The position numbers and the translations under genes were made by a program. From positions 55,646-119,645 of the forward strand of contig JBBJNV010000003.1 in the NCBI GenBank assembly GCA_037721215.1: DNA of 64,000 nt. The letters run 5' to 3'. Within the stretch, counting starts at the first letter, position 1. Each line of letters opens with the position of its first letter. This stretch comes from Gemmatimonadaceae bacterium (GTDB lineage Bacteria > Gemmatimonadota > Gemmatimonadetes > Gemmatimonadales > Gemmatimonadaceae). This document shows positions 1 to 64,000 of the stretch, piece after piece. Under the pieces are notes generated by a model that saw only the letters and a program-made list of their open reading frames with translations, searched no databases and was not told where the DNA came from.

Positions 1-1137
1 GATTTTCTAGTCACTTCGCTGTTGTGTTTCGCACACCCCGGGCTTGGGTTGAAGCTGCCAAAGGTCGCGGCGAGCGACGACTTCTCGCACATACCGCTGG
101 TAGGACCGTTGCTGCAAGCAGCGGGGGCGTTTTACATCAAGCGTGGAGTAGGAGGGCCCGATCCCGAGCTGACGAGGCAGATAACCGAGCTGGTCGATGA
201 GGGGCACTCGCTCGAGTTCTATGCTGAAGGCACGCGAAGCAGGTCACGGCGTTTCCTGGCTCCAAAGCGGGGGGTTTTGCGGGCGTTGCAGCAATCAGGC
301 AAGTCGGCGGTCGTGCTTCCGCTGTCGATTACCTACGACCGGATTGCCGAGGAAGAAGGGTTTCTGCGCGAGCTCGATGGCACTGCCAAGCACAAGGGTG
401 GACTGGCTCCGCTGGCACGGTGGACCATGAAGCTGATGGGAGGAAAGATCAGGCTGGGCCGCATTCACATCAGAAGCGGCGCGGCGTTGCGTCTTGATCC
501 CGAGACGGATATCAAAGTGTTGAGTCATCGCATTGTGGCGGAGCTGCAGCAGCACACTGCGGTCACGACGTTCCATCTCCGGTCGTTCTGCCACGGCAAC
601 GCCAGGTTCGGCATCGATGCGACCGCGCTCCGCAATGCGATCGTACGACGAGGCGGTGAAGTCATCGTGAGCAAGCTCGGCGGTGAGAAAGAGGTGCCTC
701 CGCTGCTTCAGCGTACGTATGAGGGCCAATGGATGCACCTGTTCTACTCCGACGCGCGGCAGCGGGCACCGGGGAATGCAGCAGTGGCATCCCATATCCG
801 TCGCAACGGATTCTGGTTTCCGGAGAATCAGGGGTTCGACGATGAACTCACCGATACAGTGGTGGAAGCACTGTTCGAGCCCATTTGCGCGGATTACGTG
901 AGGGTTGCATACGAGGTGGAGGCAATGCCGGCAGACGCGGCGTTCAGCGCCCATGAGATAGTGGGACGAATTGCCGGAGTATTTCTGCGCGATGTGGAAG
1001 ACGCCCTCGACGACCTGACCGAACGCGGAATACTCGTTCACGAGCGCGAGATCTATCAGTGGGCGGATGGGCGTCGCGATCTTGCCGACTACCGGAACGA
1101 CTGCATGTGGCAGGCGGCGGATCTGGCGGCAAGGTAG
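1..1137 (+). CDS. PlsB/GNPAT-type glycerolipid acyltransferase, 5'-truncated by window edge
   Basis: Frame open from base 1 (DFLVTSLLCF; the D is probably the end of HxxxxD block I). Block II GAFYIKR, block III FYAEGTRSRS, then LPLSITYD. Confidence 0.85.
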   Translation, partial: DFLVTSLLCFAHPGLGLKLPKVAASDDFSHIPLVGPLLQAAGAFYIKRGVGGPDPELTRQITELVDEGHSLEFYAEGTRSRSRRFLAPKRGVLRALQQSGKSAVVLPLSITYDRIAEEEGFLRELDGTAKHKGGLAPLARWTMKLMGGKIRLGRIHIRSGAALRLDPETDIKVLSHRIVAELQQHTAVTTFHLRSFCHGNARFGIDATALRNAIVRRGGEVIVSKLGGEKEVPPLLQRTYEGQWMHLFYSDARQRAPGNAAVASHIRRNGFWFPENQGFDDELTDTVVEALFEPICADYVRVAYEVEAMPADAAFSAHEIVGRIAGVFLRDVEDALDDLTERGILVHEREIYQWADGRRDLADYRNDCMWQAADLAAR

Positions 1138-1141
1138 TGTC

Positions 1142-2173
1142 GTGAAGGAAACCCGGCCGACGTATCTGATCACTGGCGCAACCGGTTTTCTTGGTCGTCA
1201 CGTCATAGAAGCATTGAGCCGGTGCGTTCCCGATGCTCGCATCGTCGTGCTGGTTCGCGACGCTGGGGCGTGGGAGGCACAACAGTGGCGGGAATCACTG
1301 GGCGATATCGATGTGGTCACCGGCGGCTTGTTCGCAACCGCGACATGGAGCGGGAATCCCCTGCTTTCTGACCTCGACGGTATTTTTCATCTCGCTGCAG
1401 AAGTGAAGCATTCGCGGTCTGGTGTTGACGACATGGAGCGCACGAATGTCGAGGGAACGCTCGGCATGGTTCGTCTTGCAGCAGAAAAGAACTGCCGGCT
1501 GATTTTTGTCTCCACGTCGGGGGCTGTTTCCTGTTCGAGTCGGCCAGGCGAGGGTGTTTTCGAAGACGCTCCGTTTTGCGAGGACGTTGTTGGCAACTGG
1601 CCTTATTACGCATCCAAGATTCGCGCCGAGAGGGAAAGCCGGCGTCTTGCCGCTGAGCTCGGCGTCGATCTGGTGATCTTCCGACCGCCGGTACTACTGG
1701 GGCCGGGGGATCATCGCTATCGGTCCACGTCGAATGTGCTCAAGGTGTTGCGGCGGAAGCTTCCTTTCATCCTCGACGGCAACTTCAATTTCGTCGATAT
1801 CCGTGACGCGGCGACAGCGATAGTGCGCGCGATGCGCCACGCTGATCCCAAACCTGTTTATCATCTCGCGGGGACTGAGGTTACACTCGAGAATTTTTTC
1901 GGCATGATCGCGGAGCAGGCCGGGCTTGAACCATCGTGGACTAGGTTGCCGGCGCGAATGCTGTGGCATGCGGCCCGGCTGAACGCAAAGAGCCGGCTCC
2001 GGTTTCATGCCCTGCCAGATCCGGTGGTGATCGAGATGACGATGCATTACTGGGACATTCGCTCGCAGAATGCAGAGGCGGATCTCGGATATGCATCGCG
2101 CGCGCCGGAGGTAACCATTGCCGACACGGTGGCGTGGCTCCGCGCCAATCCGCCGGAGGCCGGGGGGTCATGA
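1142..2173 (+). CDS. NAD-dependent epimerase/dehydratase (extended SDR)
   Basis: GTG at 1142; TGATGFLG Rossmann motif, FHLAA, YYASK catalytic motif. Confidence 0.9.
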   Translation: MKETRPTYLITGATGFLGRHVIEALSRCVPDARIVVLVRDAGAWEAQQWRESLGDIDVVTGGLFATATWSGNPLLSDLDGIFHLAAEVKHSRSGVDDMERTNVEGTLGMVRLAAEKNCRLIFVSTSGAVSCSSRPGEGVFEDAPFCEDVVGNWPYYASKIRAERESRRLAAELGVDLVIFRPPVLLGPGDHRYRSTSNVLKVLRRKLPFILDGNFNFVDIRDAATAIVRAMRHADPKPVYHLAGTEVTLENFFGMIAEQAGLEPSWTRLPARMLWHAARLNAKSRLRFHALPDPVVIEMTMHYWDIRSQNAEADLGYASRAPEVTIADTVAWLRANPPEAGGS

Positions 2174-2934
2174 TACCGGCGATCGTTGCCGGCCTCATGG
2201 TTGTGGGAATTCCAGTTGCGGGGCTGGGGTGGTGGCTCAAGAGGCGGAAACTGCGCTACAAGCGCCACCCGATTGTTGAATTCGACGACGTACGCGCCGA
2301 TACAAGGACTGGGGACATTCTCCTTTTTCACAAGACCAGCCGGAACGGGCTGGTCGACGCGCTCGAACAGGATGTCGTATCGCCACTGTTGTTCAGTGAA
2401 AACGAATTCCGGCATTCGGGAATAATTGTGCGGAAAGACGGTGGGCTGTTTGTGATGGAATGCGCAGACCGGTTTCATTCGGGGCATGGCGAGGCGACTT
2501 ATCTGACGAAGGGAAACGGGATCCGAATCGTGCCGCTGGAAACGCTGTTGGGCGCATACAGCAGGGACAACGGGGATCCGCATTTCGGGATCAAGCACAT
2601 CTCGGAGGAGATCAGCCTCGACGCAATCGAGTCGACTATCGAACAGTTTGGCCCGATCGACTATCTGAGAATGCACCGGAGCGCCTTGGTCTTTCTGTCG
2701 TGCGCTGTTTTGCCGAAGCGGTTGCAGCCGGGGATTCTCGAGAAATATCGGAGCGAGATGATGTGTTCGGAGTTCGTGCACAGTCTGTTGAGCAAATGCG
2801 GGGTGCTCAGGGATTATCCGTCGAAGCTGTTCGCACCCTATACGATCGAGAATTCAGCGGCGTTTCGGGAGTTCGAGATCGTGAAGTACTCGGAGGTTGT
2901 GCGATTCAGGTATGGGAGGCCGACACCAGTGTAG
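2170..2934 (+). CDS. Membrane-anchored permuted papain-fold (YiiX/YebB-like NlpC/P60) protein
   Basis: ATG at 2170 overlaps the upstream stop (ATGA). N-terminal TM helix, GDILLF, His (FRHSGII) before Cys (MMCSEFV). Confidence 0.75.
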   Translation: MIPAIVAGLMVVGIPVAGLGWWLKRRKLRYKRHPIVEFDDVRADTRTGDILLFHKTSRNGLVDALEQDVVSPLLFSENEFRHSGIIVRKDGGLFVMECADRFHSGHGEATYLTKGNGIRIVPLETLLGAYSRDNGDPHFGIKHISEEISLDAIESTIEQFGPIDYLRMHRSALVFLSCAVLPKRLQPGILEKYRSEMMCSEFVHSLLSKCGVLRDYPSKLFAPYTIENSAAFREFEIVKYSEVVRFRYGRPTPV

Positions 2935-2967
2935 AAGCGGCTGCAACTGCCAGCGTCCGACATCACG

Positions 2968-3390
2968 TCAGCGGGGTCGGGCCGGCGTAATTGTTGGAAC
3001 AACCTGCCGCCGGTTGCGGCGATAGACCCGAAAATCACTATCAAGCGTTACGATCGCACTCCGCGGCTCAAGTTCTGTCATCCGTACGAGACACGCATCG
3101 GCAAGCGACATCGGAACGTTCGCGAACTTACGCATGAGGCCTCGGAGCGCTTCGATTTCGGAAGACATGCGAAAGTCGATTTGTAATACGTCTTTCGCGA
3201 GAAGCTCGAATACCGCGTCCCGGCCACCGGTGAGCCGTCCGAGCAGGAAGCACGCTTCCGAAACGACAGCTTCGCAGGTAAAGACTGGTGGTGCGACCGT
3301 GGCCAGCACCCCGCGAATCCACGCATGGTGATGGTCGCGGCGGTTGAGAAGTGCAACGATGGGACCCGTATCGATGACGATCCTGGTCAC
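2968..3390 (-). CDS. vapC: PIN-domain toxin
   Basis: IVIDTGP, CEAVVSEA, SLADA, TLDSDF give the acidic PIN tetrad; 140 aa. Confidence 0.92.
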   Translation of the reverse strand: MTRIVIDTGPIVALLNRRDHHHAWIRGVLATVAPPVFTCEAVVSEACFLLGRLTGGRDAVFELLAKDVLQIDFRMSSEIEALRGLMRKFANVPMSLADACLVRMTELEPRSAIVTLDSDFRVYRRNRRQVVPTITPARPR

Positions 3391-3614
3391 TTCCCGTACA
3401 TGGTCATGTGCCTGGGATTTGTCGAAAGATCCGCCGGGCCGTCCAATGGCTTCACCAGGTTGTCGACTATCGCCGTCACCGAGCTGCTGTTGTTCGCAGC
3501 CAACCCCTCCAATGCCTGTCGAACCAGAGCAGAGCGAGTCGACCCGCGGCGGCGGGCCAGGTCGCTTAACGCCTGATCCAGCCGTTCGGGGAGTTTGAAC
3601 GAAACGGTGCGCAT
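3387..3614 (-). CDS. Ribbon-helix-helix (CopG-type) antitoxin
   Basis: MRTVSFKLPERLDQAL..STRSALVRQAL; upstream of the toxin with a 4-nt GTGA overlap. Confidence 0.9.
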   Translation of the reverse strand: MRTVSFKLPERLDQALSDLARRRGSTRSALVRQALEGLAANNSSSVTAIVDNLVKPLDGPADLSTNPRHMTMYGK

Positions 3615-3626
3615 TGGGCTATCCAG

Positions 3627-3655
3627 GTATTACCTCCGTAGCAGAATCGTAATAC
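3627..3655. promoter_or_regulatory. Probable TA autoregulatory operator GTATTAC-N15-GTAATAC
   Basis: Perfect 7-bp inverted repeat just upstream of the antitoxin ATG. Confidence 0.55.
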
Positions 3656-3790
3656 CCCATGGCTTGGCGATCAAGGTTCCAATAGCAGGAATGAGCAAAA
3701 CGTCACGCATTCCGCATTCATTCAGCCTGTTACTCTGCGCCGCTGCACCGTGTGAGGAAGGATACAAATGAATGATGGCCCGCGAGCGAG

Positions 3791-4603
3791 CTAGAAAAAC
3801 AACAGTGACTCCCGGATTCCGGCCCAACCGACGGTCGGCCCGCGACGCTCAGGCCGCGCCAGAATCCCAAAGCGAAGCGTTGTAGACAACGAATAAGATT
3901 TGAGCGGGCCGCTGAGCCGATGTTCGAGGTCCAGTCCCATGTCCAGTCCCTGAAAACCGAACCCGGTTGTGGGCGTACCGGACGGGCCGGCGAGATCTCC
4001 AGCCCTCGCAATGGCTCTCAGCACCGCCGCAACGGTATGCACGTTCTCGACGCGATCGAACACCGTACCAGCACTCGCACTTGCACCCGCCGACGTCCAC
4101 GTCGCCTTCCGTTGTCCCACCAGACGGGCAGCATCGAACTCCAGCCGCAACGTCCGAATTCCGAGCGACTCGATCCCTACGTCGACTATTCCACGTGCTC
4201 CCAGTTCCTCGGCGTTTTTCGCGGCTTCCGGTGCGACGCGGTCGATGTTCGGATTCCAGTATTCAGCGAACCGAAGTACCAGTGAAGCCGGATGTGGAGC
4301 GCCCCGGAATGGAATCTGATAATGCAGTGCCGCCGAGTACTGATCGCCGCCCTTGAACCGCTCGCGTTCGGCCAGCGATGTCCATCCACGCACCTCCAGC
4401 TGAAGACCTCGCGCGATACTGGGGAGCGCAACCGACGCGCCTGTCTCGAGTCCCGCGGCATCGCTCAACGTTATGCCGCGCCAGTGAAGCCGCGAGTTGA
4501 CTCCCGCAGATACGCCAAGTGAATCATCGACTGGCAGACGCTGGGCAGCGAGAACATCGGCCGAGGCCGCGATTGCAACAATCGCCACAAGCGCTCGAAT
4601 CAC
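3791..4603 (-). CDS. Secreted outer-membrane beta-barrel-like protein (TorF-like putative porin)
   Basis: Signal peptide, SRLHWRGITLS, alternating beta-strand pattern, C-terminal Phe. Confidence 0.55.
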   Translation of the reverse strand: MIRALVAIVAIAASADVLAAQRLPVDDSLGVSAGVNSRLHWRGITLSDAAGLETGASVALPSIARGLQLEVRGWTSLAERERFKGGDQYSAALHYQIPFRGAPHPASLVLRFAEYWNPNIDRVAPEAAKNAEELGARGIVDVGIESLGIRTLRLEFDAARLVGQRKATWTSAGASASAGTVFDRVENVHTVAAVLRAIARAGDLAGPSGTPTTGFGFQGLDMGLDLEHRLSGPLKSYSLSTTLRFGILARPERRGPTVGWAGIRESLLFF

Positions 4604-5430
4604 CGGATGTGCCTCCGAGCTTCGATCACTGCCGGCAACCGGCGTAACAAAGCGTCAGAGATCTTCTGTTCGAGCATCCGGAACCCGTTTTCAGTGGGAT
4701 GAATTTCGTTTATCCAGTCTCTTGAACGGTCCAGCGTGCCTCGAAGGTCGATGTATATCGTAGTTGAGGGATAGGCGCGCTCGAGCGCCGCAAGCACGAC
4801 GTTGAATTCGTCGATGAACACTCTCAGAATCGCGCTCTGAAGATCGGGATTGAGGATTCCGCGTTTCTTCATCGATGGAAGTATCCATGGTCCAGCCAGC
4901 CGGAATCCGTCGTAACGAACCTTCTCGCCGGTAGCGCACAGATAATCGTAGCCGTGGACAGCGATTGGAGCATACGCGCCGAGTGCTCCGATCAGTCGCA
5001 CGTATCCGCGCCTGATATCCGTCTTTTTCTCATCCCACACAATCGCGTTGACGTGCTGGGCAGCGCTTTTCGATGAATTGTAATCCATGAGCGCGCGGTA
5101 AATCCACCGGAGCTCAGGAGCCTCGGGTATCGGTGTGAAAATATCGTTGCCGCCGCCGCTTAAGAGGATGCACTCGGGTTTTTCCTTTTTCGCGATGGCG
5201 GCGAGCAATGCGAGATTCGCGTCGGTGGTCATGTTCTCCACCGTGTCGGCGCTTCTCTCGAGACGGTTGATCGCCCACTGGCCCTCGCTCTCGAGCCAGT
5301 CGACGATGTTTGCATGCGGGGGATAGTCGAACCACGAATCCCCCTCGGTCATCAGCCGCCGGAGACCATCCCGCTTTGCGTTCCTGTAGCGCTTTCGTCG
5401 TTCCTCGGGTTCCCACGGCTCACCGGGCAT
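4600..5430 (-). CDS. SGNH/GDSL hydrolase
   Basis: EGDSWFDYP, SGGGND, NEIHPT blocks. Confidence 0.85.
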   Translation of the reverse strand: MPGEPWEPEERRKRYRNAKRDGLRRLMTEGDSWFDYPPHANIVDWLESEGQWAINRLERSADTVENMTTDANLALLAAIAKKEKPECILLSGGGNDIFTPIPEAPELRWIYRALMDYNSSKSAAQHVNAIVWDEKKTDIRRGYVRLIGALGAYAPIAVHGYDYLCATGEKVRYDGFRLAGPWILPSMKKRGILNPDLQSAILRVFIDEFNVVLAALERAYPSTTIYIDLRGTLDRSRDWINEIHPTENGFRMLEQKISDALLRRLPAVIEARRHIR

Positions 5431-5475
5431 CGATTTGCTCCGACGTTTATGTGAAAAGCACCGCGCTCGTCAGGG

Positions 5476-7812
5476 TTACATCCGAAACAGATAGCTGACC
5501 TTTCCGAAGAAGCCGTCCCTCGACCGTCTGAGATCCTGGAACCGAAACTCCTGCGGCTCTTCCAGCGTCGAGCCGTAGCCAGCGTAGACGAGCGTGCCGG
5601 GAATGGGCCGGTAGCTGAAGAGCCAGTCGACGGAGAACTCATTCGTGGTACTTCCGCGATCGAGCACACCCCGCAGGAGGACAGGGTTTCCATCTCGGTC
5701 TTCGAGTGGAGCGCGTGAGCGCGCGGCGTACTGGCCCACGAGCCGCAGGAAAATGGCGGGACTCACCTGATACTCGGTTCTTACCCGCGGAATAGTTTCG
5801 GTCGAGAATCTCGACCCAGCACCTGCCCGATCGAGTGTCAGTCGCGAGAATTGCAGCGAGCTCCGGAGTGCCGCGGTCGGTCGAACGTCGAATGCGGCGT
5901 CGATTCTGGAGCCGCGACCTGGCGATGCTTCGCGAAATATCGGCACCGCGCCCCAGCTTACACTCCCGTTTGCGCTGAACAACCGCAGCGTCGGAGTCGT
6001 CACGCGGAGCGAACCTCCCCACTGATTGTCCTCCGGCGCCGGCGTGAGGAAAGCCACGGTATCGGTCGACCCGCCTGCGACACGCTGGACCTGGAGGCCG
6101 GTGTAGACCAGTGGATCGTAGGCAAAGAATCCGCGCGATATGCCCCCACCGACCTGCCACCCGCCGCGCAGCGTCGCAGATGGCGAGATGGATTCACTCT
6201 TTTCTATCGCCGGATGGCCCTCAATTGCATTTGACCAGGTCCGCTGCAGGCCCAAAAATCCGCCGTACGTCTGGACGAGTGCACCGGGCGCTCCGTAAAA
6301 GCTGAAGCGGTTGAATGCACGCCCCTCGCGAACGCCGGTACGATTCACGAATCCCGCGGCGGCACGGAAGTCAGGATCGATATCCCTGAGGGTGTAGTTG
6401 AATCCCCAGGCGCGGCCGGTGCGGTCCCATGTTGCCTGCATGAGGGAGCCGGTGCGGCGGTCGCGCGAGCTGTCTGTCCACGACTGCGCCGCCTGCAACT
6501 GCACGTAATACAGCTTTGAGTGATAGATCCGGAGATCTGCACCGGCAAGCCGCGAATGATTGTCTCCATCTTCGCGCGCGGTGAGTACCGAGCCCATAGT
6601 GTAGTTGCGTCCAAAATCCCTCCGCAGGCGGGCGACGCCGAAGAGCGGTGTACGTGCAGAGCTGATTGAATAATCGCGATCATCGCCAACGAGCATCGCC
6701 CCGACGTTGACGCCAGCAAGCTTGCCGCCGAGCTTGAGCCCGGCCTGAGGAGCGACAATGCGCCTGGTGTAGATGAGCTGGTTCGGGGTGTCGAACAGCT
6801 CGAGTCCGTCGAGAAAGAAAGGCCGCTTTTCCGGATAGAAAAGAGCAAATCGCTCGTTGAGGAGTACCTGGCCGACATCCGCCTCGACTTGCGAAAAATC
6901 AGGATTCACAGTGGCGTTAAGGGTAAGGCTCTGGCGGATTCCCCACTTGATATCCGCTCCGACTTCCGACTGTGACCGGTATTCATGCCCGGCATCGGCT
7001 CGCGTCGCACCATCCGCCCTGCTGGTGGCAGTAGGAGTTGCTTCGAGAACGAGACCGCGCCGCATGTCGTGCAATCCTGCGAGGGTGCCTGACTGCGCGA
7101 GAAAATTCGAGCCGGCGCGAATGGCCGGTGCCCATGTGTCCTGAAATCCGGAGTGCTGCACCCGACGAAGAATGTGGATGCCCCACGACTGAGTTTTCGA
7201 TTCCTGATACCGCAGACTCTTGAACGGGATGCGGATCTCTACTTCATATCCGCCTTCCACAAGCCGTCCGCGCGAGTCAAAGACATAGTCGGGGTTGAGG
7301 TCAACCGTTCCATCGAGAGGATTGATGTTGCGCGACCCGCCGCCGGTTGCCGACGATCCTCCAGCCCCTCCCGCGAACTGCGAGCTGCGCGTGCCATCCT
7401 GCTGAACGCCAAGCGCGTTTACGCCGAACAGGAACGCAAGCTGACGGTCGTTTTCGGTATCGAGAAGAATCTGAACGTGATCTTCGCTGGCGATGTTGTC
7501 GCGGTTGGCATTGGTCGCGCGCACCACCGGGCCGTGACTCTCGCGGGCGCGAATTCCAAAATGAATTGCATCGGGGGAATACCAAACCAGAACTTCGGTT
7601 GCGTCGTCGGCCGCGCGTCCATCCACTGGCTGATACTGTGAGAACCCGGAGAGCCGGGCGGCGCGCGTCCATACCTGTTCATCAAGGCGGCCGTCAACGC
7701 TGATCGACGCATCGGCCCGCGGAGTGGCGACCTGCGTACGTTTCGCGCGGCCGTCGTAGATGAGCGACGAATCCTGAAGCAGCGACACCGCTAGCAATGC
7801 CGGGATGAGCAT
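5476..7812 (-). CDS. CBM9-like + DUF5916 outer-membrane protein
   Basis: Signal peptide, VDGRLDEQVW, NPDFSQVEAD, PEKRPFFLDG, C-terminal YLFRM. Confidence 0.88.
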   Translation of the reverse strand: MLIPALLAVSLLQDSSLIYDGRAKRTQVATPRADASISVDGRLDEQVWTRAARLSGFSQYQPVDGRAADDATEVLVWYSPDAIHFGIRARESHGPVVRATNANRDNIASEDHVQILLDTENDRQLAFLFGVNALGVQQDGTRSSQFAGGAGGSSATGGGSRNINPLDGTVDLNPDYVFDSRGRLVEGGYEVEIRIPFKSLRYQESKTQSWGIHILRRVQHSGFQDTWAPAIRAGSNFLAQSGTLAGLHDMRRGLVLEATPTATSRADGATRADAGHEYRSQSEVGADIKWGIRQSLTLNATVNPDFSQVEADVGQVLLNERFALFYPEKRPFFLDGLELFDTPNQLIYTRRIVAPQAGLKLGGKLAGVNVGAMLVGDDRDYSISSARTPLFGVARLRRDFGRNYTMGSVLTAREDGDNHSRLAGADLRIYHSKLYYVQLQAAQSWTDSSRDRRTGSLMQATWDRTGRAWGFNYTLRDIDPDFRAAAGFVNRTGVREGRAFNRFSFYGAPGALVQTYGGFLGLQRTWSNAIEGHPAIEKSESISPSATLRGGWQVGGGISRGFFAYDPLVYTGLQVQRVAGGSTDTVAFLTPAPEDNQWGGSLRVTTPTLRLFSANGSVSWGAVPIFREASPGRGSRIDAAFDVRPTAALRSSLQFSRLTLDRAGAGSRFSTETIPRVRTEYQVSPAIFLRLVGQYAARSRAPLEDRDGNPVLLRGVLDRGSTTNEFSVDWLFSYRPIPGTLVYAGYGSTLEEPQEFRFQDLRRSRDGFFGKVSYLFRM

Positions 7813-7890
7813 TGCGGGAATTTAGTGCAGTCGAGAAGCGGGCGAGTACCCTGCTTCATCCAGACGACAGGAAGAGGAGCGGGAAACCGT

Positions 7891-8200
7891 TACCACAGAT
7901 GACACAGATGGACACAGATGATGACATCCGGTTTCACTTCGTATCTCGCCATCACTGCTGCAACAAGAAAATGTGTAATTGGGAACAGCGACGCTTCACA
8001 TGCCATAGACGATACGACCTCAGACACAGATTATCTGACAGGTCCTGTGTTCGGGAACAGCCATGACAGTCGCGACGGGGTTGCCCTAATTTCAATTCTC
8101 CTGCTCAGCCAACCGACAGAAGCGAGCGCAGTTCCCTACATCTTCCCGCCGTTGCAGTTCCATCTGTGTCATCTGTGTCCATCTGCGTCATCTGTGGTTA
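7891..8200. repeat. Inverted-repeat element with tandem CACAGATG arms, copy 1
   Basis: Left arm 7891-7925 TACCACAGATGACACAGATGGACACAGATG; right arm 8161-8200 is its reverse complement; an extra GACACAGAT unit at 8023. Confidence 0.85.
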
Positions 8201-8293
8201 CCGCGCTTTATCGCGCCTACCGACAAATCTCTCTTCCCGGAACCGGACGAAGCCTCCAGAATTACCTCGAGCCATCACCCAATCGACAACCCG

Positions 8294-9649
8294 ATGAGAA
8301 TTTTTGTACTCGCCGCCGCGCTCGCCCTCCTGGCAAGCTCCTGCCGCCCCGTAGTATCGGGCCCGGCGCCTTCACCTTCGTCTCCGGTCCCCGCGCAGGC
8401 TCCGCGACAGACCATTCCGCTCACGACCACTGAAACGCAGATCCGCGATGCCGTCCGGAAGCACTACGACTCCTCGATCAGCCTGCTGCAACGCGCAGTC
8501 GATATCCCGAGCGGCACCAACAACCTGGCGGGCGTGCGGAAAGTAGGGGACCTGTTCATGGCCGAGCTGCGCGGGATCGGGTTCGAAACCCGATGGGAAA
8601 CACTGCCAGACTCGCTGCACCGCGCCGGACACCTGATTGCGGTTCGTCGCGGCACGCGTGGACCCCGGCTGCTGCTCATCGGCCACCTCGATACGGTGTT
8701 TGAGGGCGAAGGCCAGGGCTGGGTGCGTGAAGACACGATCGCGCGCGGAGCTGGCACGAGCGACATGAAGGGCGGTGATGTGTCGATGATTCTCGCACTC
8801 CGTGCCCTGGCCGATGCCGGGCAGCTAAAGGACATGCACATCACCGTGATCATGACGGGGGACGAAGAATCTGCTGGCCGGCCGATCAGCGTCTCGCGCG
8901 CCTCGCTACTCGATGCGGCCCGCCAGAGTGACCTTGCACTCGCCTTCGAGGGCGGCTCGGCCACGCGTGTGGCGATTGGCCGCCGCGGTTCCAGCAGCTG
9001 GCGTCTCGACGTAACTGGCCGGCAGGCCCACTCTGCGGGAATTTTTTCGACAGGCACCGGCTACGGTGCGGCATATGAGGGGGTGAGGATTCTTGACGAG
9101 TTCCGCCGGGCAATGGCCGGCGAGCGTGGACTCACATTCAACGTGGGTATCCTGGCCTCCGGCACTCACGTCATTGCCGATTCGTCGGGGGCAGTGGTGA
9201 CGGTCGATGGAAAATCAAACATCGTTCCACCGGTTCTTCGCGCAACCGGCGACCTGCGATTTCTAACCGAATCGCAAAAAGACTCAGCACGGGAGCGAAT
9301 GCGCGCAATCGTCTCCCGCTCGTTGTCGAACACCCAGGCGACGATCGCCTTTAGTGATGCATATCCGGCCATGGCAGTAACGCCCATCGGTGAGCGTCTG
9401 CTCGCAATCTTCGACGGCGCCAGCCAGGCTCTGGGATATCCAGCTGTGTCGTACACACCACCCGAGGAGCGGGGTGCCGGGGATATCTCTTTTGTAGCGC
9501 CGCTGATTCCGGGCATCGACGGACTGGGTGTCGATGGCGCAGGGGCGCACTCACCCCGCGAAATGGTCCGGCTTGCATCGATTAGAATGAGTGCCGAACG
9601 TGCAGCAGTGTTCATGAGCAGGCTCATGGAACAGTGGCCCAGGCGTTGA
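8294..9649 (+). CDS. M20 metallopeptidase lipoprotein (carboxypeptidase G2-like)
   Basis: Lipobox LASSC; GHLDTVF, DMKGG, GDEE, FEG, GAHSPRE. Confidence 0.92.
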   Translation: MRIFVLAAALALLASSCRPVVSGPAPSPSSPVPAQAPRQTIPLTTTETQIRDAVRKHYDSSISLLQRAVDIPSGTNNLAGVRKVGDLFMAELRGIGFETRWETLPDSLHRAGHLIAVRRGTRGPRLLLIGHLDTVFEGEGQGWVREDTIARGAGTSDMKGGDVSMILALRALADAGQLKDMHITVIMTGDEESAGRPISVSRASLLDAARQSDLALAFEGGSATRVAIGRRGSSSWRLDVTGRQAHSAGIFSTGTGYGAAYEGVRILDEFRRAMAGERGLTFNVGILASGTHVIADSSGAVVTVDGKSNIVPPVLRATGDLRFLTESQKDSARERMRAIVSRSLSNTQATIAFSDAYPAMAVTPIGERLLAIFDGASQALGYPAVSYTPPEERGAGDISFVAPLIPGIDGLGVDGAGAHSPREMVRLASIRMSAERAAVFMSRLMEQWPRR

Positions 9650-9733
9650 TCGCTGACGTTTGCCGATTCGCCGGCGTCGCGGAATGCCGATTGCTTCTCT
9701 TTACCTTTCCACACTACGCCCAAGGCAACGAGA

Positions 9734-10627
9734 ATGGATGAACAGGTACCTATCAGCAGCGACGCGATCGCCGATACCGGCAAGGAAGAAGGCGTACGCG
9801 AAGTCACTCCGGACGTCGGCTATCAGCGGCATGCTGTCGTAAACAACGTCTACGTTGGTACGCCGGGCGATAGGTCCGGAGGTTGGGTTCTGGTCGACAC
9901 CGGAGTGATCGGATCGACAGGGAGAATCGAGTCCACGGCCGGGAAACGATTCGGGAAAGACATTCCCCCGGTTGCGATCATCCTGACGCACGGGCATTCA
10001 GATCATTCCGGAACGGTGGAGGCACTCGCCGAGAAGTGGGATGTTCCCATTTATGCCCATACTCTCGAGCTTCCCTATCTCGACGGCCGCGCTTCGTATC
10101 CGCCTCCAGATACAAGTCTCGGAGGAGGGATTATGCCGAAACTCTCTCCGATGTTCGGTACAGGGCCAATCGATGTGAGCCGATGGCTGCGGGTTTTGCC
10201 CGATGACGGCAGCGTGCCCGGGATGACAGGCTGGCGCTGGCTTCACACAGCGGGCCATACGCCTGGCCATATCTCGCTATGGAGGGAGAGCGACCGCACG
10301 CTGATCGCCGGCGATGCATTCATCACTACCAACATGGAGTCGGCCTACGCCGTGATAACCCAGAAGGAAGAATTGCATGGGCCGCCAACCCCCTTCACCA
10401 CTGACTGGCCCTCGGCCCGGCGATCTGTGGAGATGCTGGCGGCGCTGCAGCCCGAAGTGGTAATAACGGGCCATGGAAGGGCAATGAAAGGGCAGCTGAT
10501 GCGCGATGCGCTGAATACTCTGGCTGGTGACTTCGACCGGATCGCCATACCGGACAAGGGACGCTACATCCGTGAACCAGTGCGCGCCGACGAGACGGGG
10601 CCGACCTATATCCCGCCTGAGCAGTAA
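9734..10627 (+). CDS. MBL-fold metallohydrolase
   Basis: THGHSDH, GHTPGH, GDA, GHG. Confidence 0.92.
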   Translation: MDEQVPISSDAIADTGKEEGVREVTPDVGYQRHAVVNNVYVGTPGDRSGGWVLVDTGVIGSTGRIESTAGKRFGKDIPPVAIILTHGHSDHSGTVEALAEKWDVPIYAHTLELPYLDGRASYPPPDTSLGGGIMPKLSPMFGTGPIDVSRWLRVLPDDGSVPGMTGWRWLHTAGHTPGHISLWRESDRTLIAGDAFITTNMESAYAVITQKEELHGPPTPFTTDWPSARRSVEMLAALQPEVVITGHGRAMKGQLMRDALNTLAGDFDRIAIPDKGRYIREPVRADETGPTYIPPEQ

Positions 10628-10632
10628 GCCTG

Positions 10633-11094
10633 ATGACGATGCTCGACAAGCTTGCGATATGTGAAGGGAAATGGCGGGGCACAAGCAGTCTCCAGCTTGA
10701 CCCCGACTCCGGCAACCTCATCGACTCCCAATCTACCGCAGTCATAACCCGCATCGCGGGTGACAGGTTTGTCCGCATCGACTATACCTGGTCGCACGAC
10801 GACAAGCCGCACGATGGGTCGTACCTGATTGGATATATAAAGGAAACAGGGGAAGTGACCGCCCACTGGGTCGACAGCTTTCACATGGGCAGCAAGGTCA
10901 TGGCGTGCATTGGTACGGCAGATGATGCCGGCGTCCTGAGCCTGCTCGGATCGTACGAGGCGCCAACGGGACCCGACTGGGGATGGCGTACGATCATCAC
11001 GCCAGAGGCCGACAGTCTTCGAATAGTGATGAACAATATCTGGCCCGAGGGGCAGGAAGATCTCGCCGTCGACGCCAGATACGTGCGGGAATAG
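10633..11094 (+). CDS. DUF1579-like protein
   Basis: GKWRG, AHWVDSFHMG, WGWRTII; beta-rich small protein. Confidence 0.75.
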   Translation: MTMLDKLAICEGKWRGTSSLQLDPDSGNLIDSQSTAVITRIAGDRFVRIDYTWSHDDKPHDGSYLIGYIKETGEVTAHWVDSFHMGSKVMACIGTADDAGVLSLLGSYEAPTGPDWGWRTIITPEADSLRIVMNNIWPEGQEDLAVDARYVRE

Positions 11095-11125
11095 GCACCG
11101 TCACTGATCTGCCGGATTAACGTTC

Positions 11126-11488
11126 ATGCCGCCGAGTCCGCTGAATCGCCTGCGCAAGCTGAGTCTTGCACTGCCTGAGGCGCACGAGGTGGAAGCGTGG
11201 GGTGAGCCAACGTTTCGCGTTCGCAACAAGATGTTCGCAATGTATGCCGCCGCAGGCAATCATCATGGACAAGGGCGGCCGGGAGTGTGGTGCAACTCGA
11301 CGCAGGTCAACCAGGATCTGCTGATTAATTCGGAGCCTGACCGCTACTTCTCTCCGCCGTACGTAGGATGCAAGGGTTGGCTGGGCATCTGGCTCGATGA
11401 CAAGCCGGATTGGAGTGCGGTCGCGGACATTCTTGCCGACGCGTGGCGGCTCAGCGCACCGAAAAGACTTCAATTATCGAGGAAATAG
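11126..11488 (+). CDS. MmcQ/YjbR family protein
   Basis: AWGEPTFRVRNKMFA, RYFSPPYVGCKGW. Confidence 0.88.
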   Translation: MPPSPLNRLRKLSLALPEAHEVEAWGEPTFRVRNKMFAMYAAAGNHHGQGRPGVWCNSTQVNQDLLINSEPDRYFSPPYVGCKGWLGIWLDDKPDWSAVADILADAWRLSAPKRLQLSRK

Positions 11489-11490
11489 TG

Positions 11491-12468
11491 ATGCTCGAGC
11501 AACGGATCTATCGCGACGTCACTGAGACGGTCGGCAACACCCCGCTCATTCAGTTGAATCGACTCGGCGCGGGACTGCCGGCGAGAATCGTCGTCAAGCA
11601 TGAGGGATTCAATCCCTTCAATTCCGTCAAGGACCGCATCGGTGCTGCGATGATCGATGATGCGGTCGAGCGCGGCGATCTCCGGCCCGGCATGGTGATC
11701 GTGGAGCCGACAAGTGGAAACACGGGAATCGGAATCGCGTACGCGGCGACTGCGCGCGGCTTCAGGTGCATTTTTACGATGCCGGAAACCATGACTGTCG
11801 AACGGCGCAACATGCTGCGCGCCCTTGGTTGCCGAGTGGTTCTCACCGAAGGTCCGAAGGGAATGAAGGGCGCGATTGCGCGTGCAGAGGAAATTCACAA
11901 ACGCCTCGGTGATCGCGCCTGGATGCCGCGACAGTTCGACAATCCGTCGAATCCAGCGATTCACTACCGCACCACGGGACCCGAGATCTGGACGGCGACG
12001 GAGGGGAAGATCGATATCTTCGTCTCGGGTGTGGGTACTGGCGGCACCATTACCGGTGCGGGGCGTTACCTGCGCGAGAAAAAACCTGGTATCCAGATCG
12101 TCGCTGTAGAGCCCGACGAGAGTCCGGTGCTTTCGGGGGGTCAGCCGTCGCCGCACAAGCAGCAGGGAATCGGCGCGGGATTTGTGCCTGGAAATCTGGA
12201 TACGAGCATCTACGACGCAGTCATCCGCGTCACGAACGATCACGCGATCGGCATGGCGCGTCGACTTGCGCGCGAGGAGGCAATTCTCGCCGGTATTTCC
12301 TCGGGCTCGATCACCTGGGCCGCGTTGGCGATTGCGGCGCGGCCTGAGAACGAGGGTAAACTCATCGTCTCGATCATCTGCGACTTTGGCGAACGGTATC
12401 TGTCCAATCCTGTTTTTGCGGAACTGGGTGACCCTGATTTCGCCGATTTCGAGGCAGCATTCGCGTAG
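11491..12468 (+). CDS. cysK: Cysteine synthase A
   Basis: SVKDRIG PLP lysine, EPTSGNTG, QFDNPSN, GVGTGGT, QGIGAGF. Confidence 0.95.
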   Translation: MLEQRIYRDVTETVGNTPLIQLNRLGAGLPARIVVKHEGFNPFNSVKDRIGAAMIDDAVERGDLRPGMVIVEPTSGNTGIGIAYAATARGFRCIFTMPETMTVERRNMLRALGCRVVLTEGPKGMKGAIARAEEIHKRLGDRAWMPRQFDNPSNPAIHYRTTGPEIWTATEGKIDIFVSGVGTGGTITGAGRYLREKKPGIQIVAVEPDESPVLSGGQPSPHKQQGIGAGFVPGNLDTSIYDAVIRVTNDHAIGMARRLAREEAILAGISSGSITWAALAIAARPENEGKLIVSIICDFGERYLSNPVFAELGDPDFADFEAAFA

Positions 12469-12485
12469 CGCCGGGAAGCTAGCCG

Positions 12486-13322
12486 GTGCATCATCTGCCA
12501 GTTCTGTCGGCAACGCGTTACGTCCAGCCGCTTCGCGAGGGTGGCTCGCTGCCGGCAGTGGTGGATACCGACGGTGACGGGTTGTTCGTGGCTAAATTCC
12601 GCGGTGCTGGTCAGGGCGCCAAAGCGCTGATCGCCGAACTGGTTGCGGGGCTCCTGGCGCAGCAGGCTGGGTTACCATCTCCCGAGATTGTGCTCATCGA
12701 CGTCTCCGAGTCCTTCGGCCGCACGGAGCCGGATCCCGAGATCCAGGACTTGCTTCGCGCGAGCCACGGCATCAATGTCGGCGCGCGGTATCTCGACGGA
12801 TCCTTCAATTTCGATATGACCGCCGCAGGCGAGCTCGTGACTCGTGAACTCGCTGCGCGAATCGTATGGTTCGATGCGTTCGTCACGAACCCGGACAGAA
12901 CTCACCGAAATCCAAACCTGCTCATCTGGCAACGGAAGCCATGGCTGATAGACCACGGCGCAGCACTCTACGTTCAACACGACTGGGCGTCAGTGGATAA
13001 GGCACGCATCATGTCATCATTCCCGCTTATAAGGGACCATGTGCTGCTTGGCCAGAGCGGTGATATCGATGAAGCCGACGTAGCCATGACGGCGGCGATC
13101 ACCGAAGATCTCATCAGGCACGTAGTCGGTGCAGTACCGGATGAATTGTTGAGTGACGCGTCAGTACGTGCCGATTTCGACACTCCCGATGCCGCACGCG
13201 AGCGATACATCGGGTATCTCACCGCCAGGTTGCGCGGCCCGCGCGCATTTGTGAGCGAAGCCCGCGATGCTCAGAGTCGTGCTGCGGGAGCTCAGCCCCA
13301 CCGGCTGGGTGCCCGCCGATGA
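12486..13322 (+). CDS. HipA-like (PI3/4-kinase fold) kinase
   Basis: LREGGSLP, VAKFRG, TNPDRTHRNPNLL, IDHG. Confidence 0.85.
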   Translation: MHHLPVLSATRYVQPLREGGSLPAVVDTDGDGLFVAKFRGAGQGAKALIAELVAGLLAQQAGLPSPEIVLIDVSESFGRTEPDPEIQDLLRASHGINVGARYLDGSFNFDMTAAGELVTRELAARIVWFDAFVTNPDRTHRNPNLLIWQRKPWLIDHGAALYVQHDWASVDKARIMSSFPLIRDHVLLGQSGDIDEADVAMTAAITEDLIRHVVGAVPDELLSDASVRADFDTPDAARERYIGYLTARLRGPRAFVSEARDAQSRAAGAQPHRLGARR

Positions 13323-13747
13323 AGGCGAAGCACGGCATGGACTCGTCCAGTGATTCTCCCTGGATATCCTATAACTTCGCAGTGCTGCGGGTGGTACCGC
13401 ACGTTCATATCGGCGCTTTCGTTCCGGTGGGTGTCGCGCTGCATGCCAGGACCGCCGAGTTTCTCGGTATCCGCGTTGTGACTGATGCCGCGGAGCTGGC
13501 AGCGCGAGCGGTGGGTGTCGACGTCGCTCTGCTCATGCGTTACCTCCAATCGTGCCAGGCAATATGCGAGGGAGACATTTCCGCGGGACCGGTGGCTCTC
13601 GCTCCGCCATCCGAACGATTCCACTGGCTCACCGCGCCGCGGTCGGACGTGATTCAGAGCGGCCCGGTGCACGAGGGAGTCTGCAAAGATCCAGCAGCAA
13701 CGCTTCAGGCGCTGTACGAAAGCGTGGTGGGAAGCCCGGCGAGATAG
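13319..13747 (+). CDS. DUF3037 protein
   Basis: YNFAVLRVVP, ERFHWLTAPRSDVIQSGPVHEG; ATGA overlap with the kinase gene. Confidence 0.88.
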   Translation: MKAKHGMDSSSDSPWISYNFAVLRVVPHVHIGAFVPVGVALHARTAEFLGIRVVTDAAELAARAVGVDVALLMRYLQSCQAICEGDISAGPVALAPPSERFHWLTAPRSDVIQSGPVHEGVCKDPAATLQALYESVVGSPAR

Positions 13748-13764
13748 CACCCGAAGCCATTGCC

Positions 13765-14724
13765 TTACTGCCGGGGCTTTCTCCCGGATGTTGCCACACT
13801 GGAGTGGACCATCGTAACGAACTGGTCAGGCTTGATGAACCCTGTTCCCCACTTCGCATCATACTCCGCCGATGGCTTCGCGGCGACAATCTGCGCCAGA
13901 GTTCGTCCCTGAGTGACGAGCCGGGCTACGCGGTTGGTGACTGCCAGAACGACATCGCGGTAGCGCACGAGATCTTCCCGGGTCGCGAGCGGACCATGGC
14001 CTGGAATGATTTTCGTCCGGGGGCTGCTCATCGCCAAAGCAGCGTCGACCGCGGCAATCAAGCCTCTCGCCGATCCACCACTTGAAGCGTCGATGAATGG
14101 GTAAGTGCCATTAAAAAAAGTGTCGCCCATATGGATTACGTTCGCTTTCTGAAAGACAACGAGCGCGTCGCCATCGGTGTGAGCGTTCCGGACATGCACT
14201 GCCTTGACACTGTCATCGTTTACGTGGAAGGTGATCGACTCGGAGAATGTCACGATCGGGAGTGCGGCATTCGGAGATGGCGGCGTCTTTCGGTTGAATG
14301 CCGCGGTGAACTGTTCGGTGCTCATGCGGCGGCGCACATTTTGGTGAGCAACGATGATCGCGCCGGCGCCTCTCATATTCTCATTGCCCCCGGTATGGTC
14401 ACCGTGCCAGTGGGTGTTAAGTAAAAACCGCACCGGTTTCGTGGTCACTGTGGCGATTGCCGCCCTGATTTTGGGCGTAAGGGGCGCGAACTGATCGTCG
14501 ACCATGAACGCGTCGTCATTGCCGACGGATAGGCCGATGTTGCCCCCAGCCCCCTGCAGCATGTACACGCCGCCGGCAACGGGTGTGACTTTGATCACTG
14601 TCTGCGACAGGTCCTGCTGCGCAAACAGCGACGTCGCTCCCAAAGAGAATGCAGCGATAGCGGCAAGGGGAGCGGCTGTCTGCGGCCGGCTTGCCGACCT
14701 GCGGAAGAAGAATCGAGATATCAT
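13765..14724 (-). CDS. Secreted MBL-fold metallohydrolase (cyclase-like)
   Basis: GAGGNIG, THWHGDHTGGN, AHTDGD, HMGD, PGHG. Confidence 0.9.
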   Translation of the reverse strand: MISRFFFRRSASRPQTAAPLAAIAAFSLGATSLFAQQDLSQTVIKVTPVAGGVYMLQGAGGNIGLSVGNDDAFMVDDQFAPLTPKIRAAIATVTTKPVRFLLNTHWHGDHTGGNENMRGAGAIIVAHQNVRRRMSTEQFTAAFNRKTPPSPNAALPIVTFSESITFHVNDDSVKAVHVRNAHTDGDALVVFQKANVIHMGDTFFNGTYPFIDASSGGSARGLIAAVDAALAMSSPRTKIIPGHGPLATREDLVRYRDVVLAVTNRVARLVTQGRTLAQIVAAKPSAEYDAKWGTGFIKPDQFVTMVHSSVATSGRKPRQ

Positions 14725-14836
14725 CGTTTGATGGGTGTGAGATATGCGTTCAATCTGGCACCCACAGCGGGTTGCTGGCTACACATGTCCTGCCGTACGC
14801 CTCCAGCCGGTGCCAGGACATCAGGCCTTGCGACTT

Positions 14837-14854
14837 TATTTTAAGCATATAATA
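14837..14854 (+). promoter_or_regulatory. Palindromic operator overlapping a TATAAT -10 box (candidate MarR site)
   Basis: TATTTTAAGCATATAATA matches its reverse complement at 14/18 positions; TATAAT at 14848-14853, 35 nt before the operon ATG. Confidence 0.6.
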
Positions 14855-14888
14855 TCTGTGTAGCGTGTTCGGACGGGGGAGGCAGTGC

Positions 14889-17285
14889 ATGAAAGTGGTA
14901 ATCGTTGGCGGAGGGCCTGCCGGACTATACACTGCCCTGCTTCTCAAGCAGGCAGATCCGGCGCACGAGATCACTGTCTGCGAACGCAATCGGGCGGACG
15001 ATACGTTCGGGTGGGGAGTTGTTTTTTCCGACCAGACGCTCGAGAACTTCCGCGTTGCGGACGAGCCAACCTACCGCGCGATCATTGGCAATTTCGCCCG
15101 CTGGGATGATATCGACGTTGTCATTCACGGCCGCCGCATCACTTCCGGCGGGCATGGGTTCAGTGGCATCGCCCGAAAAAAGCTCCTCGAGATACTACAG
15201 CAGCGCGCCACTGCACTCGGCGTCGATATCCGCTACTCCGTCGACTTGCGCGACGATAGCGATCTCGTCCCGCTCGGACTGGGCGATGCCAGCGTCATTG
15301 TGGCCGCTGACGGAATCAACAGCGCTATTCGCAGAAAATACGCTGAACACTTCGAGCCTGACCTCGACGAGCGGACGGCGCGCTTCGTGTGGTTCGGCAC
15401 GACGTTTCCGTTCGACGCGTTCACATTCTACTTCGTCGTCAACGAGCATGGCGTGTTTCAGGCACACTGTTACCGGTTCGACGGCGGGCTTTCGACGTTC
15501 ATCGTCGAGTGCGATGAAAAGTCATGGAGGTCGGCCGGTTTCGACCGGATGGACACGACGCAGACAATCGCCGCCTGTGAATCAATGTTTCGAGAGCGGC
15601 TCGACGGTCATCCACTGCTCACCAATGCAGCTCACCTAAAAAATTCGCCGTGGGTGAATTTCGTGCGAGTGCGAAACAGCAACTGGTTTCACGACAACAT
15701 CGTGCTTATCGGCGACGCAGCCCATTCAGCGCATTTTTCCATCGGCTCCGGAACAAAGCTGGCGATGGAGGATGCGATCGCGCTTTCACGCGCGCTGTCC
15801 ACGTTTAACGATATTCCGGCCGCGTTTCAGTCATACCAGGATGAGCGGGGCACTGAAGCGCTGCGGCTTCAGAACGCGGCCCGGAATTCCATGGAATGGT
15901 TCGAGCACGTGAAACGATACGTCCATCTCGAGCCCGAGCAATTCACGTACAGCCTGCTCACCCGCAGCCAGCGTGTGAGCCACGAAAACCTGCGGCTTCG
16001 CGATGGAAGCTACGTGGAAGGTATGGAGCGATGGTTCTCGAGCCAGGCGGCAACGACGCTGGATCAACCCGTCACGAAGCCCGGGCTCGACCAGATCACG
16101 GAGAACACTGACAACACCCGGAACATGGGAACCGCGCCGAACGCCGAGTCGGTGACACCTCCGATGTTCACGCCCTTCCGCCTGCGCGACATGACACTTC
16201 AAAATCGCATTGTCGTCTCGCCGATGGACATGTACTCCGCCCGCGACGGAGTGCCAAACGATTTCCATCTGGTGCACCTCGGCGCACGGGGGCTCGGCGG
16301 CGCGGCGCTCATCATGACCGAGATGGTCTGCACGTCTCCTGAGGCGCGGATCACTCTCGGATGCACGGGGATGTACACGGAAGAGCATGTAGTGGCATGG
16401 CGCCGGATCGTAGACTTCGTCCATCAGTGGTCTGACGCGAAGATCTGCATTCAGCTGGGACATTCGGGGCGAAAGGGGTCTACCCGCCTGCCGTGGGAGG
16501 GGACTGACCTGCCGCTGCCGTCGGAGAACTGGGAGCGAATCGGGCCGTCGCCAGTGAACTACGGCCCGACACTTCCGCCTCCGCGGGAGATGACCCGCAG
16601 CGAGATGCAACGAGTGTGTGAAGAGTTCGTGCGCTCGACACGGATGGCTGAGGATGCGGGGTTCGACATGACCGAGCTGCACTGCGCGCATGGATATCTG
16701 CTCTCGAGCTTTCTGACACCGGTGAGCAATCGCCGGACGGACGAATACGGTGGTGCAGTCGAGAACAGGCTCCGCTTTCCGCTCGAGGTATTCACAGCCA
16801 CGCGCGCAGCGTGGCCCGAGGAGAAGCCGATGTCAGTACGTATTTCGGCAACAGACTGGGTGGACGACGGCGTGACCGCTGATGAATCAGTGGCTATCGC
16901 GCGTGCTTTCGGCGCGGCTGGCGCAGACATCATCCATGTTTCTACCGGACAGACCACGGCCGATGCAAAGCCCGTTTTTGGCCGCCTGTTTCAGACGCCC
17001 TATAGCGACCGAATTCGAAACGAAGCGGGGATGCCAACGATTGCCGTCGGAAACATCACCGACGCAGATCAGGCTAACGGGATCGTTGCTGCGGGCCGAG
17101 CTGATCTCGTTTCGATCGGACGGCCCCACCTGAGCGATCCTCACTGGACGCTGCACGCTGCGGCCCAGCAGGGTTTTGCGCGCGCTGCGTGGCCAATCCA
17201 GTATTACCAGGGACGCGTGCAGCTTGAACGGGAAGTACAAAGGGCAAAGGAGATCGCGGCAGCAACCAGCACGGGCAAGGTATGA
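14889..17285 (+). CDS. abmA: Bifunctional 2-aminobenzoyl-/salicylyl-CoA monooxygenase-reductase
   Basis: FAD monooxygenase half (GGGPAG, GDAAHSAHFSIGSGTKLA) fused to an old-yellow-enzyme half (LHCAHGYL, RRTDEYGG). Confidence 0.9.
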   Translation: MKVVIVGGGPAGLYTALLLKQADPAHEITVCERNRADDTFGWGVVFSDQTLENFRVADEPTYRAIIGNFARWDDIDVVIHGRRITSGGHGFSGIARKKLLEILQQRATALGVDIRYSVDLRDDSDLVPLGLGDASVIVAADGINSAIRRKYAEHFEPDLDERTARFVWFGTTFPFDAFTFYFVVNEHGVFQAHCYRFDGGLSTFIVECDEKSWRSAGFDRMDTTQTIAACESMFRERLDGHPLLTNAAHLKNSPWVNFVRVRNSNWFHDNIVLIGDAAHSAHFSIGSGTKLAMEDAIALSRALSTFNDIPAAFQSYQDERGTEALRLQNAARNSMEWFEHVKRYVHLEPEQFTYSLLTRSQRVSHENLRLRDGSYVEGMERWFSSQAATTLDQPVTKPGLDQITENTDNTRNMGTAPNAESVTPPMFTPFRLRDMTLQNRIVVSPMDMYSARDGVPNDFHLVHLGARGLGGAALIMTEMVCTSPEARITLGCTGMYTEEHVVAWRRIVDFVHQWSDAKICIQLGHSGRKGSTRLPWEGTDLPLPSENWERIGPSPVNYGPTLPPPREMTRSEMQRVCEEFVRSTRMAEDAGFDMTELHCAHGYLLSSFLTPVSNRRTDEYGGAVENRLRFPLEVFTATRAAWPEEKPMSVRISATDWVDDGVTADESVAIARAFGAAGADIIHVSTGQTTADAKPVFGRLFQTPYSDRIRNEAGMPTIAVGNITDADQANGIVAAGRADLVSIGRPHLSDPHWTLHAAAQQGFARAAWPIQYYQGRVQLEREVQRAKEIAAATSTGKV

Positions 17286-18079
17286 CAATGACCCATGTAG
17301 AGCGTTACCTCGACGGGCAACACGCAATTGTCACGGGTGGAAACCAGGGAATTGGTGCGGCCATTGCCGCGGCGCTCGCTTCGCGTGGAGCGACACTGAC
17401 GATAATGGCGCGATCGATGGCTACCCTCGAGCAACATGCCAGGGCGATTGGAAGTGAGCATGGTATCAAAGTGTCGGCGTTGCGGTGCGACGTCACCGAC
17501 GAAGATTCGGTAGCATCGGCATTCGACAAGGCAGTCGAAACCTCCGGCCCGGCGCACATACTTGTGAACAACGCCGGCGCTGCGGAGAGCGCCGTCTTCA
17601 GCGAGACATCGAGCGATATGTGGAACCGCATGCTGGCGGTGAACCTCACCGGCACCTTTGCGTGTTCAGCGAGAGTCTATCCCACGATGCTCGCGGCGAA
17701 AAGCGGCAGGATTGTGAACATCGCATCCACTGCCGGAATGAGGGGCTTCAAGACGATGACCGCGTATTGCGCCGCCAAGCACGGTGTGGTGGGGCTCACC
17801 CGCGCCCTCGCGCTTGAAGCGGCAAAACATGGAGTGACCGTCAACGCAGTATGTCCTGGATACACAGATACAGCAATTGCCGATCAGGGCATCCAGAATG
17901 TCATGCGCGCCCTTGGCAAGACTACTGACGAGGCGCGTGAAATACTTCTGCGGACCATACCTCGCGGGAAGATGGCGACACCTGAGGAGGTTGCCAGCGC
18001 CGTGAGCTGGCTGTGTTCGCCCTCCGCGGCAGCGGTCACGGGCATTTTGTTTCCGGTTGCAGGAGGTGAGGTGTGGTGA
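17282..18079 (+). CDS. SDR oxidoreductase (hydroxyacyl-CoA dehydrogenase-like)
   Basis: TGGNQGIG, NNAG, YCAAK. Confidence 0.92.
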   Translation: MTMTHVERYLDGQHAIVTGGNQGIGAAIAAALASRGATLTIMARSMATLEQHARAIGSEHGIKVSALRCDVTDEDSVASAFDKAVETSGPAHILVNNAGAAESAVFSETSSDMWNRMLAVNLTGTFACSARVYPTMLAAKSGRIVNIASTAGMRGFKTMTAYCAAKHGVVGLTRALALEAAKHGVTVNAVCPGYTDTAIADQGIQNVMRALGKTTDEAREILLRTIPRGKMATPEEVASAVSWLCSPSAAAVTGILFPVAGGEVW

Positions 18080-18573
18080 GAGCGGTGGAGACGCGAGAGC
18101 AACGTTCAGGGCAGGATTCGTTGCGGGCATGGCTTCGCCTTCTCACATGCACCAACATCGTCGAGCGGGAGGTGCGGGGGCGGCTGCGCGATGAGTTTGG
18201 CACCACGCTCCCTCGATTTGATGTCCTCGCGCAGCTCGACGCCGCCTCGCATGGTTCAACGCCCCGGCTCACCATGACAGAACTTTCGCGTCGTTTGATG
18301 GTGACGAACGGAAACCTCACATCTCTGGTGGAGCGGCTCGTTCAGGAGAAACTGGTTATCCGGACTTCATCGCCATCGGACCGGCGGACGCAATTCGTGC
18401 GACTGTCACCGAATGGGAAACGTGCCTTCGACGCCATGTTGCCGGCTCATCAGATGTGGATTGAATCGATGTTCGCCGGCCTGTCGGACAATGAACGCGC
18501 CCGTCTCTCCGACCTGCTTGGAAAACTCCGTGGGTCTCTGCACAACTCACTCGACGAGGAACGCCAGCGATGA
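18073..18573 (+). CDS. MarR family regulator
   Basis: [22 protein letters not shown]. Confidence 0.92.
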
Positions 18574-19403
18574 GCAGCGCCTCGATGCCCCCAGTCTTGA
18601 CACCTCAACATTTCCGCTGGCACACGGCGGGCCGGGTGGCTGTAATCACCCTCGACCGGCCCGAACGAAAGAACCCACTGACACTCGAATCCTACCGCGA
18701 GCTGACCGACACATTCCTGATGCTCCAGGAGATAAGGGAAATCCGCGCCGTGGTAATTACCGGCGCGGGAGGCAATTTCTGCAGTGGCGGCGATGTACAT
18801 GACATCATCGGCCGCCTGGTGGATATGAAGAAAGCAGGTAACACGCGCGGGCTACTCGAGTTCACGCAAATGACTGGTGATCTGGTGAAGGCAATGCGTG
18901 CGTGTCCGCAGCCAATCGTTGCGGCGGTAGACGGAGTTTGCGTAGGAGCGGGCGCGATACTGGCAATGGCGAGCGATTTGCGCCTGGGTACGGCGCGCAG
19001 CAAGGTCGCGTTTTTGTTCGTCAGGGTGGGGCTGTCGGGTGCGGACATGGGGGCGTGCGCGATTCTGCCCCGCATTATTGGCCAGGGCCGCGCGAGCGAG
19101 CTGCTTTACCTTGGTCGTGTCATGGGTGGTGAAGAGGCAGAACGCTGGGGTTTCTACAACAGAGTCGCGATGCCGGAAACTCTCCTTGACGACGCAATTG
19201 CGCTTGCCACTTCGCTGGCCGAAGGACCCAGTGCCGCGCACGCGATGACGAAGAGCTGCCTCCACGAGGAATGGTCGATGGACATCGATGCGGCGATCGA
19301 CCACGAAGCGCGGATGCAGGCTCAATGCATGATGACCGACGACTTCGAGCGTGCCTATCGCGCATTTGTCGATAAACAGCCACCTGTGTTCGAGGGCAAT
19401 TGA
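18570..19403 (+). CDS. Enoyl-CoA hydratase family protein
   Basis: [30 protein letters not shown]. Confidence 0.92.
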
Positions 19404-20569
19404 TGGTCGAGTCCGATACACTCGACTGGCCCTTCTTTGACGACCAGCACCGCCGCTTCGCGAGTGATCTCCGGGAATGGGCCAGGCGCGAAATATCGCA
19501 GGAGCATCAGGATGCCGATGTAGATGAAACCTGCCACTCCCTGGTCAGGCAACTTGGCGATGCCGGCTGGTTGCGGTACGCAGTACCAGCAGCATACGGC
19601 GGCGCGACTGAAATACTCGACGTCCGCACGCTTTGCATTGCACGCGAAACGCTGGCAAGACTTTCCGGTCTGGCCGACTTCGCGTTCGCGATGCAGGCGC
19701 TGGGCGCCGGTCCGATATCTCTGTTCGGATCACCGGAGCTGAAGCAGCGCTATCTCCCGCCAGTCGCAAGAGGAGAATCGATTCCTGCATTTGCGATCTC
19801 CGAAGCCGATGCCGGCTCGGACGTGACCGCCATGACCACCACGGCCACACGCGATGGCAATCAGTATGTGATCGATGGAGAGAAAACGTGGATATCGAAT
19901 GGAGGCATTGCCGATCAATACGTCGTCTTCTGCAGGATATCCGGCGCAGATCGTGAATTCATCGCGCTCGTCGTCGAGCCATCCGATCCAGGTTTCAGTA
20001 TCGCCGCCCGAATCGACACCATTGCGCCGCATCCGCTGGCAACGATCCGGTTTGAAGCGTGCCGCATACCGGCGGCTCGCGTCGTGGGCCAGCCAGCCAA
20101 CGGGCTGAAGGTTGCACTTGGCACACTCGATGTCTTTCGCTCCACTGTCGGTGCCGCCGCGCTCGGCTTTGCACGCCGCGCGCTCGATGAAACCATGGCT
20201 CATTGTTCAACGCGGAAGGTTGCTGGTGGAGTACTCCAGGAGCTTCAGCTCACCCAGGCTCGTATCGCGAACATGTCGACCGCGATCGACGCCAGTGCGC
20301 TGCTGGTCTACCGGGCCGCATGGACGCGGGACAAAGGTGCACCGCGAACTACGCGTGAAGCATCGATGGCAAAGATGTATGCTACTGAGGCTGCGCAACG
20401 CGTGATCGACGATGCGGTTCAGCTCCTTGGCGGGCGGGGCGTTGTCGCGGGACACCCTGTGGAACGGCTGTATCGCGAGATTCGTGCGCTGCGCATTTAC
20501 GAAGGCACTACCGAGATTCAGCAACTCGTGATAGCGGGGCAGGTGATCAAGGCCTACCGGGATGGCTGA
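19403..20569 (+). CDS. Acyl-CoA dehydrogenase
   Basis: [30 protein letters not shown]. Confidence 0.93.
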
Positions 20570-22235
20570 ACGGGGAGCAGGACGCGATGCAGCATCGACT
20601 GCTGAGCCAACCGGCCATATCGACACATTCTGCGCGCAACATCTTCCGCCGCCTGAATTGTGGCCCATTCGTGAATGGACGGGCATTCCCGAGCTGACAT
20701 ATCCCGCCCGGATGAACTGTGCGACTGAGCTACTCGATCTGACCGTCACGTCGAGAGATGGTGAACGCCCCGTATTCCGGTTTCCAGGTGGTGTGTGGAC
20801 TTACCGGGAGTTGATGGAAAAGGCGAATCGGATCGCCAACGTCATGGTGGACGATCTCGGGCTTACTCCCGGCAACCGGGTTCTGCTGCGAGGTCCCAAT
20901 ACCCCGCTGATGGCAGCCTGCTGGTTCGCCGTGCTGAAGGCGGGCGGCGTCGCGGTTTGCACGATGCCGCTCCTTCGCGAACGCGAACTGCGCTACGTGG
21001 CCAATAAGGCCGGAATAAGCCTGGCACTTACCGACAGTCGCCTGGCAGCAGAATGCGAAGCAGCGTTCCTCACAGGTCGCGAGGGCGAAGTCGGGATGGC
21101 CGCCCGTGTCATGCAGTTCAACAGCGATTCTTCAGACGGTCTCGAGCAATTGATGGAGCGCAAGCCGGAGACCTTCGCGAACAGGGATACTTCGGCCGAC
21201 GACATCGCGATCATTGCCTTTACATCCGGTACGACGGGCGAAGGCAAAGGCACGATGCATTCACATCGTGACCTGCTGGCCGTAAGTGACTGTTTCCCAC
21301 GGTATGTGTTGAAGCCGGTGTCGGATGACCTGTTCTGCGGCTCTCCGCCCCTGGCGTTCACCTTTGCGCTCGGCGGACTGATCCTGTTTCCGATGCGGGT
21401 CGGGGCTTGTTCACTGCTGCTCGAGCAGCCCACTCCACCCAATCTCATCGAGGCGATAGAGCAGTACCGTCCAACAATCTGCTTTACCGCGCCTACCGCT
21501 TACCGCGCGATGAGCAGGCTGCTGGCGGAGCACGATGTTTCGAGCCTCAGGAAATGTGTATCTGCGGGTGAGGCACTTCCGCCGGCTGTCTACGAGGATT
21601 GGCACACGGGCACTGGCATCAAAATTATCGACGGCATCGGAGCCACCGAGATGCTGCACATTTTTATCAGCGCATCGGGAGATGACATCCGCCCCGGCGC
21701 AACGGGAAAGATCGTGCCGGGATATCGCGCACGCGTGGTCGATGATGACAACAATGACGTGCCCGTGGGGAAAGTGGGCCGACTGGCAGTAAGAGGACCA
21801 ACCGGCTGCCGTTACCTGGACAACATTCCGCAGCAACGTGAGTACGTGCGTGATGGCTGGAATCTCACGGGGGATTCCTATGTGCTGGATGCGGACGGTT
21901 ACTTCTGGTATCAGGCGCGCACCGACGACATGATCATTTCCGGCGGTTACAATATTGCCGGGCCTGAAGTAGAGAATGTATTGCTGGAACATGCTGCGGT
22001 GGCGGAGTGTGCCGTGATTGGCGAGTCGCACGAAGACAGAGGATCGATCGTAAAAGCGTATGTGGTCCTCGTACAGGGTCAGACAGGAAACGCTGAGATG
22101 GCAAAAGAGCTTCAGGATTTCGTGAAATCGCAGATTGCGCCGTACAAGTACCCGCGGGCAGTGGAATTCACCGAATCATTGCCACGTACGCCAACTGGCA
22201 AGCTCCAGCGATACCGGTTACGAGAGAGAACATGA
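20562..22235 (+). CDS. abmG: 2-aminobenzoate/benzoate-CoA ligase
   Basis: [31 protein letters not shown]; operon context. Confidence 0.85.
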
Positions 22236-22651
22236 GCCACACGTCCGACGGAGACGCAATTTCGCTTCACCCCGAGGGTTGGGCGCCACCGCGCGGATAC
22301 GCCAATGGCATCTCTGTGCGGGGAAGACATATCGTCCTCGCCGGGCAGATTGGATGGGATCCCATGGATTGTTCCTTCCGTACTGATGAGTTTGCCGGCC
22401 AGACCCGACAGGCACTGATCAACATTGTCACTCTGCTGGACGAGGCAGGCGCGACTCCAGCGCACCTGGTCCGCCTGACCTGGTACGTCACCAGTCGCGA
22501 GGAGTATGTCGCGTCGCGCTCCCGGATCGGGCAGGCGTGGAAAGAAACAGTGGGGAACCACTATCCGCCAATGTCCGTGATCGTGGTTTCGGGACTGCTG
22601 GAGGAACGTGCTAAAGTCGAGATCGAGGCAACGGCGGTAATCCCGGATTGA
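22232..22651 (+). CDS. RidA/YjgF family protein
   Basis: PRGYANG, LAGQIGWD, KVEIEATAVIP. Confidence 0.9.
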   Translation: MSHTSDGDAISLHPEGWAPPRGYANGISVRGRHIVLAGQIGWDPMDCSFRTDEFAGQTRQALINIVTLLDEAGATPAHLVRLTWYVTSREEYVASRSRIGQAWKETVGNHYPPMSVIVVSGLLEERAKVEIEATAVIPD

Positions 22652-22700
22652 CCGCCTCGTACGACCCGGGATGGAAGGCTCAATCGCTAGCGAACGACGT

Positions 22701-22901
22701 TGACCACAGATGACGCAGATGGGCGCAGATGACACCGATAGAGAGACAAGCACTGAAGAAAAAAGTGTCCACTCCGGGACTCGACTAGCGCCGAATTGTC
22801 GTATTACCCTTCGAGAGACTTCGCCTTAGCCGGCTCGACGGCGGAGATACAGCGTGGTGTTCATCGGTGTTATCTGTGCCCATCGGTGTCATCTGTGGTT
22901 A
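22701..22901. repeat. Inverted-repeat element with tandem CACAGATG-like arms, copy 2
   Basis: Left arm 22701-22740 TGACCACAGATGACGCAGATGGGCGCAGATGACACCGATA; right arm 22861-22901 has reverse complement TAACCACAGATGACACCGATGGGCACAGATAACACCGATGA. Confidence 0.85.
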
Positions 22902-22906
22902 TTGGA

Positions 22907-25261
22907 TTATCCGGGCCGCCCCCGGTCTCGCGGGGCCAGCAGTTTTTCTCTCCCCGTCAAATAGAGTACTGCTATCAAAGCGAGGAACGGAATCATCGAC
23001 AGCAGGTCAGATGCCGGGCCATCGCGAAAGGGGTTGGAGTCGCCAAAGCCGGATATCGATTCATTGAACCCAGCCATGAATGGAACGCCGGCCAGAAATG
23101 CGATGATGATTCCGGCGATTGCGCCGCCTGCGATATAACCGGACGCCATCAGCACACCCGGGCTCTTGTCGCCCTCGGCGACCAGTTGATCTTCGCTGAG
23201 ATTCTTTCCGGCGTGCTTGCGTCCAATCCACCGGTCAACTGCCCAGCGGATAATTCCGCCAATGAAGATGGGGGCGGATGAAGACAGCGGCAGATACACT
23301 CCGACCGCGAAGGCCAGCGATGGAATACCCGACATCTCGAGAACCACCGCTATCATTGCGCCGAGCAGTACGAGGCCCCACGGCAGCTCGCCCCCGAGAA
23401 TCCCCTTGATGATATAGGACATGAGCGTAGCCTTGGGCGCATCGAACTTGGGAATGTCCTGACCATTTGGCAGCTCGCGAATCGCACCGTTGATACCGGG
23501 ATCCACGAAATACACCGGAGTTCCGGCTGCATCCACCAGGTATTTTTCGGCGTTTCCACCGGCGGGATCCTGACGGTGCCACACCATGTATTCTTTCGGA
23601 TCGGTAATTCCGCCGGCGACTGTCCCCTCTACGGTCTCCCTGCGACCGAGCGTAGCCACATCAGCGCGTTCACCGGGTGTCACCGATCCGGCTGAAATGC
23701 CTGCGATAGTTGCACCGACCGGAACATAGACCGAACCCGCCGAGTTGAGCTTCAGGAGAATCGGCCCGAGTGCCAGTGCAGAGACGGTGGCGCCGATGAG
23801 AATCGCTATCTGCTGCGATCGGGGTGTTCCACCGACGAGGAAGCCCGTCTTCAGATCCTGCGACGTAGTTCCACCGTTTGATGACGCGATGCAGACGATC
23901 GCGCCGATGGAGAGCGCGGTGACGTAGTAGTTGCTGCCCGTCCAGCCGAGGATGACGAAGCAGAGGCAGGTGAGAAGCAGGGTAGCGACTGTCATTCCTG
24001 AGATCGGATTTGACGACGAGCCGATCTCGCCTGTAAGCCGCGACGATACTGTGACGAAAAGAAATCCGAACACGATGATAAGAAGTCCGGCGGCAACCCG
24101 GGTGACAATCGACGTACCCCCGATGTACAGCGGATTTGCGAACGCAATCGCAACGATAAGAGCGATGAGGCCGATGAAAACGACACGGATTGGAAGGTCG
24201 CGGTCTGTTCGCGGTGTCGTTGGCGCCTCGCCGGTCTTCGCGGAAGAGATATCCCGCATGCCGCCTCTGATGCCGTGCCAGATTGTTGGCAACGACCTTC
24301 CAACGCTGATGAGACCACCCGCCGCGACAGCGCCCGCTCCGATATACAGCACGTAGGAATTTCGGATTGCGTCGGGATCCATGTCCCTGATGAGCGTAGT
24401 CGTCTCGGGCGCCAGCGGTGTGCCGAGCGCAGCTCCGAAGTAGGCAATCATCGGAATGAGAATCAGGTAGGCAAGTACTCCACCGGCGCACATAATCGAT
24501 GCGATGCGCGGGCCGATGATGTAGCCAACGCCGAGCAGCTCGGGGGATACCTCGACGGCTACTGAGGCTTTGCTGAAGGGTGCGCCGAAAATGTAGCCAG
24601 GGGCCTCCTTCCATCCTCTGAATGCAACCATTGCCGTCTTGTAGGCGAGCGCAATCCCGAAGCCCGTGAAGATCGTTCTGGCGCTGGTGCCGGCCCCGAG
24701 CATTTCCTGCTCGCGCCTTGCTTCGGGTGATGCAGCGGCGCGGGACTCGGGCGACGCCCCGGCCTTCAGTACTTCAGCGCATGCCGTGCCTTCGGGGTAT
24801 TTCAGAATGCCATGCTGTGCGACGATCAGCGCCCGGCGGAGCGGGATCATCATCAGAATACCGAGCAGGCCGCCGAGTACGGCGACAAGCATGACGCGGG
24901 TGATCTCGAGGTCGAATCCAAGAATGAGTATTGCCGGCATCGTCACGCCGACTCCGAACGCAATCGATTCGCCGGCGGAACCGGCTGTCTGGACGATGTT
25001 GTGCTCGAGGATAGTGGCGTCTCTGACACCCATCTTCGAGAGAAGTCTGAAAAGCGTGATGGAAATGACGGCGACAGGAATCGACGCTGATACCGTGAGG
25101 CCGACTTTGAGAACGAGGTAAAGCGATGACGCGCCGAAAATCAGGCCGAGCACGGTGCCGACGATGATCGGCAGGGGTGTCAGCTCGCGAAGTGCTGTTG
25201 TGGCCGGGATGTAGGGGGTGAACGCTGCGGAGGCAGGCCTCCCGGGTTGGTCTGCACTCAT
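22907..25261 (-). CDS. OPT family oligopeptide transporter
   Basis: GLTVSASIP, QTAGSAGES, YPEGTACAEVL, SSNPISGMT, QDLKTG. Confidence 0.94.
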   Translation of the reverse strand: MSADQPGRPASAAFTPYIPATTALRELTPLPIIVGTVLGLIFGASSLYLVLKVGLTVSASIPVAVISITLFRLLSKMGVRDATILEHNIVQTAGSAGESIAFGVGVTMPAILILGFDLEITRVMLVAVLGGLLGILMMIPLRRALIVAQHGILKYPEGTACAEVLKAGASPESRAAASPEARREQEMLGAGTSARTIFTGFGIALAYKTAMVAFRGWKEAPGYIFGAPFSKASVAVEVSPELLGVGYIIGPRIASIMCAGGVLAYLILIPMIAYFGAALGTPLAPETTTLIRDMDPDAIRNSYVLYIGAGAVAAGGLISVGRSLPTIWHGIRGGMRDISSAKTGEAPTTPRTDRDLPIRVVFIGLIALIVAIAFANPLYIGGTSIVTRVAAGLLIIVFGFLFVTVSSRLTGEIGSSSNPISGMTVATLLLTCLCFVILGWTGSNYYVTALSIGAIVCIASSNGGTTSQDLKTGFLVGGTPRSQQIAILIGATVSALALGPILLKLNSAGSVYVPVGATIAGISAGSVTPGERADVATLGRRETVEGTVAGGITDPKEYMVWHRQDPAGGNAEKYLVDAAGTPVYFVDPGINGAIRELPNGQDIPKFDAPKATLMSYIIKGILGGELPWGLVLLGAMIAVVLEMSGIPSLAFAVGVYLPLSSSAPIFIGGIIRWAVDRWIGRKHAGKNLSEDQLVAEGDKSPGVLMASGYIAGGAIAGIIIAFLAGVPFMAGFNESISGFGDSNPFRDGPASDLLSMIPFLALIAVLYLTGREKLLAPRDRGRPG

Positions 25262-25309
25262 TTGGGCCGTCGCACCTCTGCTGAGTGAGACGGCGCGCCC
25301 GGCGCAGCT

Positions 25310-25519
25310 TTATGCGTCGGGCTTTTCGTCTCGTGGCTTGCGCCGCGGGCCACGTTCCAGGCGTGTTCCGCCCGGACCATATAACTCCTTGCGTACTCGC
25401 ATCGCCAGCCAGATGGTGGACGCGGCGCCGACGGTGATCTTGAGTGCCTTGAAGATCATGCTTTTCTGCGGTGCGCGAACGGCGCGGCGTACAACATCGA
25501 CGGCTTCTTCGGCTTTCAT
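25310..25519 (-). CDS. Small hypothetical protein with one hydrophobic segment
   Basis: 69-aa ORF co-oriented upstream of the OPT gene; fills the gap. Confidence 0.45.
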   Translation of the reverse strand: MKAEEAVDVVRRAVRAPQKSMIFKALKITVGAASTIWLAMRVRKELYGPGGTRLERGPRRKPRDEKPDA

Positions 25520-25647
25520 GGTCTGTTGTCCGGACGGTAGCGGTTACTAGGCATCGCTGCTCCTGGCGGTTGCAGTGGATGCCTGGGCGGCAATGCAGGA
25601 TGTGGAGAAGATAGCGTAGTCGAGGTGCAGCGGTATCTTGTGCGACC

Positions 25648-26529
25648 ATGACTGCTTCAGACTCGACGACGCTGGCGGGGATTCGCATCACTGATGTCCA
25701 CGTCCACATCCATCCGTGGCGCGAGATGCGGCCGGAGATTGTGGAGGTTTTGCGTATCGGCCAGCGCGATCCCGATTTTCTGGAGCAGGTGATGTATGAT
25801 CCAAAGCTTCTGCTGGCGATCATGGATGAGGATGGAGTTGATCGTGTAGGGCTGGTGAACTATCCATCCCCGGGTGTGATGGGTACCGATCTGCGGACGA
25901 TGGCTCACGCCGCGCGTTATGCAGAGGCGGCGCCGCACCGGATGATGTGGTATGCGGGGGTCCATCCGCTGGTGACACGCGATCCCGCGGGCGACGTGGA
26001 CGCGCTGATCGAGATGGGGATGCGGATGTTGAAAGTGCATCCGAACCATCAGGAGCTGCCCGCCAATGCTTACAGCGGCGGGCTCGATTCACAGGCGGCG
26101 GTGTACCGGCGCTGTGAGGAGCGTGGCATTCCGGTGCTGGTTCACACGGGGACGAGTGTTTTCCCCGGTGCGCGGAGCAAGTATGGAAACCCGCTCGAGA
26201 TAGACGATATGGCGATCGATTTTCCCGATCTGCAGATCGTGCTTGCTCATGGCGGGCGTCCGTTCTGGATGGGTGAGGCGTTCTTCGTTCTCAGGCGTCA
26301 CCGGAATGTGTGGTTCGACCTTTCGGGAATCCCTCCGAAGTCACTGTTGGAGTATTTCCCGAAGCTCGCCGAGCTCGAGCATAAGCTGCTGTGGGGTTCG
26401 GATTGGCCGAGTCCCGGGGTCGTGGGGATGAGGAGGAATATCGATCAGTTTCTGGGGTTGCCATTGAGCGACTCACTGAAGCGGGCGGCGCTGGAGGGGA
26501 ACTCGGAGCGACTTCTGCCGCGGGGCTGA
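25648..26529 (+). CDS. Amidohydrolase_2 family protein
   Basis: DVHVH, KVHP, VHTG, AHGG, GSDWP. Confidence 0.92.
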   Translation: MTASDSTTLAGIRITDVHVHIHPWREMRPEIVEVLRIGQRDPDFLEQVMYDPKLLLAIMDEDGVDRVGLVNYPSPGVMGTDLRTMAHAARYAEAAPHRMMWYAGVHPLVTRDPAGDVDALIEMGMRMLKVHPNHQELPANAYSGGLDSQAAVYRRCEERGIPVLVHTGTSVFPGARSKYGNPLEIDDMAIDFPDLQIVLAHGGRPFWMGEAFFVLRRHRNVWFDLSGIPPKSLLEYFPKLAELEHKLLWGSDWPSPGVVGMRRNIDQFLGLPLSDSLKRAALEGNSERLLPRG

Positions 26530-26673
26530 TTGTTGCATCGAATGGGATAATTGGTCAGATAGCACGAAAGTTGTAGGTAAAGGTGCGGGTGGGGGTCCGT
26601 CAGATGTGGTCGATGCGACGACGCCGATCATGCGGGTGCGCGGATTTTACGGGTGTAGAGAAAGGAGCAGGAG

Positions 26674-28152
26674 TTGACGTCTCGACGAGTACTGTACCAG
26701 GCTTTTCTGGCCGGCAGCGTGATCTTCGGCTGCTCCGACGCTCCCGCGGCACCGGGAGAGAATGCGCCCGGTGAGCTGTTGAACCGCGAATTCGAGCCAG
26801 TCGTGCTCACCGGCGAGACCATTCCGTCGTTTGCCGGTGTACCTCCCGCGCAACTCGTTGGTTTTCGCTTTGCTTCGGGGGCATGGACCCAGATCCCGAT
26901 TCAGGTGGACGAGCGGGCGGTCGTTTCACTGGGCAACGCATACGGCGGGCTGAATCCCCTGGCATGTGACCCGCCTACATTTTGTATCGCACTGAACGGC
27001 GCGCTGGTTCAGCTTTATTACACGGATCCAAAGACCCACATCGGCGCAGACCCGGATGCCGCGTTCGACAAGGATGACGAGCTGGTGTTCATGGCGCACG
27101 ACGCTGGAGTTGAAGCACCAGCGGATGCGCCAAGACCACCGGGACTTCAATCCCGCGCGGGGGTCAAGGTCATGATCTCGGAACCGGGCATCCCGGCAAT
27201 TCGCGGGTACGTGTATCTCTTCCGGCAGAACGGCACTCTCTCCAGCGGTGCGGGCAAGTCGTACGTCACCTACAACTTTTCCCTCGCTTCCGGCGAGTAT
27301 CTCACTTCCTATAACCGGGCAGGTACATCGGCTGACGCCAATCGTCGCACGGGCGATGCAGTCGGGGCAAACCCCGAGAATACGACTGTCACCACTCCTT
27401 TCTACAGCCAACACTTTGCCGACCGGTGGATACTCGATCGTATACATATCACGGCGGGAGGTGCGAGCGGCGTAGACATACTCGACAGGTACAAGAGCTC
27501 ATTTGCGCCGGGGAGTTGCGCACGAACCGAGTACACCGGATCACGTGGTGAGGGAGCGTTCATCGTCAACCGGTCTGGACCAGTGCGGGCGATTCGCGCG
27601 TTTCTGGGATTCAACAGCGGCCCGCTGGTGCAGCGCCAGCACATTTTCTATGAGCAGTACTCGGACGTGACCACGTTCCTGCGCGTCCACCCAATTCCGG
27701 GAATCGTCGACTTCTTCGACTACAGCCCTGCCGCAACCGGAATGACGTATCGCAACAACCAGAACCCGCAGGGTTTCCTGATCGACGGACGACCGGATGA
27801 TCATCGGCCGGGCCCACTTGAATGGGAGTCGGTGCAGGGTGCTGCGGGAACGATGGTGATGGCTCATTCACTGGCGACGAATACAACGGGAGTCGTTCGG
27901 ACGTCGTTCTATGAAGACGCGATAACATCCCAGTACACGCAGTGCACTGGAGATAATTCTGCGTACGCGGCGAGTGGCAACTGGATCACATCGGACATTC
28001 CGAACACCGACCCTCGGCTGCCCGGTGCTGCAGCGCTCTCAGTGCGGCGTCAGATGGTTTTCGGGGCGCCCGATCTGACGGCGGCCAAAGTCGCCGCAGT
28101 TGTCGCCAATCTCAAGGCGCCACTCGAGGTGCGGACAGTTGAGTATCCCTGA
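26674..28152 (+). CDS. Uncharacterised lipoprotein (492 aa)
   Basis: TTG start after AGGAG; signal peptide ending VIFGC; beta-rich; no family recognised. Confidence 0.8.
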   Translation: MTSRRVLYQAFLAGSVIFGCSDAPAAPGENAPGELLNREFEPVVLTGETIPSFAGVPPAQLVGFRFASGAWTQIPIQVDERAVVSLGNAYGGLNPLACDPPTFCIALNGALVQLYYTDPKTHIGADPDAAFDKDDELVFMAHDAGVEAPADAPRPPGLQSRAGVKVMISEPGIPAIRGYVYLFRQNGTLSSGAGKSYVTYNFSLASGEYLTSYNRAGTSADANRRTGDAVGANPENTTVTTPFYSQHFADRWILDRIHITAGGASGVDILDRYKSSFAPGSCARTEYTGSRGEGAFIVNRSGPVRAIRAFLGFNSGPLVQRQHIFYEQYSDVTTFLRVHPIPGIVDFFDYSPAATGMTYRNNQNPQGFLIDGRPDDHRPGPLEWESVQGAAGTMVMAHSLATNTTGVVRTSFYEDAITSQYTQCTGDNSAYAASGNWITSDIPNTDPRLPGAAALSVRRQMVFGAPDLTAAKVAAVVANLKAPLEVRTVEYP

Positions 28153-28281
28153 CGAACTCGGCTACCGTATGCCGACTTTCGCGGAATGTGTCCCATACCG
28201 AGACGCACGAGCTCCGAACTACAGTCGACGGCTACGGGCAGAAGGTTCGCTCATTCATTATTGATTCGAGCAGTTGGACCA

Positions 28282-28860
28282 TCAGTCGGGGGCTTGGTCA
28301 GGCGGCATTCCGGCGGTCCAGATACCCGGGTATTCGAGGACAAAGCCGACACGATTGACGACGAGATCGCGGAAGAACTTTCCGCCTGCGCTTTCGTAGT
28401 GGTAAAGACTATCCGCCGTCCGTCGATACGCCTGCTCGAGCACCTCTACGGTCAACTCGGGGAATCTCACCCAGGCGGCTCGTACTGCGGCCTCGTCGCC
28501 GACGTCAAGGCTGAGCCGGCGAATGGGTAGCAGATTTGTCGAGGGGCTAAAGCCCAGATCTATGTCATAACATCCCCGCAGATCGGCGCGTGGCGCTCCA
28601 TCGACCAGCCACTCGCCGGTCGGAAGACGTACGAGTTCGACGGTGTGCGAGTCCACACCGAGGAGCGAGGTTACTGTGGTGCTCGTCGTCCGCCAGCGAG
28701 CGTCGCAAATGATGTCGTACTCCAGCGCGGAATACTGCGCACCGTCCGCAAAGACCGCGATGCCATGCAGCCTCCATCCGTCCGGCTGCTGCCGAAGTTC
28801 GACTACCTCGTGTCCGGGGTGGTCAATACGACGCCAGAACATTCTCTCAGTCTGGGGCAC
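28282..28860 (-). CDS. Putative glycolipid-binding domain protein
   Basis: WRRIDHPGHE, DIDLGFSPSTNLLPIRRL, EQAYRR. Confidence 0.88.
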   Translation of the reverse strand: MPQTERMFWRRIDHPGHEVVELRQQPDGWRLHGIAVFADGAQYSALEYDIICDARWRTTSTTVTSLLGVDSHTVELVRLPTGEWLVDGAPRADLRGCYDIDLGFSPSTNLLPIRRLSLDVGDEAAVRAAWVRFPELTVEVLEQAYRRTADSLYHYESAGGKFFRDLVVNRVGFVLEYPGIWTAGMPPDQAPD

Positions 28861-28881
28861 ACTCTCCTCAAAGAGTCGATG

Positions 28882-29208
28882 TCATTGTTCGCGCTCGTTG
28901 ATCCCGGGGTGCGAGCGGTACCGCCAGTCGCGCCATCTTCGCCGCGGCTCGAGCCCCCATGCCGCGATACGAAACAGGAAGGCGGTGAATACTACATAAA
29001 TCCCAAACGCAGCCACGTAGATTCCAACGACGCCAACAATCCCAATTGCGGCTAATCCCAGCGGCGAAGTCAGCCCCCAGAGTACGTGAACCAGGCCCCA
29101 AAGGGATTCAATGGCAAGCGCAAGCGTATACAGTCCGGCACAAGCGGCGACAGCTCCGATTGCGCACTTTCCCTGCAAAGATGTCGGGCGCAGCAGCCAA
29201 CGCGTCAA
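28882..29208 (-). CDS. Hypothetical membrane protein
   Basis: Two to three hydrophobic segments; TTG at 29208 just after the upstream stop; start uncertain. Confidence 0.45.
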   Translation of the reverse strand: MTRWLLRPTSLQGKCAIGAVAACAGLYTLALAIESLWGLVHVLWGLTSPLGLAAIGIVGVVGIYVAAFGIYVVFTAFLFRIAAWGLEPRRRWRDWRYRSHPGINEREQ

Positions 29209-29216
29209 CTCATGCC

Positions 29217-31079
29217 TCAGACCACTTCCGCGAGAAGCTGATACATCTCCCGCGCATTCGTGGTCGCGTAATTCGCGTGATTGTTGTTGAAGGTCAGATG
29301 AACCCGCATCGCTCCATCGGCCGCGCGTTGAATGGCTGAGAGCCACGACGCAAGCTGCGTCTGCTGATACAGGTATCGGTATCGCTCTGTGACAATTTCA
29401 TTCCGCGTTTCCCACGTCGCGGTCCGCCGGCCGTGAAGCCGGATGATCGCCAGATCGGAATTGGTCACCTCGAATGTCGGCGGCATGCTGCTCTCCATGC
29501 CCGGCGGGGCATCGACCGCCACATAGCTGAATGACAGCTCGCGCAACAATCTGAAAGTTCGCGGCGCGATGCGGTCCGACAGCCAGTCCCGGTGCCGCAG
29601 CTCGACCGATGCCGGCATGTCGCCGAGGTGCTCGCGTGCCTCGCTCAGCCTGGCGGCGGCTTCGCGAGTAGGAGTAAACCAGCGCGGATACTGCAACATG
29701 ATCGCACCCAGCTTGCCCGCCGCATGCAAAGGCGCGAGGGCCGAGAGGAAACGCTGCCAGACTTCGTCAATTGCCTCGCGCGAGAAATGATGCGAATACA
29801 CATTGCGCGCGGCGCGAAGCCGGATTGGAAGATCTTCCTTCAGCCAGGGCGGCAGCCGCTCGGCACTGGTTGGGTGGCCCGTCATCAGAGCATGTGCCTT
29901 GATGTCGAAGCAAAAATGATCCGGAGTTCGTTCCACCCAGCGGCGTGCCGTCTCCTCGGAGGGCATTGCGTAATAAGTCGCGTCGACTTCGACCATCGAC
30001 AGCTGTGACGCGTAAAACCGCAGTCGCGGCTCGGGATTTGTTGCCCCCGGTGGATAAAACACATCGTCAGCGATGAGCGTTGGATCGGTCCATCCCGCTA
30101 CACCAGTGAATATTTCACTGCCCTTCCACTTCAGAGGAGCCGCAGCACACAGGGGCAGCGCATCGGCACGCCGGCGAGCCACTGTCCACCCGGGATCATG
30201 CACTGGATGCCAGCCCGATTCGGAAACCGCGGGTGCCGATGCCGCCATGGATTCGATTGCGTCGAGATCATCGGGAATCGGTGTTGGCGGAGCAAGCGTC
30301 TGCGCAATCATCGCCGCGACACGGCCCGGCGCCTCACGTGTAAGCGTTCCGATGAGCGCCGCCTCGGGAAGATTCTTCCAGTAACGCACCGGCATTTCGG
30401 CGCGCATGGCAGTTCGGTTGAGACGCGCGGGATTGAAGATCGCGGCATAGTACGTCCGCCAGAGCTCGTCCTGCGAATCCTCATCCGTGGGCGCGAGGTG
30501 GCGCTCGATGCCGTCGCTCAATTGCAACGATTCTCCGTCCCACCGCGCGCACCCGTCTGGCGTGAGTATGGACCACCGCATCGATGGAAAACGCCTGACG
30601 AAGAAGGGGGCGGTACGCTCCACTACGCAGTGCGCTGGCTCGAACCAGGAGACAAACTCTTCCTCATCGCTATCCGGATGTCTCATAGCGCGAAAGCGAA
30701 CGAACGCCTTCATTTTGTGCGCTGCGCGCCGTACCGCTCGATGCATGTGTATCAATCGATGAACAAGCGGATCTGACGCAACCTGAAGGATGTGGCTCTC
30801 GCCATGCGTTAGCCGCCACAACAGACTGTAAAGCAGCGACCATCGGACAGGATCGCGATTGCATGCTACGCTGCCTGCAAGTGCGACGAAGTGCCGCGGC
30901 ACGCGCATGCTGCCAAGATCATGGGCGGCTTCAGTGATCGGATCGCCAAAAAGGCGTGTCGCGGAGCCGTCGTCAAACCACTCGAGCTGGTCAGGAGGAA
31001 TCTGCGCTGCCAGCGACCGGCGGGCATCCCTGCGCCATCGGCTCAAACGCTCCGGAACCATGACTGCGGCAGTGATCAC
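29217..31079 (-). CDS. DUF4130 (TIGR03915-type DNA-repair-associated)-DUF72 fusion protein
   Basis: About aa 10-260: HKMKAFVRFR, WFEPAH, YYAAIFNPARL, YWKNLPEA. From aa 322 (30116): GVAGW, VEVDATYYAMP, FDIKAH, QYP, VELRH, RLHGR, FNNN. No stop between the domains. Confidence 0.9.
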   Translation of the reverse strand: MITAAVMVPERLSRWRRDARRSLAAQIPPDQLEWFDDGSATRLFGDPITEAAHDLGSMRVPRHFVALAGSVACNRDPVRWSLLYSLLWRLTHGESHILQVASDPLVHRLIHMHRAVRRAAHKMKAFVRFRAMRHPDSDEEEFVSWFEPAHCVVERTAPFFVRRFPSMRWSILTPDGCARWDGESLQLSDGIERHLAPTDEDSQDELWRTYYAAIFNPARLNRTAMRAEMPVRYWKNLPEAALIGTLTREAPGRVAAMIAQTLAPPTPIPDDLDAIESMAASAPAVSESGWHPVHDPGWTVARRRADALPLCAAAPLKWKGSEIFTGVAGWTDPTLIADDVFYPPGATNPEPRLRFYASQLSMVEVDATYYAMPSEETARRWVERTPDHFCFDIKAHALMTGHPTSAERLPPWLKEDLPIRLRAARNVYSHHFSREAIDEVWQRFLSALAPLHAAGKLGAIMLQYPRWFTPTREAAARLSEAREHLGDMPASVELRHRDWLSDRIAPRTFRLLRELSFSYVAVDAPPGMESSMPPTFEVTNSDLAIIRLHGRRTATWETRNEIVTERYRYLYQQTQLASWLSAIQRAADGAMRVHLTFNNNHANYATTNAREMYQLLAEVV

Positions 31080-32350
31080 AATTCGCCGGTGCGTGCCGCC
31101 ACTGCAGGGGAAGACCAGAGATCGAGCTGGCCTGACGTTCTGACCCGGTGCAGGAGGTGAGACGATTCGGGATCCAGACGACCCGGCGTGTAGTCGGCGG
31201 TAGTGATGAACGGCCGAGCTCGCGATAACGCGACCTGGAGCCGTTGCAGATCATCCATTCGGAGTCGTGTCCAGCGTCGAGCGGCGATAATCCGCTTGAC
31301 GCTGCGTACGCCGATACCGGGGATGCGTAGCAGCTCCTCCTTCGGCGCGACGTTGACGTCCATCGGGAATCGATCGCGATTGCGAAGAGCCCACGCAAGC
31401 TTCGGGTCGAAGTCAAGCTCGAGGTTGGGAGTCGCGAGCGTGGTGAGCTCATTCACCCCGAACCCGTAGAACCGCATCAACCAGTCCGCCTGATAAAGGC
31501 GATGCTCCCGCAGCAGTGGCGGAGCCGCAGCGGGCAGGACGTTCGATGCATCCGGAATGGGACTGAAGGCCGAGTAATACACGCGCTTCAGCTTTTGCTC
31601 GGCGTAAAGCTTTGCGGATGTCTGGAGCAATACCGAATCTGTTGCGTCAGTGGCCCCCACAATCATCTGGGTTGCCTGCCCAGCCGGGGAGAATGCTATC
31701 GGGCTGCGTGTAACTCCCGGGCGTTTGACCTGTGCCTGATTCTCCCGGGCTTCGGCGATACCGTCACGGATCGTACCCATCGCCCGAGTGATCTGCACGA
31801 GATTTTTTTCTGGAGCCAGTGCGTCGAGATCGTTCTGGCGTGGAAGCTCCACGTTGATGCTGAGGCGATCTGCCCAGCGTCCGGCTTCGCGGATCAGTTC
31901 CGGCGCCGCGCTGGGAATGGTCTTCAGATGGATGTAGCCCGCGAATCCGTGGGTAAGCCGCAGCGTTTTCGCGACGGCAATGAGCTGCTCCATCGTGTAG
32001 TCCGAGTCACGGATAATGCCCGAGCTGAGAAACAGGCCCTCAATGTAATTTCGACGGTAGAAGTCGAGGGTGAGCCGGACTACTTCGTCGGGAGTGAAAC
32101 GGGCCCGCCGAACGCCGCTGGACCGACGGTTGATGCAATAAGAGCAATCGTAAATGCAGAAGTTCGTCAGAAGGATTTTCAGCAGCGATACGCAGCGTCC
32201 ATCGGGCGTGTAACTATGGCAAATGCCGGTGCCCTCGGTCGATCCAATTGCGTTTTTGGCCGCCTTTCGCCCCTTGGCCCCGCTGCTTGCACACGATGCA
32301 TCGTACTTGGCGGCATCGGCGAGAATCGCGAGTTTCCCGATGATTGTCAT
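31076..32350 (-). CDS. Putative DNA modification/repair radical SAM protein with HhH (TIGR03916 type)
   Basis: ATG at 32350; LADAAKYDASC, CIYDCSYC, YIHLK, RLYQADWL, LLRIPGIG HhH; GTGA overlap with the downstream fusion gene. Confidence 0.93.
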   Translation of the reverse strand: MTIIGKLAILADAAKYDASCASSGAKGRKAAKNAIGSTEGTGICHSYTPDGRCVSLLKILLTNFCIYDCSYCINRRSSGVRRARFTPDEVVRLTLDFYRRNYIEGLFLSSGIIRDSDYTMEQLIAVAKTLRLTHGFAGYIHLKTIPSAAPELIREAGRWADRLSINVELPRQNDLDALAPEKNLVQITRAMGTIRDGIAEARENQAQVKRPGVTRSPIAFSPAGQATQMIVGATDATDSVLLQTSAKLYAEQKLKRVYYSAFSPIPDASNVLPAAAPPLLREHRLYQADWLMRFYGFGVNELTTLATPNLELDFDPKLAWALRNRDRFPMDVNVAPKEELLRIPGIGVRSVKRIIAARRWTRLRMDDLQRLQVALSRARPFITTADYTPGRLDPESSHLLHRVRTSGQLDLWSSPAVAARTGEL

Positions 32351-32513
32351 GCACCGAAGATAAGCCGAAACACAGCCTGGATCAACGCGCGCGCCGATCT
32401 CGAGCCAAGTCTGATCCAACTCTGACTCTGGGATGAGGCCGGGATGAGGGGTGATGCGCAGTATACGCACGCAGGCGCGCTGTGAAATACTCACATCTAC
32501 TACGGCGGCACTC

Positions 32514-34257
32514 ATGTTTGTACCAAACACCTACTTCGCGGCCGTCCGCTTTGGCGTTGCTGCAATCCTGACAGTCGGATGCAGTGAGCCCTCTGGCCCT
32601 GGAGGCACCGCCGAGGCCAGAACGATCCGTGTAAATATCGCAACGACAGGCGCCCCCGCAGACCTCGATCGGGACGGCTATACTCTCAGCTTCGATGGCG
32701 GGGTGGGCCGACCTGTTTCTGGCAACATTGCGGTGCTGATACCCGACGTATCACCGGGCGCGCATCTGGTGGAGCTCAGCGGCCTGGCGCCAAACTGTTC
32801 AATTGATGGTACCAACCCGCGCTCGGTGGACGTGACCGGAAACGACACAACAGCTCCGATTTTTGTGTCCTTCTCCGTTTTCTGCATCCCGATGACGGGT
32901 AGTATCCGGGTATCGACCGTTACATCGGGTCCCGACACGGATTCGGACGGTTATCTGGTGTTTTTGCCGTCCGTTCCACCTATCAAATTCCCGGCGAATG
33001 GGTACGCAAACGATCGCGGGGATCAGGGTCGGTCAATATCAGGTCGGCCTGAGCGGTGTGGCTGACAACTGTAGCGTCGATCAGCCCAGTCCAAGGGTGA
33101 CGGTTGCGTACGGCCAGACGGTCGACGTGTCGTTTGCAATTAGCTGCGTCACAGCAGGGACCTTTCAGGTGACGACAACTACTACCGGGGTCGTGCTCGA
33201 TTCGAACGGATACTATATCCAAATCAAGAGGCAAGGTTCAAATAGTAGTGCAGGCGCTAACACTCCAGTGAATGGGACGGTCACTCTCGGCAGCCTGCTC
33301 CCCGGTGACTACCTGCTCACGCTTTTCGATGTAGCGCCGAATTGCGATCCGGTGACGCCGAGCCCGCGTGTGGTTACCGTCGGCGCGGGAAGTCCGACTC
33401 AGATTGTCGTGGACGTTCGGTGCTCAACTCCTGCACAGCTCGCATTCGTAAAAGTTGTCACCGCCAACAATCGCGAGATCATGGTGATCAACTCCAATGG
33501 CACCGGTGAGAGGCAACTAACCTTCGAGCCTTCGGCGGATGTTGATCCTGCGTGGTCGCCGGACGGTAACAGGATTGCTTTCGCCAGCGACCGTGACGGC
33601 AACCGCGAGGTTTACGTGATGAACGCGGACGGCTCGGCCCAGGTCCGACTCACCAGCACTGCTTCGGGAGACTATCATCCAGCCTGGTCGCCCGACGGCC
33701 GGAGGATTGCCTTCGTCAGCGAGCGCAACGGCAATGCCGAGATCTATGTGATGAATGCCGACGGTACGAATCCTCTGCGTCTCACGAGCGACAGCGCGAC
33801 CGACGATGACCCTGCGTGGTCGCCCGATGGACGCCGAATCGCGTTCCGAAGTGGCAGGACGGGGGGAGGGGATATCTATGTGATGAATGCGGACGGCTCG
33901 GAGCAGAGCCGCCTCACAACGAACATTTATCCAGACGCTCAGCCGTCATGGTCGCCAGCCGGAACCAGAATCGCATACTCCGGTGGCGTATCATCTTCAT
34001 TGCGCGATATATATGTGATAAACACCGACGGCACAGGGTCGACGCGTTTCATGCTGGAGTATCTTTTGCCCGAAGACCCGACGTGGTCCCCAGATGGGCG
34101 CAAGATCGTTATCGCCGGGCTCTATTCCGATTATTATTACGACGACGTCTCTCTAATTCAGATTGTCACGGCGAACGGTACCCCGCATTCCACGACAATC
34201 GAGGGTAACGCCCCCACACGGGTCACTCACGTCTCCCAGCCGACTTGGCGGCCGTGA
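32514..34257 (+). pseudogene. TolB/PD40-repeat lipoprotein interrupted by a +1 frameshift near 33000
   Basis: Lipobox LTVGC in the first frame; homologous SGxAxNC repeats in both frames; AATGGGTACG has one extra G; WSPDG repeats in the second frame. Could be a sequencing error. Confidence 0.75.
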
Positions 34258-34303
34258 CGGACGTGCGAAAGGGTGGAGAATTTCGATGAAATTCCGACAA
34301 GCG

Positions 34304-35530
34304 TTACGGACAAACCCCTGCGGCCGGACCGACTACAGCGAGCGCGTTCGCCACTGGCCGTTCGCCGGTGGCGTCTGACGGCCGGTTAACAAATCGGCCG
34401 TTGACAACCATGGTGGTGGAGCCACCACCATCGGTATTCATTGCCTCCATGGCACCGAGTCGCGTGAGCAGGGCCGTAAGCTCGATGAGTGTCATCCCGG
34501 CGCTATAGCCGGGCTGACGGCCGTCGACGGTAACGAGTAGCACTTTCCGGTCGCCCGTCACTGCGAACGCGGTGCGCGGATGTCGCTCGGCGGCGACAGT
34601 GCCGGCAAATGGTGCGAGGCTGATTCCGGCGCGCAACAACTGCGGATCGCCGGCAATCATCTCGGCGACTGCCGCTGGCGCGGCCGGGAAGCGCATCACC
34701 CACGAGATGGTATCGCCGACCGCAATGTTGGCGCGGAGATAAGCAGCGCCTCGTCCCTTTCCAGCGAGCACCATACCGTCGCTGGGAATGGCAACTCCGG
34801 CGGGCACGGTGTCGATACTTTGTGCTACCGCGCGAACCGTGTCTCCCACACCAGGCGCGCGCCGAATGATCCGCGCGACGACCTCTACTGCGGCCTCTGC
34901 GTCGAGAGTAGTCGGCCCGACGAACCTGTTGTAGAGAGCGATACGAAGCGTATCGGGTTGCTCGTTGACGCGGCGCATCTCTGAGGTCACACCGCGCCGC
35001 GAGCGAAGCGTTCCGGTGAGTTGATCGGCACCGAAGAAGGTGGTAGCCGTAGTCGTGACGCCGAATACGGGGCGGCTTGTGTAACCACGCAGCGGCTCGC
35101 CTTCGGTAACCTGTGTACCGCTCGGGTAGCCGGCCGGCGTGAAACTGAAGTAGTCTCCGTTGACGGCGGCAAATACCGGGCGGTTCAACCGGTTCGCAAG
35201 ACGCGCAGAGAGTTGCGTCGTAGTTTCGCGTCCTACCAGTTGATCGAGCGCCTTCACTGTTCGGAGCGCCACACCGCATCGCGCAAGGTCGATCTCTACA
35301 ATATTTACCGCCCACGGTCCGGCGACTTCCCAGCGAAACGTATGACGAACGCCGGGAGCAATGTCGAATGAACGAATCGTGTCCGTGGGGACGCTCGGCA
35401 CTGGAGTTGGCGCAGGCGCGGGCGCCGTAACGGGCCGCGGCTCGGAACAGCTGAGCGCGGCGAGCAGTGCAACTGCGAGATGGCAGCGCGCAAGCGTTGT
35501 TCGGCCGATAAGGGGCGGGGTGATCTTCAT
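34304..35530 (-). CDS. Phosphodiester glycosidase (NAGPA-like) lipoprotein
   Basis: AAVNGDYF, RHPRTA, VTVDGRQ, NTDGGGST; lipobox LSC. Confidence 0.9.
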   Translation of the reverse strand: MKITPPLIGRTTLARCHLAVALLAALSCSEPRPVTAPAPAPTPVPSVPTDTIRSFDIAPGVRHTFRWEVAGPWAVNIVEIDLARCGVALRTVKALDQLVGRETTTQLSARLANRLNRPVFAAVNGDYFSFTPAGYPSGTQVTEGEPLRGYTSRPVFGVTTTATTFFGADQLTGTLRSRRGVTSEMRRVNEQPDTLRIALYNRFVGPTTLDAEAAVEVVARIIRRAPGVGDTVRAVAQSIDTVPAGVAIPSDGMVLAGKGRGAAYLRANIAVGDTISWVMRFPAAPAAVAEMIAGDPQLLRAGISLAPFAGTVAAERHPRTAFAVTGDRKVLLVTVDGRQPGYSAGMTLIELTALLTRLGAMEAMNTDGGGSTTMVVNGRFVNRPSDATGERPVANALAVVGPAAGVCP

Positions 35531-35678
35531 GTGAATCCGGGCCTCCGCTCTTCCAAGGTTTGCAGCGTGTGTGCTGATGCAAGAAGGCGCAAAGACAATA
35601 TGAGTGCCCTCCATCTCAGGCGCCACTGACCTTGCTCGATTACCGGGCGATCACACGCTGGCGCCCGACTTGCGAAGT

Positions 35679-35723
35679 GTGTCCGTTCGAACGGTGTCCG
35701 TTCGATGAAAAGTGTTCGTTTCA
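35679..35723 (+). repeat. Direct repeats upstream of the L,D-transpeptidase gene
   Basis: GTGTCCGTTCGA at 35679 and 35694, degenerate GTGTTCGTTTCA at 35712; palindrome CCGTTCGAACGG at 35683-35694. Confidence 0.6.
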
Positions 35724-35742
35724 TGTAGAAGAGGAAGCAACC

Positions 35743-36435
35743 ATGTACCGAAGCAACCGAGTCAAGCTCATCGTCGGATTTGCCGTCACGCTCGCAACTG
35801 CTGGATGCGTCAGCTCGAACGACGACGAAAACGCCGTGCCGGCCGACAGCGCCGGGATCCCCAGGACTGTAACCACCGTGCCGGCCACGCCTGATTCCGT
35901 GGCCATGCCCGTGGCGCCTCCCGATTCGGTGGCGATGGTGCCTCCTGCAGCGCCTGTCTCCGACATGCGCCTCGAAGTGGATCTGGCTGCCAGAAAACTC
36001 TACGCGTACAAGGGCAGCGAGCGAGTTGCGACGCATTCTGTTGGGGTGGGATCGAAGGAGTGGCCGACAAAAACAGGCGAGTGGAGGGTGACTCAGGTGG
36101 TCTTCAACCCCGAGTGGGTTCCACCCGACGAAACGTGGGCGGAGGAGAAGGAGCCGCGCGAGCCAGGCGACCCGAAGAACCCGCTCGGAAGGATTCAGCT
36201 GGTGTATGATCCTCCGCGCTCGATCCACGGTACAAACGCCCCTTCCTCGATCGGCAAGGCGATCTCGCATGGCTCGATCCGCGTGACGAACCAGGTCGGG
36301 CTGAAAGTCGCGAAACAGTTGCTGGAATCGGCCGGAGTCGGCAAGGATTCAGCGTGGTACAAGGAGGCTGCGCAGAATCGATCGGTGAAGCAGATTGTGG
36401 ACCTCCCGGGAGGGGTACCGATAAAGGTGTTTTAG
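35743..36435 (+). CDS. L,D-transpeptidase (YkuD) lipoprotein, catalytic Cys replaced by Ser
   Basis: ATG after GAGGAAG; lipobox TAGC; NPEWVPP, NPLG, SIHGTN, SHGSIRV. Confidence 0.88.
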   Translation: MYRSNRVKLIVGFAVTLATAGCVSSNDDENAVPADSAGIPRTVTTVPATPDSVAMPVAPPDSVAMVPPAAPVSDMRLEVDLAARKLYAYKGSERVATHSVGVGSKEWPTKTGEWRVTQVVFNPEWVPPDETWAEEKEPREPGDPKNPLGRIQLVYDPPRSIHGTNAPSSIGKAISHGSIRVTNQVGLKVAKQLLESAGVGKDSAWYKEAAQNRSVKQIVDLPGGVPIKVF

Positions 36436-36543
36436 GGCTTTACTTCCGGGCCGCATCCAACCCGATGCCGCGTACAGGCTGCGTGGCGACGATACCGTAC
36501 CGGTCTCGAGAACGGACAAGACTCCAGAAAGGACATTTGACCG

Positions 36544-37698
36544 ATGCCAATCGTGGCCGGCAGGATTTTGCCAGCGTTGCTGCCGGTAGCACTGCTCCTG
36601 GTGGTCGCTCAGACAGGCTCCGCGCAGAGCGCGGATACCGCCGTTCGTGAGGCCTGGTGGCATCGGATATCTGCCGGAGGCGACATGCGCCTACGCATGG
36701 AAACGTTTCAGCAGGACAGCGCATTCGACCGGTTTCGCGGCAGGGTGAGGCTGCGGGTCTCGGCTGGCGCGCGGATCAACAAGGATTTCGATGTAGGTGT
36801 GCGTCTGGCGACGGGAAGTCCGTCGGAACTGACCTCAACCAATCAGACATTCGGGCAATGGGGAACACGCAAGCCTGTCACGCTCGACCGGGCGTTCGCG
36901 GTTTATCATCCATCCCGAATTCCGGCATTACGTATTGGCGCAGGCAAGTTTGCGTATCCGGTGCGGCTGACGAACATGATCTGGGACGAAAACCTCAGTT
37001 GGGAAGGCGCGTACGAGCAGCTGGGGACATCCAGGGGCGGCGTTGATTTCAAACTGACTGCGGTGCAGTCGCAGATGAACGAGTTGCGCCGGGCGAAGGA
37101 CTCATATCTTTACGTCGAGTCTGCCGAGTTGCGGTTTGCTACCGGGCGTTACCGCACCGGGCTCACTGTGTCGTCACTGAAGTTTACCAATCCGGATCCG
37201 CTTGCCGTTGACATCGACAATAATGTGCTCAACGGCCGGAGTACTAATCGTCTGGAGCGCAACGCGAGCGGGTCGGTGACCGGGTATGCCTCTGACTTCA
37301 ATCAGATCGACCTGATAGCCGACGTTGCGGCAGAAACCGGGCGCAAGGGATATCCCATCAAAGCCACCGCGGATTTCGTGAGGAATCTGGACGCATCTAC
37401 GGAAGACGATTCCGGCATATGGATTGAAGGACAGTACGGCGAGGCGAAGGCGATCCGCAGCTTCATGGTCGGATATACCTTTGCGCGCATCGAACAGGAT
37501 GCCGCGCTCGGGGCGTTTGTGTTTGACGACATGCTCGGCTCGAACGCAGTCATGCATCGCCCGTTCGTCTCCTATGTACCGCTGGCGAATGTCAACGTCG
37601 ATGTCGGCTTGATTTTCTCCAGGTGGATCAAACCGCGGCCAGAAGACAACAACAACCTGTTGACCCGCGTTCAGCTGAGTGCGCGCGCGCTTTTCTGA
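36544..37698 (+). CDS. Putative porin
   Basis: Signal peptide, GDMRLRME, STNQTFG, WDENLSWEG, C-terminal Phe. Confidence 0.8.
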   Translation: MPIVAGRILPALLPVALLLVVAQTGSAQSADTAVREAWWHRISAGGDMRLRMETFQQDSAFDRFRGRVRLRVSAGARINKDFDVGVRLATGSPSELTSTNQTFGQWGTRKPVTLDRAFAVYHPSRIPALRIGAGKFAYPVRLTNMIWDENLSWEGAYEQLGTSRGGVDFKLTAVQSQMNELRRAKDSYLYVESAELRFATGRYRTGLTVSSLKFTNPDPLAVDIDNNVLNGRSTNRLERNASGSVTGYASDFNQIDLIADVAAETGRKGYPIKATADFVRNLDASTEDDSGIWIEGQYGEAKAIRSFMVGYTFARIEQDAALGAFVFDDMLGSNAVMHRPFVSYVPLANVNVDVGLIFSRWIKPRPEDNNNLLTRVQLSARALF

Positions 37699-37822
37699 GC
37701 GCGGGGCCAGGAATGCTGTTAGCCCGAATTCTGGCCATTAGATTCATCTGAGTACAGCGCCCCGCGAAGATCACCTCGTCGGGGCGTCGACACATTCCCC
37801 TCTCGATACCAAGCACCCGCCA

Positions 37823-39415
37823 GTGACCGAGTTGGAATCCGCGATCCGCCGCCGGCGGACATTCGCGATTATAAGCCATCCCGACGCCGGGAAAACGACG
37901 CTGACGGAGAAGCTCCTTCTATATGGAGGAGCCATCCATCTCGCCGGCTCGGTCAAGGCGCGCCGTGCCCAGCGCCACGCAACATCCGACTGGATGAAGC
38001 TGGAGCAGGAGCGCGGTATCTCGGTGACGTCGAGCGTGATGCAGTTCGAGTACGAGGGCTATCACGTCAACCTGCTCGACACCCCGGGTCACGAGGATTT
38101 TTCCGAAGACACTTATCGTACCCTCGTCGCTGCCGACAGCGCGGTAATGCTGCTCGACAACCGGCGCGGTGTCGAAGAACGCACCCGCCAGCTCTTCGAA
38201 GTCTGCAAGCGTCGCCGTATCCCCATCTTCACGTTCGTCAACAAATGCGACCGTGCCGGTGAGGATCCGCTCAAGCTGATCAGTGACGTCGAAGCGGACC
38301 TGGCAATAAAGTGTCACCCGATAACCTGGCCAATTTTCAGAAACGGCATCTTCGTCGGCGTATACGACCGCCGCCGGAAGCTGATCCATCTTTTTTCCCG
38401 TGACGACGAGCACGGAGCAACGCGCGCTGAGGTGAAGGTGGGTGCCATCGATAGTGCGGAGCTGCGCGATCTGCTGGGCGTCGAGTCGCACGAGCAGCTA
38501 GTGCACGACATTGCGCTTCTCGACGAAGCGGGCCACCCCTTCGATCATGACGAGCTTCTTGCCGGAGAGCTATCGCCGGTGTTTTTCGGCAGCGCGCTCA
38601 CGAATTTCGGTCTCGAACCGTTTCTCAGGGAATTTCTCGAGTTGGCGCCGTCACCACTTCCACGCGACTCCACGGCGGGAGTCATTCAGCCAACCGACCC
38701 AGCGTTTACAGGTTTCGTGTTCAAGATCCAGGCGAACATGGACCCCAGGCACCGCGATCGTGTCGCATTTGTTCGCGTTTGTTCAGGCCGCTTCGAAGCG
38801 GGGATGCAGGTAAATCACGTGCGAACGGGAAAGTCGATGCGCCTTGCCGCGCCTCAGCAGTTCATGGCGCGTGAGCGGACGGCGATCACCGAAGCCTGGC
38901 CCGGTGATGTCATCGGCGTTATGGATCGAGGCACTCTTCGTATCGGCGACACGCTGTCCGGAAACGGCGATCTCGAATTTCAGGGCATTCCTCGGTTCCC
39001 GCCCGAGCACTTTGCCCGCGTGATCATCAAGGATCCGATGCGGCGCAAGCAGCTCGATGCGGGGTTGAGGCAGCTCACGGAGGAAGGCGCGGCTCAGGTG
39101 TTCTTCACGTCGGGCACCGATACTACGAGCCCAACGCCGATTGTCGGCGCAGTTGGCCTGCTTCAGTTCGATGTCATGCTGTTCCGCCTCGAGACGGAAT
39201 ACGGCGTGGCTTGCAGGTTCGAGCCGTATGCAGGGCGTTACCCCCGCTGGGTGACCGGGTCCGAGGAGGATATCGAACGGCTGGCACGAGGCCAGGGGAC
39301 AACACTCCTGTACGATGCCAAGGGAAATCCGCTCCTTCTTTTTCAGGACATGTGGGCGCTCAAGTGGGCGCAGGACAAGGAGACCAAAATGGGGTTCTCC
39401 GAGAATGCGCCGTAG
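37823..39415 (+). CDS. prfC: Peptide chain release factor 3
   Basis: ISHPDAGKTT, ERGIS, DTPGH, NKCD, FKIQANMDPRHRDR. Confidence 0.96.
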   Translation: MTELESAIRRRRTFAIISHPDAGKTTLTEKLLLYGGAIHLAGSVKARRAQRHATSDWMKLEQERGISVTSSVMQFEYEGYHVNLLDTPGHEDFSEDTYRTLVAADSAVMLLDNRRGVEERTRQLFEVCKRRRIPIFTFVNKCDRAGEDPLKLISDVEADLAIKCHPITWPIFRNGIFVGVYDRRRKLIHLFSRDDEHGATRAEVKVGAIDSAELRDLLGVESHEQLVHDIALLDEAGHPFDHDELLAGELSPVFFGSALTNFGLEPFLREFLELAPSPLPRDSTAGVIQPTDPAFTGFVFKIQANMDPRHRDRVAFVRVCSGRFEAGMQVNHVRTGKSMRLAAPQQFMARERTAITEAWPGDVIGVMDRGTLRIGDTLSGNGDLEFQGIPRFPPEHFARVIIKDPMRRKQLDAGLRQLTEEGAAQVFFTSGTDTTSPTPIVGAVGLLQFDVMLFRLETEYGVACRFEPYAGRYPRWVTGSEEDIERLARGQGTTLLYDAKGNPLLLFQDMWALKWAQDKETKMGFSENAP

Positions 39416-39616
39416 GGCGGGGTCTGAATTGAGGACTGCGGGTCCATGACTGGCGGATTCAGGGTTCGCTGTTGCGGGCACCTGTCGTCCGCAGTCAGAG
39501 TCTGCAGTGCGTCCGCAATCCGAAACAGGCCCTCGGTCCGCCGCCGTCCGCATGGGTCGCGGCTTCCTTGTGATATTGACAGGTTTGTCCTGCGAATTTC
39601 GAAAGGGGAACGACGC

Positions 39617-41110
39617 TTGATCGATGGCTTCGAAAAACGGTCACGCTGGATCGGCATGCTCGCTGCGAGCGCAGTTTGTTCATCCGGTTGCACGTCCATA
39701 CAGCCCGCCCAGACGCAGGCGGTCGCCGCGCAGCCAGCTCCATCCACTGACCAGCCGATTTCCGCTCGACTTGCCCTGGCGACATTTGATAGCGTCTGGA
39801 CGATAGTCCGGCGCACCTATGTCGACACCGCCTTTGTGGCCAACCGGTGGGGCCTGGTGCGCGACTCGATCCGACCCCTTGCCGCTGTGACGACATCGCG
39901 AAGCGGCCTCAGCGACGTTCTGGCAGCCACTCTCCGACCAATCAGCGACTCGCATTTCTACATCATCCCCGCCAGGGCGGCAGCCGCTGTCTCGGCTGAC
40001 GGTGACGGTGAGGGAGGCGAGGGGACGACAGGCATGGCGGTGCGGATCGCCGGAGGGCACGTCGTGGTCTGGAGCGTCGTACCGGGAAGCCCGGCAGCGA
40101 TCGCCGGCGTAGTAACCGGCCGGCGAGTGGATCAGATAGGCAACCGTGTCACCAGCACATCGCTTTCGCGGCTCGCGTCGCTCCCCGAGGTATCGCGCCA
40201 GCGCAGCACCTCGCAATTGCTGCAGCGACTGAACGGAGCGCTCTCGCCATCTGTTGGGGATACCATTCAAATCCGCCTTACGGGAGACAAGAGCATTCCA
40301 GCAGTCACGCGCACGCTGACGGGAGTGAAAGCCGACGGAACGATCTCGAAATTCGGTAATCTTCCGCCGATCGCCGGTCGCGTCCGCGCCACGCGTCGCA
40401 ACGTTGGGCTCGCTGGCCAACCAAGCGGGGAATCAGCGGGACTGTCGACCGGGCAGTTGACGCGGCAATCGGCCGAGGAATCAGCCGGGCCATCATCCCG
40501 GCAACCACCTCGGCAGCCCTGCATTGGTACCATCGCGTTCAACATCTGGCTGCCCGCGCTCGCACCTGAACTCGAACGCGCAGTGAGCCAGATAGCCGAC
40601 TGTACCGGGGTTATCATCGACCTCCGCGGCAACCCAGGCGGCGTCGGAGCCATGGTAATGGGCTTCGGCGGCTACTTCGTCGACTCCGCCCGATCGCTCG
40701 GCACCATGCGAACGCGAGATGTATCGCTGCAGTTCGTGATCAATCCACGGTTCGTTCAGGTTGGCGGAATGCAGCGGGGGCCCTACCAAGGTCCGGTCGC
40801 AATTCTCGTCGACCCGATGACTGCAAGCACGTCCGAGATATTTGCGACTGGCATGCAACGCCTCGGACGGATGAGGGTATTCGGTGAGCGCAGTGCGGGC
40901 GCGGCACTGCCTGCGCTCATGCGGGAGCTGCCGTCTGGAGATGTCTTCGTCCATGCAGTCGCCGACTTCACCGATCCCGATGGACGCCGTATCGAAGGGG
41001 CGGGCGTGGTGCCCGACGAAATCGTCCTGCTTTCGGAGAAGGACCTGTTGAAAAACGTGGATGCACCACTTGAGGCAGCCGCGCGCTGGATCAGAATGCA
41101 GGGCAGATAG
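39617..41110 (+). CDS. S41 peptidase lipoprotein with PDZ
   Basis: TTG after AAAGGGG (start inferred); IIDLRGNPGG, TASTSE, IEGAGVVPD. Confidence 0.9.
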   Translation: MIDGFEKRSRWIGMLAASAVCSSGCTSIQPAQTQAVAAQPAPSTDQPISARLALATFDSVWTIVRRTYVDTAFVANRWGLVRDSIRPLAAVTTSRSGLSDVLAATLRPISDSHFYIIPARAAAAVSADGDGEGGEGTTGMAVRIAGGHVVVWSVVPGSPAAIAGVVTGRRVDQIGNRVTSTSLSRLASLPEVSRQRSTSQLLQRLNGALSPSVGDTIQIRLTGDKSIPAVTRTLTGVKADGTISKFGNLPPIAGRVRATRRNVGLAGQPSGESAGLSTGQLTRQSAEESAGPSSRQPPRQPCIGTIAFNIWLPALAPELERAVSQIADCTGVIIDLRGNPGGVGAMVMGFGGYFVDSARSLGTMRTRDVSLQFVINPRFVQVGGMQRGPYQGPVAILVDPMTASTSEIFATGMQRLGRMRVFGERSAGAALPALMRELPSGDVFVHAVADFTDPDGRRIEGAGVVPDEIVLLSEKDLLKNVDAPLEAAARWIRMQGR

Positions 41111-41135
41111 CCATAAACCTCTCACAAGAAATCAC

Positions 41136-41909
41136 ATGATCCGCAATTCTATTTCCCGCTGTATCACCGCAGCCGCCGCTGTCACCGCAATTGCCGCAGC
41201 CGCGGGAACGGCCAGTGCCCAGACGCCCGTGCTCCCGCCCGCTGCAACTCTGCTCGCGAAATACGGAGTGGCCGTCGGCGCCAAGGCGATGATCAAGTCT
41301 GCATCAATCAGCAGCAAAGGCGCGCTGTCGATGCCCGCCGCTGGCATGGAAGCGACCTTCGAGATGCTGCAGCTGGCACCCAACCGGATGCAGATGGTCA
41401 CGACCATTCCCGGCATTGGCACGATCCAGGTTGGTTACGACGGCACCATCGGCTGGTCAGTGAATCCGATGCAGGGTCCCCGTCTTCTCTCTGGCAAGGA
41501 GCTGGATCAGATTCGCGACGAAGCCAATCTCCAGATGGCGACTCGCTCGCCGGAGATGTATACCGCAGTGCAGACAGTTGCCGATACGACTATGGGCGGA
41601 GAGCGCTGCTACCTCGTCAAGATGACCTGGAAGTCGGGGCGCGAAACGTTCGATTGCTTCAGTCCCAGGACGGCGTACATAGTGGGATCGAAAAGCGTTC
41701 AGGAGACCGGGATGGGTGCGATTCCGGTCACGACGCTGTACAGCGAGTACAAGAAGTTCGGCGACATGACAGTGCCGACCCGCACGGTGCTCGAAGTGAT
41801 GGGACAGCAGCAGATTGTCACCATCAAGTCGGTGGAAGTTGGCACCGGGGCGGGACTCGCGATCAAGCCGCCCGCCGAGATTCAGGCACTCGCCAAACCG
41901 AAGAGCTGA
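41136..41909 (+). CDS. Secreted hypothetical protein (possibly LolA-like beta fold)
   Basis: Ala-rich signal peptide ending ASAQ; beta-rich; co-oriented with the S41 gene. Confidence 0.8.
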   Translation: MIRNSISRCITAAAAVTAIAAAAGTASAQTPVLPPAATLLAKYGVAVGAKAMIKSASISSKGALSMPAAGMEATFEMLQLAPNRMQMVTTIPGIGTIQVGYDGTIGWSVNPMQGPRLLSGKELDQIRDEANLQMATRSPEMYTAVQTVADTTMGGERCYLVKMTWKSGRETFDCFSPRTAYIVGSKSVQETGMGAIPVTTLYSEYKKFGDMTVPTRTVLEVMGQQQIVTIKSVEVGTGAGLAIKPPAEIQALAKPKS

Positions 41910-41933
41910 CAGCCTCGGCAGCGATTGTTCGGC

Positions 41934-41969
41934 GGCGCCGGGGCGACTTTTGCTCCGGCGTCCTTGTTT
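41934..41969 (+). terminator. Intrinsic terminator
   Basis: 11-bp GC stem GGCGCCGGGGC/GCTCCGGCGTC (2 GU pairs), 7-nt loop, then CTTGTTT. Confidence 0.65.
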
Positions 41970-42064
41970 GCAGGGTATCGGTTCAGTTGCCGGAAGCCGC
42001 GGACATCGGTAGCATCCAGTCTCCGCATTGTAACCGTCGCACGACATAACCCCCCGAGGATTCG

Positions 42065-42625
42065 ATGAAAAGACTGACGGCTATCCTGTTGATTGTCACC
42101 GCCACGCCGGCAATGTCGCAGATGGCTGCCTCCAGGGCGTCCAAGGCGACCAAGGCGTCGAACGCCGCAGTCTCGACGGCCGGTACGTTCTGGGAGCAGA
42201 TGACCGGTAACATCGCCAAAGCAGCAGAACAGATGCCCGAGTCGGACTACTCGTTCCGTCCCGTGGCGACCGTTCGCACCTTCGGCCAGTTGATCGGCCA
42301 CGTCGCTGGAGCCCAGGCCCTGATATGCGGCTCCGCACTCGGCGAAAAGACCGCCGGGGAAGACGACATCGAGAAGAGCAAGACCACCAAGGCGGATCTC
42401 TTAGCAGCACTCAAGACAACGACAGAGTACTGCCGCAAGGCGTACGCAATGTCGGACGCAAGGGGCGCCGGCATGACGAAACTGTTCGGCCAGGATCAAA
42501 CACGACTCTCGGCATTGATGCTCAACGCCACCCATAATGCCGAGCATTACGGGAATATCGTGACGTACATGAGGGTCAAGGGAATGGTGCCGCCGTCAAG
42601 TCAGCCGGCAACTCCGCGGCCATAA
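42065..42625 (+). CDS. Secreted DinB family protein
   Basis: VRTFGQLIGHVA, HNAEHYGNIVTYMR. Confidence 0.88.
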   Translation: MKRLTAILLIVTATPAMSQMAASRASKATKASNAAVSTAGTFWEQMTGNIAKAAEQMPESDYSFRPVATVRTFGQLIGHVAGAQALICGSALGEKTAGEDDIEKSKTTKADLLAALKTTTEYCRKAYAMSDARGAGMTKLFGQDQTRLSALMLNATHNAEHYGNIVTYMRVKGMVPPSSQPATPRP

Positions 42626-42676
42626 TTATGGCGTTCTGTTTTCGCTCATTAGTACCAGAAGGATACTAATACCGGA

Positions 42677-44041
42677 ATGACGACAATCAGCCGCACAGCA
42701 CTCGCGGTTCTGCTGCTCCCAATCGCGCCGCTCGCTGCCCAGGATCATCCTCTCGGCAACCTCCGCGAGCAGGCCACAATCCAGCAGGAGTGGCTCCGAA
42801 TCCGACTCGACTCCATTCTTCCACGACTGATGCGGAAGCATGGGGTCGGCATGTGGATTCTGCCGATGCGTGAGTACAACGAAGACCCGGTCTTCTGGTC
42901 GATAGTCTCGCCGACCACCATGGCGGCCCGGCGTCGAACCATCTACGCATTCTGCGATCGCGGCCCGGCACGAGGAGTGGATCGAGTCGCGATCGGAGGC
43001 AGCACGCAGGGCGGGCTGTATCGCGTCGTCCGCGATGCCAATGCGCGACCGGGCGCGGCCGGCGCTCAGGTGAGACTCGCCGAGCCGTTCGGCCCGGATC
43101 AGTGGAAACTGCTCGCTCCCGTGGTGACCGCGTGCAACCCAAAATCAATCGCCGTCAACATCTCACACACCCACGCTTTTTCCGACGGGTTGAGCGCGGG
43201 TGAATGGGAACAGCTGCGAACGGCGATTCCGGCACAGTTTCGTAATCGGGTTGTCCGCCGGGAACGACTGGCGCTCGATTACATCGCCGAACGCCCCGCT
43301 GCAATGTTGCCTCAGTACGTAAAGATGCAGCAGGTCGTGCACGAGATCATCCGCACCGCGTTCTCCTCACAGGTGATCAAGCCCGGCGCTACTCGCACGG
43401 AAGATGTGGTGTGGTGGATGCGGCAGCGGGTCAACGACCTCGGTCTTGGCACATGGTTCCATCCATCGGTGACTGTACAGCGGCGCGGCGTATCGATGGG
43501 TGATTCGGCCAATCCCACAATCATTCGGGGTGATGTGCTGCACACAGACTTCGGCATCAGCGCGCTCGGCCTGCATACCGATACGCAGCACATGGGGTAC
43601 GTCCTGCTCCCGGGCGAGAGCGATGCGCCGGCCGGGTTGCGCAATGCGCTCGCGCGATCGAACAGGCTCCAGGATATTCTGGTCGACGAGATGCGGCCGG
43701 ACCGAACCGGCAACGAGGTATTGCGCGGAACGCTGACGCGCATGCGGTCAGAAGGGTTGGATGGCACTGTGTATACGCATCCGATTGGAGATCACGGGCA
43801 TGGAGCCGGCCCGCTGATTGGACTCTGGGACCGGCAGGAGGGAGTTGTTGGACGAGGTGATGTTCCCCTTCTCCGAAATACCTGGTTCTCGACCGAGCTC
43901 CAGGTGACAAGCCGTGTGCCGGAGTGGAACGGTGAGCAGGTGCGGATGGCTCAGGAGGAAGAGATTGCAATCGATGGTGGCGGCAAGCGAAGCTGGGTGC
44001 TCGCGCGCCAGGAAAAGCTGCATCTCGTTCGGGCTCCCTAG
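42677..44041 (+). CDS. M24 (Xaa-Pro type) aminopeptidase, secreted
   Basis: Metal ligands in HTDFG, HTDTQ, THPIG, STELQ, QEEE. Confidence 0.88.
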   Translation: MTTISRTALAVLLLPIAPLAAQDHPLGNLREQATIQQEWLRIRLDSILPRLMRKHGVGMWILPMREYNEDPVFWSIVSPTTMAARRRTIYAFCDRGPARGVDRVAIGGSTQGGLYRVVRDANARPGAAGAQVRLAEPFGPDQWKLLAPVVTACNPKSIAVNISHTHAFSDGLSAGEWEQLRTAIPAQFRNRVVRRERLALDYIAERPAAMLPQYVKMQQVVHEIIRTAFSSQVIKPGATRTEDVVWWMRQRVNDLGLGTWFHPSVTVQRRGVSMGDSANPTIIRGDVLHTDFGISALGLHTDTQHMGYVLLPGESDAPAGLRNALARSNRLQDILVDEMRPDRTGNEVLRGTLTRMRSEGLDGTVYTHPIGDHGHGAGPLIGLWDRQEGVVGRGDVPLLRNTWFSTELQVTSRVPEWNGEQVRMAQEEEIAIDGGGKRSWVLARQEKLHLVRAP

Positions 44042-44100
44042 AAACTCCCCGGCGGATAAATCGTACGGTTATCGGAAACGCACTCAACGGAGACAGACAG

Positions 44101-44340
44101 ATGGATGAAGGCACATCGCTGCGCCGCTCGCGGTCGAACAAGGTTATCGCCGGAGTGGTTGGAGGACTCGCCAGATATTTCGGAATGGATCCGACAATCG
44201 CCCGGATATTGTTCGTCGTCGTATCCGTTATCTCGGCCGCGTTTCCGGGGATACTGGTCTACGTAGTTCTCTGGGTAGTCCTGCCCCAGGAGTCCGAGAT
44301 CCCGTCGGGAATGTACGACGGTATCGATCGCCAGGTGTAA
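44101..44340 (+). CDS. PspC domain protein
   Basis: LRRSRSNKVIAGVVGGLARYFGMDPTIAR. Confidence 0.92.
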   Translation: MDEGTSLRRSRSNKVIAGVVGGLARYFGMDPTIARILFVVVSVISAAFPGILVYVVLWVVLPQESEIPSGMYDGIDRQV

Positions 44341-44435
44341 ACGTCCCGACACACTCGGTCCCTTCCAGCTTCCGGGGTGTATGGCAAGCATAGTTCCTGC
44401 CACTGCTTTCCACATACGAATAACGGGAGAACGCA

Positions 44436-45446
44436 ATGCGCGCGAGTCACTCTGCGCTGTTGGCAATCGCGGTTGGAGCCACCGGATATGGTCTCGGGTC
44501 GGCGGGCGGACATGAGCTTGTAAGAACCGGGTTCGCGCAGCGGTCCTCGCCTGGAAGTGTCGAGGAGAGCATGGTGGTGAATGTCGTTCGTCAGGTCACC
44601 CCCGCTGTTGTCAGCGTATCGAGGCAAGGAGGATTCGGCTCTGGTGTTCTGATTCGCAGCAATGGAACTCTGCTCACAAACGCGCACGTAGTCGGCAACG
44701 CGCGGACGGTGGAGATAGGGTTGGCCGATGGCCGCCGCCTTCCCGGCCAGGTAATTGGCCGTGACGTAGAACTCGATGTTGCGGTCGTGCGAATCGCGAT
44801 CAACGACGCGCCCGCCGCGATAATCGGAAATTCCGATCAGCTACTCGCGGGGCAAGCGGCGATTGCGATCGGCAATCCACTCGGCCTCGAGCGATCGGTC
44901 ACGGTTGGGGTGGTTTCGGCAGTCAACCGAAGTCCCCGCGGATTCCCGATCGAGGGACTTGTCCAGACCGATGCCGCTATCAGCCCGGGTAACTCCGGCG
45001 GGCCATTACTCGATTCACAGGGCCGCGTGATAGGGATCAACACCGCGATCATTACCGAGCGGGGAGCGAACGGGCTTGGATTTGCCATTCCAATCAATCT
45101 CGCGGCAGACATCGCCGATCAGATTATCCGTACCGGAAGATCGGTCCACGCTTTTGTCGGGGTCGAGCTTGGGAACAACTCACCCGAGATCGCACGCTAC
45201 TACAATCTTCCAGTTCAGACCGGAGCGATCGTGGCGTCTGTCGGCCCGGGCACACCGGCCGAGCGTGCAGGGATAAGGGCGGGTGATATTATTGTGGCCG
45301 TGAATGAAACGCAGGTGGCTCATGGCGGGGAATTTCGCGCCGCGCTCCGGCGCCTCCGGCCAAACGACGCAGCGAGAGTGACGGTTGTACGTGGCAATTC
45401 GCGAGTAAATCTGAATGTACAGCTGGGATCGACCGGCGCCCGCTGA
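44436..45446 (+). CDS. HtrA/DegP-type S1C protease with PDZ
   Basis: TNAHVV, DVAV, PGNSGG; C-terminal PDZ. Confidence 0.93.
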   Translation: MRASHSALLAIAVGATGYGLGSAGGHELVRTGFAQRSSPGSVEESMVVNVVRQVTPAVVSVSRQGGFGSGVLIRSNGTLLTNAHVVGNARTVEIGLADGRRLPGQVIGRDVELDVAVVRIAINDAPAAIIGNSDQLLAGQAAIAIGNPLGLERSVTVGVVSAVNRSPRGFPIEGLVQTDAAISPGNSGGPLLDSQGRVIGINTAIITERGANGLGFAIPINLAADIADQIIRTGRSVHAFVGVELGNNSPEIARYYNLPVQTGAIVASVGPGTPAERAGIRAGDIIVAVNETQVAHGGEFRAALRRLRPNDAARVTVVRGNSRVNLNVQLGSTGAR

Positions 45447-45912
45447 TCTGCGGCGCCGCAGCGAAGCAGCACTCCCCTTTGAAGTTCGCGAATCGGCAAT
45501 ACAGGGTGTCGGCGCTTTTGCGACGTGTCCCATTGCCGGCGGTACGAGGTTCATCGAGTACAGCGGCGAAAAGCTCACGTCCCTTGCGGCAGATCAACGT
45601 TACCCCGACACTGTGGAGGAACGGCATCACACGTATCTGTTTGCAATCGATGACGATGTGGTCATCGATGCCGCCGTGGGAGGCAACGATGCGAGGTTCA
45701 TCAATCATTCGTGCGATCCCAACTGTGATGCGGTGATCGACGGCGGGCGGATCTGGATCAAGACCATCCGCGATGTTGGAACAGGCGAGGAACTCGCGTA
45801 CGATTATGCCTACATTCTTGACGAGCGGCACACGCCGGCCGCAAAGCGGAAATTTCCGTGTAACTGCCGGACGAAGAACTGTCGCGGGACGATTCTGACA
45901 AAGAAAAGATAG
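45415..45912 (+). CDS. SET-domain protein-lysine methyltransferase
   Basis: GVGAFA, RFINHSCDPN, ELAYDY, post-SET CNCRTKNC; start uncertain (CTG at 45448 possible). Confidence 0.88.
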   Translation: MYSWDRPAPADLRRRSEAALPFEVRESAIQGVGAFATCPIAGGTRFIEYSGEKLTSLAADQRYPDTVEERHHTYLFAIDDDVVIDAAVGGNDARFINHSCDPNCDAVIDGGRIWIKTIRDVGTGEELAYDYAYILDERHTPAAKRKFPCNCRTKNCRGTILTKKR

Positions 45913-45997
45913 GTAGGCCGCCGCGAGCGCGAGCCAATCTGGAAGTTGCCTCTTTACGCAGTACCCGGCTGGTCACGCCTTTGCACACATTGTACTC

Positions 45998-46660
45998 ATG
46001 ACTCAACCCGTTCCGCCGCCCGCGCCACCCACGGCGTCACCACCTGCTGCGCCTGCAAGGGCCAGCCGGCTGCCATGGGTACTCCTCGCCAGTGTGCTTT
46101 TCTTCATGTTTGCCGTCGGGTACTGTGGGGTTCGCGCAATACCGAACGTCCTTGGACGCGGCGGAAGCAGTATCACGCATGACCTTGTGGTGGAGCGAAT
46201 GCGCGCAGTTGCGAAGCTCGTGTCGACTGAGGCAACAGTGCGGGACGTCGTCGTTTTTCAGAACACGCGGCTGGGCTCCACCAAGCGCACGCTGGTCGTC
46301 GTCACAGGGCGCTTGATGGCTGGCGTCAATCTCGGCGCCAATCCGGTTGTGCGTATCGACCAGAAGACAAGGAGAATCGCGGTAGAGCTGCCGAAGGCTG
46401 AACTGATTGGAGTCGAAGTGCTCAACCTTCGTACCTACGACGAGAGCGCCGGTCTATGGAATCCGTTCACACCGGCCGACCGTGATTCCATTCAGCGTCA
46501 GGTGCGCACTCAGTTGATGCGGGCGGGAAACGACATGGCGCTGCTGGAACATGCCAACCAAAGCGCGCGCGATATCCTCCGGACGATGTTGTCACAGGAC
46601 GGATACACTGTGGACGTCACCACTCGCGGCGCGCCAAAGCCGGCCGGAACTGATCGCTGA
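45998..46660 (+). CDS. DUF4230 protein
   Basis: N-terminal TM helix, AKLVSTE, GRLMAGVNL, LPKAEL. Confidence 0.82.
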   Translation: MTQPVPPPAPPTASPPAAPARASRLPWVLLASVLFFMFAVGYCGVRAIPNVLGRGGSSITHDLVVERMRAVAKLVSTEATVRDVVVFQNTRLGSTKRTLVVVTGRLMAGVNLGANPVVRIDQKTRRIAVELPKAELIGVEVLNLRTYDESAGLWNPFTPADRDSIQRQVRTQLMRAGNDMALLEHANQSARDILRTMLSQDGYTVDVTTRGAPKPAGTDR

Positions 46661-46709
46661 ATCCTTTCGGTTATACTTTACCCGCGGACCGAATTTCAAT
46701 GGAGCGCAT

Positions 46710-47000
46710 ATGACGGCAGCAGGGGCAGCGGCAGGGGCAGCGGCAGCGGCGGCAATCGCGAACGCGGTGAAAGCGTCAGGCCTGGTAGTCAGGGTGGAAG
46801 CAGTGGATTTCTTCGCTATTCTCAAGCGTGCTGAAGAGCCCGTGGTCGTGATTGGAAAGGGCGGCTACTTCAGGAAACACTTCCAGTATCTCACCTCTTA
46901 CAAGGGACTCGGATTCTTCACAAAGTCGGAAACCGCACTGGTGCTTCCGCCACACGTGGAGATTATTGCAGCAAAGTCGATCTCCTTCCCCGATATCTGA
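46710..47000 (+). CDS. Small hypothetical protein
   Basis: ATG after GGAG; Ala-rich start, then AIANAVKASGLVVRVE..YLTSYKG. Confidence 0.65.
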   Translation: MTAAGAAAGAAAAAAIANAVKASGLVVRVEAVDFFAILKRAEEPVVVIGKGGYFRKHFQYLTSYKGLGFFTKSETALVLPPHVEIIAAKSISFPDI

Positions 47001-47029
47001 ACCAGGCAGGCAGATTCGATTAACGTCGA

Positions 47030-47344
47030 CTAACTGGCCTGTCTCTGATTGCGTGACTTGAGAATACCGATAGCTGCACCGACAATTGCCCCGACCATCA
47101 TCCCATAAAAACCGCCCACGCCCCGCACGGTGTCGCCTGCCGACCATGCCTCGGGCGGAACCATCGAATACCAGATGGCGATCAGTGAGGCGATGGTGTG
47201 ACCTGCGAGACCGCCCCAGAAGGCGCCTCGCACCCGCCGGCTTTTGCGGCGTAGATGATGTCCCGCCCAGAGCAGCAGCATTGGGGCTCCAAAAAGGCCG
47301 GCGAGGAGGGCAAACTGACCCGCGCTCAGGGGTGCACCCTCCAC
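47030..47344 (-). CDS. Hypothetical membrane protein
   Basis: GTG after GAGG; three TM segments. Confidence 0.65.
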   Translation of the reverse strand: MEGAPLSAGQFALLAGLFGAPMLLLWAGHHLRRKSRRVRGAFWGGLAGHTIASLIAIWYSMVPPEAWSAGDTVRGVGGFYGMMVGAIVGAAIGILKSRNQRQAS

Positions 47345-47351
47345 GTTGGCC

Positions 47352-47900
47352 TCAACGGCGCCACTTCGGGACAAGCCATAGCCAGTAGCCGGTGATCAGG
47401 AGAATTGTCAGCGCGATCGCAGCCGCGTCGCTGAGTAGAACCCACTTGTCGCCGAACGCCTCACCCGAGTGGAGCCGCTCCAGAAACACATCGCCGCGGG
47501 GGCCCACGTGCAGGACGCGCCCGCCATTGATATCGACAGTTACCTCGGTTGATGCAGGGTCGCGAAATCGCACTTTCACGTATCCATTCCGGGGTCTGAC
47601 ATCCATCCGGTCGATCTGCGTTTCGCTTGTCGCCGGAGACGTCGCCGCGCGCGCCTTGTCAGCAAGAACGGCCAGCGGAAGTGCTGCCGTGAACTGGCCG
47701 GCAGGGTCGTGATTGACATCCGGCATCAGGCCGAGCTCTCGCTTGTGATTCAGAAGAATGCCGGTGATCGATATCGACAGCAGCGCAACGGTGAACAGAA
47801 CACCGAGCCACAGGTGGGCATAGAATGCAGCCCGTGCCAGCCAGCGCCCCGATCGCCTGGAAGGAGGCGCGGGTGGTGAGGCCGGGGTGATCGTCCGCAC
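47352..47900 (-). CDS. PepSY-associated TM helix protein
   Basis: HLWLG, SITGILLNH, LERLHSG, TGYWLW; start uncertain. Confidence 0.85.
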   Translation of the reverse strand: MRTITPASPPAPPSRRSGRWLARAAFYAHLWLGVLFTVALLSISITGILLNHKRELGLMPDVNHDPAGQFTAALPLAVLADKARAATSPATSETQIDRMDVRPRNGYVKVRFRDPASTEVTVDINGGRVLHVGPRGDVFLERLHSGEAFGDKWVLLSDAAAIALTILLITGYWLWLVPKWRR

Positions 47901-47923
47901 TTTCTCGCTGACCGCCGGACGCG

Positions 47924-48880
47924 CTACTGCGTCACCGCCGCTGGCGGAACACCACCCCACGCTTTCACAATCGCCTCGCCCATCCGTGCCATTGCCAGCT
48001 GCGGTTCGTTATCGAGCACCCAGCGGATGTCCTTGTTTTCCCTTGTAAGCACGCATGCGACTACACGATTGCGCAGGTAAAAAAGTGAACATTCGGCGCG
48101 CACCTGATCTGTAGCTCCCGTTTTGTGTGCGGCTCGTGCCCCGCCGGTGTAGCGCTGGAGCAGATCACCGTCTTCGTTATGCTCGAGAATGTTCAGCATC
48201 ACCGAATCGAAAGCAGGATTCACGGCTTTGCCGAGTGCGAGAAGCTCGAACAGTCGCGCCATCTCGTTGGGGGTTGTGACGCCAAGCCCGTATTTCACCG
48301 AACTGTCCATTGCGACGCTCGAATTTCGCAGGAACGATTTCGAGTGAACCCGCGTGTGTGGGAGACCAAGCGAATCCATCTTGTTCCAGACCCGCCTGAT
48401 AATGATGCGGTCGAGCAGAAGATTGGTGGCCGTGTTGTCGCTGATGATGGTCATCAGCCAGGCGGCGTCCTGAACCGTCAGCATCGTCCCGTTGTGCAGG
48501 TACTGAACGACACCGGAGCCCGCTACCTGGTCGATCTTCAGCACCGTTAGCGGATCGTCGAGAGATAATTGTTTTTTCGCCACGAGATCGTACACGGTGA
48601 CGAGAATCGGCACCTTGATGAGACTTGCCGTCGGAAACTTTTCATCGCCACGACGGCTCATCCGTACGCCGTTCTCGATGTCGATGATGCTGTAGCCGAC
48701 GACGCCTCGATGGGCGTTGGCGATCGAGTCCAGGGTGCGACGGAGCGCGACGGTGTCCGCGCGAACCGTCCGCGGCGCAGGTACTGGTTTCGTGCGGGAA
48801 GGCTGCGCGCAGGCAGTGAGCGGGAGCGCGAGGCCAGCCATCATTAGTGGCAGAATGCGGAGTGTCATGTTGTCCAACAT
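47924..48880 (-). CDS. Class A beta-lactamase-related serine hydrolase lipoprotein
   Basis: ASLIK, SDN, HKTG; no Glu at the Glu166-equivalent position. Confidence 0.88.
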   Translation of the reverse strand: MLDNMTLRILPLMMAGLALPLTACAQPSRTKPVPAPRTVRADTVALRRTLDSIANAHRGVVGYSIIDIENGVRMSRRGDEKFPTASLIKVPILVTVYDLVAKKQLSLDDPLTVLKIDQVAGSGVVQYLHNGTMLTVQDAAWLMTIISDNTATNLLLDRIIIRRVWNKMDSLGLPHTRVHSKSFLRNSSVAMDSSVKYGLGVTTPNEMARLFELLALGKAVNPAFDSVMLNILEHNEDGDLLQRYTGGARAAHKTGATDQVRAECSLFYLRNRVVACVLTRENKDIRWVLDNEPQLAMARMGEAIVKAWGGVPPAAVTQ

Positions 48881-48883
48881 ACC

Positions 48884-48926
48884 GAGAGGTCATTCAACGG
48901 TCTAGCAATCCGTCGAATGACCTCTC
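48884..48926. other. Strong hairpin directly upstream of the serine hydrolase start
   Basis: Perfect 12-bp stem GAGAGGTCATTC/GAATGACCTCTC plus inner ACGG/CCGT; no U-tract on the minus strand. Confidence 0.6.
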
Positions 48927-48975
48927 TGGTGTAACCTTCCGTTCCTTCGTGGCGGCACCCTCCCGCCGAGTGCGG

Positions 48976-49731
48976 TCAGCCCAGTGGCAGGCAGCCCGAG
49001 GCTTTTTGTTCGGGGGTGAGCACGGCGGTGATCTGTTCGCGGAGCTGGATGCGTCCGGCTGCGAGTCGGGCGATAGCGGGCTTTACCCGCTCGAGAATCG
49101 CTGCTATCTCCTCTCTCGATTTGCCTGCCTTGCCGGCCGCCTTCACTTCTTCGTATGCAGCTTTGACGGCGTCCAGATCGGCCTTGTTGCTCTGCTCGAA
49201 AGCGGCCTCGAGCGCCCGAATCTGCTGCTTCTGCGCATCGCTCAGCGGCATGAACTTGCTGGGATCGCAGCGCTTCGAGGTGTGCGACGCAATCCAGGCG
49301 CGCTGTTCCGGAGTCAACACCGCATCGATGTCGGCCTTGAGCTTTGCTTCCGCGGCCGCGAGCCGCGCCCGGATATCGGCGGTCTTGTCGAAGATTTTCT
49401 TTGCCTCTTCACGGTTCGGCTTCCTGCCGCCCGTGGCTTCATGGAGGATCGCCTTCAGGGCCTCGCGGTCGGCGCGGGTTGCGTCCTCGAACGCCTTGAC
49501 CAGTGCCTTGATCTTCTCTTTCTGCTCCGCGGTGAGCTTGAGATCGTCCGGCAGTCCGTTGGCGAGCCGCGACTCGTAAATGGCAGCTTCGTAGCCGCCG
49601 GCGGCTGTCAGGGCCGTGCCGAACGCGCCGGCCTGGACATCCAGATCAGACGAGTTTGTGGGAGCCGTCGCATCCTGGGAGCAGGCGGCAAGTGAAAGAG
49701 CCGCAACCATGATCAAAGCGACCTTACGCAA
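48976..49731 (-). CDS. Spy/CpxP-type (LTXXQ) lipoprotein
   Basis: TTG after CAGGAG; lipobox LAAC; LTAEQ, LTPEQR, LSDAQ, LTPEQK. Confidence 0.85.
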   Translation of the reverse strand: MRKVALIMVAALSLAACSQDATAPTNSSDLDVQAGAFGTALTAAGGYEAAIYESRLANGLPDDLKLTAEQKEKIKALVKAFEDATRADREALKAILHEATGGRKPNREEAKKIFDKTADIRARLAAAEAKLKADIDAVLTPEQRAWIASHTSKRCDPSKFMPLSDAQKQQIRALEAAFEQSNKADLDAVKAAYEEVKAAGKAGKSREEIAAILERVKPAIARLAAGRIQLREQITAVLTPEQKASGCLPLG

Positions 49732-49922
49732 CAATTCTCCTGAAGTTCTGTCTAGCGTTCGACGACCAGCCACTGGGAATGTTAACACCTCGGGAGGGAG
49801 ATATCGCCAGTTTCGGGAGGGTGTGGCTTTTCGCATGGCGACTCCGAGCGCGAATCTTGCCATGGCACAGGGGATAGGACCGGTTCAATGATCGCTTTCA
49901 ATCATCCATAAGGGGACGACAA

Positions 49923-50537
49923 ATGTTCATGAAACCATTACGGTATTCCATTCTCGCTCTGGCGATGATGGCGGCCGCCGCGTGTGCGAAGAACGATGCA
50001 GATAATGCCGACACTGGGATGGCGATGAATGATACCGGTGCCGCGATGATGGGCGATACCGCGATGGCTGCACCGGCGCCAGCGGCTGCGGCGATGACCG
50101 ACGCGAACATTGTTTACGTTCTCGACCGTTCGAACCTGCTCGACAGTGCCAGTGGTGCGCTCGCGGCAACCAAGGGGACTAACAGCGAGGTCCGCGAATT
50201 TGGCAAACGGATGATGCGCGATCATCATGGGTTGAGGGAGCAGGGGCAGGCACTGGCGAAACGGCTCAACGTTACCGCTGCTGCGCCCGGTGGCGACAAC
50301 AGCAGTGCGGAAATGGACCGGGTGATGTCGATGCTGAATTCCGCCGCAAAGGGAAAGGATTTCGACAAGGCCTATATCGATGATCAGGTTACGTATCACG
50401 TCAATTTGCTGGCGACTGCAACGAGCGCGATGGGCGCGGCCCAGAATCCTGAGCTGAAGAATTTCATCCAGAAGGCGGCTCCAGCGGTGCAGGCTCATCT
50501 GGACGCTGCTCAGGCAATTCAGAAAAAGATGATGTAG
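49923..50537 (+). CDS. DUF4142 lipoprotein
   Basis: Lipobox AAAC; VREFGKRMMRDH, FDKAYIDDQV. Confidence 0.88.
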   Translation: MFMKPLRYSILALAMMAAAACAKNDADNADTGMAMNDTGAAMMGDTAMAAPAPAAAAMTDANIVYVLDRSNLLDSASGALAATKGTNSEVREFGKRMMRDHHGLREQGQALAKRLNVTAAAPGGDNSSAEMDRVMSMLNSAAKGKDFDKAYIDDQVTYHVNLLATATSAMGAAQNPELKNFIQKAAPAVQAHLDAAQAIQKKMM

Positions 50538-50544
50538 GCTTCGG

Positions 50545-51195
50545 GTGGCGCGGGGAGTAATTTTTGATGTCGACGGCACGCTTGTAGCCAGCAACGATGC
50601 GCACGCCCTCTCATGGGTGGAGACGTTTTCGGAGGTTGGCCATGACGTGCCGTTCGGCGTTATCAGGCCGATGATCGGGATGGGCGGAGACAAGATCATG
50701 CCGGCAGCAGTTGGCATTGAAGCCGACAGCGATGAGGGGCAGCGGCTGGTCGAGAGGCGCTGGGAGATTTTTCAGCGGAGCCATCTGGCCGGACTGAAGC
50801 CCACGCCGGGTGCGCGGGCGCTTGTGGAGCGGCTGAAGTCAGAGGGGTTCGAGCTGGTCATCGCGACGTCGGCGGGCGGAACAGAGTCGAGTGCTATTCT
50901 GGAGGCGGCTGGCCTCGATGGTCTCTTCAGAAAGCGGACGTCCTCGAGTGACGCCGAAGATTCCAAGCCGGACCCGGACATTGTTCGTGCGGCCGTCCGC
51001 AAGAGTCGGTGCAGGCCCGAGGACCTGGTCATGATCGGTGACACGCCTTACGACATTCAGGCAGCGACGGGGGCGGGAGTGCCGTTGGTGGCGGTGCTGA
51101 CAGGGGGATGCACGATTCAGGAGTTGGCGGGGGCGATTGCTATCTATGATGATCCTGGTGACTTGATGAGAGGGTTTGATTTTGGGGCGAGTTAG
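50545..51195 (+). CDS. HAD family hydrolase
   Basis: FDVDGTL, ATS, SKPDPD, IGDTPYD. Confidence 0.92.
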   Translation: MARGVIFDVDGTLVASNDAHALSWVETFSEVGHDVPFGVIRPMIGMGGDKIMPAAVGIEADSDEGQRLVERRWEIFQRSHLAGLKPTPGARALVERLKSEGFELVIATSAGGTESSAILEAAGLDGLFRKRTSSSDAEDSKPDPDIVRAAVRKSRCRPEDLVMIGDTPYDIQAATGAGVPLVAVLTGGCTIQELAGAIAIYDDPGDLMRGFDFGAS

Positions 51196-51240
51196 GATAA
51201 TAGCTAACCGAGGGCTGCGGACCAGCTAATCTGGCGGAAT

Positions 51241-51269
51241 GCGGACTAACTGTGAACTGCGGACTAACT
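51241..51269. repeat. GCGGACTAACT short repeat cluster
   Basis: GCGGACTAACTGTGAACTGCGGACTAACT; same family as 61667-61738 and 62761-62860. Confidence 0.65.
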
Positions 51270-51310
51270 TGATTCTGTACGCTGAGTTTCGATCGGCCCG
51301 GACGGCGCCG

Positions 51311-51666
51311 CTAGTGATGGCCAACCTGCCGCTGGCGCTCGATGACCGTGATGCTCACGGGGCGCGGTCAGCATCGCCTCGCTCGTGGGTTTCGTCACCT
51401 GTCGGAATTGCCACGAGGAACGGGATTCTCCTCGTATCGCATTACCTGCAGCTTCTTGGCGAAGGCGTTCCGTTTCGTGTGATCCTGGCGGTCTTTTAAC
51501 CGCGACGGCGTTGAACATGCCGGTTTTGCCGGCGCTGTACTGGATCTTCGGTGCCAGAATAGTCGAGGTCCGGGAGGAGGTTAGCCTTGGGCCGGCCGGA
51601 CAAGCAATCGGCACCCGATCCATGTCGCACCATGGCGTTCCCTTCCACTCTCGGGGCAGAGTATGA
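51311..51666 (+). pseudogene. Degraded C-terminal relic of a CusA/CzcA-type RND efflux permease
   Basis: Colinear motifs across two frames: LVMANLPLAL (51311), VSIASLVGFVT (51367), GIATRNGILLVSHY (51404), GGLLTATALNM..PALYWIFG (51487). Confidence 0.8.
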
Positions 51667-51762
51667 GAGTCACCGCATGGCGCGGTGGGAGCTTCGCGTC
51701 AAATCAACTGTTGGTGAAGGCACAGCGTACATCCCGATACTGAGAATCCCACGGACCAACAT

Positions 51763-52683
51763 ATGACAAAGTTCACAACGGCCGTAACAGCATTCGCAGT
51801 TGCTGGGACGTGCTGCGCGGTTCCACTCAACGCACAAGGCACCGTCCCGGGAGGCGGCTCGATCCGCGGTTGGAACGCGCTGGACTCGGCACTTGGCCGG
51901 AAAGGCGCCGCACAGCCCGGCGAGGTTATGAAGTACAGCTTCCCGCGAAGCGATCTCGACGTAACGGCAAACGGGGTGAAGCTAAAACCGGCCTTCGCGC
52001 TCGGTTCATGGATTGCCTTCAAGCGAGTCGGCCGTAACACGATGGCGATGGGTGACTTGGTCCTCGTCGAGGACGAAGTGGGAACGGTGATGACGAGGCT
52101 TCAAACCGGCGGCGTGGAGCAGACCGCGCTGCACAACCATGTGCTGGGAGAGTCGCCCCGCGTGATGTACCTGCACATATCGGCGCATGGAGATGAAGTC
52201 AAAATTGCCCGCACCATTCGTGAGGCACTTGCACTCACCGGAACTCCGCTTGCGACGCCTTCTGCGGCGGGAATCGCAGCGATTGATCTGGATACGGCGG
52301 CGGTTGCCAACGCCCTCGGCTACCGAGGGAAAGTCGGCGGGGGAGTCTACCAGGTGAGTGTGCCAAGGGCGCAAACGATAGTTGAGAACAAAATGGAGGT
52401 GCCAGCCTCCATGGGCTTGGCAACGGTGATCAACTTCCAGCCGACGGGCGGGGGGAAAGCGGCAATCACCGGCGACTTCGTGATGACCGCCGGCGAAGTG
52501 AATCGCGTGATCAGAGCGCTACAGGCGCATCGCATACAGACAACCGCGCTACACACGCACATGTTGACGGAATCACCACGGCTGTTCTTCATGCACTTCT
52601 GGGCCAATGATAACGCGGTGACGCTGGCGCGAGGGCTTCGCGCCGCGCTCGCGGAAATGCGCGTTCAACCGGCTGCCAGGTAG
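51763..52683 (+). CDS. DUF1259 (LppY/LpqO-like) secreted protein
   Basis: Two repeats: MGDLVLVEDEV..TALHNH and GDFVMTAGEV..TALHTH. Confidence 0.9.
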   Translation: MTKFTTAVTAFAVAGTCCAVPLNAQGTVPGGGSIRGWNALDSALGRKGAAQPGEVMKYSFPRSDLDVTANGVKLKPAFALGSWIAFKRVGRNTMAMGDLVLVEDEVGTVMTRLQTGGVEQTALHNHVLGESPRVMYLHISAHGDEVKIARTIREALALTGTPLATPSAAGIAAIDLDTAAVANALGYRGKVGGGVYQVSVPRAQTIVENKMEVPASMGLATVINFQPTGGGKAAITGDFVMTAGEVNRVIRALQAHRIQTTALHTHMLTESPRLFFMHFWANDNAVTLARGLRAALAEMRVQPAAR

Positions 52684-52837
52684 ACGCGTTCACTCCATCA
52701 TCAACTGCACCGCTTCAGTCCGGAACTCAGCCGTGAACTCGCGCCGGATACGTCTTTTCTTCCCCGTCACTGGACACCACCTTTCCCAAATCATCGAGGC
52801 CGATCGAGGTGTCCGCAAAACCGGGTAGCGTCACCCT

Positions 52838-55405
52838 CTATTGCGACGCTCTCTCCCCGCCTTTGGCATTCTTGAGATGCTTGTCAAGCCAGGTAATGGT
52901 CTCCCACGCCACGTGCCGGGTGGTCTCCCGCGCTGTGTATCCGTGTGGCTCGAGCGGCAGCTGAACGTAGCGCACGCTTCCGCCGTTACCCTTGATGGCA
53001 GCATACAGCCGCTCTGACTGAATCGGGAACGTCCCCGAGTTGTCGTCGCGCTGGCCGTGGATCAGCAACACCGGCTCGTTTATCTGATGCGCGTAATTGA
53101 ATGGCGACATCTTCGCGTAAATGTCCTGCGCCTCCCAGTATGTGCGCGGCTCTGCCTGAAATCCGAACGGCGTGAGCGTCCTGTTGTACGCGCCGCTCTC
53201 GGCAATTCCGGTACGGAACAGATTCGAGTGAGCCAGCAGGTTGGCAGTCATGAACGCGCCGTACGAGTGGCCACCCACCGCCACGCGATTGCGGTCGCCC
53301 ACTCCCATGTCCACAATCTTGTCGATGGCGGCCTTGGCGCTGGCGACGAGCTGCTCGATATACGTGTCGTTCGGCTCCTTCCCGTTCATCGCGACAATCG
53401 GCATGGTCGGCCCGTCGAGGATGCCATAGCCCTGGGTGAGCAGCAGCAGATGCGTCTGACGCGCGGGGCGCCTGTACTGGTAGCGGGAGCCGGTAACCTG
53501 AGATGCCGCATCGGCCGACAGGAACTCACGCGGATACGCCCAGAAGTAGAACGGCAACGGACCTTTCGATTTGTCGTAGCCCGGCGGCAGATAGAGAGTC
53601 GCTGAAAGCTCGACACCATCAGCGCGCTTATATCGGATGAGCTCGCTCTTCACGTTCGCAAAGTATGGGGCGGGATCACCGAGCTTCGTGATCTGGGTCG
53701 CCGTACCCGTGCGAATGTCGCGCAGGAAATAATTGGGCGGCTCGGTTGGGGATTCTCGCTGGGTGATGATCCTGCCGGCATCGTTATCCGAAATGTGGAT
53801 CACCTGCTCGTAGTATGGCGCAGCCGACTGCCATAATCGCTCGGTCTTGCCGGTGACGACATCGATGCGGTCGAGGAAGGGCCGGTCGCCCTCGACGGAT
53901 GCGCCAGCCCCGCGCAGATATACCCAGCGTCCGTCGCTCGACCTCAGCGGAACCTCGCGACCGCTCGCATCGCGCACCGTGACCAGGGTACCCGGATCAG
54001 CGTAACGGTCTTCGACGCTTCTGTTCCACAGGACGCGGCTCGTCCCGCCGGACAGCGACGGATCGATCACCCATGTACGCAACCGTCCGGTACGCGACAG
54101 GCGCTCGTTCAGCAGCGCGACAGTCGGTGTCGCCCACGTGACTCCTGCATAGCGGTACTCAGTCTCACCCAGCGTCAGCGGCTTCCCGGTGAACGGGGCA
54201 GCAAGCAGCGACACACGGTCACGTTTGTCGACTTTCATCTTTGGATCGCCCTTGTCGAGCGCTTCCGCGTACACGAGCGTGGCGGGCGCGTCCGAACGCC
54301 AGCTCACATTCCGGATACCGGGCAACACCGCATCCCGGGCACTCGGCGCTTCTTCGGGGATATCGGTCTTCGATACCTGCTTTACCATCGTGCCGGCCGT
54401 GGTCCAGACTTCGGTGGACAATGGAAAGCTGCCGAGTGGCATCTGGTACGAATACGGTCGGTTCACTTTCTGGACGAGAATGTATTCGCCTGATGGCGAC
54501 GGCTGCGCGCTGACGTACACGCCTGGTTTCCCAATCCGCGAAACGTTTCCGTCAATCCCTACAACGGCAAGCTGGTTGGTGAAGTGATAATCGAACAACG
54601 CCTCGTCATGCGGACTCGCGAGCAGGTACCCGTACGTCCTGGACGGCGCGTTTCGGCCGTACGATTCCTGGACAAGCGGACCTGCTGGAACGTCGCTTTC
54701 CCTGGGCTGTGCGCCGCGGTTGGCAATGTTCATGCGGCAGAGAAGGCGAGGACTCGCTCCCATCCATGTACAGCCTCCGTTCACATGGTTGATCGCCGGC
54801 GGCGTCAGCCGGGACACGTTTGTGCCGGCTGCGTTCGACACCCATAGCGCCACGCCGGCCGGAGTCGTGACAGTGAAAGCGAGATGCTTTCCGTCACGGG
54901 ACCAGTTGAGGTCCTGAATTCTGCCGCCGGTAGCCGAGTACTCACGATCGCTTCCGGTGGCGGCATCGTGCATTCGGAGCGACATCCTCCGGTTGGCGAT
55001 CGTTGTGTAAGCGAGCGAAGCTCCGATCGGCGACCACACCGCCGAGCCTATCCTGCCTCCAGCAGGAATCTTCAATGCGCGCGACACGGTTCCATCGATG
55101 CTCTGCAGCATTGCCGATCGCATGCCGATGTTCTCGATCTTGCTCGAGGCGACAGGACTTATCTTTCTGCCCGCGAGAAAGAGAGCGGGCTCAGCCATAT
55201 CGGCGATGGTGATGCTGCGGGGATCGCTGATGCTCGTCAGCAGCCATTTCCTGTTGGAGCTCACGGTAGCCACAGGTGCGGACGCCGCATCCAGTATCTG
55301 CGTCATCGCCGCGGGTGGCAGCTGGTAAGTGGATTGTGCGGCGGCGGTGGCATGCGAGCACAGAACGGCCGCGATTGTTGCGGCAAGGGCGAGGGATCGG
55401 AGCAT
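52838..55405 (-). CDS. S9 prolyl oligopeptidase family (glutamyl peptidase-like), secreted
   Basis: GGHSYG, HGQRDDNSG, EPHGY; beta-propeller N-terminal part. Confidence 0.93.
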   Translation of the reverse strand: MLRSLALAATIAAVLCSHATAAAQSTYQLPPAAMTQILDAASAPVATVSSNRKWLLTSISDPRSITIADMAEPALFLAGRKISPVASSKIENIGMRSAMLQSIDGTVSRALKIPAGGRIGSAVWSPIGASLAYTTIANRRMSLRMHDAATGSDREYSATGGRIQDLNWSRDGKHLAFTVTTPAGVALWVSNAAGTNVSRLTPPAINHVNGGCTWMGASPRLLCRMNIANRGAQPRESDVPAGPLVQESYGRNAPSRTYGYLLASPHDEALFDYHFTNQLAVVGIDGNVSRIGKPGVYVSAQPSPSGEYILVQKVNRPYSYQMPLGSFPLSTEVWTTAGTMVKQVSKTDIPEEAPSARDAVLPGIRNVSWRSDAPATLVYAEALDKGDPKMKVDKRDRVSLLAAPFTGKPLTLGETEYRYAGVTWATPTVALLNERLSRTGRLRTWVIDPSLSGGTSRVLWNRSVEDRYADPGTLVTVRDASGREVPLRSSDGRWVYLRGAGASVEGDRPFLDRIDVVTGKTERLWQSAAPYYEQVIHISDNDAGRIITQRESPTEPPNYFLRDIRTGTATQITKLGDPAPYFANVKSELIRYKRADGVELSATLYLPPGYDKSKGPLPFYFWAYPREFLSADAASQVTGSRYQYRRPARQTHLLLLTQGYGILDGPTMPIVAMNGKEPNDTYIEQLVASAKAAIDKIVDMGVGDRNRVAVGGHSYGAFMTANLLAHSNLFRTGIAESGAYNRTLTPFGFQAEPRTYWEAQDIYAKMSPFNYAHQINEPVLLIHGQRDDNSGTFPIQSERLYAAIKGNGGSVRYVQLPLEPHGYTARETTRHVAWETITWLDKHLKNAKGGERASQ

Positions 55406-55803
55406 GGGGGCGGGGTTAGGGACTGGTTCTCTAACTTACGACGCGGCGCATTATCACGCTTATACCCGGCCGCGCTACCGAAAAATGCTTGGACTTGTCA
55501 ATCACGTTTCTTGAGAGCTTCGAGTCGGACGAGGCCCTTTTCGATCGATCTTGACTGCAGCTGCTACGAGATAGTTCCGGCGATCCCGCGACAGCATCCA
55601 TTGAGCTTCCCGATTCGAGCGGTATAAAAGTCCTTGCGATCATGACTGTCTCCAATTTCAGACTTAACGGATACGGGCATGCCTACACAGAGCGGCGCAA
55701 GCCGTGGTGGAAGTTTCTGATTCGGCTCAGGCGTCAGCATTGTTGCAATCACGACTTTCGACTCCGGCCCTTTGAATCCGGTCGAGGCAGTTCGGGTTAC
55801 CCT

Positions 55804-56054
55804 CTTGCGGGCATCGCCGAGGTAGAAGTTCGACGTCTCTGTGAGCGACTTGCGCTGCGTGATGATCCAGCCCGCATCGTTGTCCGCGACGTAGATTACA
55901 GTCTGATAATGGGGAGCAGCCGATTGCGTGAGCTGCTCAGTCGTGCCGGTATTGACGCCGATGCGATCGAGAAATGCCGGTCGTCTTCAGCGTGGTGCAG
56001 TGCGGGGGAGGACGCAGGATAAGTCAAAAACGCTGGCGCACCAGCGAGATAAAT
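55804..56054 (-). pseudogene. Fragmentary duplicate of the adjacent S9 peptidase
   Basis: 55983-55804 translates RPAFLDRIGVNTGTTEQLTQSAAPHYQ..., 36/59 identical ungapped (hand count) to S9 residues encoded at 53887-53711; IYLAGAPA at 56054-56031 matches VYLRGAGA. Confidence 0.85.
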
Positions 56055-56146
56055 CGTATCACTCTGCTATGCTTGCGGTCTTTCGTTTCCGTATGAATCG
56101 TCGCTGACGCGCACGGTGGTTGCCCCACCTGAAGCTCGGAGGATCA

Positions 56147-56689
56147 ATGACAAGACTCGTACTCCCATTCGCAATCGCCGCACTCGCGATGTCGCTCACA
56201 TTCGCAACGCCGGCAGATGCACAGCGCCGGGAACGCGGCCGCAATTCCGAGCGCTCCGTAACCATTCAGGGTGGTGCGTTCATTCACGACTTTTACGGTG
56301 ACGATGCACGCCCCATGGTCGCTATTCGCGCAAACTGGGGTCTCGCTCGCTGGTTGCTGAGCGAGTTCGGGACGTTCTACACTCAACCCAAGGATATCCG
56401 CGGCGCCGTCGACGTGATGGGCGTCGACCTGGCCCTGCAGGCGCAACTTCCGCATTCCATACTCCGGCCCTACGTGGGGCTTGGTGCGGGCATTCACGTC
56501 ACGCTCGAGGGTGGGGGCGGCGACCGGTTTGCAGAGAGTTCGACCCAGGCAATGGCTGGGCTCCGGCTGCGGCTAACGCGAGGAATCGGCCTGCGGGGCG
56601 AGATGCGGTACCGGATCGACGATCAGCAGCGCTCGCCAAGCGCGGCGGACAACGTCGAGATGACCGGGGGAATCAGCTGGAGCTGGTAG
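56147..56689 (+). CDS. Outer-membrane beta-barrel protein
   Basis: ATG after GGAGG; signal peptide; RPYVGLGAG; ends ISWSW. Confidence 0.85.
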   Translation: MTRLVLPFAIAALAMSLTFATPADAQRRERGRNSERSVTIQGGAFIHDFYGDDARPMVAIRANWGLARWLLSEFGTFYTQPKDIRGAVDVMGVDLALQAQLPHSILRPYVGLGAGIHVTLEGGGGDRFAESSTQAMAGLRLRLTRGIGLRGEMRYRIDDQQRSPSAADNVEMTGGISWSW

Positions 56690-56797
56690 GGCCGGCACCA
56701 CGTTCGAGATCGACAGCTGACTTGTACAATGAAGGGTTCAACGATTGAATCGCTGGAATCGTTTCGGCAACCTGTCAGGGCGACTGGCCAACAAGTC

Positions 56798-58198
56798 TCA
56801 CTGCATGCCGCGCTCGCGCCGCTCGAGCGTCATCCGCATTCGATGGCGTGGCCTCAACGTGATGAGCGGCTGGACATCCACCGGATGCCCTTCTACAAGA
56901 CGTATGCGCCAACGCTGCGCAATTGACGCTACGAGCAGAATTTCCTCCATCCACGCGAACTGCTCGCCAATGCACACTCGCGTCCCACCGCCGAAGGGGA
57001 AATACGCGAACTTCGGACGATCGCCCTGCGCTTCGGCGGACCAGCGCATTGGATCGAATCGCTCCGGATCGGGGAAGTAACGCGGATCGCGATGCATGAT
57101 GTACTGGCTCATCAGAATCACTGATTTCTTCGGCACCGTGAATCCCCGTACCTCGAACGACTCGAGTGCCCGCCGTCCTATCGCCCACGCCGGCGGATAC
57201 AACCGCATCGACTCGGTGATCACCATCCGCGTGTAGGGCAATGACGCCAGATCATCGTACGCCGGGTTCCGCCCGGCCAGCACGCCATCGACCTCCGCGT
57301 GCAGACGCGCTTCGATGCCGGGGTGCTGCGAGAGCAGGTACCAGGTCCACGTCAACGCATTGGCGGTGGTTTCATGGCCGGCAAGGAATATCGTCAGCGC
57401 CTCGTCGCGTAACTGCGAATCGCTCATCCTTCCGCCATCACCCTCTGCATCAGTTGCCATCAGCAGCATCGACAGCAAATCACCACGGTCTTCACCAGTC
57501 CGGCGGCGCTCATCGATCATTCCATAGATGGTGCTGTCGAGCCGCGCCCGGGCGGCGTTGAACCTGCGGACAGCCGGGAACGGCAGCTTCTCGATGTATT
57601 CGGTGAATGGAAGCATGGCCAGATTGAACGACTCGAACGCAGTCGTCAATGCCTCTCCGATCTCGTTTTCCTCGTCGTCGACGTCGGCGTCGAACAATGT
57701 CTTGCTGACGATGCCGAGGGTCAACTTCATCATCTCGTGATGAATGTCGAGTGTCTGGCCATCGTTCCACGTGGACTGCATGCGGTTGGCGTGTTCCGTC
57801 ATTGTCATCGCATAGCCCGCTATGCGCTGCCGGTGAAAAGCCGGCTGGGCGAGCCTGCGTTGCCTGAGATGAAAATCGCCTTCACTGGTGAGGAGACCGG
57901 TGCCCAGCAATTTCTTCGCGCGTTCGAGGCCGCGGCTCTTGTGGAAATTCTTCTGTCTCGTAACCAGGACGTCGCGGATGAGATCGGGATGGTTGAACAG
58001 AAACAGATGCTGCGGTCCCACGCGGAAATGCGCCATGTCCCCGTATTCGGCGGCCATGGCCATCATCATCCCGAGCGGGTTGCGCGCTACCTCGACAAGA
58101 AACTGACCCGGATAGCGCGCGCGGGGTCCCGGCGGATACACACTGCCGCGCCGCTGGCGAGAGGCCGCGAACCTGGGAAGGCTGACCGGCACCGGCAT
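56798..58198 (-). CDS. Cytochrome P450
   Basis: [24 protein letters not shown]; ATG at 58198. Confidence 0.95.
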
Positions 58199-58240
58199 CG
58201 CTGCGCTCTTTACACCAGGGAGTGAATCGGTCGTAGATCC

Positions 58241-58350
58241 TCTGGCGCGGATGACTTTCCCAAGCCCGCATCCGTCATGAGTTATCTGGCGCGGATGATG
58301 TTCCCAGGCCTGCATTCCTCATGGATCCTCTGACGCGAACGGCGTTCCCA
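58241..58350. repeat. 44-bp tandem repeat (two full units and one partial)
   Basis: Units start at 58241, 58285 and 58329; the first two match at 33/39 positions; internal CGGATG..CATCCG hairpin in unit 1. Confidence 0.7.
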
Positions 58351-58360
58351 ATGTTAACAT
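58351..58360 (+). promoter_or_regulatory. Candidate extended -10 element TGTTAACAT
   Basis: TG-n-TAACAT about 40 nt before ATG 58399; the same 9-mer is oriented the same way about 47 nt before TTG 49731. Confidence 0.35.
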
Positions 58361-58398
58361 GTGGGACCGCAAATCTCACTCAGCCCCATTGCATCGCC

Positions 58399-61300
58399 AT
58401 GCTCACAGCAACGCCACGCGCCCGCATCGTTTCTGCCGCTCTCGTCAGTGGGCTCACCCTTGTTTTCACAAGTTCTTCAATCGCCCAGCGACCTGGTCGC
58501 GCCACTGAAAAAACCACTCCGAAAACAGCATTTAATCAGGCCACTTACGATTCGGCCATGCTTGGTGAATTTGCCTGGCGGCCGATTGGACCGGCGGTGA
58601 CGAGCGGGCGCATCGTGGATCTTGCTGTTGCTGAAGGACCAGAGTCCAGAATTGGCGACCGCCTCGGGAAGCTGATGTACGCCGCCTCAGCAGCAGGCGG
58701 AGTATGGAAATCGACGAACGCCGGAACTACATGGGAGCCCATATTCGACAAACAGAGCACGTCATCCATCGGTGACATCGCTCTGGCGCCGTCAAACCCG
58801 GAAATTTTGTGGGTCGGTACCGGCGAGTCCAACAATCAGCGCAGCTCGTCGTGGGGGGATGGCGTTTACAAGTCGGAGAATGGTGGACGAACGTGGACGA
58901 ACATGGGACTGCGAACGTCGCAGCACATCGGCCGGATTGTAGTTCATCCGAGAAACGCAAACACGGTATTCGTGGCGGCAGTCGGCCCGCTCTGGGCATC
59001 GGGAGGGGAGCGCGGCCTGTTCAGGACCACCGACGGTGGAAAGACCTGGAAGAACGTGCTCAAAATCAACGAGCACACCGGCGTCACCGACGTGATTCTC
59101 GATCCGAGCGAGCCAAACACGGTTTACGCCGCGGCGTTTCAGCGCCAGCGCAAGGCGTACAGCTTCGTCGGCGGCGGGCCTTCGAGCGGCATCTACAAAT
59201 CGACCGACGGGGGCGAGAGCTGGACAAGGCTCACCGAAGGTTTGCCATCAGGTGACATTGGCCGTATCGGGCTCGATGTCAGCCGGTCGCAGCCGCGGAC
59301 GATCTACGCGACGATGGAGACGAAGACTGCCGACATCTACCGGTCGGATGATTACGGAGCAAGCTGGCGCAAGACAGGCACGGGTTCATCGTTTCCCTGG
59401 TACATGGGACAGATCCGCGTCGATCCGCGGAACGCTGACAGAATCTACTTTCTCGGCGTCCCATTGCAGACATCAGACGATGGCGGAAAGACGATGCGGA
59501 ATATTCTCACGTCGTCGCATGTCGATCATCATGCGCTGTGGATCGATCCCACTGATTCCGATCACATCATCGTCGGCAACGACGGTGGGGTCTACATCAC
59601 GCACGATCGCGGGGAGACGGCGGATTTCGTAGCCAATCTTCCCATTGCGCAGTACTACGCGATCGGTCTCGACATGCGGCAGCCGTTCTACTACGTGTAT
59701 GGCGGGCTGCAGGATAACAACAGTCTTGCCGGCCCGAGCCAGACCCGCAACCGGCAGGGAATAACCAACAGCGACTGGTTTTTCACTTCCGGCGGAGATG
59801 GCTTCTACTCGGCTGTCGATCCCACGGATCCCAACGTCGTCTATTCGGAATCACAGAACGGCGGCATCGTCCGGTATGACGTGAAGACGGGAGAGCAGAA
59901 GAGCATCAAGCCACAGCCTTCATTCAGCGCCGAGAAGCTGAGATGGAACTGGAGTGCGCCGCTGCTGATATCGCCGCACGATCACAGGACACTTTACTTC
60001 GGCGCGAATCACCTCTTTCGGAGCACCAGCCGCGGCGACAGCTGGGAGACACTCGGTCCCGATCTTACGCGACGGCTCGACCGGGACAAGCTGCCGCTGA
60101 TGGGGAAGCTGTGGACGAAGGAGGCGATCGCACGGCATGCGGGTGTCGCCGATTACGGAAATATCAGCACTGTGGATGAGTCGCCGATGCGGAAAGGGCT
60201 GCTCTATGTCGGGACCGACGACGGGCTGATTCAGGTTTCACGTGACGGTGGTGCGACGTGGACCCGGATCTCGAGATTTCCCGGAGTACCGGAGCAGACG
60301 TATGTGAGCCGCGTGGTGGCATCCCGGCACAATGAAGGAACCGTCTACGCTGCGTTCGACGGGCACCGGAGTAATGATTTCAGGGCTTACGCACTGAGAA
60401 GCAACGACTACGGGAAGACGTGGGCGTCTATTGCCTCCAACCTTCCGGCCAACTCGTCGTTGCAGGTAATTCGCGAACATCACCGGGCGCCGGCGCTGTT
60501 GTTCGCGGGTAACGAAATCGGAGCGTATTACAGCGGGAACGGCGGGCGCAGCTGGTCGAGACTGCAGTACAATCTTCCGACGGTGCCGGTGCACGATATC
60601 CAGATTCACCCGCGGGAGAACGATCTGGTGATCGGCACTCACGGCCGCGGTATTTACATCATCGATGACATAACTCCGCTCGAGCGGCTGGCTGAGGCCG
60701 AGCGTGGCGGGGCGATGCATTTATTTCCGGTGAAGGCGACGACGCTGTTCAATTACAACGCGTCAGTGCCGGGGGGCCTGCGTGGTGCGGCATCGCTCGG
60801 AGAAAGGTCGTACAGCGCGCCGAATCCGGCGTTCGGGTCGACGCTCACGTATTACGTGAGGGATTCACTGCCAAAAGGACGGACGCTGTCGCTGGCGGTG
60901 TTCGATTCCACCGGGAAGAAGGTGCGCGACCTTACGGTGAATTCGAAGAAGGGTCTGCATCGCGCGACGTGGGATCTGAGAATGGCACCGGCCTACGTGG
61001 TCCCGAAGGCGCCGGCGAATCGTCAGCCGAACGGCGCGTTTGCGTTGCCCGGCAGGTACGTTGCGCGATTGACTCTGGGGGGCGCGAGTGGTGCGGCTCC
61101 GGTGACGATGGAGACACCGGTGCTGGTGAATGCCGACCCGTTGATCACTTTGACTGCCGCCGAGTATCGGGAGTTGTACCTGACGCGGGTTCGCGCAGGG
61201 GAGCAGCAGGCGCGAGTACAGGCTGCTGTCAGGTCCGCGGAGATGCTGAAGGACCAGATGGGCGAAGTAAATACCGCGCTCCGCGGCGCGACGCTGGACA

Positions 61301-61629
61301 GCTTGTCGAAGCAGAGCGACGCGATCGAGAAAGAGGTGGATGACATCCTTCTCAAAGTGCGTGGCCGACAGGGGCCGGAGGCAAATGATGTTGATGACAG
61401 GAAGTTCGAGCCGTCGATTCAGGATCGTGTGAATCAGGTGGCGCGTGAGATTGGCGACGTGAGCTCACCGGCGACGGAGATTCAGCGGCGCACGCTGGAG
61501 ATGGCGATGGCGGATCTGGCGCGGGAGGTTGCCAGGCTCAATGTGTTGTTGACGGTGAGGGTGCCAGCGTTAAACCGCGGGCTGGATGCGGCAGGGGTGG
61601 CATGGACGGTGGGGAGAGAGGTCAGATGA
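58399..61629 (+). CDS. VPS10/sortilin-like BNR-repeat protein (glycosyl-hydrolase-like)
   Basis: WRPIGP..SGRI, multiple SxDGGxTW Asp boxes, YGGLQDN, GTHGRG, coiled C-terminus. Confidence 0.92.
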   Translation: MLTATPRARIVSAALVSGLTLVFTSSSIAQRPGRATEKTTPKTAFNQATYDSAMLGEFAWRPIGPAVTSGRIVDLAVAEGPESRIGDRLGKLMYAASAAGGVWKSTNAGTTWEPIFDKQSTSSIGDIALAPSNPEILWVGTGESNNQRSSSWGDGVYKSENGGRTWTNMGLRTSQHIGRIVVHPRNANTVFVAAVGPLWASGGERGLFRTTDGGKTWKNVLKINEHTGVTDVILDPSEPNTVYAAAFQRQRKAYSFVGGGPSSGIYKSTDGGESWTRLTEGLPSGDIGRIGLDVSRSQPRTIYATMETKTADIYRSDDYGASWRKTGTGSSFPWYMGQIRVDPRNADRIYFLGVPLQTSDDGGKTMRNILTSSHVDHHALWIDPTDSDHIIVGNDGGVYITHDRGETADFVANLPIAQYYAIGLDMRQPFYYVYGGLQDNNSLAGPSQTRNRQGITNSDWFFTSGGDGFYSAVDPTDPNVVYSESQNGGIVRYDVKTGEQKSIKPQPSFSAEKLRWNWSAPLLISPHDHRTLYFGANHLFRSTSRGDSWETLGPDLTRRLDRDKLPLMGKLWTKEAIARHAGVADYGNISTVDESPMRKGLLYVGTDDGLIQVSRDGGATWTRISRFPGVPEQTYVSRVVASRHNEGTVYAAFDGHRSNDFRAYALRSNDYGKTWASIASNLPANSSLQVIREHHRAPALLFAGNEIGAYYSGNGGRSWSRLQYNLPTVPVHDIQIHPRENDLVIGTHGRGIYIIDDITPLERLAEAERGGAMHLFPVKATTLFNYNASVPGGLRGAASLGERSYSAPNPAFGSTLTYYVRDSLPKGRTLSLAVFDSTGKKVRDLTVNSKKGLHRATWDLRMAPAYVVPKAPANRQPNGAFALPGRYVARLTLGGASGAAPVTMETPVLVNADPLITLTAAEYRELYLTRVRAGEQQARVQAAVRSAEMLKDQMGEVNTALRGATLDSLSKQSDAIEKEVDDILLKVRGRQGPEANDVDDRKFEPSIQDRVNQVAREIGDVSSPATEIQRRTLEMAMADLAREVARLNVLLTVRVPALNRGLDAAGVAWTVGREVR

Positions 61630-61666
61630 GAGGCGTTGCGGGGCGAGGAAGGGCGACCGCGGAGTG

Positions 61667-61738
61667 AGGACTAACTGCCGGTGCGGACTGCTGACTGATT
61701 GCGGAGTGCGGGCCTGCTGCGAACTGCGGACTAACTGC
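61667..61738. repeat. GCGGACT(A) short repeat cluster
   Basis: GAGGACTAACTGC..GCGGACTGCTGACTG..GCGAACTGCGGACTAACTGC; ends 8 nt before the IS3 end. Confidence 0.65.
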
Positions 61739-61745
61739 ACGGGTG

Positions 61746-61860
61746 TGATCTTACCCCGGGTTTGTGGACACATCGATCGGCCTCGATAATTTGAGGAAGG
61801 AGGTGTCCAGTGATGGAAAAGAAAAGACACAATCAGCGCGGGTTCACCGCGGAGTTTCGA
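61746..61860 (+). mobile_element. IS3-family left end with truncated orfA
   Basis: TGATCTTACCCCGGGTTTGTGGACAC (IS3-like IRL), GGAGG RBS, ATG at 61813 MEKKRHNQRGFTAEFR, then loss of similarity. Confidence 0.8.
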
Positions 61861-61875
61861 GCCCGATCCTCCGTC

Positions 61876-62472
61876 CTATCTCACGTTCAACAATACTCCT
61901 TGAGAGCGCACGCCTCGGCCAACGCCAACTGGCTCGGGTACCAAGTAACCGACCGCGCAATATTCACCGGGCGGTAACGGCCGCTTCATGTAATCCGTTC
62001 CTGGCCAGGTGTCCCCAAGCTCAATCGAATCGTGAGCCGGAAGGGAGAAGGCGCCTATTGTTAAGTCGCTCTCCTGACCGTGCAAACGCCTCCAGACGTC
62101 CACACCTTCAACCGTGGTGATTAGAAGATCGAAAGCGATGGTGACTCCAGTGTCGCCTCCCGCGGCGCTCAGCTGAATCCGTGCGCTTTCAGAGTTATCG
62201 TTGCGGACGACCAGCGAGAATCTGGTTGGGCTTCCACTCGCAATTGTACGACGGGGCGGCTTGAAGTACCACGATACTCCCGGTGGTAAGACCTGCCAGC
62301 CGACAGCGGACCGAGGATCGGGCTGAACCTGATCAACCCAACTTGTACATCGTTTGGGGGTTTCGTTGGGAGCAGCACCTGCGCCCTCTTCCCGGTCAGC
62401 TGAGGGAGAAGGGGGCGCAGAGCATGATACGATCCAGCACAGCAATACTACTAAAATACTCCTGAGGGCCAC
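61876..62472 (-). CDS. Lipoprotein with BsuPI-like domain
   Basis: Lipobox IVSC; FSLVVRN, FDLLI..DVWR, LPPGEY; domain call is tentative. Confidence 0.6.
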   Translation of the reverse strand: MALRSILVVLLCWIVSCSAPPSPSADREEGAGAAPNETPKRCTSWVDQVQPDPRSAVGWQVLPPGVSWYFKPPRRTIASGSPTRFSLVVRNDNSESARIQLSAAGGDTGVTIAFDLLITTVEGVDVWRRLHGQESDLTIGAFSLPAHDSIELGDTWPGTDYMKRPLPPGEYCAVGYLVPEPVGVGRGVRSQGVLLNVR

Positions 62473-62760
62473 GAAACGACGCTAATAGCGGTATGCAGGG
62501 ACGTAGCCGAGTTCAGCCCAGATACCGCTGCGGGCTGAAACTGAAATAGGTATTCGTGCCGCCGCGCACGATGCCATACAGCGACATACTCACCGTAGTG
62601 CCCGTCCACAGGAGTAATGTTCGGGCGCAGTGGGAAAGAATCATTGCAGCCTCGGGATTGGGTGGAACGAAGCTGCGAGGTCTATGCCACCCGCAATGTT
62701 TTGCGTCGTTTGACGAAGGGCGGGCCATAATCATCAATTCGCAATCAGCCGGCAGTCCAC

Positions 62761-62860
62761 CTGGGGACTACTGCAGACCACTTCTGACTATTGCGAACTA
62801 TTGCGGACTATTGCGGACTATTGCGACTATTGTGAACCTCTGCGGGACAATTGCGGACTC
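62761..62860. repeat. 10-bp tandem repeat TTGCGGACTA
   Basis: Two exact units at 62801 and 62811 plus several degenerate units. Confidence 0.8.
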
Positions 62861-62995
62861 TCCCTCCACCGTGTGCCAAGCAAGAGTCTACTTCGTTACC
62901 CTCGGCTGTTCTCCAGCAGTTTCCCGTGTCATGCGTAATCAGCAGGACCCTCCCTGCGTCCGTCAAAGCGCCACGATTTCTCCCATCCAATCTCC

Positions 62996-63532
62996 ATGAC
63001 CAGAACATCGTTTCTCGTTGCATCCCTGGCGTCATTCTCTGTATTGGCCGGATGTGCGCGTCCCAAGCCTCAGGCCCCGACTCCGGCCACCACTCCCCGA
63101 AGCACTTCGCCGCAGACATTACCTGGCGGCCCTGCCCCCGGCGGCGGCACTCCCGGGGACAGCAGCGCCCGCCCGGCGGCCAATGCGCCCCGGCCGTACG
63201 CGAGGGTCATCACGAAAGACGCGAAAACCCGCACCGGCATGTTCAAGACTCACCTTGTGGGTGAGAAGCTGTACTTTGAGATCCCCCGCAAGGAACTCAA
63301 CCGGGACATGCTGCTGGTTGGCAGATTCACACGCGCCACGCCAGCGCCAGGTGACTTCGAAGGGTACGGCGGAGACGAGTTCACCGAGCGTACCCTGAGA
63401 TGGGAGCGATCGGGCAATCGCGTAATTCTTCGCAGCACATCGTTCGGCATCATGGCGGACACCACTTTGGCGGTCACATTCACGGCACCGCATCGACACG
63501 ATCCTGTACCCGAACAAGTAGAAGCAGCGTAG
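62996..63532 (+). pseudogene. Internally deleted DUF5118/DUF5117 zinc-dependent metalloprotease lipoprotein
   Basis: Lipobox LAGC, PRPYARVIT, KLYFEIP, LRWER; similarity stops at DTTLAV; out-of-frame RHRIDTILYPNK* at 63483-63521 resembles the family C-terminus. Confidence 0.75.
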
Positions 63533-63543
63533 GAGGCGCGGGG

Positions 63544-64000
63544 ATGCGTCTGGATGAGCTGCCGACGCCCTGCCTGGTGCTTGACCGCATTGTCCTCGAA
63601 AAAAATCTCGAGGCAATGCGGGCTGTTGCGCAGCGCCACGGCGTGTCGCTTCGTCCGCACCTCAAGACGGCGAAATCGGTTAAAATCGCCCGCCTCGCTT
63701 TTGGCGATGAGACGGGGCCCATCACCGTTTCAACGCTGGCAGAAGCCGAATATTTCGGGGGTCAGGGGTTTGGCGATATAACGCTCGCGGCGGGGATTAC
63801 ACCTCAGAAGCTCGGCCGCGCAGCGGCACTCGTAGAGACCGGCGTGAGCCTCAGCGTCCTCACGGATGACGTCGCGGTGGCAAAATCCATTGGGTCCCAT
63901 ATATCGGGGCTGCGGGCGCTGATCGAGATCGACAGCGGTGAGGGCAGAGGGGGAGTGGCTGCTGATAGCGATGCGCTGCTTGAAATCGGACGTGCACTAG
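63544..64000 (+). CDS. PLP-dependent D-threonine aldolase/D-serine dehydratase-like protein (alanine racemase fold), 3'-truncated by window edge
   Basis: Absent from the ORF track; hand translation MRLDELPTPCLVLD..LRPHLKTAK..TVSTLAEAE..IEIDSGEGRGGV is open to the window end. Confidence 0.9.
   Translation, partial: MRLDELPTPCLVLDRIVLEKNLEAMRAVAQRHGVSLRPHLKTAKSVKIARLAFGDETGPITVSTLAEAEYFGGQGFGDITLAAGITPQKLGRAAALVETGVSLSVLTDDVAVAKSIGSHISGLRALIEIDSGEGRGGVAADSDALLEIGRAL

What the first reader, a model, noticed from the sequence alone, without database searches (positions are those of the whole stretch)
1..2934. Acyltransferase-SDR-permuted papain operon: candidate lipid-modification pathway
Seen: three tightly coupled genes (4-nt gap, ATGA overlap). 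Established: PlsB/GNPAT-type enzymes acylate glycerol-3-phosphate or DHAP; permuted NlpC/P60 proteins include LRAT-like acyltransferases/phospholipases; acyltransferase plus reductase combinations underlie ether-lipid synthesis in myxobacteria and eukaryotes. Inference: an unusual membrane-lipid pathway (ether, N-acyl or remodelling). The upstream part lies outside the window.
Basis: partly seen in the sequence, partly recalled or inferred. Interest (0 to 1): 0.55.

Follow-up and report, generated by a model that had tools for sequence, protein, structure and literature searches.

The report
Ether-lipid operon with extra papain-fold enzyme
The three genes are the tail of a four-gene operon for making ether-linked membrane lipids by the route used by animals and myxobacteria, here in a Gemmatimonadota bacterium, and its last gene is a conserved, uncharacterised lipid-type cysteine enzyme that the known versions of the pathway lack.

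Summary
Observation confirmed. Window 1-1137 is the C-terminal acyltransferase part of an 880-aa protein. A 4-nt gap leads to a GTG-started extended SDR (1142-2173), and an ATGA overlap leads to a 254-aa protein (2170-2934).

The upstream sequence supports the ether-lipid reading. The 880-aa protein is a fatty-acyl reductase/GNPAT-type fusion (FARAT). It is preceded, again with an ATGA overlap, by an alkyl-DHAP synthase: 497 bits to guinea-pig AGPS, with Arg, Tyr and the HHH loop kept. This is the gene order of the M. xanthus MXAN_1676-1675-1674 operon.

The third protein has a YiiX/YaeF-type permuted papain fold (3kw0 Z 11.3, 2if6 Z 10.7). His82, Glu97 and Cys199 are invariant. It has no Pfam hit.

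In all 23 Gemmatimonadota loci examined it lies next to FARAT, FARAT-SDR or AGPS, in three gene arrangements. A PIP-synthase-like gene is present wherever the flank allows. Here a Tam41-like CDP-DAG synthase also lies alongside. The genome has a PEDS1-like desaturase and an inositol-phosphate synthase elsewhere.

The likely product is an alkyl (or alkenyl)-acyl inositol phospholipid. The papain-fold enzyme probably handles an acyl chain in this pathway, perhaps the sn-2 acylation; that step is inferred, not shown.

Verdict: a new variant of a known pathway. Interest 0.55.

The parts
1..1137 (+). C-terminal 378 codons of an 880-aa FAR-GNPAT fusion (FARAT). The whole gene is G000:C5:54140-56782. 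The window begins at the Asp of the HX4D acyltransferase motif (HRSYMD). Motif II GAFYIKR is at 124-144 and motif III FYAEGTRS at 217-240.
   Evidence: Pfam NAD_binding_4 (188 bits, residues 12-280) plus Acyltransferase PF01553 (65 bits, 487-612) on the full protein. PlsB-like partial matches. Motifs read from the translations.
1142..2173 (+). Extended SDR of 343 aa with a GTG start, a TGATGFLG NAD(P)-binding motif (1172-1195) and YYASK (YxxxK). Candidate 1-alkyl-DHAP (C2 keto) reductase.
   Evidence: Pfam Epimerase 92 bits and NAD_binding_4 78 bits. HpnA model 143 bits, far below its 368 cut-off; thioester-reductase domain 102 bits. Best solved relatives are 3wj7, dihydroflavonol and cinnamoyl-CoA reductases and the AusA reductase domain. 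Near AGPS-FARAT in 13 loci including this one. Matches at E <= 1e-30 in only 2 of 300 sampled genomes of the phylum, one of them next to a FARAT.
2170..2934 (+). PPP: a 254-aa YiiX/YaeF-type permuted papain-fold (NlpC/P60) protein with an N-terminal hydrophobic helix (residues 2-22, window 2173-2235) followed by a basic stretch KRRKLRYKRH.
   Evidence: No Pfam or NCBIfam hit. Profile against PDB: 3kw0 at E 2e-4. AF2 model with pLDDT 81.6. Foldseek: 3kw0 and 2if6 at probability 1.0. VIA-align: Z 11.3 and 10.7. Linked to AGPS/FARAT in all loci examined.
2413..2415 (+). Codon of His82 (FRHSG), the proposed catalytic histidine of PPP.
   Evidence: Invariant in 32 close homologues and in the alignment of 26 sequences that includes 22 distant ones. 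Aligns with the FSHTG histidine of 3kw0, which by position I equate with catalytic His49 of BcPPNE (PMC3142127).
2458..2460 (+). Codon of Glu97 (VMECA), the proposed third residue of the triad.
   Evidence: Invariant in A1 and at least 90% conserved in A2. Aligns with the Glu of the MES segment of 3kw0, which by position I equate with Glu64 of BcPPNE (PMC3142127).
2764..2766 (+). Codon of Cys199 (MMCSEFVH), the proposed nucleophile. It lies C-terminal to the His, which is the permuted order.
   Evidence: Invariant in both alignments. Aligns with the ICSEFV cysteine of 3kw0, which by position I equate with catalytic Cys154 of BcPPNE (PMC3142127).

Best explanation
Window 1-2934 is the 3' half of a four-gene, translationally coupled operon: AGPS, FARAT, SDR, PPP. 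It builds 1-O-alkyl glycerophospholipids by the eukaryote/myxobacterial route.

Proposed steps, with their status:
- The FAR domain of FARAT reduces an activated fatty acid to a fatty alcohol (domain shown, activity inferred).
- The GNPAT-type domain of FARAT makes 1-acyl-DHAP (motifs shown, DHAP specificity inferred).
- AGPS swaps the acyl chain for the alcohol to give 1-alkyl-DHAP (orthology and active-site residues shown).
- The SDR reduces the C2 keto group to give 1-alkyl-G3P (inferred from linkage, and from a non-homologous SDR at the same position in a related operon).
- PPP, a YiiX-type Cys-His-Glu enzyme, sits at the cytoplasmic face of the membrane (topology inferred from the basic stretch after the helix). 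It forms an acyl-thioester on Cys199 and moves or removes a fatty acyl chain on a pathway intermediate. The most likely reaction is acylation of sn-2 of 1-alkyl-G3P, which is the only step between DHAP and the finished phospholipid with no enzyme in the cluster (inferred).
- The divergently transcribed Tam41-like CDP-DAG synthase and PIP-synthase-like transferase then activate the lipid and attach inositol phosphate (folds and families shown, substrates inferred).
- A PEDS1-like desaturase encoded elsewhere in the genome may convert the alkyl lipids to plasmalogens.
For: - AGPS: 497 bits over residues 37-599 to guinea-pig AGPS 4bby, against 93 bits for the best non-AGPS flavoenzyme. Arg419, Tyr578 and His615-617 are kept in the printed alignment.
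- FARAT: NAD_binding_4 plus PF01553, with HX4D and motifs II and III present.
- The gene order AGPS, FAR-GNPAT fusion, NAD-epimerase-family protein is that of M. xanthus MXAN_1676-1675-1674, whose AGPS gene contributes to ether-lipid synthesis (PMC9131029, PMC13012113).
- PPP fold and triad.
- Permuted NlpC/P60 enzymes handle fatty acyl groups. YiiX crystallised with a bound fatty acid (PMC3142127). LnsA acts in lipoprotein N-acylation (PMC7387801). Tox-Act1 is a phospholipase (PMC12994826).
- Linkage: PPP lies next to FARAT, FARAT-SDR or AGPS in 23 of 23 loci, in three arrangements.
- The PIP-synthase-like gene is present in 17 of 17 PPP loci with upstream flank, and in none of three PPP-less AGPS loci.
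- Tam41 fold for the 349-aa neighbour: 7ecd at E 1e-7, probability 1.0.
- PIP-synthase-like scores of 127 and 106 bits.
- PEDS1-like gene (187 bits) and inositol-1-phosphate synthase (115 bits) in the same genome.
- G277 has a classical adh_short SDR right after FARAT, which suggests a reductase is wanted at that position.
Against: - No enzyme activity or lipid was measured, and the organism is known only from its assembly.
- M. xanthus, eukaryotes and three other Gemmatimonadota AGPS-FARAT operons work without PPP. PPP is therefore not needed for the core chemistry, and the housekeeping PlsC may do the sn-2 acylation.
- PPP tracks the PIP-synthase-like gene as tightly as it tracks AGPS, so it may act after the head group is attached.
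- Characterised YiiX-like and related enzymes include hydrolases as well as transferases.
- The hydrophobic N-terminal helix is present in only about 13 of 32 close homologues.
- The PIP-synthase scores are below the curated cut-offs of 170-180 bits.
- The Tam41-like gene adjoins the cluster in only 4 loci.
- The SDR is missing from the 8 kb held upstream of PPP in L003.
Confidence: 0.55

Rival explanations
1. PPP is a hydrolase in the same pathway, not a transferase. It would be a phospholipase A, lysophospholipase, acyl-DHAP esterase or acyl thioesterase that removes ester-linked chains. That would channel the pool towards ether species or supply free fatty acid or acyl donors.
For: It has the same fold and triad as enzymes with hydrolytic activity: Tox-Act1 cleaves PG and PE (PMC12994826), and YiiX was proposed to be a fatty-acyl amidase (PMC3142127). 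The operon linkage fits this reading equally well. Core ether-lipid operons work without PPP.
Against: A constitutive cytoplasmic phospholipase co-translated with biosynthetic enzymes would be costly. LRAT/PLAAT and LnsA show that the fold also supports acyl transfer. The cluster has no other candidate for sn-2 acylation.
Confidence: 0.25
2. PPP acts after head-group attachment, on the inositol lipid. It might acylate the inositol ring, or remodel the acyl chains of PI or PIP. It would then belong with the PIP-synthase-like gene and not with AGPS-FARAT.
For: PPP and the PIP-synthase-like gene co-occur in 17 of 17 loci with flank, and both are missing from the three PPP-less AGPS loci. Arg119 is invariant and Lys219 is kept in at least 90% of the aligned relatives; I take these as possible binders of an anionic head group, which is inference only.
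Against: In 19 of the 23 loci PPP lies directly downstream of FARAT or of FARAT-SDR. The giant-virus relatives examined show no inositol-lipid genes nearby.
Confidence: 0.12
3. PPP has no role in lipid synthesis. It would be, for example, a peptide, protein or cell-wall amidase that sits beside the operon by descent.
For: The NlpC/P60 superfamily is best known for cell-wall hydrolases. All PPP-bearing loci come from one clade of one phylum, so they are not independent observations.
Against: Linkage survives three different gene arrangements, including a divergent one. An ATGA overlap couples its translation to the SDR. No signal peptide was seen, and many homologues have a hydrophilic N-terminus, which argues for a cytoplasmic enzyme. 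Its closest folds are the lipid-binding YiiX type, not canonical P60. PPP was not found in 300 other sampled genomes of the phylum, so it is not a housekeeping enzyme.
Confidence: 0.06

Closest known systems
[quoted passage not shown]
   Same: Same three protein types in the same order. The AGPS scores 497 bits against mammalian AGPS with its active-site residues kept. FAR and GNPAT are fused into one polypeptide. The genome also holds a PEDS1/CarF-family desaturase.
   Different: A fourth, translationally coupled gene (PPP) that is not described for the three-gene M. xanthus operon. A PIP-synthase-like head-group gene is always attached, and sometimes a Tam41-like CDP-DAG synthase too. The host phylum is Gemmatimonadota. 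I could not compare directly with the M. xanthus sequences, because none was available to the tools.
YiiX/YaeF-like permuted papain-fold NlpC/P60 enzymes (Pfam PF05708 Peptidase_C92; PDB 3kw0 BcPPNE and 2if6 E. coli YiiX)
   Same: Best structural matches: Z 11.3 and 10.7, Foldseek probability 1.0. The order His, Glu, Cys is permuted, and the motifs FxHxGI and CSEF align. A GD motif lies near the start of the domain.
   Different: PPP itself gives no PF05708 match, and its distant relatives reach only 15-21 bits against a cut-off of 27. It is about 60 residues longer, with an N-terminal helix and family-specific motifs (HSG, DNGDPHFG, YPSKLF). It forms a small separate family of 96 cluster representatives among 1.84 billion. 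It has an operon context that points to a pathway, which YiiX lacks.
LRAT / PLAAT (HRASLS) acyltransferase-phospholipases
   Same: Permuted NlpC/P60 core, a Cys-His acyl-thioester mechanism, membrane anchoring and phospholipid substrates.
   Different: Only a weak structural match (PLAAT4 Z 5.0 over 98 residues). The anchor is N-terminal, whereas I recall the LRAT/PLAAT anchor as C-terminal. The motif is CSEF, whereas I recall NCEHF for LRAT/PLAAT. Both recalled features are from memory, not tested here.
Staphylococcus aureus LnsA of the LnsAB lipoprotein N-acylation system (PMC7387801)
   Same: A bacterial YiiX-like permuted enzyme with a genetically shown role in an acyl-transfer reaction. 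This is a precedent for biosynthetic acyl transfer by this fold.
   Different: LnsA is exported and acts on lipoprotein N-termini together with a CPBP-family partner. PPP is probably cytoplasmic and has no such partner nearby.
Tam41 (mitochondrial and Firmicutes CDP-DAG synthase; PDB 6ig4, 7ecd), compared with the neighbouring 349-aa gene
   Same: Best fold matches, with probability 1.0 and TM 0.57-0.64 normalised to the target. It has a GS...D nucleotidyltransferase motif and lies next to a CDP-alcohol phosphatidyltransferase.
   Different: No sequence-level match to any Pfam, NCBIfam or PDB entry. Activity was not tested.

Membership tests
Alkyl-DHAP synthase (AGPS, EC 2.5.1.26), for the upstream gene G000:C5:52299-54143 | FAD_binding_4 plus FAD-oxidase_C architecture, with full-length similarity to solved AGPS well above other VAO-family flavoenzymes | tested here: met
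   Pfam 122 and 132 bits. 4bby 497 bits and 2uuu 262 bits, against 93 bits for glycolate oxidase.
Alkyl-DHAP synthase (AGPS, EC 2.5.1.26), for the upstream gene G000:C5:52299-54143 | Active-site Arg419, Tyr578 and the His615-His617 loop (guinea-pig numbering; the roles of these residues are recalled from the AGPS structure paper, not read here) | tested here: met
   In the printed alignment ASIRL aligns with asvrl, CIYFY with ciyfy, and SHHHGVGKLR with shhhgvgklr. I counted positions from the chain numbering.
FARAT (fatty acyl reductase fused to a GNPAT-type acyltransferase) | N-terminal NAD_binding_4 reductase domain and C-terminal PF01553 acyltransferase domain in one polypeptide | tested here: met
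   Residues 12-280 (188 bits) and 487-612 (65 bits) of the 880-aa protein.
FARAT (fatty acyl reductase fused to a GNPAT-type acyltransferase) | Acyltransferase motifs HX4D, GxxFIxR-like and FxEGTR; reductase motifs TGxxGxxG and YxxxK | tested here: met
   HRSYMD, GAFYIKR, FYAEGTRS, TGVTGFVG and YTLTK, read from the translation.
FARAT (fatty acyl reductase fused to a GNPAT-type acyltransferase) | Uses DHAP, not glycerol-3-phosphate, as acyl acceptor | not testable with these tools
   Inferred only from the coupling to AGPS, whose substrate is acyl-DHAP.
M. xanthus-type AGPS operon (MXAN_1676-1674) | [quoted passage not shown] | tested here: met
   compared with the description in PMC9131029. 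Sequence-level orthology to the M. xanthus proteins was not tested.
YiiX/YaeF-like permuted NlpC/P60 (Pfam PF05708 Peptidase_C92) | Match to the Pfam model above its gathering score (27 bits) | tested here: not met
   No PF05708 hit for PPP at E <= 0.1. Distant family members reach only 15-21 bits.
YiiX/YaeF-like permuted NlpC/P60 (Pfam PF05708 Peptidase_C92) | Papain-like alpha+beta fold superposable on solved YiiX-type structures | tested here: met
   3kw0_A Z 11.3 (166 residues, rmsd 3.6); 2if6_B Z 10.7. Foldseek E 5e-6 to 9e-5, probability 1.0. Model pLDDT 81.6.
YiiX/YaeF-like permuted NlpC/P60 (Pfam PF05708 Peptidase_C92) | Permuted catalytic order: His, then an acidic residue, then Cys near the C-terminus, all conserved | tested here: met
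   His82 and Cys199 are invariant in both alignments. Glu97 is invariant in A1 and at least 90% conserved in A2. They align to the FSHTG, MES and ICSEFV segments of 3kw0. I equate these by position with the His49, Glu64 and Cys154 named in PMC3142127.
YiiX/YaeF-like permuted NlpC/P60 (Pfam PF05708 Peptidase_C92) | Conserved oxyanion-type tyrosine (Tyr127 in BcPPNE, Tyr115 in YiiX) | tested here: inconclusive
   Tyr165 is invariant among close homologues but not across the distant ones. The profile alignment does not pair it with a tyrosine. I could not inspect the model coordinates.
LRAT/PLAAT family | Close structural and sequence similarity to LRAT/PLAAT catalytic domains | tested here: inconclusive
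   PLAAT4 reaches only Z 5.0 over 98 residues. No Pfam LRAT hit.
Hopanoid-associated sugar epimerase HpnA (TIGR03466), considered for the SDR | Score above the curated cut-off (367.65 bits) | tested here: not met
   143 bits.
Extended SDR | N-terminal TGxxGxxG and catalytic YxxxK | tested here: met
   TGATGFLG and YYASK in the translation. Pfam Epimerase 92 bits.
Acyl/alkyl-DHAP reductase activity (EC 1.1.1.101), considered for the SDR | NADPH-dependent reduction of 1-alkyl-DHAP | not testable with these tools
   Only contextual support. Matches at E <= 1e-30 occur in 2 of 300 other sampled genomes, and one of them sits next to a FARAT. A non-homologous adh_short SDR sits after FARAT in G277.
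Phosphatidylinositol-phosphate synthase (NF045883 / NF040950), considered for the neighbouring CDP-alcohol phosphatidyltransferase | Score above the curated cut-off (170 / 180 bits) | tested here: not met
   106.5 and 127 bits for the G000 protein; 147.6 and 141.3 bits for the L005 homologue. These are the best-scoring families by far, so I call the protein PIP-synthase-like only.
Tam41 CDP-DAG synthase, considered for the neighbouring 349-aa protein | Tam41 fold | tested here: met
   7ecd E 1e-7 with TM 0.54 (query) and 0.64 (target); 6ig4 and 6ig2 at probability 1.0; the next matches are aminoglycoside nucleotidyltransferases at TM about 0.3. Model pLDDT 82.8.
Tam41 CDP-DAG synthase, considered for the neighbouring 349-aa protein | Sequence-level family match (Pfam or PDB) | tested here: not met
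   No hit at E <= 10. A profile gives only a generic nucleotidyltransferase at E 0.017.

The most novel reading that the evidence does not exclude
PPP founds a distinct family of membrane-associated YiiX-type acyltransferases, shared by some Gemmatimonadota, giant viruses and a few protists. In bacteria it would be the dedicated enzyme that puts the sn-2 acyl chain on 1-O-alkyl-glycerol-3-phosphate, possibly by CoA-independent transacylation from diacyl phospholipids. That would complete a self-contained cassette for ether-linked inositol phospholipids, and would give the first pathway-level function to a YiiX/YaeF-type enzyme.
Probability: 0.25. Interest if true: 0.7.

Novelty: new variant of a known kind. 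Interest (0 to 1): 0.55.

Why it matters
The AGPS/FARAT route to ether lipids and plasmalogens is under active study as a pathway shared by myxobacteria and eukaryotes (PMC13012113). This locus shows a Gemmatimonadota form of it, packaged with its own head-group genes and an extra enzyme.

Bacterial YiiX/YaeF-type permuted papain enzymes are widespread, and their functions remain poorly understood (PMC7387801). A member locked into a defined biosynthetic operon offers a direct way to assign one a substrate. The experiment is simple: express the operon with and without PPP and run lipidomics.

If the product is an alkyl-acyl inositol lipid, soil Gemmatimonadota would become a possible source of environmental ether lipids. 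The same enzyme family in giant viruses would then gain a testable function.

Tried and rejected
- PPP gave nothing in Pfam or NCBIfam, even at E 0.1. Only a family profile and the fold identified it.
- A search for longer, fused forms of PPP found none. The tool itself says this is weak evidence.
- The idea that PPP is common in the phylum was rejected: not found in 300 other sampled genomes, including 5 of the same genus. It was found in about 18 species genomes of the GTDB set, all Gemmatimonadota. That scan used two peptide patterns, so it misses divergent members.
- The idea that the SDR is a sugar-nucleotide epimerase or HpnA was rejected on score, on its solved relatives and on its distribution.
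- The idea that the operon makes wax esters or alcohols only was rejected, because a true AGPS is translationally coupled to FARAT.
- The 349-aa neighbour gave no sequence hit anywhere. Only the structure prediction showed the Tam41 fold.
- The promoter and terminator scan was uninformative. Promoter-like sites were at shuffle level, and the excess of terminator-like sites lay inside genes.
- Literature searches for ether lipids in Gemmatimonadota found nothing relevant in the library held here. The supplement of PMC13012113, which lists the non-myxobacterial phyla, is not held.
- Earlier notes of this scan near this place, or similar to PPP, were unrelated.
- I could not obtain the M. xanthus or Tetrahymena protein sequences through the tools. 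Orthology to them therefore rests on domain architecture and on the papers' descriptions.


Full report
**1. The observation**

The window starts inside a gene.
- Frame 1 is open from base 1 to the TAG at 1135-1137.
- Four bases later a GTG at 1142 opens a 343-codon frame that ends with TGA at 2171-2173.
- The ATG at 2170 overlaps that stop (ATGA) and opens a 254-codon frame that ends at 2934.

The only detail to add is that the middle gene starts with GTG. Downstream lies a convergent PIN/ribbon-helix-helix (VapBC-type) pair at 2968-3614, so the operon ends at 2934.

**2. What lies upstream**

The window is G000:C5:55646-119645. I fetched 12 kb upstream (L002).
- Gene 1 is the last 378 codons of an 880-aa protein. 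Its N-terminus is a NAD_binding_4 ("male sterility") fatty-acyl reductase domain (188 bits). Residues 487-612 are a PF01553 acyltransferase.
- The reductase motifs TGVTGFVG and YTLTK are present. So are the acyltransferase motifs HRSYMD (HX4D), GAFYIKR and FYAEGTRS. The window begins exactly at the Asp of HX4D.
- The start of this gene overlaps, again by ATGA, the stop of a 614-aa FAD_binding_4/FAD-oxidase_C protein.
- That protein scores 497 bits against guinea-pig alkyl-DHAP synthase (4bby) over residues 37-599, and 262 bits against the Dictyostelium enzyme. The best non-AGPS flavoenzyme reaches only 93 bits.
- In the printed alignment the residues at guinea-pig positions Arg419, Tyr578 and His615-617 are all kept. 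Their catalytic roles are from my memory of the AGPS structure work; the numbering agrees with the chain.

The unit is therefore AGPS, FAR-GNPAT fusion (FARAT), SDR and the 254-aa protein, with overlaps or a 4-nt gap at every junction.

**3. Comparison with the known pathway**

M. xanthus has a three-gene operon:
- MXAN_1676, an AGPS about 42% identical to the human enzyme;
[quoted passage not shown] Loss of MXAN_1676 reduces ether lipids slightly, because ElbD carries the main flux (PMC9131029). FAR-GNPAT fusions (FARAT) are also the usual eukaryotic form outside animals. The full set of four enzymes including PEDS1 was found in 73 bacterial genomes, 61 of them Myxococcota (PMC13012113).

The first three genes here have the same architecture and order. 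G000 also has a PF10520 desaturase of the PEDS1/CarF family (187 bits) as a stand-alone gene on contig C40. So the genome holds the signature set for aerobic plasmalogen synthesis. I could not tell PEDS1 from FAD4-type members of that family.

**4. The SDR**

- It has TGATGFLG and YYASK.
- It scores 92 bits for Pfam Epimerase and 78 for NAD_binding_4. It reaches 143 bits on the HpnA model, far below the 368 cut-off.
- Its nearest solved relatives are carbonyl and thioester reductases: 3wj7, dihydroflavonol and cinnamoyl-CoA reductases, and the AusA reductase domain.
- Among 300 other sampled genomes of the phylum, only two have a match at E <= 1e-30. The 50%-identical one (G295) lies directly after a FARAT.
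- In another genome (G277) a non-homologous classical SDR (adh_short) occupies the position after FARAT.

This fits a pathway-specific reductase. The obvious role is 1-alkyl-DHAP to 1-alkyl-G3P, but that is inference.

**5. The 254-aa protein (PPP)**

No Pfam or NCBIfam model matches it.
- It has over 150 close homologues at 53-92% identity. All those that carry a name are "hypothetical protein" from Gemmatimonadales or Gemmatimonadaceae MAGs.
- A profile of 32 of them hits one solved protein, 3kw0, at E 2e-4. This is the B. cereus YiiX-like "cysteine peptidase". The alignment pairs KTGDI, FRHSGI and MMCSEFV with the corresponding motifs of 3kw0.
- An AlphaFold model (pLDDT 81.6) matches 3kw0 and E. 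coli YiiX 2if6 with Foldseek probability 1.0.
- In an independent all-against-representatives alignment it gives Z 11.3 and 10.7. TseH (7.1), a DUF862 desumoylase (5.9) and PLAAT4 (5.0) follow.
- The catalytic residues of BcPPNE are Cys154, His49, Glu64 and Tyr127, and YiiX holds a fatty acid in a hydrophobic S1 tunnel (PMC3142127).
- In PPP, His82, Glu97 and Cys199 align to the His, Glu and Cys segments of 3kw0, which by position I equate with that triad. They are invariant in the close family, and in the alignment that includes distant relatives His and Cys are invariant and Glu is at least 90% conserved.
- The tyrosine equivalent is unresolved.

So "permuted papain" is right. The nearest type is YiiX/YaeF, not LRAT.

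Residues 2-22 are hydrophobic and are followed by KRRKLRYKRH, which suggests an N-out anchor with a cytoplasmic catalytic domain. Only about 13 of the 32 close homologues have such a helix. The rest begin hydrophilic, and I saw no signal peptide in any.

**6. Linkage**

I fetched loci around homologues from metagenomes and from GTDB species genomes. I then mapped the G000 proteins onto them by tblastn. Every locus with enough flank, 23 including G000, has PPP beside the ether-lipid genes. There are three arrangements:
- (A) PIPS-like transferase, AGPS, FARAT, SDR, PPP;
- (B) SDR, two unrelated genes on the other strand, then PIPS-like transferase, AGPS, FARAT, PPP;
- (C) Tam41-like and PIPS-like genes on one strand, SDR-FARAT-AGPS on the other, and PPP divergent from AGPS.

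In 16 loci PPP follows FARAT directly, with no SDR in between. Linkage that survives these rearrangements argues for a shared function. All loci belong to one clade of one phylum, however, so they are not independent samples.

PPP is rare. It was not found in 300 other sampled genomes of the phylum, including five of the same genus. It was found in about 18 species genomes of the GTDB set. Three of the 300 have more distant AGPS-FARAT operons (40-58% identity) without PPP. Two of these begin with a PEDS1-like gene, one has the adh_short SDR, and one has the extended SDR. PPP is therefore an addition found in one operon clade, not part of the core chemistry.

**7. The other constant partner and the head group**

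A CDP-alcohol phosphatidyltransferase is present in all 17 PPP loci with upstream flank. It is absent from the three PPP-less AGPS loci. Its best families by far are archaetidylinositol-phosphate and phosphatidylinositol-phosphate synthases. It scores 127 and 106 bits here, and 148 and 141 bits in L005. All are below the curated cut-offs of 170-180 bits.

In G000 it is co-transcribed, divergently from AGPS, with a 349-aa protein that matches nothing by sequence. A model of that protein (pLDDT 82.8) matches Tam41 CDP-DAG synthases: 7ecd at E 1e-7, and 6ig4 and 6ig2, all at probability 1.0. These stand well above the generic nucleotidyltransferases that follow.

The Tam41-like gene is itself patchy. 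It was found in 8 of 40 other genomes of the family, and that tally includes the unpublished genomes G326 and G157. It adjoins the ether cluster in 4 loci. G000 also encodes a myo-inositol-1-phosphate synthase (115 bits).

Taken together, the neighbourhood can supply every step from DHAP and an activated fatty acid to an inositol-phosphate head group, except acylation of sn-2.

**8. Mechanism proposed**

- Shown: gene identities, motifs, folds and linkage.
- Inferred: the order of reactions given under Best explanation, and a role for PPP as an acyl-thioester enzyme acting on a pathway lipid.

The "missing step" argument favours sn-2 acylation of 1-alkyl-G3P. Precedents for acyl transfer by this fold are LRAT/PLAAT and LnsA (PMC7387801). 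The argument is weakened because PPP-less operons, M. xanthus and eukaryotes presumably rely on ordinary AGPAT/PlsC enzymes. A relative, Tox-Act1, is a phospholipase (PMC12994826). So hydrolysis or remodelling, or action on the finished inositol lipid, remain live rivals.

**9. Genomic setting**

In two congeners the flanking ABC-F ATPase and DUF5916 genes lie 1.7-2.3 kb apart. In G000 they are 12.1 kb apart, and in a third congener 22.5 kb apart. None of the five congeners has FARAT, SDR or PPP. The cluster thus sits in a variable region next to a toxin-antitoxin pair. This fits gain by transfer or differential loss. GC content is unremarkable.

**10. Wider relatives of PPP**

An exhaustive profile search found only 96 cluster representatives among 1.84 billion. 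Beyond the Gemmatimonadota group come full-length, collinear relatives at 22-32% identity. Nearly all of those aligned have an N-terminal hydrophobic helix, and they share KTGDIILF, GHxG, ECx, GGxRI, CxEF and YPSKLFWP.
- One is a Tupanvirus deep ocean protein.
- Another is from a 566-kb "uncultured virus" contig.
- One is from the protist Flectonema.
- Two sit on contigs with Erv1/Alr and ankyrin genes.
- The protein-atlas search gives Nucleocytoviricota and oomycete clusters as nearest.

These viral loci show no ether-lipid genes. I did not root a tree, so I make no claim about the direction of transfer.

**11. Verdict**

The pathway is a known kind. What is new is the constant fourth enzyme of the YiiX type, the attached inositol-type head-group genes, the Tam41-like neighbour and the host phylum. 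The library of papers held here contains no report of ether lipids in Gemmatimonadota.

Novelty: new variant of a known kind. Interest 0.55.

Noticed in passing
G000:C5:51077-52126 (minus strand; 3.5-4.6 kb upstream of window base 1; L002 7432-8481): A 349-aa protein with no sequence match in Pfam, NCBIfam or PDB, whose AlphaFold model matches Tam41 CDP-DAG synthases (7ecd, 6ig4) at probability 1.0. It is co-transcribed with a PIP-synthase-like CDP-alcohol phosphatidyltransferase (G000:C5:50340-51155). It was found in 8 of 40 other genomes of the family; that tally includes the unpublished genomes G326 and G157.
   Followed up: partly
Proteins P0126-P0169 and P0136 (Tupanvirus deep ocean, YP_010780558.1); loci L028 and L030: The nearest relatives of the papain-fold protein outside Gemmatimonadota are giant-virus proteins of the same length, nearly all with an N-terminal hydrophobic helix, at 22-32% identity. 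A diplonemid transcript (Flectonema) also belongs. A Euglena respiratory supercomplex subunit (8iuf_E7) matches the fold at Z 7.2. No ether-lipid genes lie near the viral copies.
   Followed up: partly
L038 (G277:C6) 7273-13115 and L039 (G088:C6) 9849-14702: Other Gemmatimonadota carry a different operon: PEDS1-like desaturase, AGPS, FARAT, and in G277 also a classical adh_short SDR. Here the plasmalogen desaturase is physically linked to the ether-lipid genes, and there is no papain-fold gene or PIP-synthase-like gene.
   Followed up: partly
G000:C40:21937-22674 (L040 7938-8675): A stand-alone PEDS1/CarF-family lipid desaturase (PF10520, 186 bits). It lies after a DEAD-box helicase gene and convergent with a 2-oxoacid dehydrogenase E1-type gene. 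The same family was found in 2 of 5 other genomes that carry the papain-fold gene.
   Followed up: partly
window 2968-3614, minus strand: A PIN-domain gene (2968-3390) overlapping a ribbon-helix-helix gene (3387-3614). This is a VapBC-type toxin-antitoxin pair, convergent with the end of the operon.
   Followed up: no
window 3791-7812 and G000:C5:47341-49017: The cluster lies in a variable region. The flanking ABC-F ATPase and DUF5916/CBM9 genes are 12.1 kb apart here, 1.7-2.3 kb apart in two congeners and 22.5 kb apart in a third. The relative orientation of the two genes also differs between these genomes.
   Followed up: partly
window 4600-5430, minus strand: A 276-aa protein with a sub-threshold GDSL-like lipase/acylhydrolase match (27 bits against a cut-off of 32.9), followed on the same strand by a 270-aa protein with no family match (3791-4603). 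Both are within 3 kb of the lipid operon. Whether they are related to it is unknown.
   Followed up: no
G000:C29:13697-14035: A myo-inositol-1-phosphate synthase domain (PF01658, 115 bits) in a 481-codon open frame. It would supply the substrate for a PIP synthase.
   Followed up: no

Follow-up and report, generated by a model that had tools for sequence, protein, structure and literature searches.

A YkuD-domain lipoprotein gene and its surroundings

The window, the whole stretch of 64,000 nucleotides that was analysed, comes from a soil bacterium and includes at 35743-36435 on the forward strand a complete coding sequence of 230 codons plus a stop for a YkuD-domain lipoprotein with serine at the nucleophile position (Ser-type), here named P0001. 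The open reading frame extends from an ATG at 35743 to a TAG at 36433-36435 with no internal stops, and its start agrees with that of homologues of the same length. A Shine-Dalgarno-like AGAGGAAG (35730-35737, forward strand) was read from the sequence 5 nt 5' of the ATG, and no sigma-70-like promoter was detected in 35400-36800. The preliminary description had held the gene to be intact apart from its active-site codon, and the uninterrupted 230-codon frame agrees with this. An antisense ORF of 247 aa (35527-36270, reverse strand) overlaps the gene and similar ones were found in 29 related loci; rather than a gene, it is most readily seen as a by-product of high G+C content.

The protein starts with a signal peptide (35743-35808, forward strand) in which a basic n-region and then a hydrophobic h-region lead to a lipobox (…LATAG-C22). 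The lipobox residue, Cys22 (TGC, 35806-35808), is the sole cysteine of P0001. As it has a signal peptide, P0001 would be extracytoplasmic, like the ErfK/YbiS- and YcbB-type L,D-transpeptidases, and we infer that it is lipidated and sorted to a membrane. A low-complexity linker rich in Ala, Pro, Ser, Thr and Asp, predicted from pLDDT to be disordered (residues 23-73; 35809-35961, forward strand), connects the lipobox to a YkuD-fold domain with a C-terminal helix-helix-strand extension (residues 74-230; 35962-36432, forward strand), which was delimited using an AlphaFold2 model and Foldseek. Three forward-strand features of the domain are central here. They are Ser160 (TCG, 36220-36222), which lies two residues ahead of the catalytic His and is coupled to Ser at the nucleophile position; His162-Gly163 (CAC GGT, 36226-36231); and the motif S175-H176-G177-S178-I179-R180 (36265-36282), in which the alignment places Ser178 (TCG, 36274-36276) where the nucleophilic Cys is expected.

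The immediate neighbours of the gene, a divergent gene for a NAGPA-family phosphodiester glycosidase (34304-35626, reverse strand) and one for a Porin_5 putative porin (36544-37698, forward strand), both encode envelope proteins. Neither of these window neighbours, nor prfC, adjoins the Ser-type gene in 80 related loci. Unrelated genes, for a PQQ dehydrogenase, a histidine kinase, a GH3 glycosidase, an Mrp/Nuo subunit, an FKBP or a radical SAM protein, were found next to it elsewhere, and within the genus prfC alone is syntenic. A conserved operon was considered as a clue to function and rejected, the recurrent neighbours being antisense-ORF artefacts or unrelated genes. Further upstream in the window, a PD40/WD40-like beta-propeller protein with a carboxypeptidase-regulatory-like N-terminal part is encoded at 32998-34257 (forward strand), and a second copy of its gene, 84% identical at the DNA level, is present in the same genome (G000:C8:137178-138433). 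At 29217-32530 on the reverse strand, a radical SAM gene is followed, with a 4-nt overlap, by a DUF4130-DUF72 fusion in a single 620-aa ORF. The pairing of radical SAM with DUF4130 resembles a putative DNA-repair or modification pair.

Serine in the nucleophile column

P0001 matches the Pfam YkuD profile (PF03734) over residues 76-195 with 60.4 bits, against a cut-off of 23.4 (E 3.8e-16). In an AlphaFold2 model based on 140 relatives, pLDDT is 94-98 over residues 71-230 and approximately 56-67 over the N-terminal 70. When this model was used as a Foldseek query, the top matches were YcbB, Vibrio cholerae LdtA and Bacillus subtilis YkuD (E 1e-11 to 1e-10), and the match probability was 1.00 for these three and for LdtMt2. 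The profile and the predicted fold both place P0001 firmly in the YkuD superfamily.

Catalysis in YkuD enzymes relies on a Cys-His pair, and the backbone of the HGC motif provides the oxyanion hole. The ErfK/YbiS/YcfS/YnhG- and YcbB-type L,D-transpeptidases (PF03734; PDB 9tyw, 4lzh, 8da2, 6ntw/7kgm, 7ajo and 1y7m) have their fold in common with P0001 and share its core motifs, namely the NPxW.PP and PG.P.NP[LM]G loops, IHGT and S-H-G-x-[IVL]-R, with the catalytic His and Arg in equal columns. However, P0001 has Ser in place of Cys, Ser/Thr in place of Tyr/Phe/Leu two residues before the His (His-2, residue 160) and a domain free of cysteine, and it is a single-domain lipoprotein with a long linker and without LysM, PG_binding or Big domains. 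When P0001 was aligned using phmmer with the solved L,D-transpeptidases 9tyw, 8da2 and 4lzh, Ser178 matched the Cys of SHGC column for column. As SHGSIR of the query lies on SHGC[FIV]R of these enzymes, Ser178 occupies the nucleophile column.

The preliminary description had reported a His codon at 36226 in SIHGTN, a TCG codon at 36274 in SHGSIRV 16 residues later, and a distance of two substitutions between TCG and TGC or TGT. All of this was recovered from the sequence, with His162 encoded by CAC at 36226-36228. The nucleophilic Cys of the [ST]-x-G-C-x-[RN] motif is absent from P0001, where the motif reads S175-H-G-S178-I-R180, while the other class features of cysteine L,D-transpeptidases, a His with Gly, Ser or Asp after it (His162-Gly163) and an Arg or Asn two residues past the nucleophile (Arg180), are present. 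Judged by its motif, P0001 lacks the feature by which the catalytic class of cysteine L,D-transpeptidases is defined. His162 and Gly163 are invariant in 140/140 aligned relatives. Their roles, catalysis for the His and its orientation through a main-chain carbonyl for the Gly, as in solved enzymes, are assigned by analogy with His336 and Ser337 of LdtMt2 (PMC3605043).

The serine is not peculiar to this gene. HGS was found in 120/120 of the nearest proteins (52-95% identity; 90% clustering; JGI, ENA, NCBI and Logan sources). In an exhaustive HMMER search of 50%-identity cluster representatives, the top approximately 30 sequences that span the site, down to approximately 37% identity, have mostly HGS and in a few cases HGC or HGA, and HGC predominates lower in the list. 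One genome per GTDB species was scanned with clade-specific motifs that did not include the Ser site; of 102 relatives found, 80 were retained, and all 80 loci have Ser, encoded by TCC (43), TCG (33), TCA (3) or TCT (1). The same is true of 6/6 same-genus loci from five genomes, in which the codon is TCT, TCA or TCG. Indeed, every Ser codon seen in the species loci, the phylum-sample copies and the same-genus copies is TCN. As Ser is fixed while the third codon base drifts, selection acts on Ser itself. Only one Ala variant (P0153) was seen among approximately 40 Ser-type representative clusters at 50% identity, and at least one lineage therefore tolerates the loss of the hydroxyl.

A serine codon would also be seen here after an error in sequencing or assembly, or after a recent private mutation that has begun to inactivate an ordinary Cys enzyme, and nothing favours this beyond the general expectation of Cys in YkuD enzymes. 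The frame is intact and TCG is two steps from TGY. Ser was found in all 120 proteins from independent sources, in all 80 species loci (with four different TCN codons) and in same-genus genomes. A base-calling error is implausible because the Ser is conserved across independent assemblies. We regard the chance of an error or private mutation as negligible, and the homologue survey rules it out. The preliminary description had already considered a single-base error unlikely, and had allowed that all close homologues might have Cys. The opposite was seen, with Ser throughout the nearest relatives, and alignment of homologues revealed that HGSIR defines a deep clade (approximately 37-95% identity) with synonymous TCN variation and the mark of purifying selection.

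A compensating cysteine elsewhere in the protein was sought and rejected, as the only cysteine in P0001 is that of the lipobox and the domain contains none in 121/121 clade members. With the nucleophilic Cys replaced by Ser178, the mature protein would therefore have no free thiol. In the neighbouring residues of the loop, the relatives P0172, P0208, P0228, P0251 and P0144 have Arg for the His of S-H-G-[CS] (SRGC or SRGS), and P0179 has Gln. By these alignments, the catalytic loop of the subfamily is more variable than the textbook motifs suggest.

The assignment as a lipoprotein in the preliminary description extends to the clade, with a predicted lipobox in 116/121 members. The linker from the lipobox to the domain is rich in Ala, Thr, Pro and Ser and has a median length of 43 aa (range 28-66) across the clade. 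In P0001, linker residues approximately 48-68 (35885-35945, forward strand) form an imperfect direct duplication, PDSVAMPVAP then PDSVAMVPPA, which together with the range of linker lengths suggests that length is plastic through small duplications. Among the nearest Cys relatives only approximately 3-5/26 are lipoproteins. A search for longer, fused homologues at E <= 1e-20 returned none, which is weak negative evidence.

In the genome that contains the window (3.5 Mb, 97% complete), the Ser-type gene is one of five YkuD genes, and the other four have SHGC. Carriers found in the GTDB-species scan belong to Gemmatimonadaceae, Gemmatimonas, Gemmatirosa, Longimicrobium, Balneolales and Cyclonatronaceae and include the isolate Roseisolibacter sp. 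H3M3-2. When genomes were scanned at the DNA level for the pattern HGT-x11-HGS-x-R, control matches were similarly numerous and true matches were told apart by translation. In-frame copies were present in 7/400 other sampled genomes of the phylum (approximately 2%, some of the genomes being incomplete). Approximately 9/108 same-genus genomes match the domain part with 68-75% DNA identity, on contigs unrelated to prfC. Genomes in this comparison that are flagged as unpublished support none of the conclusions drawn here. Each of five same-genus genomes that were checked contains a Ser-type copy (60-64% identity) and an SHGC paralogue, and SHGC paralogues are present in every checked carrier genome. 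One same-genus genome, G498, contains two distinct Ser-type copies, G498:C379:13-525 (L097) and G498:C16:13-528 (L099), both at a contig start, which read HGTNDASS… and HGTNNASS…; the pair could be a true duplication, strain heterogeneity or an assembly split. Given the patchy occurrence, the SHGC paralogues and the unconserved neighbours, we conclude that the Ser-type gene is an accessory, stand-alone addition to the canonical L,D-transpeptidase set.

Phylogeny and the changes that accompany the serine

A maximum-likelihood tree was built from 140 domain sequences with the nucleophile column removed. All Ser-type sequences fell within one clade of 64 (support 97), mostly from Gemmatimonadota with some from Balneolales, together with 28 canonical Cys sequences that include a paralogue from the same genome, L002 (G000:C28:22576-22926). 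L002 and its clade are the nearest canonical SHGC relatives. They resemble the Ser-type proteins in their length (approximately 200-260 aa) and C-terminal helical extension, but have SHGC, YYIHGT and mostly an ordinary signal peptide without a lipobox. The window protein is in a pure-Ser clade of 16 sequences (support 99) with a stem length of 0.53, and a second Ser clade (support 97) is made up of 19 Ser, 4 Cys and 1 Ala sequences, the last being P0153. The unconstrained tree needs four state changes, or two if only well-supported branches are counted, and a single Ser clade was not rejected in an AU test (p 0.31). Thus, the tree is compatible with Ser having possibly arisen once or several times.

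Across 23 sequences from the window's clade (39-95% identity), G142, N146, P147, G149, Q152, L153, Y155, D156, P158, R159 and H162 are invariant, as are G163, T164, P167, S169, G171, H176, G177, S178, R180 and N183. The region from D/N145-N-P-L-G through Y155-D-x-P-R-[ST]-I-H-G-T to S-H-G-S-I-R-x-x-N183 is almost frozen, and H162, G163, T164, H176, G177, R180 and N183 are nearly invariant in the second Ser clade too. Relative to the nearest Cys relatives, the changes fixed in the window's clade are Q152 (from Lys), Y155 (Phe), D156 (Arg/Lys), R159 (Tyr) and S/T160 (Tyr); P167 is also a fixed change near the His strand on the stem branch of the pure-Ser clade. The long stem (0.53) and the fixed changes Q152, Y155, D156, R159 and P167 resemble a change of function rather than drift.

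Only the change at residue 160 is common to both Ser clades. Ser or Thr is found there in 40/40 Ser-type sequences (21 Ser, 19 Thr) compared with 1/108 Cys-type sequences, 72 of which have Tyr or Phe. At this position Ala, Asn or Arg is found in the four Cys sequences that fall within the second Ser clade, and the sole Ala-type sequence, P0153, retains Ser. The split between Ser and Thr shows that selection is for a hydroxyl. In the AlphaFold2 model residues 159-162 form a strand, and residues 160 and 162 would therefore be on the same strand face. An acidic residue able to polarise His162 and common to both Ser clades was not found in the alignment. D156 was considered as an acidic third member of a triad and was not adopted: outside the window's clade it is not fixed, and the strand alternation of the model probably turns it away from His162.

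Possible functions of the Ser-type proteins

Taken together, these comparisons describe what is, by sequence, a distinct and conserved subfamily of YkuD-fold lipoproteins in which Ser178 has stably taken the place of Cys and position His-2 has changed to Ser or Thr. The either/or reading of the preliminary description, a natural serine-nucleophile variant or a non-catalytic peptidoglycan-binding lipoprotein, is supported by the existence of the HGSIR clade. For the best of the explanations considered, that the domain is a remodelled, probably working Ser-His enzyme that acts on peptidoglycan stems from a lipid tether, we see about an even chance. The substrate and all of the chemistry of the Ser-type domain set out below are inferred. 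The N-terminal lipid would anchor the mature protein to the membrane, with the flexible linker of approximately 50 residues holding the domain, and the usual YkuD pocket would bind the tetrapeptide stem of peptidoglycan. Ser178 would form a dyad with His162, whose orientation would be set by the main-chain carbonyl of Gly163, and the backbone of H176-G177-S178 would be the oxyanion hole. An ester acyl-enzyme would be formed at the L-centre of the diamino acid with release of D-Ala. Water could then resolve it, giving L,D-carboxypeptidase or endopeptidase activity, or an amine could do so, giving transpeptidation or D-amino-acid exchange. Thiol oxidation and thiol-binding metals would not affect such an enzyme.

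Engineered enzymes provide the main evidence against the enzyme reading. LdtMt2 C354S (PDB 8pxy) and Ldtfm C442S (PDB 2hkl) have Ser at the equal position of the same fold. LdtMt2 C354S is inactive and gave no product with natural muropeptides and, according to earlier reports cited by that source, no covalent complex with several penems and carbapenems (PMC11410929). The statement in the preliminary description that Cys-to-Ser mutants are generally inactive is therefore documented for LdtMt2 C354S. A conserved His, Arg and oxyanion loop would be equally expected of a pure stem-peptide binder, which also counts against the enzyme reading. However, C354S and C442S are single laboratory substitutions without compensating changes, whereas in the natural proteins S/T160 is fixed in both Ser clades, and the window's clade has also fixed Q152, Y155, D156 and R159. 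By its aligned sequences, the natural clade is set apart from C354S by fixed changes beside the His strand, retention of the other catalytic residues and an essentially Ser-only site in approximately 240 sequences.

A precedent for His-helped, serine-dependent chemistry on a YkuD-superfamily scaffold is Lpg1514 of Legionella pneumophila, from the YafK/DpaA subfamily. It differs from P0001 in that its Ser132 is outside the canonical site, Cys174 is retained, the activity is slow beta-lactam hydrolysis and the subfamily is a different one (PMC13400389). The lipid-anchored architecture is already known from LdtMt2 and LdtMt5 (reviewed in PMC12729407), but those proteins use Cys and have Ig-like domains that separate the anchor from the catalytic domain.

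A substantial though lesser likelihood is that the protein is a pseudoenzyme, in which an intact YkuD pocket binds stem peptides non-covalently and the protein serves as a Pal-like membrane-to-wall tether or as a sensor or regulator of how much stem peptide is available. The loss of catalysis in LdtMt2 C354S (PMC11410929) is what this would predict, and the conserved combination of lipid anchor (lipobox in 116/121), flexible linker of approximately 43 aa and wall-binding domain, far commoner in the Ser type than in the nearest Cys relatives (approximately 3-5/26), would suit a tether. The one Ala variant in the sister Ser clade points the same way, and the canonical SHGC paralogues in every checked carrier genome could supply catalysis. 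However, pseudoenzymes usually lose several catalytic residues, with relaxation elsewhere once the nucleophile is gone, whereas here His162, Gly163, His176, Gly177 and Arg180 are invariant and Ser178 is fixed at 39-95% identity. The site is Ser in approximately 240 sequences and not a mixture of small residues, and a second hydroxyl has been co-selected at His-2, for which a pure binder has no obvious need. The co-evolved Ser/Thr at His-2 and the conserved remainder of the motif tilt the comparison towards a working active site.

Recruitment of the domain to another substrate, such as an envelope polymer or protein that contains D-amino acids or isopeptide links, with Ser providing a different chemistry, would fit the long stem branch and the fixed changes around the active-site strand, the accessory and patchy distribution and the lack of a cell-wall gene neighbourhood. 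As the lid and substrate-loop motifs of ErfK/YbiS-type enzymes (NPxWxPP, PGxxNP[LM]G) are fully kept and genuine peptidoglycan L,D-transpeptidases give the best structural matches, we consider it unlikely. A variant of the Ser-His enzyme would carry out the first half-reaction only, releasing D-Ala and leaving a long-lived ester acyl-enzyme, that is, a lipoprotein covalently attached to peptidoglycan. We consider this very unlikely; if true, a single thiol-free polypeptide would install itself as a tether between membrane and wall, in place of the two-component system of Lpp plus an L,D-transpeptidase. On a milder version of the enzyme reading, with the chances for and against evenly balanced, these proteins would be the first natural serine-nucleophile class of enzymes with the L,D-transpeptidase fold. 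A full-text literature search and a 2025 review yielded no description of a natural Ser-for-Cys YkuD protein, although absence there is no proof.

Ser-type proteins are annotated automatically as 'L,D-transpeptidase' or 'lipoprotein-anchoring transpeptidase ErfK/SrfK', an activity that is unproven for them, and the pair of Ser178 and Ser/Thr160 is a simple sequence signature by which they can be separated. L,D-transpeptidases are mechanistically defined by their Cys, which explains their inhibition by carbapenems, copper and thiol-reactive compounds and the interest in them as drug targets. An active clade would mean that Ser-His chemistry, which single-site mutagenesis had made to look impossible, can operate on the YkuD fold, and oxidants, metals and beta-lactams should then affect these proteins differently from the Cys enzymes. 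An inactive clade would be a widespread case in which an enzyme pocket has been reused, on a lipid tether, as a module that binds stem peptides, in diderm phyla that have been little studied.
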